From Eledone cirrhosa (Eukaryota), in contig OZ024740.1 of NCBI GenBank assembly GCA_964016885.1, positions 174,902,001-174,966,000 of the forward strand: a DNA stretch of 64,000 bases. The letters are read 5' to 3'. Positions within the stretch are counted from its first letter, which is position 1; the number at the start of each line of letters is the position of its first letter. The position numbers and the translations under genes were made by a program. The notes beneath the pieces were generated by a model. That model did not search any database, was not told where the DNA came from, and saw only the letters and a list, made by a program, of their open reading frames with translations. Below, one piece after another: positions 1-64,000 of the stretch.

Positions 1-134
1 CACAGGACCAAGATCTCTGGCATTACGCGGTAATACAGAAGACCCAACTTCCCATGGGGACAGGCCCAATCTGTAGGATATATTCAGTATGCATCACCCT
101 ACCCTACCCTCCCATATATCTCCTATGAGGACAG

Positions 135-605
135 GCCGAAACACTGTAAAGTGGTTGTGATGGTGATACAGTAAGAAGCACCCAGCGCACACTGCAAAGT
201 GGTCATGTAGGTGTCACAACAAAAAGCACCCAGTCCACACTGTAAAATGGTCGTGTAGGTATCACGACAAAAACCACCCAGTCCACACTGTAAAATGGTT
301 GTGTAGGTATCACGACAAAAACCACCCAGTCCACACTGTAAAGTGGTCGTGTAGGTGTCATGACAAAAAGCACCCAGTCCACACTGTAAAGTGGTCATGT
401 AGGTACCACAACAAAAAGCATCCAGTATTCACTGTAAATGAGGTTGGCATTAGGAAGGGCATCCGGCTGTAGAAACCAAGCCATAATCAGTTCTGTATGA
501 ACAAGACCTAACACCTGATCAAACATAACCCACAACAGGGCAACTCATCTAACCCATACTAGAGTGGAAAAATGGACGTAAAACGGTGATGATGATGATG
601 ATGAT
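135..605 (+). mobile_element. SINE-like repeat with internal 48-bp tandem array (~6 copies) and RTE-type (GAT)n tail
   Basis: Unit CACCCAGTCCACACTGTAAAGTGGTCGTGTAGGTGTCACGACAAAAAG repeats over 135-440. It is followed by GGAAGGGCATCC...GGACGTAAAA-(GAT)n. A reverse copy with fewer units lies at ~4575-4790. Confidence 0.6.
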
Positions 606-799
606 ACATGGCACGCTTCCACTCAGTTTTCATCTATGACATTTCACTAACAAGGCATTGGTCAACTCAACGTTATAGAAGACACTTGCTCAAAATGCCA
701 TGAAGTGGGACTGAACTGCATGATAAGCGAATATATATAACTCCTGATGACTCTGGAGTTCTGTGTCTTTCGTTTGTATTTCTATTTTCTCTCTCTCTC

Positions 800-3107
800 T
801 TCTTCTTCATCCACTTATTCCTGAGAGGGTCTTGGGAGCAAAGTCCTCAAACACTCCCTCCAGCAGGTTGTGTCTCCAACTGAGCCAACAGGATCTCCAA
901 GTGTAACTAGACAAGCTCAATTCTCTCAATTCGGAGAAGCAGTGGCTCTACCTGGAGTGACTCTCTGATATCCGAGCTACGCACTTTATCAAGTAACATT
1001 TCTCCAAAGTCCTTTCGGAGGAATCCCATTTCAGCTGCTTGTATTCGCGATCGTATTCTTTCAGTCATTACCCAAGATTCATGACCATAGGTAAGGGTTG
1101 GCACAAAAACCAAACTGAAAATAGTGAGTTTGGCTTTGACGCCAACTTCCCTTCTTCTGATTACTGAAGCTGGCACATTAATGCACCAGCTTTTACAATT
1201 CTTGCACTTAATTTAGCCTCTTGCCTTCTGTCACTCATGAACACAGCCCAGAGATACTTGAACTTCTCTACCTGCTTCATGTAACGTGCACTGCACAGGC
1301 TTCCTTGAGAGGATGAGTGTCTCAGTTTTGGCAGCACTGATTTTTATTCCAGCCATGCAGCACTCGGCATCAAACCTATCAATTGCAAGTCAGAGATCAT
1401 CATCTGTCAAGTTAAGTAACACAATGTCATCTGCAAATTCCAGCAGACTGATTTTATACCCACCAGTCATGATACTATTTCCAACCTGGCTGCGCATATC
1501 AATCCTGTTCATGTAAATAATAAACAGGAGAGGTGACAGTATGCACCCTTGACAGAGTCCAACTCCCACATTGAATGGTTTCGATTTAGCACCATTTATC
1601 CGAACACAAATATTCGAGCATTCATATAGACACCGGACACCAGGGCAGCAATCAATCTCATACTCCTCCACAGCCTTCCACAGCAGGTCCTGAAGAACAT
1701 GGTCATATGCCTTCTCAAGGTCGGCAAAACAAGAATATACTTTTTGACTATACTCCCACAATTTCTCGCATACCTGCGGCAGTGTAGATATTTGGTTGGC
1801 TGTGCTGCATCCAGGGCGAAAACCATACTGTTCATCAGCTAGCTTGGACTTGACAATCTGCCGGCATCTCTTTGACAGACACTTAGCATAGACTTTACCA
1901 GGGAGGCTTAACAAGGAGATTCCTTTGTAATTGGAACAATCTCTCTTATCTCCTTTTTTGAAAATTGGGATTATCTTTCCTGATTGCCATTGCTTAGGTG
2001 CCCTTCCAGAGATCCAGGCCATCCCGCAGACACGAGTCAGCCAGAAAATACCTTCTCTGTTTAACGCTTTTAACATCTCAGGCTGGATTTCATCTTCTCT
2101 AGTGGCCTTTCCACATTTGAGTTCTTTAACTGCTCTTGCGACTTCAGCCTCTGAGAGATTAGTCACCGCTTCCAGATGCACCTCATGTACATCCGAAGAT
2201 GCTGTTGTGATCAGGTTTAGGAGATCAGCAAAGTATTCTCTCCAGCTTGCGAGGATGCACCTCTCTGAAGAGAGAAGAACTCCAGATAACAAATGTGGAG
2301 GGCTTCTTATTACGAAGTCGGCAGATGGTCTCCCAGAACACTTTATTTGATGATCTGAAGTCGGATTCCAGCTTAACCCAAAGTCCTCTCATGTCTTAAC
2401 ATTGGACACTTTTACTGTCTCTGCTGTGGTTTGTCGTGCCTGCTTGTACTGTAAGTACAAGAAGGAGGACGTATTTCCAGGCCAAACTTTGTAAACCTCT
2501 TTCTTTGCTTGGATGGCATCTTTGACTTCTTGATTGAACCAAGGAGTCTTCCTGCTATTTAGCACCACACCAAGCCTCTTTTGCCTGCAGCATTTAACAG
2601 CTGAAGCAGAAACTTCTGCGCTGAACAACCTCCACTCTGTCTCAACATCCTCAGTTTGCTCAGGGAGTTCTCTGAATTTGGATGCAATAGTATCTGCATA
2701 CCTGGTCCTGACTTCCCTATCCACCAATGCTACCCACTTTATCCTGTAGATTGCTCTTAACTTGCCAGTTTTGTGGGCTTCTTTGGCTTTAGTTAGTCTC
2801 AAGTTACAGATAACTAGATGGTAATCAGTTGACAGCTCAGCTCCTCTCTTAACACGAACATTCAGCACCGAATCAAAGAGATCAGAGACAATTACAAAAT
2901 CAATTATTGATTTCTGTCCCTAATTCCCCTAATATCATGTATATTTATGGATGTCTCTGTGCTGGAAGAAGGTGTTCATAACAGAGAGTCCATTCCAAGA
3001 ACAGAAGTCTAGCAAGGCCTCTCCATTTGTATTTAGATCTGGGTCACCATTCCTTCTAATCACTCTTTTCCATGTCAAGTCATCAGTGCCAACATGTGCA
3101 TTGAAGT
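800..3107 (-). mobile_element. Degenerate RTE-clade LINE (C-terminal part of APE endonuclease plus RT)
   Basis: Broken ORFs 2389-2868, 1390-2292 and 907-1176 carry NYKGISLLSLPGKVY, EQYGFRPG, FADLEKAYD, QGCILSPLLF, FADD and PTLTYGHESW. NFNAHVG lies at ~3085-3107. Confidence 0.9.
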
Positions 3108-3889
3108 TCTGCTTCTCGGCAAAGCTGTTCTGCTAGCGAAAGGGTTGCAGGTAAAAGATAGCGATACGGCCACCAGATAAGTTGCAAAATAAGCGGGCAA
3201 CTGCCAGACGAATAATCAAACCCGGACCAACAGCAGTAAACTACTAGAGGAGATAGAGCAATAGGTGACACCTGTGGCTCCCAAGAAAACTTTCCCGTCC
3301 TTCACCTGAGTCAACAAGCAAGGCGTCCAGGCCTTAGGTGGAGGGGCCTGTTCGAAAAATATATTGCAGTCTCCATTTCATGCTGCAAATACTGGCGATG
3401 GGCCTGTGACCTGTCCTGGGAGGCATGGGATAGACACACAAAGGTTGTCTAGCCAGAGACCCCAAAGAGGGTTCAGAATGGAACACACTTTAACAGTTGG
3501 AACCTGGAACATCACAACTCTTACAGGTTAAGGAGCACGAACTAGTGGAGGAGGCTAGATGCTACCAGCTAGATATAGTTGGGGTTTCCTCAACAAAGTT
3601 CTGTGGCACTTATACTATAGATTTGGATGTAGTATGGAAACTCCACTATTCAGGTGTGGCGCCAGTAATGACTGCACAAGCAGGAGTGGGAATACTCACA
3701 AGCCCCCGGCTATCAGAATGTGTTACAGACTGGATCCCATTAGGAGGAAGCATTTTCCTCTGGAAGCTTAGGCTGAAAGATAAGCCTCTGTAGGTGGTGC
3801 AAGTTTATGCACCAAACAAGGAGTCCGAATACAGGGCCTTCTTTGATGAAGCCACTGCAGCGTTAGATATAGTTGAGACTGAGTCATAT
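3108..3889 (+). mobile_element. Inverted 5' UTR and APE N-terminus of the same RTE family
   Basis: Translates as GTWNITTL..KEHELVEEARCYQLDIVGVSST..VQVYAP. It is colinear with the un-inverted copy at 51960-52450. Confidence 0.85.
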
Positions 3890-4305
3890 TTATTTTAAAA
3901 TAATAATTTTTTAAGGTTTCCCCTTTAAAAATGATTTTTTATTCTTGTTTTCATTCGTTGTTTTGCCCTCGCTATCTTAATTTTCTGAAGATTATATTAT
4001 ATACAGATAGATATAGATATTAGATATATATATATTTAAAAGAGTCAGTGTAGCAGCATATGTACAAACTTTATTTGTATATTTCAACTGTTTCATATCG
4101 AAACAATGGTAATATGCAAATAGTTTGTACATATGCTGCAACACTGACTTTGACTCTTCTAAATCTATTTACACTCTGCACACTTACACTGGAATACAAC
4201 CCAAATAAAACAGACCTCGTAACAGAATTGTGTGCTTCGAGCGGCACGCCTCTAACTGTTATTACACACCTAACATACACACATATATATATATATATAT
4301 ATATA

Positions 4306-4555
4306 GAAGTGGTAACACAATAGTTAGTTCACCATACCGAGAACAATTGTTTCACCTTAGCGGATCTTCAGCTCGTATGGTAATATCCGTAGTGGTAGAG
4401 CACTCAGTCCATGGGACGAGTTAGCTGAAGATCCACTAAGGTGAAACAATTGTTCTCGGTATGGTGAACTAACTGTTGTGTTACCACATCTACCTAACTC
4501 GTCCCATGGACTGAGTGCTCTACCACTACGGATATTACCTTCCAGTGTTCTACCT
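4306..4555. mobile_element. Small (TA)n-flanked inverted Penelope-type insert with two hammerheads (family A)
   Basis: 4306-4372 is the reverse complement of 4424-4492, and 4379-4424 is the reverse complement of 4495-4540. TA/TC repeats flank both sides. Confidence 0.7.
4334..4378 (-). ncRNA. Minimal type I hammerhead ribozyme
   Basis: ATACGAG-CTGAAGA-TCCGCTAAGGT-GAAA-CAATTG-TT-CTCGGTAT. Stem I is CGAG/CTCG and stem III is palindromic. A second copy lacking most of the stem I 5' arm is at 4425-4460 (+). Confidence 0.7.
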
Positions 4556-4789
4556 CTCTCTCTATATATATATCATTTCATCATCATTTCACGTCCGCTT
4601 TTCTTTGCTTGCAAGGGTGGCACGGGAACTGATTCTGGCTTGATTTCTACAGCTGGATGCCCTTCCTAACACGAACCTCATTTACAGTGAGTGCTGGATG
4701 CTTTTTTCCGTGGCGCCTACACGTCCACTTTACAGTGTGGGCTGGGTGCTTTTTTTGCCGTGGCACCTCCATGACCACTTTGCAGTGGA

Positions 4790-5242
4790 ATGATAGGGAC
4801 CTCAGTCCTATCATCTCATTTCTACAGCTGAGTAAACTGGAGCAATGTGGAATAAAGTGTCTTGCTCAAGAAAACAACACATCACCCGGTCTGAGAATTG
4901 AACTCACAACCTTTCGATTGCAAGGCCAATGCTGTATATGTTTATATATATATATATAAACATAATATATATAAAGTCTGTTCTAAGCCGAAGGCTCATC
5001 AGGCTGGTGCTTATCCCGGTTTTCCTTGGTGTTAAGCGACTGAGAGTACTGTACAAGACTCTCCCTGGCTAGAACGCCAGTCTTTCGCAGGATTAACTCC
5101 TCAGCTGGTACCCACTCTCAGCTGATAGTACTGGAGCAACGCGAAATAAAGTGTCTTGCTCAAGAATACAACGCAGCGCTCTGTCCAGGAATCGAACCTA
5201 CGACATTATGATCATAAGTCCAACATTCTAACCATTAGGCCA
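4790..5242 (-). mobile_element. tRNA-derived SINE copies (two, partial)
   Basis: Shared CTGGAGCAA..AAATAAAGTGTCTTGCTCAAGAA core with B-box-like GGTTCGATTCC on the minus strand. A related copy is at ~61350-61465. Confidence 0.6.
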
Positions 5243-5856
5243 AACATTTTTTTTTTTTTTCAAAATTTCAGTTTTCCACCCACATTCCTTATTCCGACAA
5301 CCGTACCCTAATATTAAACCCTAACCCCAACACTCCTAATTCAAATTTTGAAAATGTTATTTATATATTTTTGTTCAGAATCGTACTCTCCTACATTTCA
5401 AATGTAAAAATTAGAACAAATAAAATAAAAAAACAATAAGGAAAAAAAATCTTACACCAGTTGGTCTAAATGGAGGACGGGGTGTATGAGTAAGCGCTAC
5501 ACACCCAGTTAAATATAATAACATTTTATTTGCGTTATACCATGATTGAATCAGAGTAAAATGATTGTATAAAACAAAGATTAAGTCAAGTTGAAGTCGT
5601 ATTATATATATATGTATTTGTGTATATATATATATATACACAAATACACACACGCTGAGGTATGCAAAGAGATAGTTTATAAAAGTATCAACAAGTAATG
5701 GTGCGTTTTATTTTAAAAGAACTTCGTATTTACGGAAAGAATATTGCAAGTTAAAAATCTAGCAATGATACTTAATTTAGAGAGAGAAGACATGAAAATA
5801 AAAACAAATGAAACGTTTAAATCGAAAAGTTGAGGCTGAATGAAATGGTTACTCAC

Positions 5857-5930
5857 AGTCTTCCTTTTCTAGTAACTGTCGAATTATCAGCGCCTTCAAT
5901 ATTTCCCTCTAGTAAGTGTTCCTCGTCCAT
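5857..5930 (-). CDS. Candidate first coding exon of an unidentified host gene (MDEEHLLEGNIEGADNSTVTRKGR)
   Basis: ATG in good context (ACAATGG), an open 74 nt, then a strong GTGAGT donor. The surrounding sequence is non-repetitive and has TGACGTCA at 5958-5965. No homology evidence. Confidence 0.35.
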
Positions 5931-6289
5931 TGTTTGGATTACGTGTAAATATGTGTATGACGTCACAGAGTTTGTTGATTTCATCATCGACTGCTGAGTT
6001 TTTCGTGTTTACATTGTTATTATCGATTTGTTTAAACTTTATCAAAGAACAATTTTGTAATAGGAATTGTTAAATATGCCCACTTTATACCTATGTAATA
6101 ATCAGTTATTTGTTATATTATATAATCAGTTTATTTGTTCGAGGTTGGGGAATAGTTTTTCTATCCGAAAGAAAGAATATTAGGTCAACTTCCATGAAGC
6201 GTATACATACGTATGAAGAAAGTGACTTTTATTTATTCGACAAATTTCAATTCGGTTATATAATGTTTGCAATAACAAAAAGAAAAAGA

Positions 6290-9200
6290 AAGAGGGAAAA
6301 AAATTAAATAACGGAAGTAAGGAAAAGGTTTAGGGGAAGGGAAGGGAGAAAGGCAGTGTTTAAATAAAAGAAGAGAGGAAAAAACTGTGGAAACCTAAGA
6401 AGGAATACCAAACTACTAAAAAAAAAAAAAAATCCTCGTTTAAAACAGTAAAGAAAATATAAAGGAAGGGGTGAACAACCGAGCCAACACCAGAACAAAA
6501 GACAGCAGCGAGGGGTACAGGGCAACCTCTCTAATGACTTTTGAGGCAAGCCAGCACACTCGCAGCGTTGCCTCGGGTGATGGGGAGGCTAATGCGCTGG
6601 AACAGCCAAGCGCCCTCGCGAGATTCGCCAGTTACCTCTATTAGGCGAGCCGCCAGTGAAGAAAGGAACCTCGCAGTCAGCGGCCCCCAAACGTCTCGAA
6701 AGCCACAGGCTGAAAAAGGTAGCTGGCCGACAGATCACGGTCTTTGAGGGTCTTACTCCGCTCGGCTGCGGAAGCTGTGGCTCTCGCCCTAACCGCAACA
6801 TCCATGATGTGGGAAGAAGCAAAAGAGTCACTAACAGTGACGTCCCAGACAAGGCACCTGCCTCTCGACCAGGGGCACAGGGTAAGGCTGTCAGGTCTTT
6901 TGCCGTCACTTCTGGACAACCCAGATGGTTCTAAGATTGAGAGGATGTTCGCTCGGGCCAAAGCTCTCTTGAGAATGAGGTTTAGCTCCGTGTGACGCGC
7001 GAAGCGGCCGGCATTCAGGCGGCAAGAAAGACCGTAGAAGCCTGTGAAGTCGAGGAGTTTGCGGCATCGGCACCTTAAACCCATGCAGACGCCAGCTGCC
7101 ACTCTGGGGGCGATGGAGACACGAAGTTCGTTCAGGCTGAGTAGGCCACCGACGTTGGCCACGGGTAGGGCATCAACCCAGTCGCCTGAGTATTTGGCGC
7201 TGGCAGATAGTAACCGGCACCTTGCAAACTGATCTGACTGGACGAAGAGGGAGTCGAAGGTGGCTTTCGAACTTATGCTGTCCCAAGTTCTCTGACTTCG
7301 ACTGTCCTCCACCTCCTCAGGAAGAGACAAGCCCAACTCACTCCATTGCTGGAGAGCTTCACCCAACTCCCTGTTGGAACTAGTCCATGTTGGAGAGGAT
7401 GCTGCTCACCAGGGTGGAGCAAGCGTAGGTGGAGGAAATAAAGCAAGGAGGAGAGAAGGACGAATACTTACGAAGACCAAGACCCCAAATCGCTTGGGCA
7501 ACGCAGCCTGATCGCGGGACTCTGGAGAGAGTCTAGCATTGACCAGGCACTCGAGTCTCTCGAAGATTAGATCGTCGAAGCGTTGGAGGCAGGACGGAAA
7601 TCTGTGAGAGGGGCTGACCCTGAGGAGATACAGAAGCTTAGGAATAGATAGGTAGTTCCTGAGTATGAAGAAACCTTGATGGGGTTCGATAACCTGAATA
7701 TTCTTCAGCAGCTGCTCAAGGCCAACCATCTTCGATTAGAAGATTGACTCGAAGGCAAGGTCTGTGATTGGGGCTCCTAAGGAGCACTAAGCCGACGGGG
7801 GAGGGACCGCGATGGAAGGGAAGGACTCTGCAAACAGGTCGATTAGCTGTTGGTGTTGAGAAGCCGGGTAGCTGAGGATCCAGAGCTCACATTTGGAGCT
7901 ATTGACCCGGAGACCCCGGCGGCCAAGCTCCTCAACCATCTTGTTGGCAGTGGCGAGAACCATATCCGGAGTTCCCCCCAAACAGGCGTCGTCGAGGTAC
8001 CAGACATTAAGGTCCAACTCAACTCCCATCTTGGTTGACGTAACCAATGCCCAGTGCAAACAAAGTGGGCCCGAGTGGGTCATCCAGTTGGACTCCTGAG
8101 GCAGAGTTGATGATTTGGTTACCGAAAGAGGGGTAGGAGGGCTCCCGATAAGCCTGCCAAGCAAAGTGATAGAGTTGTGGGACCCTCTCTCGTACTGAGC
8201 CGAGGTCGACGTCGCGGCTGACGGAGTTAAAGGCGTTCCTGAGGTCAAGTTTGAGGATGACCTTGGGGGAGGAGGAAGGCAAGTTGGTAAATTCTCTGGT
8301 AGCGTGGACAGCAGCCTCACATCCCAACTTGGTACCCACCCCCAGCTGGATGGGGGAGAATTCCTCCGCCAGTGAGTTGGAGACCAACAGCAAACACACC
8401 TTTGCAGTGAGGCGGCGAAGGGTGCAGCCAACCGAATGGGGTGCAGGTTTCCGTTGGGCTTGGTGAGATCAAATAGCTTCGCACCGAAGAACAGTGGGCG
8501 GATGAACGGGAGAACGTTCACTGAAGAGAACTGAACAACAAACTGAGTCAGACTCTCCAAGAGCTCGAGTCCGGCGTCACCGGCTGATAAGGAGATACCA
8601 TCCTTGAGGTGTTGAGGACGAAGGCCGTCAATTCCCGCGCCTGACCCAGCGGGGAAGGATGAATTCGCCTTTCTGATGATATCGGTGGTGTAAACAGGTC
8701 TCGAGCATTCTGGTGGTTCGGGCCAGTGTAGCTGATCATCTGGGGATGTGATGGGTGCTTCTTTAGAAATAGTATCTTTAGAGGAAGTTAATAGATGATA
8801 TATATGTCTTAAGAATGTGTGTATTTGTGTATTGTATCACAGAAGTCCCAATTGAAGATGTTAAAAGCAATGTTGTGGAAAATCTCATCATACGACTTTA
8901 TAATGTTTATAATATATAATTTATTTACAAACCGATTACAAAGGTTTAGCTGGCATGCCAAGAGAAATGAATAGACAAATTAAGAGTTTAACAAGGTACA
9001 GTCAACTGGCTGAGGCGTTAGCCAGACTCGTAGTGATATTTGTTGCTACATATTGTCTATGCTTGAGGAACGAAAGCAAGAGATGTTTACCTTCACGGTG
9101 TCGAGCTGCAAGAGAGAGATTTTCGAATAGAAGCGAGAATTTTTCCCTTTTCGGTGGAAGTTGAAATACATCTCCCTACGCTGGTAGCGATTGGCTGAAC

Positions 9201-10376
9201 TGAGCCAAACAACGTACGGAGAATGTATTCAAGAGTCATCAGACTGTAGGTCACTACACTTCTCTTTCAGTCGCTCAAGAGAATCAGAGTTGCACGGAGC
9301 AAGGGAGGACAGAGAAGAGAGGAGACGGACAGCCCCTTTAATGTCAAATTCGCTGAATTTAGCATTGACCGCTCGCTTGAGGTCTACCGGTTGTCTGTTG
9401 GTGGACACCGAGCTCGATGTCGAACTGAGATGAGACGTGGTTGGGGTGGACTCAAACAGCTGGAACTGCCGCTTGAGAGAGGACGTGAGGGAACCCGAAT
9501 TCGCATTGTGCACGTGAAGAGAGATGAGGGGAAACAAAAACAATTTCTGCCAGTCAGACCTATTGTTGGACGAGCAAACGTTTTTCAATAAATTAGAGAG
9601 GGCACGTGCAAAGCTATTCCAAGCGCCCTTAGGGATCCGGTTAACGAGCTTAGATTTGGAGAAACGCTGGAGGGCTGTGGCAAAGTCGTCGGTAGAGAGT
9701 TGGTCATCAAAGCATGGGGCATCCCCACGGAATACGTCGGAGCTGAAGTGGCACTGATTACAGGTCCAGTGTTGAAGCCTTTCGGCTTGAGCTTTGGTGA
9801 TACCGACACAGCTTCTGTGGTAGCTTGCGTGGCATAGGTGATTTAATTGTCTTTAAGTAACGGCTAGTGCGAGCACAGAGAGCGCAATCAGGTGGTGGGC
9901 TGGCAACAGCCGGCAGTAGAAGGCCAACGTTGGGATTCGGTGGAGGGAGTGAGTCAGTAAAGAAGACAGCAGTGGTTCTAACGGTGGGGCTAAAGTGGAG
10001 GTTGGGTGGTGAGCTAACAGTTGTAGGGGTGGTATGGTTGGGCGGGTTGTATTCGTTCGGAATCTGCCGTGAAGGGGAGGAGGGGGTAGGTGGGGACAAG
10101 TTAGCTCCTCTCGTGCGTGCCGAAGTTGGTGGAGAATGAGAGGTCGTAGGCTGACCATTTGTCACATAGTCGTTCCACCAAGCAGGTCTCTTGGTCGTTC
10201 GATGCATGCCACCGCCACCTAGAGTGGTGGAAACTTTATCAATCGGCAATCACCGGTGATAGTTCGATCGAAACATCGGGCCACCAACGGGTTGGACGAA
10301 GACATAGGTGGGCTGTGCGCAAGGACGAAGTAAGGGGTGAGCAGAGGGAGGGATAGAAAGTGGGGGAGGGAGAAGA
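6290..10376 (-). mobile_element. CRE-clade non-LTR retrotransposon (RT plus restriction-like endonuclease), frameshifted
   Basis: KLDLRNAFNSV, GVQLDDPLGPTLF and WYLDD in the RT. C-x-C..C, RHTELN and DGKRPDSL..VWDVT in the RLE domain (ORFs 8019-8399, 7787-8560, 6677-7366). Pyrimidine-rich 3' UTR. Confidence 0.9.
8762..9258 (-). mobile_element. Solo LTR (probably Gypsy-type) nested in the CRE ORF
   Basis: Begins TGTAG and ends CTAAA (degenerate CTACA) on the minus strand. The 4-bp TSD CTTC is at 8758-8761 and 9259-9262. Removing it restores RLKEK-HP in the CRE frame. Confidence 0.75.
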
Positions 10377-10379
10377 TTA

Positions 10380-12980
10380 CACCGTGTAACAAAAACATTT
10401 TTTTTCTCTGTTCCTGGCTTGTAATCACTTTTTTGTGTTGCTTAGGTCCCAAATAAATTTAAAAAAGTGCTATTAAACAGTTAAAAGTTTGGGTTTGTAA
10501 AAATTTTAAGCTATTCACTAGAATTATTTGTATGCTGGATTTTACGTTGTATGTAAATTTAATTTGCTTATGTTAAATGATTTTTGTTATATATGTTTCA
10601 GGTTAAATTAAAATTATAAAATAAAGAGTATTACCTAAAGAAAATTATAAAAGTGCAATAAAGTATAAAATTGTTAAAAAGTGGATTAAAGAGATTTATT
10701 GATACTGGATTTTCGCACCTTGAATAAAGGGTAAGTTGTGTCTTAAGCACGAATTTTCATTAGTAGTATTGCATATCAAATTTATTTTGTATTTCAGGTT
10801 TCGATCATGACATTAGACTTGTAATTAAAAATTTCTTTCATTGAATTACACTGCAATTTGGTGCTAAATATTAATTTTTGTTTTAAAAATTTGATGACTT
10901 TAGCCTGAATTACCCTACTTATTTTATACATGTATGTTCATTTAGCATGTTTTTATTTATACTTTCAGATCTATAAGATCTATATTTTCTGACTGCATGT
11001 ATTTCCATATTTTTAGAATGGCTTTAAGAGGCTGCCGACACCACCCTGACTCTTTCTGTTTTATATGCGGTCAGTATATAAAGAAGAGAGGCAAAACATT
11101 CTCCTTGTAAACGTCGGTGAAGGTTTGTGAAGCCTACCAGAAGTACTTCGGGATGCCAGTTGGGGACCAGGACAAGTCCTGGGCCCCTCACTACTGTTTT
11201 GAGCACTGTAAGAAGACGCTGGAAGGGTGGCTGCGAGGTGAGAAAAGATCTCTGAAATTTTCCAACCCATGTGTCTGGTTAGAGACAACAGACCACGCCA
11301 CAAACTGCTTTTTTTGCATGGTGGATGTTAGCAAGCGGCGGAAAGGAAAGAATGCTGCTGATGTAGATTATCCAGATCTTCCATCATCAATTGCTCCAAT
11401 TCCTCACTGCTCCAAATATCTCGTGCCATTGCCACCTGCTCCAGATGAAGTCCAAGACAAGTATTCTGACGAAGAGGAGGAGATGGATGCTGAGGACTTG
11501 GATTACTTGCCTGAGGTACCAGAAAAAGTTCCTCACTTCCCAAACCAAAAAGAAGTCAATGACTTGGTCAGGGATATGGGTCTGACCAAGTCCAATGCAG
11601 AGCTATTCGTCTGCAGGATGAAGCTGTGGAACTTGGTCAAGGAGGAAGTGCAGGTGACAAGTCAGAGAAGTCGACACGAACCTTTCTTGGGCTTTTACAC
11701 TATTAGGGATGGCCTCTGCTTCTGCCATGACGTGCCTGGACTGTTTGACGTTATTGGGGTGCCGTTTGTGCCCAAGGAGTGGCGGCTATTTATAGACAAC
11801 TCCACCACAAGTTTGAAGGCTGTCCTCCTCCACAATGGAAACAAGTTCCCAACACTGCTCCTAGCTCATTCAGTCTGCCAGAAGGAAAATTACTACAGTG
11901 TGAAAGTCCTCTTGGAAGCTCTGCAATACAACCAGTACAATTGGTAAATCATTGGAGACTTCAAGATGGTGGCTTTTCTGCCTGGACTCCAAGCAGGCTT
12001 TATCAAATTCCAATGCTTCCTCTGCCTTTGGGACAGCAGAGCTACCTCTGACCACTACATAAGAAAGAACTGGGAGCAGCGAACATAATTTGTAGTTGGG
12101 ACCCGGAACGTCATGTGGGAGCCACTGGTTGATCCCAGGATTGTGCTCATGCCGCCACTGCACATTAAGTTGGGGTTGATGAAGCAGTTTGTGAAGGCTC
12201 TCAACCAAGAATCAGCCGCTTTTAAGTACCTTCTTGAGTTCTTCCCTAAGTTACCTGAGGCCAAAATCAAAGGTGGAATTTTTGTTGGACCTCGGACAAA
12301 GAAGGTGTTTGAGTCTACCGAGTTCTCCAATAAGCTCAATAGGATTGAGAGAACAGCATGGAACTGTTTCAAGGCAGTTGTTAAGGGCTTCCTGGGCAAC
12401 TACAGAGCTGAAAACTACCAGCAACTGGTGCAGGATCTGATAAAGGCTTTTGGCGCCATGGGATGCAGGATGTCGCTTCAACTCCATATGCTGGACGCTC
12501 ACCTGGAAAAATTCAAGGACAATATGGGCACCTACTCAGAAGAACAAGGCGAAAGATTCCACCAAGATGTGAAAGAGATAGAGCGGAGGTACCAGGGCCA
12601 CTACAATGAAAAAATGATGGGGACTATATCTGGGGGCTAGTGCGGGAATGCGATCTGGACTACAACCGTAAATCCAGGAAATCCAGTCATTTCTGACGTG
12701 TATAAGTTGCTTTATAAGTGTTATTTGTTTTTACTTGTTTGCTTTTGATAAGCTTGTGTAATAAAATAAATATATACTCTGTTGATTTAATTATATGAAC
12801 TGATAAATTTTTAAAAAATGTGTTTTTTCTTGAAAAATATGAAAATTTCGAAATATCAAACTGCTGACGACAAACCCAAACTTCTGATTAAATAATAGTG
12901 TTTTTTTTAAATAATAATGGGATGTAACAAACCACGAAATGACACTTAGAACCGGGGAACAAAAAATATGTTACACGGTG
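10380..12980 (+). mobile_element. Chapaev3-like (CMC superfamily) DNA transposon with both ends intact
   Basis: TIR CACCGTGTAACA / TGTTACACGGTG, with TTA TSD at 10377-10379 and 12981-12983. Contains the transposase pseudogene below. Confidence 0.85.
11018..12696 (+). pseudogene. Chapaev3-like transposase pseudogene
   Basis: CFICG, GDQDKSWAPH, WRLFID..SLKAVLLHNGN, PPLHIKLGLMKQFVKAL and SEEQGERFHQD motifs. In-frame TAA stops at 11108, 11945 and ~12086, plus a 3' frameshift. Family name is from motif recall. Confidence 0.8.
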
Positions 12981-14467
12981 TTATGAGTGCGTGGAGAGGA
13001 GTGTGGTCATGTGAGAGGCAGGTAAATACAGTGGAAGAGAAAGAGCAATGAGCATGCAAGGAGAAGGAAATAAAAACGTTAGAAGTACAAAATTTAAGGC
13101 TGTGAGTTTGTGTAATATTTCGCATGGGTAAATCCACAGTAAAATCAGAAATTGTGAGTTTGTGTAAATGAAATGGTACGACGGTTCAGTTATATTCAAG
13201 TATGCAAAAATGTAAACAAATATTTATATCCCAGACAGAAATGTTAATTTCCACTTCTATATACTCTTTTATATAATTATCTGCTGGTGAATTTTGTATT
13301 TCGCTCTACATCTTAACCGAACTTTCTGTGTTATCGCCGCTATGAAATTCAGTTTCTACAATTCCTCATAGAATTATCTTGCTAAACTGCTATTTCGTCC
13401 GATTACATTCTGGTTTCAAACATTTCTTGACAGTTCTCTAAACTTTTCTGGCTATCATTTCTTTTGAGAAGATATGGTGTATTTTCAATCCATTTGTTTC
13501 AATTAAAGTTTAAGCAAAGAATCGCTGCTTAACGGGATCTTAGTCCCAGGTCAGTTCTGTTAGAGAAAACCTATGATTACAGACATTTCTGTCGTGACTA
13601 TTCAGTCTCTTTTTTTTCCAGATGTAGTAACCATCCCACATTAAAGACGTAATGTATCTCTTTCCTTTCTTAAATATGTCAGAGCGTTGTTTGAAAAGTT
13701 TGCTGTTATCTCCAGCAGACACAGCAACCACATACAGACTCCCTCGTTGATTCGTCTGGAGAGAGTTTCTTGGCAAGTGCCATAGCAAGCTGATAGACAA
13801 ATATAGAAACTTAAATGTCTCATATTACGCCATAGGCCAACAAGGAGGTCACTGCGCGATCGATCGTTCAACCAGCTAGAATAGCAACCCAGTGTCCCTC
13901 AGGTCACGTTATACAGTTTTCTGTGCAGAAGACATTGTTATGATGTAAGGCTAGTAATTCCGAAATTTATTTTGTCCTGAAACCCTTATAGATTTTCTAA
14001 ATCTTGTGGAAACCATACCAATATTTTGTAGGCAACCCCCACCTACTCTAATTTTAAAAGACATTAAATGAAAGAAACAAAAAAAAATAGAGAGAGAGAA
14101 TTTATTCATATTAAAAAAAATTATAAAATTTTTAAAAAGCTTTTTGTGGAAACTCGCAATTGTTTGGCGGAACCCAGAAAATATTTTAGTTGAACTGCAT
14201 AAACGACTGAGAAGGGAAGTTACTAGTTGCTGGAAGTTACTTACCCTTGCGATATCATTCGCACTTTTTTTTAGGCAAATACATTTTTTATTAACTTTTA
14301 AATTTATACAATATTTTGATGCGTTATATTTGTGAAGTTCCTAGCAATAGTTAATTGTATTTATTATGTGTGTTTATATTTTTATTCTGAAAGAATTGTG
14401 AACATTTTTTTCAGAAAGTGAAATTTAAACTATTTTCTTTCTCTCCTAAGTGTGAATAAAAAACAGT

Positions 14468-15040
14468 TAATGACTCTTTTGCTTCTGCCCACATCCTGGA
14501 TGCTGCAGTTAGGACGAGAGCCACAGCTTCCGTAGCCGAACGGAACAAAATCCTAAAATACTGGGATCTGTTGGCCAACTACATTTTCCAGACTGTGGCG
14601 TTCCAGACGTTTGGGGCAGTCGGGCTACTGACTGCGAGATTCCTATCTTCACTGGCGGCTCGCCTAACAGAGGTAACTGGTGAAGCTCGCGAGGGCGCTT
14701 GGTTGTTCCAGCGCACCAGTCTCGCCATTACCCGAGGTAACGCTGCGAACGTGATGGCTTGCCTTTAAAGTCATTGGAGAGTTTTCCCAGTGCTCCTCGT
14801 GATACTGTTATCTTTTACTCTGGTAGCGGCTCGGTTGTCCACCCCTTTCGCTTGCCTTTTGTTGAATGTGGTCCTAGATGTGTGTGCTAACCGCTTTTTT
14901 TTTTCTTTTCTCTTTTTTTTTCCTTTCCTTCTTTTCCTTTTCCCTTTCCCTTTCCTTTATATTATATTTGTTTGTACTTTCGTTCTGTAAGCATTGTATT
15001 ATTATATTTCTTTTTATACAACAGTGAATAAAAGTTATAA
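14468..15040 (+). mobile_element. 5'-truncated CRE copy (RLE C-terminus plus 3' UTR)
   Basis: YIFQTVAFQTFGAVG..AITRGNAANV, similar to the reverse complement of 6480-6835. Confidence 0.8.
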
Positions 15041-15628
15041 AAAACTGAAAATTTTATGAATAAACACTACGTTTAATTTTTAATTAAAAATATCTTTTCC
15101 TTCTCTTTATTCTTTCTTTTCTTATTTCCTTCTCCTCTCAATCGATATGTATTTGATTTAGAAGTGTCTTTTATACACATTTAGTGACTAATTAGTTCAG
15201 TACTTTACTTACCGTTCTATATTTTAATCCTACTCTAGCGAGTGTTTGTATGATATTTGTAAAAACAGTCGATCAGCCCGGAATAGATACGGATGTAGAA
15301 TCTAGTCAGTGGGCCTTTCCCTTTTTTTCTTTTTTCAAATTGTTACTTATGATCTAATGTCACTACAATATTTTAGAAATTCCCTTTTCTTTTTTCAAGT
15401 TGGTTAGTTTAAGGCAAAGTTAATTCGTAAAGTGGGCGCTACCGCTTCCTCCCCGCCCTCTCCGGGGGAGGGGGGACTAAGGGGTCAGGTAGAGATGATA
15501 TAATAGTATTTTATATATCAAATGATATATATAAATATAGTAAAATATAAAATACATAATATTTATTTACACATGTTATATATTATATTATTTATTATAT
15601 ATAAATTAGCGATTTTATTTATTATGTA

Positions 15629-16768
15629 CTAGCAGAGGTACCCGGCGTTGCTCGGGTATTAAATAGCAGTTATGTATACCATTTATGTCAATACTTCAGT
15701 ACTGCTTCGAAAACTATACTTTTATAAACTCATCGACTTTTTCCAAAAGGGGGTTCCTGCCCTCAGGGGTCCCCTACTCAATATGTGCCAATTCTGAGAG
15801 TTCACATTCAACGTATCCCATGTGTCAAGTTTTGTGAAAATCGGTTGCGAACTCCAGAAGTTATGACGTTTTTTTTGCATTGCACTGCAGTGCTTCAGTC
15901 GACTCTAAGGAAGTGGTTAAAGGGCGTTATCCGCCGGGTGGCCCTATAATCAATATCTGGAAAAATGAAAGTGTCCATGACCATCCGGAGTACATGAGTA
16001 ACCTATGTCTTAAGTTTGGTGAAAATACTGTAGAAATGCATAAGGTTTACACACAGGCGCGCACGCGCACGTGTGTGTGTGTGTATGTATTTGTGTGTGC
16101 GTATGTATAAGTATGTGTATGTTCGTCGGTGCATACATATGTACTGGCCTAAATCTTCACTATTTATTTTTACTATGTTAAGGCAAAGTTAAAATCCCGT
16201 CGAGGTTAACTTTGCCTTTCATCCTTACGGGGTCGATAAAATAAAGTACCAGTAATGTACTGTTTAATTGCTGGCCTTGTGCCAAAAGTAGAAACAACTA
16301 TTTTAATAACCTGTCGTTTTCGTTTACAATTTTATTTACATCATTCTTAAACTCCGGGGCTGGAAATCATTCGGTTATTTAAAATAGAATATTAGTCTAA
16401 CGACTCCATTTACACCATAAACTTGGTCTTGTCTTTGCATGAAATTGTTCTTCTCTGTCCACCGCGTCGTTTATACGTAACATAAATAGATAAGTAAATG
16501 ACGCCATAAAAGGGAAATAACTCGTCTCTCATCTCTATTTATACATTTGAACTGAAAAATCAATACATTACAAATTCGATTTTTACACTTGGCGTGGGTC
16601 GATTTGAAAATTTATTTGACCGATGGTTCCGCCGGACCTTCATCTATAAGTGTAGCAATTTCACCGAAATTTGAACGTACGGTTTAAGAGGAGATGTGTG
16701 CCGAAGGTTTTAGTAGACAGACAGACAACCAGTAGACAGACAGACAACCTCAGTTTTATATATATAGA
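15629..16768 (-). mobile_element. Non-autonomous Helitron-like element containing nested repeats
   Basis: Minus strand starts TCTATATAT..(GTCT)n and ends CCCGAGCAACGCCGGG..CTAG, inserted between A and T. Confidence 0.6.
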
Positions 16769-16999
16769 TTATTTACAATTTAAATATGAACTTTTTAAAA
16801 TGAGCAGTTTTTTTATCGTCTTGAAGCTGGAGTCATTTTTGTTCTAAGAATCTCTCTGGTGCAACATCTGACAGAACTTCCGCTGGTATTTCCGATCGGA
16901 TTATGACCCTTAGGTTGCCGCTCCACTTGAACCGTTTTATGACTATAGCCAGTGTGTACGCTCCAACTCTTGTAAGTCTCTGAAAATAAATAAATAAAT

Positions 17000-19300
17000 T
17001 TCACGTGGATCTGCAAATAATCTTGAAAAATTTTAATAGGGATGACAAACTTCTAGTGTTGGGTAATTTTAATGCTCATGTTGGATGTGACTCTACTACG
17101 TGGAGCAGCATAGGTCATAATGGAATGGGAAAATGTAATAGCAATGGACTTTTGATGCAAGTGTGCCAGGAATTCAATCTTATCATAGGAAGCATATGAT
17201 TCAGACATAAGAACAAGTACAAGGGAACCTGGATGCATCCACGTTCACATCATTAGCATAAAAAATAAGTAGAAACAATTATTGACTGTGATTGTAAGAC
17301 GTAACGATTTGTGGGATGTCAGATCTCTCCATTGTATGATACAGGCAGAATGTTGAACGGACCACAGTCTACTAAGAGCAACTCTCCATGTTCGTGTTCG
17401 AAAGATGAAACATGTAGATATGAGGGTGCAGGAACGTATAGCTATCTCACAATTGGCCTACCCAGAAAAACAAGAATTTTCAAGACGCAGTTCAGCAAAT
17501 TGAGGTCACCAACAGTGATGATGTATATCTGTCTTTCAGCAAACAGCTTCATGAGACAGCGAACACAACTTTGGGTTATGCAAAGAAAAAATATCAGGAC
17601 TGGTTTACTGCAAATGAACCACTAGTAGAAAGCCTTCTAAGGGAAAAGAAAATATGTCTGGACAAGTTCTTGGAATATTCAAAGGAAACAGCAGAAAAAT
17701 CTCAGCTGGAGAAGGCTTTCGACGAGTGTAAGGCGTGGGTGCAGCGCAAACTCCGAGCAGCAAAAGATGGTGCGATAAAGCGCATCGCATACAAACCTTG
17801 GCAGAAAGACGAGATGCTAAATTATATCAGAACTGCGCACAGTATATGATCCACTCAGCACACTTTTTGACCCACTGTGGTCAAAGAATGAAACGAAGTG
17901 TTGTGTAAGCCTGATGAAATAAGGCCAAGTGGCGCAAACAGTTTAATGACCTGCTAAGATACGCATCTTTCGTTTAATCCGATTTGATTGAGGCCATAGA
18001 GAAGACTCCCGTCATTAACAAGCTAGATGATCCTTCCATATTGGAAGGGGTTCAGACTGCAATGAGACAAATGGACACTGGCAAAATACCTAGGAAAGAT
18101 AGTATAGTGACTGAAATAGTGCAACAAGGTGGTTCAAAAATAAGCAATCTTTTGCATAACATATACCACCAGGCATGGTTGAAGAATGCAGTCCCACAGG
18201 ACTGTGAAAGATGTTTGTGAAAACTACTGTGGGATCTCTTCACTATCAGTTGTTGGTAAAAACTTTGCGGGGATTCTCCTTAATCGTCTGCTGATGCACA
18301 TTGTACTGTAATCTCAGTGTGGTTTCCGTCCATATCAGGGCCATATATCTTTACTACCCGCCAATGCAGGAGAAGTGTAAGAAACAACAGCTTCATCTGT
18401 TCAATTGTTTTATTGATCGCCCAATCCTTCTGGAGCATAATCTTGAAGCTGGTTTGCCCTAAGAAGTTTATGGGGCTTATACACTCATTGCATAATAACA
18501 CGAGAGCGTGGGTTTGCCTCAATGGTGAGCTCATAGAACCTTTTTCAGTGAAAACAGGCATGGAAGAGGGTGACTTGTTAGCTCTGACTTTGTTTGCCTC
18601 TTTGCAGTTGATTTGTTAAAAACACTCACCAACACCGATGTTGGCAACATATATATATAAGTTATCGAACAACAGGAAGGCTCATTAACATCCTGCGATT
18701 TCTTGCTGCATCAAAAACACATATTGCACTGATACGTGAACTTCTTTACGCAGATGATTGTGGTTTTTTAGCCACACGGAAGAAAACCTTCAATTTCTGG
18801 TTGATTGCTTCTAGGAAGCATTTGATCAATTTAGGCTGACAATCAGCCTAAAATAGACAGTAATGATGTACCAGCATGCACCCAGAAAGACATATATTCC
18901 ATCATCTATATATGTCAAAGGTTGAAGGTTGTGATTAAGTCAGTTTAGCTGGGTAGTACTCTCTCTAGAACCAGCACCCTTGATGAAGAGGTAAACTACC
19001 GGGTGTCTAAAGCCGATGCTTTTGGTAAGCTGGAGAAGCGCCTGTGGTCACAGTCATTTATCAGTGTGCGTACATCGAGCATGTGTGCTTACAGTCTTGC
19101 TGTATTGATGTGAGACATGGACAGCATACTGTGGGAATGTCCAGTGCTACAAACGTTTCCTCTAACAATGCTTGCGCTCTGTTCTCAAGATCTCATGGAG
19201 GTTTCATGCCCCAGATACCAATGTGCTGCACGCTGGGTTACTAAGCCATAGCAGACGTCAAATTCGTGGAACTAATAGCTTGATTTTGTATGTGGCAGCT
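17000..19300 (+). mobile_element. Highly degraded RTE/BovB-like LINE
   Basis: LGNFNAHVG, GKCNSNGLL, TWMHPRS, GDLLALTLF and ELLYADD remnants with many frameshifts. Confidence 0.8.
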
Positions 19301-19575
19301 GTACCAAAGTGTGTCACTCTGCAAGTGGGCTAACACGGCACCACAAAGCATGCCACGCCAATCAAACTGAAACAGGTGGGTAACTTACCCGCACACTGGG
19401 TGGTTTGACATATAAATCACCTCTTGCTTTGATGAGCCATTTAAGGTGACATCAGCGACAGCAACATCAATAACACATTTTTGCCGATGTGTTTTTTTAT
19501 TTTTTTATTTATATTCTAAGAAGTGGCCCTACTCATGAACGAGTTGGTCCCCCCCTCTCTCTCTCTCTATCTCTA

Positions 19576-19618
<43 letters not shown>

Positions 19619-20128
19619 GCTCGTGTGTGTGTGCGTGTGTGTGTTTGTCTGTCTGAATTCCATAGTTTAGCAGTTCGACAAAAACATTCGATGAATGAAG
19701 CATCGGACTTGAAAAAAATAAGTAGTGGAGTTGATATCGACAGAATCAAAGCACAAAAGAATAAAAGGTATAAATCGAAACATTGGAATATATAATTATA
19801 CCCAGATTTATTAAAAATAGTATGATTTTGGTTATTATAGCAACAGCGTTTAAATCGTTGAAAATATAAACTCACTTTTATACGAGTCGACAAGCAAAAT
19901 AAGTTGACCTCTTAGGAGTTATTTCCCTTACGTAAGTGTTATTTCCCCTTCTATTAACTCTTTCTATATCCATCCAACCAAAATCAGTTTTGGTTCTCTG
20001 AAACAAAGTCACCCATTTTAAAAAGTTCCTCATTTAGATTAAAATCTTCCAAAATAGTTTTACATAAGAACCATATGTTAAGTTACTAACTCGGTAATGA
20101 AATAATAATTATTATTATATTAATTATA

Positions 20129-20320
20129 GGGCGGTGGATTGGCAGTATCGGTAAGGGTCGGACGCCATGCTGTGAAGCATAGACTTACCTCCCTTTATGA
20201 TTTGAGTTCAAATCCCACCGAGGTTAACTTTGCCTTTCATCCTTACAGGGTCGATAAAATAAAGTACCAGTAATGCACTGGGATAATTGCTGGCCTTGTG
20301 CCAAAAGTAGAAACAATTAT
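20129..20320 (+). mobile_element. Abundant tRNA-derived SINE (representative copy)
   Basis: A-box-like TGGCAGTATCGG, B-box-like GAGTTCAAATCC and core GCCTTTCATCCTTAC.GGGTCGATAAAATAAAGTACCAG. Other copies at ~16190, 23410, 24100-24730, 28040, 29425, 29915, 50873, 51076, 53935, 54328, 54740 and 62030. Confidence 0.85.
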
Positions 20321-21104
20321 TATATTAATTATATTTTTATACACGGTTTAGACATTATATTTGTAATGTTCTTCTGAACGAATTGCGAGCAATTTATAAT
20401 GTTATTTAAGCATTTCTAATGTTATTAATGTATATATTTAAAACATTATTCAACTGTAAACTTATACATTTGTAAATTAATTAATTGAAATCGAGTGTAT
20501 TTCATTAGAAATGCTGTCACGAAAAATATAACCCTTTAATGCGTATTCATATGTGAATGTAGCATAGCCGAATGATTAAAAAGTTCGCTTCGCTATTCAT
20601 TAGGTCCCCGGGTTCGATCTCACAGCGTAACATCTTAGGCAAGTGTCATTCGCCAAAGCCTCTGGTTGACTTATGACTTGTGAGTGAAATTGGGTAGACG
20701 GAAACTGTTTGGAAGCCTGTCGGATGGACTGTACTTGTAATTCGAAGCGCCAGCCTTGATACACTGTGTTACGCTGAATCTCCCAGAAAATTACATTAAA
20801 GGTACACGTATCTGTGGAATATTCAACCACTTACATATTAATTCCGTAAGCAGGAACAACTGAAACACTTACCGTCGAAATCGACGGAAGCCCTATATCT
20901 ATATCTTTACATAATAGAAAAAATAATTACTACACTTATTCTTTCTATTATATAAAGATATAGAACCTACTAGGTGTGTAGTGTTATACAATCTCATTTT
21001 CGTTTGTTGATTCTGAGTGACAGCAATAAATAACATTCATTCATCATCAATGTATCTTCATTGATTTTTTCAGTAAAAGTAGAAGGGAAAAAGCATACAA
21101 TTCA

Positions 21105-21415
21105 ACAGAAATGTGGGCCGCCACATGCTGTGACACGTTCTCCAACACTAGCCTTGTTGCTTCGGCAACAAATCCAGGCACTAAGGAACAGGAGATGTCG
21201 AAATACTGGAACATGATCGATGACTTCTTTTTCGTGTCGGTCGCCGTCGAGACCTTGTGTCCTCGGTCCCGGACTGACATTTTCCTCCAAAATTCGAAGT
21301 GCATCCCGCCTAAGGAAGGAGTTCCGTGAGGTGGAGTACCTGATCCCGCGGGTCCGTTGGCTGTTTTCCACGGCAATGCTTTTGCAATCTTGTCTGCGGG
21401 ACGCAGCTGAGCTAT
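21105..21415 (+). mobile_element. Diverged CRE RLE C-terminal fragment
   Basis: WAATCCDTFS..KY..FFVSVAVETL..AVFHGNAFAIL matches the CRE WD.T..DT / FVP.AVET / RGNA pattern. Confidence 0.65.
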
Positions 21416-21797
21416 ACCATCTTTTCATTTTTATTTTTTTTATTTTTCTCTATTCAACTTAATGGATTACACATGTCAACAAAGGAATCTCGACTTGATG
21501 GCTCAACCTACTAGAAATAGTAGCCACACCCTATCAACTTAAAAGAATTAATATATTATTAGAAACACAATAGCTAAAAACGGACATGATGGTCATGACT
21601 AGAACGCTTTTGGGCATATGTCTGTTCAATCAGAGATGGTCTTTACATTATACAGCAACACAACACCAATGTCTAGATAAACTGTTTATATATATCAGGA
21701 TTGATTTAGTTTGAAACTGGAAGCGGGTAGACCATTACTCAACAGAGTACTCGATACTTGGGATAGTAATTTTTCCATATATATATATATATATATA

Positions 21798-22035
21798 TCA
21801 TCATCATCATCATCATTTTACGTCCGCTTTTTCCTGCTTGCATCTCCTCCGTGAGCTTCAGCGATCTGAGGTCCGCTCTCACCACCCCCGGCCATGTTTT
21901 TCGTGGTCTTCCTCTACTGCGTCTTCCTTCTACTGCCATTTCTTGGCACTTCTTTACCCAGCTATCATTCTCCATGCGCATCACATGTCCATACCATCGC
22001 AGTCTTCTCTCCTGCACACGACATCTTATCCCTCT
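21798..22035 (-). mobile_element. RTE LINE 3' end with (GAT)n tail
   Basis: RRLRWYGHVMRM..GRRSRGRPRKTW followed by GGACGTAAAA(TGA)n. Confidence 0.8.
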
Positions 22036-22055
22036 TATATATAGATATATATATA

Positions 22056-22209
22056 GAACAAAGAAAATGTGGTAAGGAACCAGGTGGACCATAACACACT
22101 AGAGTAGTCGATACTTAGGGTAGTAGAAGAGGCAATAGGAAAAGAGTCAGGACCCCGACGGCTGAGCTCCGAGTTCGGATCAGCCGTCGGGGTCCTGACT
22201 CTTTTCCTA
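22056..22209 (-). mobile_element. Penelope-type fold-back insert, family D (shortest copy)
   Basis: Hairpin 22136-22209 plus a ~80-nt unpaired tail. Same end points as 47604-47813 and 60134-60714. TA flanks. Confidence 0.75.
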
Positions 22210-24099
22210 TATATATGGAAAGGTAAAGACACCTTTCGGTCACGAATGGCTATGGATTATGCCCCTAGAAAATTGTCATCCGAAGCATAAGCCCAGGCAA
22301 GGTGTTCGGCGAGTTCGGCTCGGGAGATATTGCTCCGTTGGGAGCGTTTATGGAAGTTGAACCGTTTCACACCGCGATGGCTGGCGCCAACGAATGTGTC
22401 CAGGGTGCTGAATTGTCTGGTTCCTGGTGTTCTATGAGATAGTCGCCGGCCCAGGTCCAAGAAGTAGTCTGGGTAATTCAGAGCCGCTAGTGTGCCATAT
22501 TTGGTGGAACGTAGGAAGGTAGGAACCGTCCAATATCCAAGCGGTGCGAAATTCGCCACTATAAGTGGTATGGGGTATGAAGCGTAGACACTTACCTACG
22601 AATGAACGTTCAGGTCCGGAGATAGGAAGGTCGCTGAGTAGAGTGACAAGTTTTAGGATGATAGGGGTTCAATGGCGTTGTCAGGTAGAAGTGGAGACAT
22701 AAACCTCGGGTGGAGGAACATGGAGGTGAAGGCAGTAACTGAGGAAAGGGATGTGGCGGATGTGCCGGTTTTTGCGAAAATGGGGTACGAAGGTCGGAGA
22801 GCGAGTTTGATGCAGAAAGGGGGAAGGAGATGAGGAAATGTTTTCAGTGGGAGTGCAGGTGGTGGAGGAAGGTTTTCTGGTGGGGAATTGTAGGGAAAGA
22901 ACCACACGGAAGAGAGAGGAAGAGGAAGTAAGGAGATGGTAACAGGGAGAAGAGCAGCCGGGAGAGAGACAAGGAAACATTACAGAGGAAAAAGTGGTGA
23001 AGGAGAGCCGTGGAGGATTAAAGATGAATAAGTAAAATAAATATGATTTACGAAAGAAACAAATCAATAAAAATGGAATCAACCTCAGCTGGTTTCATTG
23101 ACGAGTGTTGCATTTGTTCGGTCAACGGAACAGCCTGCTCATTAAATGAATGTGTAAGTGGGTGAGCAACCCCAATCCTGGACTCGATACTTTTTTATCG
23201 ACCTCAAAAGACAAAGTTAATTTCAGCGTAATTTGAACTCAAAAAGCTAAAACGAGTACTGGAAAGCATTCTATTTGATGTTCCATCGAATCTGCCAATT
23301 CACCGCCAATCGATCTATAAATACTAATAAATAGATACTATATTATACTAAACTATAAATATTTGTTATTGGAAGATGCATATTTAGAATGTGTTTTACT
23401 AAAGATAATGGTTTCTGATTTAGGCACAAGGCCAACAATTTTGAGGGAGGGGAAAGTCGATTAAATCTACCACAGTGTGTTACTGGTACTTTTATTGTAT
23501 CGACCCCGTAATAATGAAAGGCAAAAAATAACCTCGGTGGGATTTGAACTCAGAACATAAAGAGCCATAACTTTATGCCGAAAAGCATGTTGTCCGATGC
23601 TCGCCCGATACTGTCAATCCACCGCCATCGAAAGATGATGAATAATATTAATGTCAATTTTTATGACAAGTGGACATAGACATTTACTTCTGATTTAATA
23701 TTGTTACCTATATATGTACATGTCTCATGCGTTACATAAGAACATATACGTTAATGTCACTTCAACTCTTATAACAGTTAATAGAGGCCGCTTAGCACTG
23801 TTTTGCTCGGGGGTGGTCTATAATGCTGTTAAGATGGCCGTGTTATGTATAAGTTTAAGAGAGAGGGAGAAAAGAAACTAAAACTCATGAGTTATTCTCA
23901 AACCGGAGATCTGGTTCGATTGCTTGCATCAGAATGGACGTAGCTAAAGACACCCAAGAGCCAAGTAGTGGTATTAAACTGATCAATAGATTAAATCCAG
24001 GAAAAAATACGTTACAGAAAAAAGTCACATTTTATTTAAATACCATAAAAAGGAAATTTATTTAAAACAGTAAAAACTGATATCGATAAAGGATTAATA

Positions 24100-24735
24100 A
24101 TGGTTTCTTATATAGGCACAAGGTCAACAGTTTTTGGGGGAGGGGAAAGTCGATTAAATCGATCCCAGTGCGTGACTGGTACTTTATTTTATCGACCCCG
24201 TAAGGATGAAAGGCAAAGCTAACCTCGGTGGGATTTGAACTTAGAACGTAAAGGGCCATAACTATATGCCGCTAAGCATGTTGTCCGACGATTTACAGAT
24301 TCTGCCAATCCACCGCCATTGATAAAGATTAATAATTGTTTCTACTTTTGGCACAAGGCCAGCAATTATCCCAGTGTAATACTGGTACTTCATTTTATCG
24401 ACCCCGTAAGGATGAAAGGCAAAGTTAACCTCGGCGGGATTTGAACTCAGTCCGTAAAGGGACGTAACTGTGCTGCAAAGCATGGCACCCGACCCTCTAC
24501 CGATACTGCCAATAATGGTTTCTTATATAGACAGAAGGCCAGCAATCTGAGGGGGGGGGGGAATCGATTAAATCGAACCAGTGTATTACTGGTACTTTAT
24601 TTTATCGACCCAGTATAGATGAAAGTCAAAGTTACACTCAGAGGGATTTGAACTTAGAACTTAAAGGGCCATAACTATATGCCGCTAAGCATGTTGTCCG
24701 ACGCTCTACTGATTCTGCCAATCCACTGTCATTGA
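24100..24735 (-). mobile_element. Three head-to-tail tRNA-derived SINE copies
   Basis: The reverse complement of the 20129 family core recurs at ~24190, 24395 and 24600. Confidence 0.8.
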
Positions 24736-25356
24736 TAAAGATTAATAATAATAAACAAAAAAATGGAAACACTTAAATTTAGGTTTAAAACATTTTTCTT
24801 AGCCATAAATGCAACGATTTTATTTCCTTTTACCTATGATTTACGCATACCGCAGGAAATATAACGTTTGAAATAAAAAAAATGTTTTAAGATCTAATAA
24901 ACATGTCCTACTACGAGACAAACATTATTCACTCTAAACTTATCAATGTCGTCTTTGTTTATTTTTGCCCTCTTATTGTTATATTTAATTGTTTTCCAGT
25001 TTGGCACATAATTTGATAGCATCTCACCAGTAATTATATGAATAGCATACAAACTAATACTTTTTTAATGGATGATATACAATTTTACAACTATTATCTT
25101 GAATAAATTAGATTTTATGACAATGACAAATTTTTCTGTTAGTCACAACATTTGACATTGCCCCAAATAGCTGCTATAATTATTACATTATGTTGTCATA
25201 AATATGGCAACACATGGTGACACACAGCAAATGCTCTACAATAGATTTTGAAATGTTAAAAGAATTTCCAACCAGCTGTTGATAGTTTATACAATTTTTA
25301 AAGTTCTAAATAGAGCATCTGACAGGTCAGGGAAATCGTAATGGCGGTCTATAAAC

Positions 25357-25470
25357 AGTGGTTCTCAACTAGGATCCATATGGATCTTGGGGGTCCATGT
25401 AACATTACTAAAGGTCCACACAAAAAATAGCAAATTGGGGGTCCACGGTAATATTTTAGTGGTCCATAGA
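25357..25470 (+). mobile_element. hAT-like non-autonomous transposon end
   Basis: CAGTGGTTCTCAAC terminus with repeated GGGGTCC subterminal motifs. No matching opposite end seen. Confidence 0.35.
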
Positions 25471-25814
25471 ACAATTTCACTTCGGAACAGTTGTTACAAC
25501 TGAGAATTGGAATTTCTATAGTAATCTACGCCATATTAGAATAGTAGAAATAGAAATATTCACGTAACTTTGGTTATTTTGATGGCTATCCTCAATATTA
25601 ATGCTATTCTAATAGAAAACTGGTATTTTTCTTCGCCTATGGTACAATATATACCGAAAATAACATGGATCAACTCTATACAATCAAGCTACAAATAAAG
25701 TCCAATATTTACTCGTATAAAATAGGATAGGGAAGAAGTTGCAGTGTGGTAGGTATCTGGCTGTTCAAGCAACTGTACAAATTGTTAGAATATATATATA
25801 TATAATATATATAA

Positions 25815-26339
<525 letters not shown>

Positions 26340-26483
26340 CTGGATCTGTGTGTGTAGTGTAGGTGTCTGTAGAAAGGATGAAGGAAAAAGGACGCTCTGT
26401 GTTATCAACAGAGCTGAAATATTATTAATGACTACTAAGCACAGTTAATCACTACATTAGGTTTCAAAGCATGCCTCTGTAAC

Positions 26484-27729
26484 TCTCTCTATATGAAATT
26501 CTATGTCTGTCTGTCTGTTTCCTTATGCATTCTCAAACGGATAGACTAAATCTATTAGACCCCGGGATTAACAACATGTAATTTTTATTTTCATTTGGAT
26601 TAAAACAATATAACATTTTATCTAAAATATATTTACTATAGACTATAAGTAAACGACATTTTATAACACGACGACGTCACATTTTGTATATGAATATGTA
26701 TGTGTCTGTGAGTGTGTGTGTGTGTTTGCGCGTTCGTTACATACGTTAGGCCTTAGTAAGTTACATACACATACATCGGGTAAATATTTAATCAGATACA
26801 CAGAAAATTAAACACACACACACATCTACACATACATATACACGTGATGAGTGACAAGTATATATGTGTATGAGTGTATGTGAGGTTGAATTTAAGAGGC
26901 TTCTGTTACCAGTCAAACTAAATTTTGTTATTTCAATTAAAAAATCTCAGGGTCAATCCCCCAAGGTAGTTGGACTTGATCTCTCTACTACATGTTTCTC
27001 CCACGGTCAACTCAATGTTGGTTGCTCACGAGTTGGAAGCAGCAACAATTTATTCCTTTGAACACCAACAAAAAATTACACAATGAATATTGTTTACCAT
27101 TAGGTGCTTCAAGATTGACAGATTTTCATTTCTAAATTCTATTATCATTACAATTTTGATATTTAAAAAAATAAAATGTGTATATTTAAAAATAATTATG
27201 AGAAAAAAATATATCTCTATATTTATTGTTTGTTTGTTTGTTCACGAACTACTCCTATGGGTTTGGAGATAGATCCCCCATAACCATATATATTCTGAAA
27301 CTACATTGCCCAAGGTACTTGGATAAGTATATTTCATTTTAATCAAAGGGTTCCCCCGGGGGAAGAAACCCCTGCTGAAAACCACCGCTGAAAATCTTTT
27401 CCCTTTGATTAATATGAAATTTAAACCATAGGTAAATGACAAGATATGATGCCTATTCACAAAATTTCAGCAAATTTTAATAATATTAAGACACCCTAAT
27501 GGGGTTAAACCTCTATTAGGGTTCCCCGGAGGCACAAACCCAGCTGAAAATTGTTTCCCTTCGATTTATATGAAATTTAAACCATAGGTAAATGACAAGA
27601 TATGATGCCTATTCACAACATTTTTGAATTGATATTTTGAAAAATATTATTTACAAGAAACAAAATAAGAATGTGTGAAACGCAAAAAAAAATGTGTGAA
27701 ACGCAACAAGGCGCGGGTAATTCGGCTAG
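26484..27729 (+). mobile_element. Non-autonomous Helitron with a helicase C-terminal remnant
   Basis: FKRLLLPVKLNFVISIKKSQGQS..VGLDL..CFSHGQLNVGCSRV (PIF1-like motifs V/VI, 26880-27060). 5' TC start and 3' GCGCGGGTAATTCGGCTAG|T end. Internal ~110-bp duplication at 27345-27460 and 27520-27617. Confidence 0.8.
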
Positions 27730-27967
27730 TGTATCTATAAAAACCTTTGAAAAATTGAACAAATATAAAGACCTGGAAATAGAGATTGGAAAAATGTGGA
27801 AGTTGAGAGCTAAAATAATACCAGTGGTTGTAGGCGCTCTAGGAATGATACCTAAGGGGTCTAATAATTACTTATCCCAAATCCCAGGAAACCTGTGTAT
27901 AGAAGAAATACAGAAGATAGTATTAATGGGAACTGCCCATATACTAAGGAAAATTCTGTCTATATAA
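27730..27967 (+). mobile_element. R4/Dong-like RLE retrotransposon C-terminal fragment
   Basis: EKLNKYKDLEIEI.KMW...IIPVVVGALG..IQKIVLMGTAHILRK. Confidence 0.75.
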
Positions 27968-30900
27968 GAATATCATAAGTGTAAACACCTAAAGATACAT
28001 GTGTGTGTTTTTCTTGAACATAATAATAATAATATTAATCGGTAGAGCATCAGACACTATGTTTTGCAGCATAGCGTTACGGCCCTTTACCATCTGAGTT
28101 CAAATTGAGGTTAGCTTTGCCTTTCATTCTTACGAGGAAGATGGTACAGGTAACAGAGCATTAATATTTAAAATGAAGAAAAACCAAGGTTAATTTAAAT
28201 CCATTCTTTAATTTCTACGTACGTTTCTATACAGGTGACAATGGTACATGCTTATGTATACAATAAAGTAATCGGAAACAGTTAATTAGCAATTATTTAC
28301 TCAAGACCTAATACATGTAACATCTGCATATCTTCAGGAAATATAAGAAGGAATAAAATTTACCAAATTGAAATAATAAGAATAAATCCCATATCAAATA
28401 TTGGACGTAAGACAAGCATTTAACGAAGACTACATGAAATGGTTTTAGCCTGCAGAGTTGTAAGGGATTATGAATATAGATTGAGGTTAGAAGCATTATT
28501 TTATTATTATTATTAATACTAGCAAAAAAAACACCGTTCGGGTGGTTTTCTGCTAGCATGTGTAGTGTGTATATTGATATTATACGCAAGTATATATGCA
28601 TGTAGATATGATCAAATAAAATCGTAATTGACAATATACACAGAAATTGAACGAAGACTGTGTTACACTGTCTTATGTAATCAGTAACATAATCCATGAT
28701 ACTTTAAAAAAAAACGATTTTATATATAAACTGTATTAGGAGAAAATTAGTGACATTTGAAAGTTTTAAAGAAGTGAATTTTTAAATAAGTAATAAAATA
28801 TATTTAATGAACAGCCACGAAATTTAGTAGATAAATTATGTAATATTCATCCATTATTTATTCAAAGTAATCCAACTTATTTTACTAAGGGGATAAAAAT
28901 TATAAACCGTACGCAGTCCCGCGCTTCTTACTTGATTATAGTTTAGATATTTGTTATTTCCTATAATAGAAGAATATTTGTTGGTGTTTAGATAAAATAC
29001 ATAAACAGGAATATGAAAAGCGAGGAAGAGAAGCGAAATTAGTTTAGAGGCAGCGATAAGAATTTCGCGTAATTCTTCAGGAAATTTATATCATACCAAT
29101 TTTCTAGAAATAATTTTGAGAGAGAGATGGCTATTATTGCTAGAAGGTCGAACGACCGCATAGAGATGTCATCTCTGTTTTAAAGGTCAACTTGAATTGA
29201 TGCTAGGATCGCAACATAGTTCTATGTGTAGGTCTACATTCATGTACTTTTAATTTTTCATGAAGTTACTTTCTTATGAGCAGTTGTTCAGGACTCCAAA
29301 TGTTCTCTAGCCCAGGACCCTTACTGCTTTAATCTTGATCTGCATGTGAGTATAGATATTATTATAGCGGAAATACCTGGAACAGCAGAATTGATATTCA
29401 ATATACTACGAGGCAGCATTATTGGTGGATTGGTAGTATCGGTAGAGGGTCGGACGCTATGCTTTGACGCATAGAGTTACGGCCCTTGCCATTCTGAGTT
29501 CGAATCCCGCCGAGGTTAACTTTGCCTTTCATCCTTACGGGGTCGATAAAATAAAGTACCAGTAATGCACTGGGTATTTGCTGGCATTGTGCCAAAAAGT
29601 AGAAACAATTATTAAGTATCAGTAGACAAAGTTACAGAAGACTAATATTATCTATTTTCTTATTCCTTCACAACGTCCTTGAGAATGTAAGAGACATTTT
29701 GTGACTGAATATTAAGACTTGAATCTATTGGCACGATCAATGTCGATATTATGTAATAACAATGATAATGATTTCTGACATTTTGTGAGAATTGATTTAA
29801 TAGATCGCTTTATTTGACTGGCATCGTCTACCGAAGGATAAAAGCTAAAATCGACCTAGGTTGAATTTGAAATCAGAAAAACAAAGGGACATCAATGATA
29901 TCTGAAAATGATGGATTGATTGGCAGAATCGTTCGAGCGTCGAATAAAATTCTTTGCGGTATTTATTTCGTTTTTTTTTTTTTAATGATCTGAGTTCAAT
30001 TTTCGCCGAGATCAACAATGTCATTTGTGCGTCCGTGATCGATTTTATAAAGTACCAGTGGAGTACTGGGTCGATTTAACCGATTAACCCCTCCCACCCA
30101 AATTACTATTCTTAAACTTGATTGTTTATTTATCAAGATAGAGTATTGAATGGAGCATAGTCACAAGAGGAATTTATATTGATAGTGATATTAGAAAATC
30201 CTATTTCATTCCCTTATTTCATTAGATTAAACTTATCACTGCATTGTATAAATAATATTGTTGTCTAATTTGCCTTTCATCATTTCGTGGTCGATAAATA
30301 AAGTACCAGTCCCGTAATGAGGTAAATTCTTCCTTCACTCACGTTCTCTCTCTCTCTCTTTCTCTTGAGGAAATCGGAAGTGTTAGGGTGGGTTCCACCA
30401 GGTTTAAATACCCCAAATATGTAATATGTCACTAAGGTGCCCCTGTGACTCAATCGGGAGGTAAGAACCCATGTCATATTATGTCGTTGTTTGATCAATC
30501 TATTGCAAAGAGAATAAACCGGTGCGGAAAGTTTACCAGTGGTCGTATTCAATTAATCTGACATCTTCAATTACGCATTCATAATCATACACCAAAAGTT
30601 GTCTACTTCGTTCATATTTTATCATGAGGAAAAACCAAAGTGTTTCTATCTTGAACTTATTCGATAGGTGACTTTATCTGGGATTATGTATCGAAACTGG
30701 AATAATTACGTTGTGGAAGATTGATCAGAGCCATTTAAAACATACAACTACCTTCATATTTACTATGTAGTGTCAAAAATGTTTATCATACATCTGCGAC
30801 CGGGTCATTGACATTATTCCACTGCTGTCAAAATTTGTCTCTCTTCTTTTCTTCACCCACAATATGTCCACACACTCCAGGCCCACACTAACTGCTATGC

Positions 30901-31099
30901 CAAGTCCTTCCTAGCCAAAATGTCTAGTATGTGATATTCCCTACATGCTTATAGATTTCCTGCAACTGTTACGAATCTCTTTGATCTCATTCATGTCATA
31001 AATGTCATAGACAGAATCTCTTCTTCCGGATCAAGCCATTAAATCCCCCCTCCCCCTCTCTCTCTGATACGTTGGCAGATGATGTTTATCTGTTTTGGA

Positions 31100-32103
31100 T
31101 ATTATGCTAATTATGGCAGACTTATATAGTGTTATGGGAGCGTTGATTGATTTCCCACTCGACTACGCCCCACATGTAGTAATCTAATGGATTCAGGTCT
31201 GGAGTGCTAGTAGGCCAAATTTTTGTGGTGACGTGATCCTTGAGATTGTAACTCATCCATTTGTAGGTCATCTTGGCCTTATGAGACGATGCAAAGTCTT
31301 GTTGGTAGTTGTACAGACTTCTTTTGCTCACGCCCTCCATCCAAGGCTTCACAACCCTCTCCAACACCTCCTTATAGTCAGCAACATAGATCCTTAAGCC
31401 CCGTGTAAAGAAATGAGGAGGCATGACATTTCCTTCGTTGCACATGACTCTTCAAACCGCCGCAGAAACTTCGTGTGGATGACTGTTGGAACGTCTTTAG
31501 GGTCTTTGTATAACAATCCTGATCAAAGTTTGTTCCCATCTCATCAGAGAAAAACCAAACCATTCCAAGTTCATGATGTTTCAATTTGCTTAACAAGCGT
31601 TTTGCGCAGATCAGACGGTTATCTTTTGATTTTGAAAACATGAATTGGCCTCTCCATATTACATAGAGCTTATATCGAAGGTCATCTTGCACAATTCTTC
31701 TGATAGTGTACCTTGAAATCTTGATTGAGCTCCTTAACAATGGCACTAATTGACTTTCTGGAATTCTTATCGATAATTTTCTGCACCTTTCGTACAAATT
31801 TGGGTGTTTTGATGGTATTAGGACACTTAGCTGTCGTTTTACGTTTGGCTACTGTTATAAAATCACCGTCAGCGGCTTCCAGGTCTGCGAATTTTGACAA
31901 GAAATGATCGTTACAACTTTCAGTAAGTGAGCAATCTCCAAATGACGATACTCTATCTTTAAGGCAACGATTTTAGCATCTTTTGCGTTTGCTGAGTTAG
32001 CTTGATGTCTATCATCATTTATTTGAAAAGAAATGATAATCAGAATAAGTTAGAAAAAAGTTAGAGCTATTAAAAGACGTGACCTCAAAGAACTGAGCAA
32101 CCC

Positions 32104-32110
<7 letters not shown>
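31100..32110 (-). mobile_element. Degenerate Tc1/mariner (maT/DD37D-like) transposase
   Basis: WFFSDE, VMPPHFF, YQQD.ASSH and WPTSTPDLNPLDYYMWG across three broken ORFs. Confidence 0.8.
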
Positions 32111-32165
<55 letters not shown>

Positions 32166-32568
32166 TTCGTGCCCACATTAACTCAGGTTGTTTTGATTTG
32201 TTTCTTCAAAATTCGTACACGTTGTTTTCCTCGATTGTAAAAATGATGAAGATAAATTACGACTGAAAAGTTAGGGTAAAAATATCAGAAAGATTTCACT
32301 TAGGTGACTTAGGCGAGCCATTTAGAAAGATTTGCGGGCCACAGGTTGCCCATGACTATATCTTTTTCTCTCTTTCTCCTTCTCTGGAAGAAATTGATTG
32401 TGTCCAAACCCAAAGAGGGGCTGGTTCCTCCAAGTTTGAAATGACCAAGACACACGTCTCGATGGCGCCCCTACTACACCGTAATTATTTGCGGGTCCAT
32501 ACGTACATACGTTATAACAATTCAATCATCATCATCATTTTACATCTGCGTGAAACAATTGCTGATAT

Positions 32569-32601
<33 letters not shown>

Positions 32602-33221
32602 AGCATATATATTACAAATATATATACATCATTACATGTAACATTGCAAAGTAAAATAGTGCTTTAGAAAACTTGAACAGACCATTCTTCTTATATCTGT
32701 TCAAGTTTTCTAAAGCACTATTTTACTATTTTACACCATAGTAAAAACCAATATATGTAACATTATCCCATTATTTTAATTTATATTCCTTTGAGTTCCG
32801 ATGAGCCACTCTGTTTTTTAAATATGTTAATTATTTTCAACTGAATCAGATCAATTATGATATATAGTCATCTGATCCAGAAATATTATATGGAGTAGCG
32901 ATACAATTGTAAACGGACATTATTATTATTAATATTATTATTATTATTCTCTACATTCCTTACATCAAACTAAACTATGTTGACAATCTTTTAATAATGT
33001 CTTCCTTGTGAAGTTTGTGGTCTTGTTTTGCTTAACTAATGAATATTTCCAGCTCTGCGCACCTAACCTCTGCATGAACCCAGCCACGTAGCTGCTTTCT
33101 ACTGCATATTGCACATTGAGCACATGCTTTTACGCTTTGGCTTCTAACTAACTCACCAATCTCTCCTCTCATATCTCCTCTACTATCTCCATCTCTCTCT
33201 TTAAGATTGGTTACTCTTTAA

Positions 33222-35153
<1,932 letters not shown>

Positions 35154-35374
35154 ATACATAAATATACAGAACCACGATCAATAGTATCGATTGATAAATT
35201 CTGTTAAAATATATTGAAGCTGTAGGTCAGAGAAGTTGGTGTAGAGGGCAGTCTGGTAGCTTATTCTTTTACTGTTTCCAGGCAGTTGGATGTGGCTATA
35301 CTGGGGCACAACCATAACTCTTCTTGGTTATTTCCTTCAACCCTTTCATCATTGTGTTGTTAATGCTGATAATG

Positions 35375-35700
35375 CCAGCCCTAACGTTAAGGAAAGGAAG
35401 CTAGCAAAATAGCGGGATTTGACCGACAACCTGCTTTTCGTGCCGGTCGCCATCGAGACTTCTAGCGTCCTTGGTGCCCGATCTGTAGTTTTCTTCTGCA
35501 TAATTGAAGGAATGCTCACCACCTGAGGAACCGCCAGTTGAAAAAAGCTCCAATGAGGTGGAATGGTTGATTCTGTGAGTGTCGCAGGCTGTTTTCCCTG
35601 GAAATGCTTTTAGTCTGTTGTCGGTAGGTAGCCACCTAGAGTCAGCCGCTCCCTTACCTCCTTACATTCGTTATTTAATTTGTTTCTTTCTTTTTTTTTA
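35375..35700 (+). mobile_element. Diverged CRE 3' fragment
   Basis: KLAK*RDLTDNLLFVPVAIETSSVLG..GNAF followed by a T-rich tail. Confidence 0.55.
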
Positions 35701-36279
35701 TAAACATAATTTTATTGAAATTTGCTGATGAAATTGATGATGATTGTGTTTTTGTTTGATGATGATTGCGTAATTCGAAGACAATGCAGGTCGAAACATC
35801 CAATAGCATTCATGTAGTCGGTCACAAGACAAGGTGTGAGCCACACACTCAACTCATCATTTATATAGTGTTTCTGCCTATCTAACGACCATACTGCACA
35901 CTCTGACAACAGGAGATGAATCATAGTGACTGCGCTGCTTTATTTTTCATTAGGTATAGAAAATCTTATATTTCCTTATTTCTAGCTGGTTTTTACTGAA
36001 CATCTACTGTAGATTTTACTGTATCGTTGGTGTATCGAGAAATATTCATATAAAACTACCAGGAATTTCCTACCTGTATTTGTCTTAACATTTAAGAAGG
36101 AAAATGCGTATGTGGGTGGAGGTTAAATATTTTTGCTGGGTCTATTCCTGAATTTTTGGGTTTTGAGGAATGGCCGTAGATGTTAACTTTAAAGTCGCTA
36201 AACAACATATCATCAAATAAATATTTAGATAAGGATAGATTGGAGATCTTACGGTCAACATTGGAGAAGTTCTTAAAAA

Positions 36280-37030
36280 CTAGGTGGGGCGGTTTTCTTG
36301 TAGTGTCAGGGACAATGGGGATTGAAGCTTGTAACAAATTCCAATTGCACATTCTTGTTTAGTATTTGTGTTTCGTTGTGTAGGTGACACCTGTGTATAA
36401 TCTGTTATGATGCGTAGCGCACTGTTTTGTAGTTTATTGTAGTTAGTAGTAAAGAGAGAAGGGTTCCAGGTAAAACTGGCAAATTCTAAGATGGATCTAA
36501 TGTATTTGCTGTACGCCATTTCTGCTGTTTCTTTCTAGGATTGCTATATGTTTGTGCATTGTTTCATTTCTTTCCTATATATTCTATATGTTGCGATTAT
36601 TGAGGAAGTATTCAGATCTGTCAACTCTCCCCGACGGACCGGGAGATCTCCCACCCACTTTGGGGTGGGTGAGAGATGTTTTCTCTTGCGAAAATGGGTA
36701 TAGCTTTCATTACGTAAAATCTTCCCATTTTACCTTGTTTCTCCCCGTTTTGGGGCACTTCTTTTCATGGTACACTCCGTTTCGGTTTTTAGAGGTTGGC
36801 AGGTCTGCAGTATTGTATGTAACCTCAAGTATTTTGTCTCATGTCCGTATGTGGCATGTTTATGTTGTTGACAGTGATGGTTACTTGTTATTCATTCGCT
36901 ATGGTGTTGTTGCTAAGAAGGGAGTCAATGTACCCTTCAGCTTCTCTACCCAAATAGTAAATTCACATTTATACCGATAATTAATTGTGAATTTGGCAGT
37001 TTTAGTAAATGCTTCAATGGCAATCTGTAA
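36280..37030 (-). mobile_element. Old LINE RT C-terminal fragments (Jockey/I-like)
   Basis: YSKYIRSILEFASFTWNP..KLQNSALRIIT. Confidence 0.5.
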
Positions 37031-37289
37031 TTGTTGGGGCTTTTAGACCAACACATTGACGAGATAACACTTCACAAATACAATCTGTGGAATAGCAGAT
37101 ATATGCAAGATTTTGCTAACGTTAAATGTGAGATACTCGCGTTTTTTAAATCCAAATTTCAACGACAAAATTTTGTTCCTTTATTAAAAACCAACTCCTT
37201 CCTTACAGGAAGAATTCAAATAATTAAAAAAGAAGCATACATACATACTTACATACATACAGGCATACATGTATGGATACATACATACA

Positions 37290-37840
37290 TTATGGCTGCA
37301 AACTCTGCTAAAAGTATTGCAATCGCTTGTCAGATTATAGAGTTGGGTGCACCTTTAGGCTACGGCCAGCCACACGAATCGGTAACAGATCATGAACAAG
37401 CAATGCCTGTGCTTTGAAGGTTTTTAAGTGGGGAAAGGTCTTGCCCTCGACCAATCCCACTCTCTGAACATCGAAAACACTACCAAAAAAGGAGAATTGG
37501 TCAACATCATCGGATGCTTCCGAAGCCGCAGGTTTTTTTTTTCAGAATTTCCCTTTCTCAGAAAGGTGTTGTAACAACAACTGGATGCCTTTCACTCGTA
37601 GGTGAAAAAAACACAAAAACACAAAGAAAACTACTATTTGGATGGCCGTTGACTCTGTTGAGTTCCTCCGCCCTTTGCCGAGTCTTGTATTTCATCCCGC
37701 ATGGTGTCCAAATATCACCCTCCTCACCAAGCTAGCTTGGTGGGGTTGCCCGTTTAGTCGCCGACGACCCGACCATGAGACAGATTGTACTGGGTTACAT
37801 GTTACCAGTAGCACTTGAGAGCGACTTGACATAGCATACA
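37290..37840 (-). mobile_element. Probable LINE (RTE-like) 5' region; related copy at 41420-41955
   Basis: Shared GATGGCC.TTGACTCT..GAGTTCCT..GCCCTTTG block and CTCCTCACCAAG/CTTGGTG.GG hairpin. Confidence 0.45.
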
Positions 37841-38333
37841 TACATACTTTTCAATAACTTCCTATATAGACATAGAGATCTTAACCACATATGTACAATA
37901 CTATTATATTTGTTCCAAATATGCATGTGTGTATTAATGTGTGTACTATGTGTCGATATTTGTTCTATATTTATATATGTATCTGTGTGTATGGCACCTA
38001 CATTATATATAGATCATTTAACTCTTTCATAACACTATTTCAATTAATTAACGATGAAGCTTGAGGGGTCTACTAAAATTATTAATTATTTCATTTCGTT
38101 GTATATGGTTCTTACATAACATTTTGTAAGGAGAGTTTAATTTAAATTGGAATCTTTTAAGATGGGTAGTTTTGTTTCAAAGAGCCAGAGCTTGTTTTGG
38201 CCGGTTGATATAAAGAGAATTAACATATCTTCTCTGAGAAATGACAAAGATATGCACATTAGGCTACTCAGCCGTTAATATGCATAAGGAAAGTATATAC
38301 TTTCAAACGTTCAATCATCTGACAGGAAGATAT

Positions 38334-38376
38334 ACGATGCTGACGATAGCTAATAAGCTTGAAACTAGTACATCGT
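38334..38376 (+). ncRNA. Minimal type I hammerhead ribozyme with canonical core
   Basis: ACGATG-CTGACGA-TAGCT-AATA-AGCTT-GAAA-CTAG-TA-CATCGT. Stem I extends via CTGACAGGA/TCCTGTGTCAG. Confidence 0.85.
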
Positions 38377-38466
38377 TCCTGTGTCAGTATTGAACAAAAG
38401 GGCGACGATGGTTGCCGAGCACTGTACGGCGTAATTCGGGCTGTTTATTTACAAACAAACCCATAC

Positions 38467-38503
<37 letters not shown>

Positions 38504-38636
38504 CATGTATGTGTATATGTATATATATACATGCTACTATGCGTCTGTACACATATATGTATGTACGTATACATACATATGTTTAGGTATCAGCCGTACT
38601 AGGAGTGAGAAATAAAATTTCGTTTCATTCTTTTCC

Positions 38637-38720
<84 letters not shown>

Positions 38721-38721
38721 G

Positions 38722-38804
<83 letters not shown>

Positions 38805-38959
38805 GTATATAATATATACACATGTATATATATATATATACATGTGTATATATATATACATGTATATAATATATACACATGTATATATATATATATATAT
38901 ATACACACACATGTATATATATATATATATACACATGTATATAATATATACACATGTAT

Positions 38960-41205
38960 ATAATATCTCACTCAGAATCTCTAACCTTTCATCTAACCAG
39001 GATGTATTCGATAAAAATGCGCCCTTTTATTACGAAGCTTTAGCTAGAAGCGGCCACAAAAACAAATTAGTCTATATACTTTGCACCAATAATACTTCAA
39101 ACATACAACCCAATATTACCAACAAACACCAAATGTAAAATCCACACCTAAATTCCACTCACACTACACCCAAAAATACCAACCTAAAACTTAATTTCTC
39201 TACCTCTTCTCACATAAAATATGACTTTCAAAACACCATTCATCCTAATACTCCAATATACGTTAATAACATTACTAACAAAATTCCTAATAATCAGACT
39301 AAAACACCTAAATCAGTTAATCTAACTAAACCTATATATAATAAATTCACTAATAGTAACTCTCGTAGTAAACATCCTGATACATCGTATAAATATAAAA
39401 AACAATATCGAAACCGTAATAGACGGGTTACTTGGTATAATGCTCCATTTAATCTAAAAATTAAAGATAATATCCCTAAAAATGTTTTTACTATCCTAGA
39501 GAAAAACTTCCCGCCAAACCATAAATACCATCAAATTTTAAATAGATTAACTGTCAAATTTTCCTACTCTACTACCAAAAATATACAACAAAATATAAGT
39601 GCGTACAACGCATATAAATGTAAAAAAAACCACGACTATATCACCAACACATCAAACCAACGATAATACTAAAATAAACCGCAACAAACCACCATCTCCT
39701 TCACATATAACAAGTCGAGTAAATTCCACACCAAATTTGACTAACTCCCCTGATATAATATTCACGAATGGTTGTAACTGTAGAAACAAAAGAAATTGCC
39801 CATTAAAGGGAAATTGTCTTATTAATAACATAGTCTATAAATGTAAAATTAGCACTAAGGACTCCACTTATTCATATATAGGAGCTACGTCTAACCAATT
39901 TAAAGTAAGATTTAATACCCACAAACATAGTTTTATAAATGCCGCATTAGCTAATACAACATCCTTGGCTGAAACAATTAATAATTATAGAAAAAAGAAT
40001 ATCGATTACAACCTGACCTGGAGTGTGCTCAAAAGGGCCACCCCCTTATCAAAATAACAGATATGAGAGTAGATTATACTCCCAGGAACTTTTTGAAATA
40101 ATGAAATCTAAGGATATCCTATTAAATAAGCGACAAGAATTAATTATATCTTGCAATCATAGAATTAGAAGACCTTCAAATATTATAAACCTAATGAATA
40201 TACACCTTACACTTATATTTTACATATTATTATAATTAGTTTTTTAAATTTAGTTAACCTATAATTCGTACTTTACTACAGAGAACTTCATAATTTTATT
40301 TCCCTCTTACAGCTCTATTTTCCTAAATTTAATACCTAAAAGTATACATATAAATTAATTTAATTTCCTGTTATGAATTTAGATTCCTTGTAGTTTATAT
40401 AAGATTGGTATTTTTCACTACTACTCTTATCCCAAAATTTTATTTTCCTTCGTTTTTCACAACATTGTTTAATAACATCTAATTCTTATTTATCACATCC
40501 ATATGAATTAATATAAATTTATCCCTATAAGTATGCCTATCAATTAATTTAATTTCTTGTTAAAGATCTAGATTCCTTGTGGTTTAAATAAGATTGGTAT
40601 TTCTCACTAACACCCTTACCCTAAAATTTTACTCCTTCGTTTTTAACATTATTCTTTAAAAACATCAAATTTTCGTGTACCCTTCCCCAAAGTATTCTTT
40701 TCATTCAAAGTATTCTTTCCATTCAAAACATAAGTCTGCACTCCTCTACCCCTAAATTAAATTTCTAATACTACTATTCTATCAACTTGACCTCTTACTA
40801 CTTTTCTATTGGTGAATTCAAAACCTGTTCCCAAACAGACCTATTATATTAAATCTTTCTTGGTTTTTTTCAATAAACAAATCTCATAATTTCTGAAGAC
40901 AGCATATATATGTGAAGGTATGTATATTTCCTCTGATAGTTTGTAATATTTTTACATAGATCTATATGATATACATACCAACACACATATATATCCTAGA
41001 AACGATCGTAAAATGATGAATTTTTTAATATAAGGTACTTGTTCTTTGTTTTTATTCATTGTTTTTATTAATTTATCTTGACTCTGTTTTTCTATGATTT
41101 TCATCAAAAATTTTTTGAATGCATCTTCTCTTTTCATGATATTTGGATTACATTGAGTTCTTCATACGGATTGGACACTACCGTATATTTTGGTAGATTT
41201 ATCTA
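38960..41205 (+). mobile_element. 5'-truncated Naiad-type Penelope-like element (RT thumb, GIY-YIG endonuclease, 3' UTR/pLTR)
   Basis: [64 protein letters not shown] (CxCx5Cx5C) and IVYKC..YIGATSNQFKVRFNTHKHSF. Confidence 0.9.
40885..41018 (+). ncRNA. Type I hammerhead with ~100-nt extended stem II
   Basis: ATTT-CTGAAGA-[ATATATATGTG..GGTATGTATAT / ATATACATACC..CACATATATAT]-GAAA-CGATCG-TA-AAAT. Confidence 0.7.
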
Positions 41206-42101
41206 CATATACATATATATTTACATATATATACATACATGTATATATACACATATATATACATACATACATATACATATGTATATTCCTATTTATACAT
41301 ACATATACCTCTATATATACACATATATATATACATACATACATATACATATATTCATATATATATATATATACATATTCATACATATATATACATACAT
41401 ATACATATATATATATATGGTGCATGGTGGCTGCTAACTCGTTTTCGAGTACGGCCACCACTTTATATCCATGTAGGAGAACCCCTACCGATGCGCTGAA
41501 AGAGTGTGACTTTTTGTCCAGCCAGCGACTTGAAAACTCTGGTACAAACATTACACTTGTGACAATTATTGACACATAGTGTTGGGCCCATGGTACAATA
41601 TGACGACAAGTGCAGTGAGATCCCCAAATATAAAGCAATGCCTGTGCTGTGAAGCTTTTATAGTGAGCAAAGGCACTGCACAAAGCCAGTCCCACTCTCT
41701 TAACCAAGATGATATTTACCAAAAAGAAGAACAAGTCAACATCATTAGATACCATCAGGGTTGCAGGTGTTATATCAGAGTTTTCCTTCTCCTAGAATTC
41801 TGCCTTGACAAAGGCTAAGGGGTCATCTCTCCCGGTGATTTTGGATGGCCATTGACTCTTAAGAGTTCCTTTGCCCTTTGACAGGTTTTGTTTTTAGTCC
41901 TGCAGGATGTCCAAAGTCACCCTCCTCACCAAGAAACCTTGGTGAGGAGGATGACTGTATATATATATATATGTGCGGGCATGTGTATGTATGACGTGTG
42001 TGTGTGTTCATATATATATATACACACATATATATATATATATACATACATACATATATATATATATACATACATATACATATATAAACATACATACATA
42101 C

Positions 42102-42949
<848 letters not shown>

Positions 42950-43015
42950 ATATATATATATATGTGTGTATATATATATATGAACACACACACACGTCGT
43001 ACATACACATGCCCG

Positions 43016-43056
<41 letters not shown>

Positions 43057-43187
43057 TGAGAGAAAGCGAGAGAGAGATATTTAATATATTTATCGTAAGG
43101 TGAATATATATTGTAATATCCAGAGAATAATGTTCTTTTGTTATCTCGTTTTTTAGACATTTCTAAATTATTTTCGTAACTATCACC

Positions 43188-43266
<79 letters not shown>

Positions 43267-43379
43267 CGTGCGTATGTATGAGTGCGTATGTATGTGTGAG
43301 TGCGTATGTATGTGTGAGTGCGTATGTATGTTTCTCTTTTTAATGTAGGTATGCATATACTTCAAACATTTATAAATGC

Positions 43380-43800
<421 letters not shown>

Positions 43801-44073
43801 GAATTGCTGTATAGTTTATACAAAGAAGATCAGGAAATTAAGATTTCAAAGAATGAAAACCACGAAGACAGTCTGTCTGGCAACTGTTTGTTTTCCTTTT
43901 CTTTTTCTTGTAGTAAGAGGAGAACAACATTAAAATAAAACAATGAAGATGGCGATGATGATAGTGATGATAATAAAGACACAACCAAAATCAATTAAAT
44001 ATATGTATAATTTAGGTACATAAGGATGTAATGTAAATGTAAATAACCTCTTTGGTAATCCTAATATATATGG

Positions 44074-44140
<67 letters not shown>

Positions 44141-44236
44141 AGATGTCAACATGAATGGACCTGTTATTTTTATCTAAAGACATTTTTTCCAATTCCATCC
44201 CGCCCGTCCTCTCAATCTATTTTATTTTTTATTCTT

Positions 44237-44272
44237 TCTTCTGATGAAGGACTAGCGTCCGAAACATTAAGA
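44237..44272 (+). ncRNA. Minimal hammerhead (stem III reduced or mutated)
   Basis: TCTT-CTGATGA-A-GGAC-TAGC-GTCC-GAAA-CAT-T-AAGA inside a ~220-bp TA-flanked insert (44138-44360). Confidence 0.6.
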
Positions 44273-44359
44273 CCCTCTTCTTGCTATATCAAGCGTTAAC
44301 CTAATACATACCTTCCATATGCTGTACCGATTGTGTTGCTATTTCTGTTTACCTTTTAC

Positions 44360-44386
<27 letters not shown>

Positions 44387-44390
<4 letters not shown>

Positions 44391-45320
44391 AATAACAAAT
44401 AAAATATAGAGTTATTAACTCATATAGATACCCTGCAATTAACTAGCTCAAAGTATAAATACTGAGCATTATAATATTAATATCTGTAGAAGTAAACACA
44501 GTAAACCAGTGTCTAAAATAACGAGGGTAGATTACACCACAAATGTTATATATCATTCAACCTGAATCATATGGGATGTTACTAGATTTCTTACAAGATT
44601 TCTCATACATACCATATCAATAACCATTTCATCTCCCGGACAGACTAAAGATTTAATCTGTTTCACCCTGAATGAATCGTGTTTGTAACAAATAATCCGT
44701 AGGCATTTCGTCAGCAGGAGATAAGACTAAATGTTACATAACACCTATAACAATAAACTCACTAAAGTTTACACCTCGTGCGTTGAAAGTCATATGCGGT
44801 GCGAGTGGTTATGCTAGAAATAATAGCCTATTTACACTCATTTTTATAAGCTCAACAGATAATGCTCAGTATTTATACTTTGAGCTTGTTAATTGCAGGG
44901 TATCTATATGTTAATAACTCTATATTTTATTTGTATTTCGGCTCCTTATCTGTTGAGCTTATAAAAATGAGTGTAAATAGGCTATTATTTCTAGCATAAC
45001 CACTCGCACCGCATATGACTTTCAACGCACGAGGTGTAAACTTTAGTGAGTTTATTGTTATAGGTGTTATGTAACATTTAGTATAATCTCCTGCTGACGA
45101 AATGCCTACGAATTACTTGTTACAAACACGATTCATTCAGGGCGAAACAGATTAAATTTTTAATCTGTCCGGGAGATGAAATGGTTATTGATATGGTATG
45201 TATGAGAAATCTTGTAACATCCCCTATGATTCAGGTTGAATGATATATAATATTTGTGGTGTAATCTACCCTCGTAATTTTAGACACGGGTTTACTGTGT
45301 TTACTTCTACACATATTAAT
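44387..45320. mobile_element. Circularly permuted inverted dimer (family B) with hammerheads at 44631-44722 (-) and 45086-45177 (+)
   Basis: ATCTCCTG-CTGACGA-AATGCC..GGGC-GAAA-CAGATTA/TAATCTG-TC-CGGGAGAT. 44395-44472 is the reverse complement of 44861-44935, and 44473-44862 is the reverse complement of 44946-45320. Confidence 0.8.
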
Positions 45321-45335
45321 ATATATATATATATA

Positions 45336-45579
45336 AGCAAATTATAAATGTAAACATGTAAGTATGTTTTTGAAACGGTGCGCGAGTTTGAAATTTAAAA
45401 ATTAGAAATTATAAGCGTTCACCGTATTTTAGACTAAAGAAATTTCTAGCCTGATAGTGGGGTTTATAACCCTCGGAGAAATGGAAAAAGATGAGTGTTG
45501 CCGTACATATATATATGTACGGCAACACTCATCTTTTTCCATTTCCCCGAGGGTTATAAACCCCACTATCAGGCTAGAA

Positions 45580-45582
<3 letters not shown>
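45336..45582. mobile_element. Near-perfect ~140-bp palindrome plus ~105-nt tail between TA tracts
   Basis: 45440-45582 is self-complementary about the central (TA)n. Same asymmetric layout as the other inserts. No hammerhead retained. Confidence 0.65.
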
Positions 45583-45664
<82 letters not shown>

Positions 45665-45670
<6 letters not shown>

Positions 45671-47505
45671 TAACAGATTAAAGTTTAAGCAAAGAATCAC
45701 TGTTTTCACCCTTAACGGGATCTTCTGAAACTAAAAAAGTCAATCTGTGAACGCAGAAGAAAAAATTTCAAAAACGTTGCAACCGGAGGAAGACAGGAAG
45801 ACGATACTTTGGTTCGTAGAAACGTTCCCTGGCTAAGAACTGGAAAAAACGAAGATAATACGCCATTATTTGGAGCGGTGAAAAACATTTGCACGCAAAG
45901 ACAAAACCACGTTTATGGTATAAATGAAGTCATAGACTAAAATTCTAACTAGGAAACCGAATGATTCTCGGCTTCAGAGTTAAGAATAAAGAAAATAAAA
46001 TACAGAGGTAATTGAAATTAAATAAATACATACACGCATCCATATACGTACATACACAAGCATACGCGAAAACACTCGCCATAGGTATACAAATACAAGC
46101 ACGTACACAAAAAACCCGCACGCACATACAGAACCCACGCAACGCCTGTACCCGCACACATACGAACGCATACACCAAATACACATAAAAATATATATTT
46201 TTAAAAAAACATATATATATGCGTGTATACATATAATTAAATAAACGTATATAAATAAATAAACACGTATATAACGCGCGCACACACATACCTACATGTA
46301 AATACACATATATCCGCAGATGTTATTTCCGTTATACGATCTAGCCTTAGCTAGGATCTCCCAGTGTAACTTATATTGGGTGTGGTTGTCTTTTAGACTC
46401 CAGATATAAGCTGAAAGTGACGTCATATTCCTTCTTAAAGGGTTAAGAAAAGAATGGGTATGCATGTAAAGACGCTGCTTGAATCTATTGGCGGTTAACC
46501 CTATGTAGGCCCTACGGGACGTGGCTGTTTCAACCTTACATTTGTAGACAATGTTAATAGAGAGGCATTTCCCGGATAGGGGGCAGTCAACCCGATTCCT
46601 ACAATTACAGTTAGTACTAGCTACAGGGTTGCACGTGTTCCTACGGCTAGGTAGTTTAGCTAAATTTGAAGCTGTTATGTTATGTGCAAGGTTAGGAGTC
46701 GTAGAGTAAGAAATTTTAATGGTATTTCTATTAAAAAATGTTACTATATTTAGTGCTGGGGGGGAAATGCTTGATAATAAGGGAGAGAAAGATCTTAGCT
46801 AATGGTGTGGCCACTTCCATATTATATGGTGGGTTATACCTATATAATTATAGGATCTAATTTTCCTAGGTCTATTTTCGTACTCTGTATATGCTACCTT
46901 ATCGACAAATCCACTCCGAGCAAGAGCTTCATTGTAATATGTGGAATGGTCGTTGAAAATATGCTCGTTAGTAGATAGACGGGAAAGCCTCAAAGAAACG
47001 TTTCATACCAGGTTCTTGGTTATGCTGGCAGAATGGTTAGAATGCTTACTTATGTAATTAAGCGTATCATTCGGCTTTCTATACGGGTAGTGCAAGCCAT
47101 TCGACAAACTGAGGGTAACGTCGAGGCAATTAACGACCGAGAGGTTGGCCTCAACCTGTATGGAGAGGTTGAAGCCGTTAAAGAAGGATGTGAGTTCTTT
47201 TCTGAACCTGTCTCAAGCACGTGGGCCGCACTTTGTCATGGTCAAAAGACCATCATCACGGTGCAAACCACCGCCCACGTTGGAGAATTCTTCCTTGATT
47301 GAGAAAAGAAGGAAAAGGCCGATAAGATCAGTAACCTCCGCAGAATCGGTGGCGCCCATACTCACGTCGAATGGGGTACTATTAGATTTTTTAATCCAAA
47401 TAGAGTCGTCGAAGCTCTACGGTTCTTATATATTTGATATATATTTATCCTTATCGAGCCCTCTTTGGATTTTAGTCTTCAAATTTATTATAATTATTAT
47501 TACTA
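45665..47505 (-). mobile_element. Internally deleted Naiad-type Penelope-like element (RT core, GIY-YIG, family E pLTR) with an inverted tail at 47412-47505
   Basis: Minus strand: IWIKK..PFDVSMGATDSAEVTDLIGLFLL, YNEALARSGF and CNCRNRVDCPLSGKC..IVYKC..YIGLT. Hammerhead-like motif at 45682-45732. Confidence 0.9.
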
Positions 47506-47509
47506 TATA

Positions 47510-47587
<78 letters not shown>

Positions 47588-47603
47588 TATATATATATAT
47601 ATA

Positions 47604-47810
47604 TAGGAGAAAGTATGACCCCGACGGCAGAGCTCAAGCCGTTTCGACGGCTATTTCTGGACTAACTTACTTTACTCCAGAAATAACCGTCGAAACGGCT
47701 TGAGCTCTGCCGTCAGGGTCATACTTTCTCCTATTACCCACTCTACTACCCTAAGTATTGAGTACTCTGGTGCGTTATGGTCCATCTGGTTCTTTACCAC
47801 AACTCCTTCG

Positions 47811-47813
<3 letters not shown>
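47604..47813 (+). mobile_element. Family D fold-back insert (intermediate copy)
   Basis: Arms 47604-47662 and 47676-47733 contain the hammerhead 3' half GAAACGGC..GCCGTC. About 80-nt tail. TA flanks. Confidence 0.75.
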
Positions 47814-47848
<35 letters not shown>

Positions 47849-47851
<3 letters not shown>

Positions 47852-48159
47852 GGAGGTGAGTTTTATTGTAGCACAATAAAGCAATGCAAATATCGGATAA
47901 GTAGCACTCCAAAGTTTATAGGACTGGATTATAATGATATTTGCGTTCTCATCAGATAAAATAGGGAGACATGATATGAAGCTTAAAAAACACTTGCGAG
48001 CAGTAAAGTGTTAAATCAGCATATGAAAAATAAAGTAAGATGGATATATGAGATTGGGAAAAAAAGGAGGAGGGGGGAAGGAAAAGGTAAGGAAGAGGAA
48101 GAAAGAAAATAAAGGATGACGGGGGAGGAGTATAAGAAGGAAGGATGAGAGAGGAGGAG

Positions 48160-48236
<77 letters not shown>

Positions 48237-50760
48237 TTTAATACTGAGAAACACTGTCTCACAGAGAAAATTAAAAAAATCGTTGTAAGATAATACATAA
48301 TTTTAAAAAAATTTTGAAATTAAAAGTTAATGAAGTTTATGAATAGTGATGTTTATGATTAAAGAAAAAGGAATTAAGAATAGTATTTATTTAAGGTTTA
48401 TATATTGAAGGGTTTAATAATATGTGCGAAAAGGAATTTATTAATATGTATTATTAAAATAAAAATATTAAGGATATAAGGTGAATGAAGAAGATATTAA
48501 ATGAATTATGAACTTAGAGGAATTAGTTAGTGTTTAAGTTTGTTTTTATGTATTGTAATATGAAAAAGTAAATAATAGGTTTAATACGAGCACGGAAGGA
48601 GAGAAGAAAGAAGAAAATATAATGAAGAAAAAATATAATGTCAAAAAAATATATATATATGTTTACAAAATTTACTAATGGTAATATTAGTATATATTAA
48701 AGATATAGTTTGTATGGCCAAGAATATAAGGAAAATGCTATAGTGAGTAATAATAGACGTACGGATTTATTTTCGCTCTGCTTGCATAAATCCCATAGAA
48801 CTAATATCTCAATACCTAATTAGTTTAAAATCTTCTTTTCTCAAACGCTTTTATATCTTTTACAAATATACCCATCTTTCTACCTTATTTCAGTATATTA
48901 TATTATACAATTTACTCATTCTATGTCGTTAACGGACCCTATTTTTTTTCCTTTTATCCTTTTTACTTTCTTCCTTTCTTCTTTTTTAATTTCTAATCTT
49001 TAATCTGTAACTTTTACTTCTCAATTACTTCTTAATTCATATTATTACTCACTATAGCATTTTCCTTATATTCTTCGCCATACAAACTATATCTTTAATA
49101 TATACTAATATTACCATTAGTAAATTAGTAAACATATATATTTTTTTTGACGATATATTTTTTCTTACTTAAATTTTCCTCTTTCTTCTCTCCTTCCGTG
49201 CTCGTATTAAACCTATTATTTACTTTTTCATATTACAATACATAAAAACAAACTTAAACACTAACTAATTCCTCTAAGTTCATAATTCATTTAATTTCTT
49301 CTTCATTCACCTTATATCCTTAATATTTTAATTTTAATAATACATATTAATAAATTCCTTTTCGCACATATTAAACCCTTCAATATATAAACCTTAAATA
49401 AATACTATTCTTAATTCCTTTTTCTTTAATCATAAACATCACTATTCATAAACCTCATTAACTTTTAATTTCAAAATTCTTTTTAAATTTTGTATTATCT
49501 TACAACGTTTTTTTTATATTCTCTGTGAGACAGTGTTTCTCGGTATTAAAGGCTATCTCTCTCTTTCTCTCTCTCTCTCACTCATTTTTCCTCCTCTCTC
49601 ATCCTTCCTTCTTATACTCCTCCCCCGTCATCCTTTATTTTCTTTCTTCCTCTTCCTAAGTTTTCCTTCCCCCTCCTTCTTTTTTCCCCCCAATCTCATA
49701 TATCCATCTCACTTTATTTTTCATATGTTGATTTAACACTTCACTGCTCGCAAATGTTTTTTAAGCTTCATATCATGTCTCCCTATTTTATCTGATGAGA
49801 ACGCAAATATCATCACATGATGATATTTGTTTTTGAAATGAGCATAATAAAATACATGGAGCTCTTTTAACCATCTTTTGATCTTATATTATTTATACTC
49901 CAGTCCTATAAACTGTGGAGTGCTACTTATCCGATATTTGCATTGCTTTATTGTGCTACAATAAAACTGACCTCCTACATTAACTTGCTCCTTGACTGTT
50001 TGAGCGCTAACTCTTATATTGGATACCTTTGATGGTCTCTAATTTTTCTTCTATAACATGTATTATTACAACATAACAACTTCAATTAAAGACCTTCCTA
50101 TACCTGGTAAATCTGAGTTCACTAACCTTCTGATTGAAAAAAAACTGACTCTTTTGTGAGAAGGCTTAGATGGATCGCTTTTTTCCACGACCAGCGCTTA
50201 AAAGGAAATTTCTATACTAAGGAACGTAACAATATTGATCATTTATTTAACTCTAGAAGAAATCCTTTTTCCAATAAAAATCTAGCGCAGTTTGAGGAAG
50301 AATTAACTAATATTATAAGAGGTCTTAAATTCAAGAGAAACCCTTATAGAGGACAGGAGCACCTTATAAATCTCAGGAATACGATTTCGGACCTTAATTC
50401 CTCTAAAAAAGTCTTAGTCCATTCCGACAAAACTAATAATTTATATGGCGTATCTAAAGATAAGTATTATAACCTTATCCTTAAGGAACTAAGGAAGAAT
50501 TATCGTAAAACTAACCATGACAATTTGGAATCTATAAACTTGGAAGCTTCTGAGATTATGTCTAAACTTGGCATCGAGAAAAAGACCGAACCATTCTTCC
50601 CAAGAACTCCGAGGATAAATCTCAAGGATCATAAAAGTAACTTTCGAACGGAACTGCCTGTTAGACTAATCGCCCCCTCTAAATCAGATCTGGGGTTGTT
50701 AGTAAATCCATCTTGGATAGAATTATCCCACAGGTTCGTTCTAATTGCTCTATTTCTAAC
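47849..50760 (+). mobile_element. Family C inverted pLTR pair (47849-48755 / 49040-49980) leading into a Naiad ORF N-terminus
   Basis: ~900-bp imperfect inverted arms, a hammerhead at 49784-49854, and the ORF below immediately downstream. Confidence 0.85.
50058..50760 (+). pseudogene. Naiad-type Penelope RT N-terminal region (frameshift in A-run at ~50140, 3'-truncated)
   Basis: MYYYNITTSIKDLPIPGK..LIEK / FVRRLRWIAFF..HSDKTNNLY..LKDHKSNF..RLIAPSKSDLG. Has DKT in place of the PLE DKG motif. Confidence 0.85.
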
Positions 50761-51496
50761 TTAAATTAGATACTGTCTTTGTAGCATTAGATTTAAAGTC
50801 TATGGTGACATTACAGACTATGGTCAGATATACATGGATATGGATAAGAAACTGGCACTATTAGATTAAATGGTGGATTGGTAGTATCGGTAGAGCGTCA
50901 GACACCATGCTTTGGAGCATAGAGTTATGGCCCTTTTCGTTCTGTGTTCAAATCCCACCAAGGTTAACTTTCCCTTTCATCCTTACGGGGTCGATAAAAT
51001 AAAGTACCAGTAATGCACTGGACTAATTGCTGGCCTTGTGCCAAAAATAGAAACAATTATTAGATTAAATATAAGGGCGGCGGATTGGCAGTATCGGTAG
51101 AAGGTCGGGCGCCATACATAGATTTACGGCCCTTTACGATCTGATTTCAAATCCCGCCGAGGTTAACTTTGCCTTTCATCCTTACGTGGTCGATAAAATA
51201 AAGTACCAGTAATGCACACTGAGATAATTGCTGGCCTTGTGCCAAAAGTAGAAACAATTATTATATTAAATATATAGGTGAGAAATAGGATGTAAGAAGA
51301 AACCTGATTGGAGGGTCTGTAAATAGAGACGGAAGAGGGAGAGAGACGTCAAAGGAGGAAAAAGGGAAGAAAATGAAAAGACAAAGACGTCCTTTGCAGT
51401 GGTCAGATAGGGTGGTAGATGGTCGGCAGGTATTTGTCGGTATAAGGGAATTTTGTAAATATTTCGTTTTCAGCGGTTTTAGTCATTCGAGAATTA

Positions 51497-52545
51497 ATGC
51501 TGAACAGTGCCCACTTCGTTTTTGAGTCCTCAGTTTTCCCAGGGAGTTCTCTGAATTTGGACGCAATAGTATCCACATACCTGGTCCTGACTTCCTTATC
51601 CACCAATGCTTCCCACTTTATCCTGTAGGTCGACCTAGACCTGACAGTTGTGTGGGCTTCTTTACTAGTTGCAGATAGCTAGATGGGGATCAGTTGATAG
51701 CTCAGTCCTTCTCTTAACACGAACACCCAGTACAGAATCAAAGAAACAATAACAAAATTACTTATTGACCTCTGACCCTGATTCCCCTTATACCACGTAT
51801 ATTTATGGATGTCTCTCTGCTGGAAGGTGTTCGTAATAGTGAGTCCATTGCTAGAACAGAAGTCTAATATGGTCTTTCCATTCGTAGTTAGATCGGGATC
51901 ACCGTTCCTTCCAATCACACCTTTCCATGTCAGACGGTCATTGCAAACATGTGCATTGAAGTCTCCCATTAGGATGTATGACCCAGTCTTAACTACATCT
52001 AACGCTGCGGTGACTTCATCAAGGAAGGATCTGTATTCAGACTCCTTGTTTGGTGCAAAAAAACTTGTACCACCCAGAGTGACCTATCTTTCAGCCTAAG
52101 CTTCAAGAGGCAAATCCTCCCTTCTAATGAAATCCAGTCCTTAACATATACTGACAGCCAGGGGCTTGTGAGTATCCCCACTCTCACCTGTGCAGTCATT
52201 TCTAGCGCTACACCTGAATAGTGGAGTTTCCATCCTCCAACCAAATCTACCGCACCAGAGCCACGAAACATTATTGAGGAAACCCCAAATATATCTAGCT
52301 GGTAGCATCTAGCTTCTTCCACAAGTTCTTGCTCCTTACCTGTAAGGGTTGTGAAGTTCCAGATTCCTATTGTCAAGGTTTTCTCCCTGCCAGACCCTGA
52401 TTGTGGTCTCGGAATACGCAATTTGTATGCCTCCATCCCACGCATCCCATGATAGGTCGCAGGAGAAGTAGCGGCTCTACCTGGAGCGACTCTCTGATCT
52501 CCGAGATACGTACTCTATCGAGTAACGTTACTCCAAAGACTTGGA
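51497..52545 (-). mobile_element. RTE LINE APE fragment, same family as 800-3889
   Basis: IGIWNFTTLTGKEQELVEEA..MGDFNAHV..NTFQQRDIHKYTW. 52475-52540 matches 940-1010. Confidence 0.85.
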
Positions 52546-52549
52546 GAAA

Positions 52550-52880
52550 GAAGAAGAATTAGGGTTATTTCCGCGCGGCAAAGCTTGCACTTCTAGGATT
52601 CATTTATATAGACACTCTCCCTTTAATGTTATAGTCTGCCTTTCTGTCTTTTAAAACCCATACATGGCTCGCTAATATGGTAGAGGTTGTCTTTGCAGCA
52701 TATTTGAAGGATAAAAGGCAGCGATAACATCTGTTTAACGTAACCTTTAGTCATACTAATATAATGTTACTGTTTTCTAATGATATCAATTGTCTGGTTC
52801 GGCATGAGTGAGGTAATTTCTCGCTGTTTCTAAGTTGAGTGTTACATCTAAGAAATCTGTCTTATCTACTGTCTAAAGTA
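52550..52880 (-). mobile_element. Old Naiad/Penelope fragments (RT and GIY-YIG)
   Basis: Manual translation gives TDFLDVTLNL and YISMT..STILASHVWVLKD..DYNIK..KCKLC..E. Confidence 0.55.
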
Positions 52881-53455
52881 ATTATTTTCGCACTTCCACG
52901 GAAATCAAATTCACGCTGTGGTTTTTGACAAGCGTAATATTGCGTGTATCCCTTGTTGTCCTCCAGGGTAATATTTTCTCTGTTCTGTCAACTGGGACCA
53001 TGAGGTGGCATATGCCGAATATTCTGCACATTGGAGAGGCAGAGTGGATAAAGGAGGGTGCTTGTTTCATTGACTGGTTCGTGCTGCTACCGTTGGCCTC
53101 TAAATACACGCATATATATATATATATATACAACAGAGGCCATGTAGCATTCCTCTCCGACAGATAACTTTGCCCCCCGGAAAACCCCCCAGTTGATGGA
53201 TGCGAATCCGAAATATAGAGACAATTAAATCTCTCCCAAGGTAACTCTATCTTGTGTTGTTATTTTTATTTTTTACGCTCTTTCCTACGTTCCTCTACAC
53301 GCTATACATCTCATTCTACATTCCCTTACATCTCTCTCTTCACCACCGGATTTTGTTACCCGGAGATTTACCCATCTTCATTGTTGAGGCTTCCAAAACG
53401 AACCCCCAAAAACATTTTATTATTCCACAATGCTTCAAGCAAACTTCAACACGCT

Positions 53456-53494
<39 letters not shown>

Positions 53495-55305
53495 GATGTA
53501 ATGCCACTCCATTTAACTACTTATATCTTATATCATTTTATTAGAATATATGTTTTCATTTCTTTGTTACACTCTTTACACAATTGAAAATTCAGTCACC
53601 CATGTTGCCTTGTCGAAAGAATGAGGCAATATATTCAATATAGTGTTTCACATGGAAAACTAATGAACGAATATAAGATAAATGTGTTTTAAGTAAATTA
53701 TGCCGTATGCAGACAGGAAGGTATACAAAAAATTGTGGCCAGAAACTTATTCGGGCGATTGCCAAAATCGTTAAAGTGTCAGGCGAAATGCTTTATGATA
53801 TTTATTTATGACCACCAAGGTAGAATTTGCCTTTTGTCCAACCAGAATAAATACCAGCCGGTATCGGGAGTCGATATAATCCTTACAAGAAAATCTCTGA
53901 CTTTATGTCTATGCTGCAAGCAATTATTTCAAGGCGGTGAATTAGCAGAATCGTTAGAGCGTCGGACAAAATGTTTTGTGGTATTTCTTCCAGTTCTATA
54001 TGTTCAGAATTCTATCCTTCTGTGTTTAATGAAATAAAGTACCAGTCAAGTATTGGGTTGATATAATCGACCCCATCCCCACAAATTGGTGGCTTTGTGC
54101 CTAAATTAGAAATCATTATTATATTGTTTCAGTAATTTTATGTTTATTATGTGGTTTTACTGGACAACCAAACGCAGCTCTGTATAACTTAGATACGTGT
54201 AGTGTTGCATTGTTGTGCTTTTATTTCTATTGTAATAAATATGCCCTACATAACAAGTGTATAGTCTTTGAAGATAGAAAACTGTTTTATTTTGTTCATC
54301 TTTTGTGGCTATATTAATTGCTCTGTATTGGTAGTATTGGTAGAGCGTCAGACACCATGCTTTGAAGCATAGAGTTACGGCCCTTTGCGGTCTGAGTTCA
54401 AATCCCGCCGAGGTTAACTTTGCCTTTCATCCTTACGGGGTCGATAAAATGAAGTACCAGTAATGCACTGGGATAATTGCTGGCCTTGTACCAAAAGTTG
54501 AAACAATTATTCTTTAAATATACTTTTATAGTACTATAGCAGATATTTTGTATCAATATGTAAATTGCAGAAACCCCATCCCTCCATGTGTTCGTGGAAA
54601 AATTTCTGTGTCAGTTTCATGTTTATGTATTTAAACGTGCGAGGATACTGCTGTGTAGTTCCTGGTTCGATCCCATAGCATCGCACTTGAGGGAAAGTAT
54701 CTTCTAGAAGTGTCTTTTAGCATATTGACAGATTGATTGGTGTCGAATAGAATAATCTTTGGTATTCGTTCCACCACTCCGCGCTCTGAGTGAAAAGCCA
54801 ACCAAGGTCAACTTTGCTTTTCCTCATTTCGAGTTCGATAAATAAACTACCAGTCCAGTACTCGATCGATGCCTTTTCTCCTTCGTTTTCGTCCTCTCGC
54901 TTTCTTCCAATCACTTTCTCTGTAAGTAATTGACTGGGGACAAAGCTACAGAGAGACAGGCTCCACCAGGCTTAAAATCTCTCAAGAAATGCCGTACGCC
55001 ATGTCAGTGTGGCTTCTTATCGAAGAGGTCCAAAGGATCTCAATGAATGAACAAATATTATACAACACCTGCTTAAAGCTTTCCAGTTTGGAGAAGTTGT
55101 TGTTTCTTTTGTCTTCAGAATTTAGTTATTCAATAAAGAAAGAGAGCAAACTGGAGAGCGAAGACTCAACCAAGTAATTTAGTTATCGGCATCAGAATAA
55201 GGGAAGACAAACTTCACTTCGCCGAGATCTGGAACAAATACAAGGCATTTTCTCCGGCGTTCTAACGATTCAACTAATTCACTGACTTTTATATATATAT
55301 ATATA

Positions 55306-55649
55306 CTAGCTGACATACCTAGCTTCGCCCGGGTAAACAGATGATAAGAGAAGACACGTAAAAGATAAAATGACTGTATTGAATGTTTGTGTGTTTACAG
55401 TATGAGGCGAGTCCGTGGTGTCTGTGTGATACAAAAAACAGTAAAAAAAATCTTCCAGATATACCATATTCTTCGTTGTACCGTTTGTGCATAGTATATG
55501 AACAATTCTAGGTGCTCCCACTTAGAATAGTGACCTCTAGGAGATGGTTCATCTTCTGTCTGACTGTAAAACGTGTATCATTGCATAGACGTGGTTGTTC
55601 CACGTTTCTCAAAAGGATGATGGAAGTTCCAATCTTTTATATATGTAGA
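55306..55649 (-). mobile_element. Short non-autonomous Helitron-like element
   Basis: Minus strand TCTACATATAT start and ..CCCGGGCGAAGCTAGG..CAGCTAG|T end. Confidence 0.5.
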
Positions 55650-56196
55650 TATAGATATAGATAATTAATATAAAAGATGTCCGTCAATATAAAAAGAGGT
55701 GCCTATTTACTCCCTTCAGAACTCTGTGTATGTTAGACTGACAGACAGGCACACAGACAGATAAACTGTGTGGCGATTGTGGGATGCCGCACGTACACAC
55801 ACATACACGCATGGAAACGCGCACACGCACGCAAACTTACACACACGCACACACTCACACATGTTGATAGTTTTTACTTTCTGTGGAACGCTGCACGCAC
55901 GCACACACACATAAACATACGCGCACGTACATACACACGCATACATGTTAATAGTTATTGCTTTCCTTCCCCTCTTAATTCCACACAGATCACACACACA
56001 CGTCTCTACACTGACACATATATATAGTGTATCCAAACACAGCGCACACTTTGCCTCTCTCTCCCCTCTCACTCCCTCATTGGCATTATGCATATTAATT
56101 TAAGTTTGGGGTCGTTGAGGTGGGCGGAGTCGTTTAAAACCTATGAACCAATGATAATCGAGAATTATGACACACAGAATACTGACATTGTTGAAA

Positions 56197-56264
<68 letters not shown>

Positions 56265-56267
<3 letters not shown>

Positions 56268-57435
56268 ATAATAATAAATGCGAAGACTAAAATCCAAAGA
56301 GGGCTCGATAAGGATAATTAGATAATTATATATTAAATATATAAGAACCCCAGAGAAAATATTTATTAAAATAACAGATTAAAGTTTAAGCAAAGAATCG
56401 CTGCTTTCATCCTTAACGGGATCTTCTGAAACCAAACAAAATTCAATCTGTGAACGCAGAGGTAAATATTTCGAAAAACGTTGTTACCGAAGGAAAACAG
56501 GAAGACGACACTTTGGTTCGTGAAGACGTTCCCTGGCAATGAACGGAAAAAAGCGGAGATAATACGTCGTTATGTGGATCGCTGAGAACAATTACACGCA
56601 AAGACAAAACCACGTTTATGGTATAAATGGAGTCATTAAACTAATATTCTATTTAGGTAACCGAATGATTTTCGGCTTCGGAGTTAAGAATAATGTAAAT
56701 AAAGTAGTTGAACCAGAATGACAGAGGTTATTAAAATCATAAAAGTAATAATAATTAAATATATACACATATCTAAATAGTACATACACGTGCATACGCA
56801 AAATACACGCCATGCATGCATATACATGCACGTACACATAAACACGCGCTCACGTACGTAAACCGGCGCGACACATATACCCGCACACATACGGACATAT
56901 ATATCAAATACACATATAAATATGTGTGTGTGTGTATTTATATATGTATATATAATTATATATACATATATAAATATACCCGCATAAATGCGCATGTAAC
57001 GCACACACATACATACCTACAGGTAAATACACATGTTCACCAAACGTGAACTAAAACCTATCTTCACAACTACGCACCATACATACGTGCAAACACACAT
57101 ACACACTCATACATACCCATATATACACATATACAAACCTTACAGCTTACAGCAACACATACACATACCCAACGATAATCTACGTCTTGATGTGGTAGCT
57201 AAGTATATTTTATGTTTATACCATTACTTATTTGTATAGTAAGTATACCTTACCCGTATGTTTGTGGAGGTACGTATATATGCTTGTTTATGTTATAGGA
57301 GTATATATTATATATATTAGTGTGTGTGTATATAGTTATGTGTATGTGTGTGTATATTTGTATGCGTATATGCGTGTGTGTATATATGTATTTGTGTATA
57401 TTTATTTATGTATATTTATGTGTATATTGTATATT

Positions 57436-57498
<63 letters not shown>

Positions 57499-58616
57499 AA
57501 TATGGGTGAGAAGAATACTGCTGGTTGCACATGGATAACATGTTATAAAATGAGTCCCTCATCAGTGATTTACCAAACGATCATGGGTATTTCATCGCAT
57601 TAAAAATCATATACCTCACGTTGGAGCGATAATAACTAAAATAAGTTACTAGGACATATATATATATTTTTTTGACATTATATTTTTTCTTCATTATATT
57701 TTCTTCTTTCTTCTCTCCTTCCGTGCTCGTATTAAACCTATTATTTACTTTTTCATATTACAATACATAAAAACAAACTTAAACACTAACTAATTCCTCT
57801 AAGTTCATAATTCATTTAATATCTTCTTCATTCACCTTATATCCTTAATATTTTTATTTTAATAATACATATTAATAAATTCCTTTTCGCACATATTATT
57901 AAACCCTTCAATATATAAACCTTAAATAAATACTATTCTTAATTCCTTTTTCTTTAATCATAAACATCACTATTCATAAACTTCATTAACTTTTAATTTC
58001 AAAATTTTTTTAAATTTATACCTAGACTGGATTTCTGATGACACCGAGCTCACATATTAATTATTTCGCTGGAATAGTGCCTAAGGTGTTCATGTTTACA
58101 TAAAGTACGTTTTTCTTCTATGTATTCAAATTTACTTTGTTTAGTTTAATGAGCTACATCGAAAGCTACTTGAACCGTCCAAAGGACGGGTAGTTTAGCT
58201 AGTACACATATATATACTATCGCACTCCCACTCACTCAGTCCCTGTTTCTCCCCTTCTTTCTTCCTCCCGTTCGCTGGGAAAAGGGTTTTCACTCTTTCT
58301 AACACCGGATTCACTAGCGAAAGGTCTGTTTTCTGACTCGCTCATATATTCACACAGCTTATGCTGAAAGAATAACTATGTTGCTTGTATTTATTTCCAT
58401 CTTCGGTTAGCTTCCCCCCGTGTTGTTTACTTGTCTCACTCGCTTTACGCGTTTCTATTGTCCTAATAACTTATTTTAGTTATTATCGCTCCAACGTGAG
58501 GTATATGATTTTTAATGCGATGAAATACCCATGATCGTTTGGTAAATCACTGATGAGGGACTCATTTTATAACATGTTATCCATGTGCAACCAGCAGTAT
58601 TCTTCTCACCCATATT

Positions 58617-58673
<57 letters not shown>

Positions 58674-59749
58674 AATATACAATATACACATAAATATACA
58701 TAAATAAATATACACAAATACATATATACACACACGCATATACGCATACAAATATACACACACATACACATAACTATATACACACACACTAATATATATA
58801 ATATATACTCCTATAACATAAACAAGCATATATACGTACCTCCACAAACATACGGGTAAGGTATACTTACTATACAAATAAGTAATGGTATAAACATAAA
58901 ATATACTTAGCTACCACATCAAGACGTAGATTATCGTTGGGTATGTGTATGTGTTGCTGTAAGCTGTAAGGTTTGTATATGTGTATATATGGGTATGTAT
59001 GAGTGTGTATGTGTGTTTGCACGTATGTATGGTGCGTAGTTGTGAAGATAGGTTTTAGTTCACGTTTGGTGAACATGTGTATTTACCTGTAGGTATGTAT
59101 GTGTGTGCGTTACATGCGCATTTATGCGGGTATATTTATATATGTATATATAATTATATATACATATATAAATACACACACACACATATTTATATGTGTA
59201 TTTGATATATATGTCCGTATGTGTGCGGGTATATGTGTCGCGCCGGTTTACGTACGTGAGCGCGTGTTTATGTGTACGTGCATGTATATGCATGCATGGC
59301 GTGTATTTTGCGTATGCACGTGTATGTACTATTTAGATATGTGTATATATTTAATTATTATTACTTTTATGATTTTAATAACCTCTGTCATTCTGGTTCA
59401 ACTACTTTATTTACATTATTCTTAACTCCGAAGCCGAAAATCATTCGGTTACCTAAATAGAATATTAGTTTAATGACTCCATTTATACCATAAACGTGGT
59501 TTTGACTTTGTGTGTAATTGTTCTCAGCGATCCACATAACGACGTATTATCTCCGCTTTTTTCCGTTCATTGCCAGGGAACGTCTTCACGAACCAAAGTG
59601 TCGTCTTCCTGTTTTCCTTCGGTAACAACGTTTTTCGAAATATTTACCTCTGCGTTCACAGATTGAATTTTGTTTGGTTTCAGAAGATCCCGTTAAGGAT
59701 GAAAGCAGCGATTCTTTGCTTAAACTTTAATCTGTTATTTTAATAAATA
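56265..59749. mobile_element. 3.5-kb family E insert: ~1.29-kb near-identical inverted arms (56360-57656 / 58459-59749), ~800-bp spacer, ~95-nt tail
   Basis: Mirror-image ORFs in the track. Hammerhead-like motifs at 56383-56433 (-) and 59676-59726 (+). Tail 56265-56359 is homologous to 47412-47505. Confidence 0.85.
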
Positions 59750-59750
59750 C

Positions 59751-59808
<58 letters not shown>

Positions 59809-59882
59809 TAAAAATGTTTCATCTTGGTGTTATATGTCTGAATTATTGTCGGCTTTTTGCTTACATTAATTTCTCTATTTTC

Positions 59883-59926
<44 letters not shown>

Positions 59927-60069
59927 AGGGTTATATATATATGTAATCTGAATTTTTCGAATATTGATAATAATATTCGATTCGTTTGCAATTGTGCAAA
60001 CATCCCTCTTTAAAGCCATGTCAGTAGAATGACCCCGTAATTCTTGCTCTTGTGTTGGCACACACATAC

Positions 60070-60133
<64 letters not shown>

Positions 60134-60137
<4 letters not shown>

Positions 60138-60714
60138 AACGAGTAGGACCCCGACGGCTGAGCTCAAGCCGTTTCGACGGCTAATTCTGGACTAAATGAA
60201 AATTTTTATCTTGGTATATGAATAGCCGAGCTTCTCAGGGGGTAATTCCATATATGGTAAAAGTGATTGGTCAAAAGTTTGTTGTTGAGACACATAATTC
60301 TATCATGGCAATTTGTGGAAGGAAGGGGTAGCTGAACCTGCCAGTAGAAGAAAGAGGGAGAGGGCGTGGAGGAAACCCAGTCGCACGATGGGTTTCCTCC
60401 ACCCCCTCTCCCTCTTTCTTCTACTGGCATGTTCAGCTACCCCTTCCTTCCACAAATTGCCATGATAGAATTATGTGTCTCAACAACAAACTTTTGACCA
60501 ATCACTTTTACCATATATGGAATTACCCCCTGAGAAGCTCGGCTATTCATATACCAGGATAAAAATGTTCATTTAGTCCAGAATTAGCCGTCGAAATGAC
60601 TTGAGCTCAGCCGTCGGGGTCCTACTCGTTTCTATTACCCACTCTACTACCCTAAGTATTGAGTACTTTAGTGCGTTATGGTCCACCTGGTTCCTTACCA
60701 CATTTCCTTCGTTA
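60134..60714. mobile_element. Family D fold-back insert (longest copy) with hammerhead-like motifs at 60148-60243 (-) and 60525-60620 (+)
   Basis: ~230-bp arms. ACCCC-CTGAGAA-..CGGCTA/TAGCCG..-GAAA-CGGC..GCC-GTC-GGGGT. About 80-nt tail. TA flanks. Confidence 0.8.
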
Positions 60715-61013
60715 TATATATATATATATATATAAATGAAAAGTATAGAAATTGTTGTAGCGAGAAGCTAACAATATTCTATAACATATATGTGACTATA
60801 GCGTCAAAATGGGAAAATAGTTAACATAAGATATGGGGAAAATAATTCAGACTCAATTCAAAAGGAATCAGGATATAGATTTATCCAACAGAATTTAGAG
60901 AAATCCAGGGAAAAATCAATAGAGCCTTAACTCATGATAAAACAAAGTCTAAAGTACTCAACCTTCAATTTGGGACAACTTTAAATGTTCTGTATAGTCT
61001 TGAAAAGACTATT

Positions 61014-61092
<79 letters not shown>

Positions 61093-61619
61093 ATGTTGTT
61101 AATACGAAGCATTGAGATATGTAGTAAATGACCTATAAGATAATTTTTAAAGCAGGTACAATGAGGTAGCTAAAACGAAGGGCAAATGATGACAAATGAA
61201 ACAAAACAAAACGAAGTAATGTTTTACCCAATGTATTTTAGAATGATATTTCAGGGCTAATACCCTCTTTTCAGATGCGAAGCTGAAACAGTCCAAGACA
61301 AAACAAACGAACAATCAGTATTTTCAGAGTCTGGTAATGTCTTTTCCAACTGGGTGTACTGGAATACCGTAAAATAAAGTGTCGTGCACAAGGACACAAC
61401 GCGTCACCGGGAATCGACCTCATGACTTTACGATTGTAAACCGAACACCCTAACCACTAAGCCATTTACCTTCATACGATCAACGTACTTCGAAGCGAAA
61501 GACTGTGTCACCGTACTATTTCATTATAATGTAGAGCAAAAGACAAGTGATAATGTTAATACTTCAGAGAGTAAAATAAATCCATACTAATCTCTAATAA
61601 ACAGATAAACAGATATACG

Positions 61620-61655
<36 letters not shown>

Positions 61656-64000
61656 TGTGTGCACATACATCCATACATACATACACATTTCTAGTAATTT
61701 CTCTAGAGGAGATTATCAAATGAATAGATTGTCTCAATTGTTATCTGACTGTTGCTGTTGCTGAGCTGTAATTGTTGTATATCATTTATTTATTTATCTA
61801 TTTATTCATTGTCTACAGCAACAACAACAAGAGCAACATCAACACCAATAACAAACATCAGATAACATTACTTGGACACAAAATCGACTAATGATATTGG
61901 ATGATAACAAAAGCAAAGCAAAAAAGCAGACTGTAATAATTTAATGAAAAGAAATCATCATTCTCATCATCATCATCATGGTGGTGGTGATGGTGGACTT
62001 GGCGACGATGCAGACGATGAAAAATTTTTTTTCTACCATTGGCACAAGGCCAGCAATTTCAGAGAGAGTGGAAAGTCGATTATATCGACCCAGTATTTGA
62101 CTGGTACTGCATTTTATCGGCCCCAGAAGCATGAAAAACAAAGCTGACCTAGGTGGGATTTGAAATCATAATGTAAAGTGTTGGAACAATTACTTTAAGG
62201 CATTTTTCCGGTGCTCTAACGGTTCTGCTAATTAATCGTCCTAACAACAACAAATAACAATTATAATTCTTTCTAATTTAGCAACAATGAAAATTAGAGA
62301 AATTAATGGAAAAGATTGAAATCTTAAACTTTTTGATATCAAACGCCCCCTGATTCTACAATTCAAAACGTTTTGTTTTAAAGTGTTTATATTTATCTAC
62401 AAACCTTCCATCACAATCTTCAGTAAAAAAACAAAACATTTCTTCTAAACTCCGGCCTAATAACGAGAAAGTTAATTAAATTACTAAACCCTTCCAAATC
62501 CTAGATTATTTTCAAAACTATTTGAAAAGTATAGACATTGTCTTAGATTAGAATATGATGACGAAAGGGATAAAAAGTTAAAAAAACAAAAACGAATTCA
62601 TTGGTAAAGGCTACAGCCTGATCTGTATGGATATCTCTTACACAGATTGAGTTGTTCACATTGAAACTGTGATAGACCGATTTGAAATTTCTGGCAAATA
62701 ATCTATTCTACGCTGTAGATTAATATTTTAGTTTTTCAGCTATGGTTGTGAGTTATTGTTTCAATTGATGTAATTTGGGGTTTATGTTTTAACTCCTATA
62801 TCGCCAAATCGCCTCTCTTGTGTCTCTCCTAATTCTTTCTTGTGATGTGTGAAATTGTTGTCTGCGTTTCTATTTAAATTACCAGGATCTGCGAAATACT
62901 TGTCCTCAGGAATAAAATTATATTTCAGAAGGTGTGTGCCCACGCTGGCTCGGTCGTTTTGCTTTTATCTCGATTGCACGGTTTAAGCTCCTTACGATAT
63001 ATATATTAAGGCATTTATGGCTTCGTATTTAAATTCTATACTTCTGAATTTGAGGCCAATTTCAGATTTTGCTTCCTTGTTAGGGACTTCCTTAATTTTA
63101 CCGCAAATTCAGCTGTGAGGACTAAAGTTCCCACGAGCTGCCAGTCTTAAACTTCTCTGTTATGGCCTGGAGGATAATAATAAGCAAGTGGGGACTGAGG
63201 ATAGATCACAAAGCTCCAGGAAGCTTGAGGCCTCCTCATTTCTTTTCCCAAACCCAAGGCCTCAATGAAAACAAAGAAAGCCCTCACTGTTGTTCAGCAT
63301 GTCCATTAAAATCGTTATTTGTTAACGACAACGTAGAGTTAGCAAAAGTGGTCCCCCAGTTCCTCTGCCGGTCCAGGTTGTAGAGTATAAGCAGAGATAA
63401 TTGTCACATTTGTTTTATCTAAGCTGTATGATTTTATCACTCACTCTAACTACTTCAAATATCTACTCCACCCACCCCGTGATTGTTGCTTACCCAGAAA
63501 GACTTGTAGCATTGGCTTTGTTTTTCGTGTGGAGTCTAGCTGAGCCTCCTCTTCCTCTAGTCTGTCACCCAACTTACCTTTAATCGGGCAAACGTTGACG
63601 TCTGCATTTACGAAGTTCTGAAACTCACAGAAAAAGAGACGATTTCGGTGAGTGGGAGGGTTAGTGTTGTCTCACTTTGCCTCAAATGAATAACAGGAAT
63701 TGTATATCCGTCTGGCCAAGTTTCAAATGTTCATGAGCATGATGACTTGTTCCAGCCTTTAACTGATCTATCATGTATTTCCTCAAACACTAACAGTATA
63801 CTGTCATTTAATATCAATAGCATGTCTAGTAGTTACATAAACCCTTTGGTTGTGGCACATTGTTATTTTATTGGTTTATTGCTACCGTTATTTGATTGGT
63901 CTAACTGATATTGGTACAGGTAGTGGTGTCAGAAGGTATTATAGGGTTAAGTCAGCGGCAGGCGAAGATGCATATTTGAACTTACTTGAGGGGTTACTAC

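Follow-up and report, generated by a model that had tools for sequence, protein, structure and literature searches.

The 64,000-nucleotide stretch of Eledone cirrhosa DNA analysed here, referred to below as the window, is AT-rich animal DNA full of microsatellites, with remnants of RTE-type LINEs, SINEs and DNA transposons. PLE-type insertions follow one another in (TA)n between 44.1 and 47.8 kb, a hotspot where they are stacked, and the present account centers on the one at 44387-45320. This insertion consists of two copies of a single short unit, inverted and joined head to head, each being a one-unit permutation of the other. On the plus strand, (TA)n is followed by X' (44387-44472), Y' (44473-44862), X (44859-44938), a 7-nt linker, Y (44946-45320) and (TA)n again, and the microsatellite therefore adjoins both outer ends. 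The features of the locus are as follows.

44359-44386, no strand: (TA)n target microsatellite on the left, between the insertion and a hammerhead-core remnant at 44138-44358
44387-44862, minus strand: left arm, Y and then tail X, primed at site 2 (the tail end)
44387-44472, minus strand: tail X of the left arm, with its own hairpin 1 at 44467-44446
44631-44722, minus strand: type I hammerhead of the left arm, core 44714-44708, predicted cleavage after 44639
44859-44862, no strand: 4-nt microhomology at the head-to-head joint of the two cDNA ends
44859-45320, plus strand: right arm, X-linker-Y, primed at site 1 (the Y end), 462 of 465 nt
44859-44938, plus strand: tail X between the two priming sites, compared with families B and D and with the Hydra consensuses
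44864-44885, plus strand: hairpin 1 (RCTC-stem-loop-stem-NN-GAGY), 6 nt 3' of site 1, pairing 0.99 in the circular fold
44939-44945, plus strand: 7-nt linker, present in the right arm only, carrying the 5' arm of hairpin 2
44941-44958, plus strand: hairpin 2 (GCTC..TT-GAGC), 6 nt 3' of site 2, pairing 0.39, one inner base pair
44946-45320, plus strand: segment Y, read as a remnant of a 5' UTR joined to a pLTR-type 3' UTR
45086-45177, plus strand: type I hammerhead of the right arm, stem I 45086-93 with 45170-77, core 45094-45100, GAAA 45144-47, stem III 45147-45168
45318-45335, no strand: (TA)n target microsatellite on the right, followed by further PLE-type insertions at 45335-45600 and 45658-47509

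The immediate neighbour on the left (44138-44358) is a short element with a hammerhead core and a degenerate stem III, and that on the right (45335-45600) is a 144-nt palindrome with a tail of about 110 nt that lacks the Hydra hairpin.

An earlier note on this DNA described both an X-to-Y and a Y-to-X junction, with about one unit per arm, and this layout is borne out by self-BLAST and pairwise alignment: the former junction lies on the plus strand and the latter on the minus strand. The X pair (44859-44938 on the plus strand against 44472-44390 on the minus strand) is 95% identical over 83 nt (E 1e-30), and the alignment of the Y pair (44946-45320 on the plus strand against 44862-44476 on the minus strand) contains 363 matches and 12 substitutions, the left arm carrying a 12-nt duplication relative to right-arm Y. 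The segment given as X in that note (44861-44945) had to be divided into X proper (44859-44938) and the separate linker (44939-44945), and Y was kept at 44946-45320. Counted in right-arm alleles, the unit is 465 nt long with 33% GC. The right arm holds 462 nt of it; the left arm measures 476 nt, of which about 458 remain after subtraction of 15 nt inserted in this arm and 3 nt at its end, and the last few nucleotides of left-arm X before (TA)n look like slippage. The two arms overlap in the 4-nt microhomology, and the inner end of the left arm falls within hairpin 2, the 5' arm of which is missing there. Since the arms differ by about 3% plus indels (13 substitutions, 2-3 indels), they are not an assembly duplicate; the innermost 137 nt of Y show no differences between them.

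The two priming sites proposed for the insertion were recovered as well, the left end lying at site 2 and the right end at site 1. The same pairing of ends is found in every two-armed PLE locus of the window for which both outer ends were traced (8 of 8: A, which is the present locus, B1, B2, C1, C2, D47, D60 and F; B3 was omitted, its right end being untraced), and in each the arm carrying site 2 extends 68-100 nt beyond site 1 as a tail. One end at site 1 and the other with a tail reaching site 2 is the arrangement of a known PLE tail, and X is therefore identified as such a tail. Each of the seven outer ends that were measured has a hairpin 4-6 nt to its 3' side, hairpin 1 in the case of site 1 and hairpin 2 in that of site 2. 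A strict scan for this hairpin gave eight matches in the window, seven of them in PLE tails (families A, B and D), against a mean of 0.14 in 100 shuffles, the pattern having been defined post hoc. The hairpin of family F has a 1-nt bulge, and family C gave no strict match. The inner stems of the tail hairpins are wholly different between families, yet paired. A relaxed form of the pattern is not discriminating by itself (59 matches vs 30 +/- 7), and whole tails fold no better than shuffles.

Hairpin 2 bears directly on whether X, linker and Y belong together, because it spans the linker and the start of Y. A counterpart of similar sequence occupies a like position in autonomous family B (49987-50005), just ahead of the ORF, and the Y-side half of the hairpin is also present in the left arm, which has not jumped. 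Similarity to the family B post-tail hairpin as great as that of linker plus Y start is found in 17 of 21,877 segments of the window. In an anchored test of the motif, which was picked after being seen, 53 of 2000 dinucleotide shuffles do as well; a two-block match of the unit to the 5' UTR of family B is marginal (27 of 2431 windows). The spanning hairpin argues that X-linker-Y is native, most likely a Hydra-type element's 5' end and 3' UTR fused together, and judging from these sequence features the 465-nt unit is most likely a real non-autonomous element, not the product of an untemplated jump. Counting against this are the weak pairing of hairpin 2 (0.39), the failure of whole tails to fold better than shuffles, and a whole-unit alignment with family B that does not reach significance. 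With a copy 4-6 nt beyond each of the two priming sites, the bulged hairpin is a candidate for the RNA signal that is recognized in the Hydra clade. When the published Hydra consensuses were inspected by eye, hairpin 1 was clear in three of six, degenerate in one and absent in one, the sixth having no coverage at this position, and Hydra-1_Ajap appeared to have two such hairpins about 60 nt apart. The hairpin as a Hydra feature is an observation of this analysis and stands outside the published definition of the clade. The words 'hairpin' and 'stem-loop' are absent from the main text of Craig 2021 (PMC8557442), and no description of a twin hairpin beside Hydra priming sites was found in the open-access literature covered.

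The hammerhead lies about 150 nt ahead of site 1. In the right arm the GUC site is at 45167-45169, with predicted cleavage after C45169; in the left arm two stem substitutions yield G-U pairs. Both arms run through the predicted cleavage site without a scar. In a circular fold from which 3 junction nt were omitted, stems I and III pair at 0.78-1.0 (z -2.2; 1 of 60 shuffles as low). Stem II starts 3 nt past CUGACGA, giving a non-canonical junction, and in the left arm another structure has the free MFE (-22.7 kcal/mol, against -21.8 for the hammerhead, a gap of 0.9). Rfam returned no match in the whole window at the gathering threshold; ranked by E-value over 44100-45700 it returned 23 matches, which are generic miRNA-type hairpins from palindromes and include no hammerhead. 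The description of a well-formed hammerhead in the earlier note is consequently true only in part: the 8-bp stem I and the GUC site stand, stem III is of 8-9 bp and not 7, and the late stem II, the lack of an Rfam match and the alternative fold of the left arm count against it. For the same three reasons self-cleavage is treated here as a prediction. Among predicted Xenopus retrozymes, 1 of 9 cleaved in vitro (10.64898/2026.07.22.740005).

The unit has no ORF for an RT, a CxCX5C linker or a C-terminal GIY-YIG endonuclease, and tblastn and profile comparison with 22 PLE proteins revealed no PLE coding remnant in Y. This agrees with the earlier statement that no ORF is present, in the sense of no protein-like one. 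A 74-codon ATG frame spans the junction in right-arm alleles only (the longest in the left arm has 37 codons), and it was rejected as a product of chance, since 6.4% of 1000 shuffles reach that length. Neither of the two candidate matches of a 45-codon junction frame in the 90% protein set was upheld, and a single match among the 50% representatives (E 3.5e-4, 32% identity, four stretches) was treated as compositional. Self-BLAST found no second copy of the unit in the window and no head-to-tail tandem array, the two copies present being inverted. A 24-nt motif of the unit had no matches in GTDB genomes, and a sigma-70 promoter scan stayed at chance level, the bacterial consensus being irrelevant to a eukaryotic host.

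The identity of the element that supplied the proteins can be judged from the coding PLEs nearby. Those at 46295-47413 and 39139-40168 have an RT followed by a CxCX5C linker and then a GIY-YIG endonuclease, and the one at 50058-50764 has an N-terminus with RW and DKT motifs. A C-terminal endonuclease together with the CxCX5C, DKT and RW motifs characterizes the Hydra clade, which includes Hydra-1_Obim from Octopus bimaculoides, whereas Naiads have an N-terminal endonuclease and no canonical hammerheads (Craig et al. 2021, PMC8557442). Pfam left the PLE fragments unclassified (best match GIY-YIG, E 0.022), and the clade call therefore rests on the motifs and on the 22 homologous proteins. The earlier attribution of copying to a Naiad RT does not agree with these data, as the neighbouring PLEs have a C-terminal endonuclease and Hydra motifs and the unit has a three-stem hammerhead that, like its tail hairpin, is similar to those of published Hydra elements; a Naiad helper was rejected because its endonuclease would be N-terminal and every mapped PLE coding remnant in the window has the RT before the endonuclease. 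On sequence grounds the partner is a Hydra-clade PLE and the unit a protein-free derivative thereof, and the view of it as a non-autonomous, retrozyme-like hammerhead unit is supported. The unit has no significant DNA similarity to the coding PLEs in the window: its whole-unit alignments with families B, C and E and with the 39-kb element are not significant, those with family B being equalled by 409 of 500 and 494 of 500 shuffles.

Other PLE insertions in the window provide the comparative material used above. Family B is represented by three insertions (25806-26185, 42250-42896 and 47847-50764) with hammerheads at 25911 (minus strand), 42790 and 49792 (both plus strand) and an 88-nt tail. 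One of the three is twin-primed with tail only; another skips about 80 nt, from site 1 to the hammerhead, and its other arm reaches the 5' UTR and a frameshifted ORF start. Family C includes a broken RT-thumb-CxCX5C-GIY-YIG fragment on the minus strand (45658-47509) with an inverted tail alongside, and a large inverted insertion of the C 3' UTR (56260-59750) with captured microsatellites and a family B fragment, in which 1129 nt of arm are 100% identical. The insertions of family D (22035-22210, 47603-47812 and 60133-60712) are palindromes with a tail of about 78 nt at one end; they carry a tail hairpin as well as a hammerhead whose core is variant and whose stem II is long. Locus F (4308-4560), flanked on both sides by (TA)n, is a Hydra-type mini-insertion that has a permuted inverted layout, a minimal hammerhead and a tail hairpin; its site-1 arm is 1 nt from its own site at the stop, and about 21 nt of tail are skipped at a 2-nt microhomology. 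It is probably the product of a template jump, or else a mini-unit of about 120 nt. A Hydra-type fragment at 38959-40168, with RT-thumb and endonuclease, is degenerate and has stretches rich in asparagine and threonine inserted between its domains. Apart from PLEs, a SINE-like family of about 190 nt, with 80-90% identity, has about a dozen copies in 16186-62178 (for example 20133-20333, 29424-29614, 50872-51073 and 54324-54511), and we take it to resemble octopus SINEs. RTE-type LINE remnants, an R2/CRE-like RT-REL remnant and a broken transposase-like ORF pair lie at 910-3888, 51406-52538, 6307-10249 and 11111-12640, these labels being a reading of the translations and not a database comparison.

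How the unit was copied can be approached through the inner ends of its two arms. The right arm, primed at site 1, copies hairpin 1 in full and ends 1 nt short of site 1 itself. A stop 1 nt short of site 1 is shared by loci A, F and the twin-primed B2, and in B2 it is the primer of the partner that lies there. Because the right arm stops 1 nt before its own site, at the place where twin-primed neighbours meet the primer of the partner, the template appears to have behaved as a circle. The left arm is looser than this 1-nt rule: its inner end lies 5 nt within hairpin 2 and misses its own site by about 11 nt, a shortfall consistent with trimming to the microhomology. The site-2 arms of B2 and C1 consist of tail only, as expected if each ran into the primer of its partner on the same RNA. 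Under a null model of uniform truncation, the probability that both ends lie this near their own priming sites is about 7e-4, a post hoc value that takes no account of structure-induced stops.

The anatomy of the locus, taken with known PLE biochemistry, shows that a Hydra PLE protein acting in trans nicked both (TA)n strands and that a cDNA was primed at each of sites 1 and 2. Each priming site would be set by the bulged RCTC..GAGY hairpin 4-6 nt downstream. Along an RNA with the order tail with hairpin 1, hairpin 2, about 140 nt, hammerhead and about 150 nt to site 1, each cDNA would pass the cleavage site and the unit junction and run once round to its own priming site, which would make the template functionally circular. 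The two cDNA 3' ends are joined via the 4-nt microhomology, which gives the permuted head-to-head dimer that is present at the locus. The template may have been a hammerhead-made circRNA, with one RNA per RT subunit. However the template was closed, we lean toward the once-round model as a whole. That the template was a covalent circRNA made by the hammerhead is a tentative proposal, to which we would give somewhat less than even chances, and marginally greater caution applies to the full version, in which a Hydra PLE dimer binds the two repeated hairpins, copies covalent RNA circles exactly once per target strand and halts at its own primer. The earlier suggestion of a circular RNA copied once around thus stands insofar as the template behaved as a circle; covalent closure does not follow, since a linear RNA with strand transfer would yield identical DNA. 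DNA alone cannot separate these two forms, of which the covalent circle is ranked as the most likely. What weighs the circle down is that the Poseidon PAc RT in vitro uses mainly uncleaved linear RNA as template (PMC11167929) and that predicted retrozymes are often inactive; what weighs it up is that circRNAs from animal retrozymes are abundant (PMC7229834) and that stem III is well paired in the circular fold.

The strand-transfer route would start from a linear, terminally redundant RNA of the form Y-X-hairpin 2, beginning in or near hairpin 2. The site-2 cDNA would run off the 5' end of this RNA, and the site-1 cDNA, having reached the same end, would transfer by homology to the downstream hairpin 2; after this transfer, or a precise jump across hammerhead-cut ends, X would be copied up to a stop at its own primer. 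The product would be identical DNA with a seamless junction and no covalent circle would be required. Template jumps seem to happen in these elements, given the roughly 21 nt skipped in locus F, whose permuted layout and 1-nt stop are alike, and the roughly 80 nt skipped between site 1 and the hammerhead in the left arm of B3; the preference of PAc for uncleaved linear RNA points the same way (PMC11167929). However, the RNA 5' end would have to fall within about 11 nt of site 2, by chance or through an unknown start site, and both hammerhead cleavage sites are intact and scar-free, so that we regard this route as a serious but rather unlikely competitor. Another linear template would be an uncleaved tandem multimer transcribed from a retrozyme-type array, on which the two arms would represent independent 5' truncations at the structured, protein-bound hairpin region. 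Multi-copy tandem transcripts are indeed a proposed PLE template (PMC11167929), retrozymes occur as arrays (10.64898/2026.07.22.740005, PMC7229834), and in B1, B3 and F, too, there are arms whose ends fall at hammerhead stems or similar structured elements. An RT held up by a protein would halt before or inside the hairpin, however, and the right arm copies all of hairpin 1 and stops 1 nt from site 1, as in the primer collision of B2; two independent stops at near-unit length are also unexpected under the uniform null (about 7e-4). Such a multimer is, in our view, improbable.

Two further explanations were considered. Y might be the 5'-truncated 3' end of a long autonomous PLE with X as its tail, the linker having been added untemplated through a jump or fold-back. 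This would account for the same Y start base in both arms, filler nucleotides are seen at the B2 junction, and an inverted pLTR plus tail is the standard PLE layout (PMC8557442, PMC3846280). Against it, hairpin 2, which linker and Y start form, lies 6 nt past site 2, where autonomous family B has its own; the unjumped left arm contains the Y-side half of this hairpin, and Y lacks a PLE coding remnant. We consider this explanation very improbable. It is the alternative entertained in the earlier note, a template jump onto the 3' tail of the RNA, and the family-B-like hairpin disfavours it. Finally, an assembly artefact or a rearrangement of a single copy after insertion might be invoked, because palindromes within (TA)n are difficult to assemble (PMC8557442) and the inner 137 nt of Y are alike in both arms. 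The arms nevertheless differ by the 13 substitutions and 2-3 indels given above, and their outer ends lie at two family-type priming sites as in other loci, which leaves this explanation hardly credible. The once-round copying of a functionally circular template is the reading retained here.

Once-round copying may be compared with several known systems. In L1 twin priming, primers from opposite target strands give rise to an element whose 5' part is inverted and attached through microhomology. This layout is seen at loci B2 and C1; the present locus differs in that both cDNAs cover the whole unit and not complementary parts of a linear RNA. With Hydra-clade PLEs the locus shares (TA)n targets, a type I hammerhead near the 3' end and head-to-head inverted insertion with a tail at one end, as well as the stem III ACAG..CUGU, which is found in four listed Hydra hammerheads, and the stem I flanks of Penelope-1A_NV resemble those of the unit (PMC8557442), the published consensuses having been compared with it by eye only. 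It differs from them in having no ORF and a length of 465 nt vs 2-3 kb, in a tail of about 80 nt vs the 30-40 bp quoted for PLEs (PMC8557442), and in that each arm is a one-unit permutation of the other. Metazoan non-LTR retrozymes are, like the unit, small, non-coding, low in GC, furnished with a type I hammerhead and derived from PLEs (PMC7229834; 10.64898/2026.07.22.740005), and 465 nt lies within their range of 51-972 bp (10.64898/2026.07.22.740005). They have been proposed to move via a circRNA copied by a PLE RT (Cervera and de la Pena 2020, PMC7229834; Li et al. 2026). Retrozymes, however, are arranged head to tail, whereas the two units here are inverted and permuted; the modelled stem III of the unit is long enough for monomer folding, and PLE priming signals and an insertion signature are directly visible in it. 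In vitro, two internal RT start sites of Poseidon PAc bound the tail, and priming takes place on either strand of the target (Frangieh et al. 2024, PMC11167929). The locus resembles that system in the priming of both strands, the two internal starts and a protein-binding signal 3' of the starts, for which the hairpins here are candidates. Poseidon PAc belongs to a different clade, starts in an AC-rich stem-loop inside the ORF and uses a linear template, and the sections of PMC11167929 covered here do not describe a repeated bulged hairpin or a once-round stop.

The inverted pLTR with tail, two-site priming, retrozymes as PLE derivatives and the idea of a circular template are thus already known; a permuted one-unit inverted dimer read as the footprint of once-round copying was not found in the literature searched. 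For the replication of PLEs a circular intermediate was proposed in 2014 (PMC4209133), while the one PLE that has been reconstituted used linear uncleaved RNA (PMC11167929). The locus offers a genomic signature that can be counted genome-wide, namely two permuted one-unit arms with a stop 1 nt from the priming site of the arm itself, and the 465-nt unit is a candidate minimal substrate with which circular and linear templates can be compared in vitro. If the full version with covalent RNA circles is true, the locus would be the genomic footprint left by a circular-RNA intermediate such as was proposed for PLEs in 2014, and the 465-nt RNA would be a complete minimal substrate with all cis signals. 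The locus would also tie retrozyme-type units to a particular PLE clade through mechanism rather than co-occurrence.
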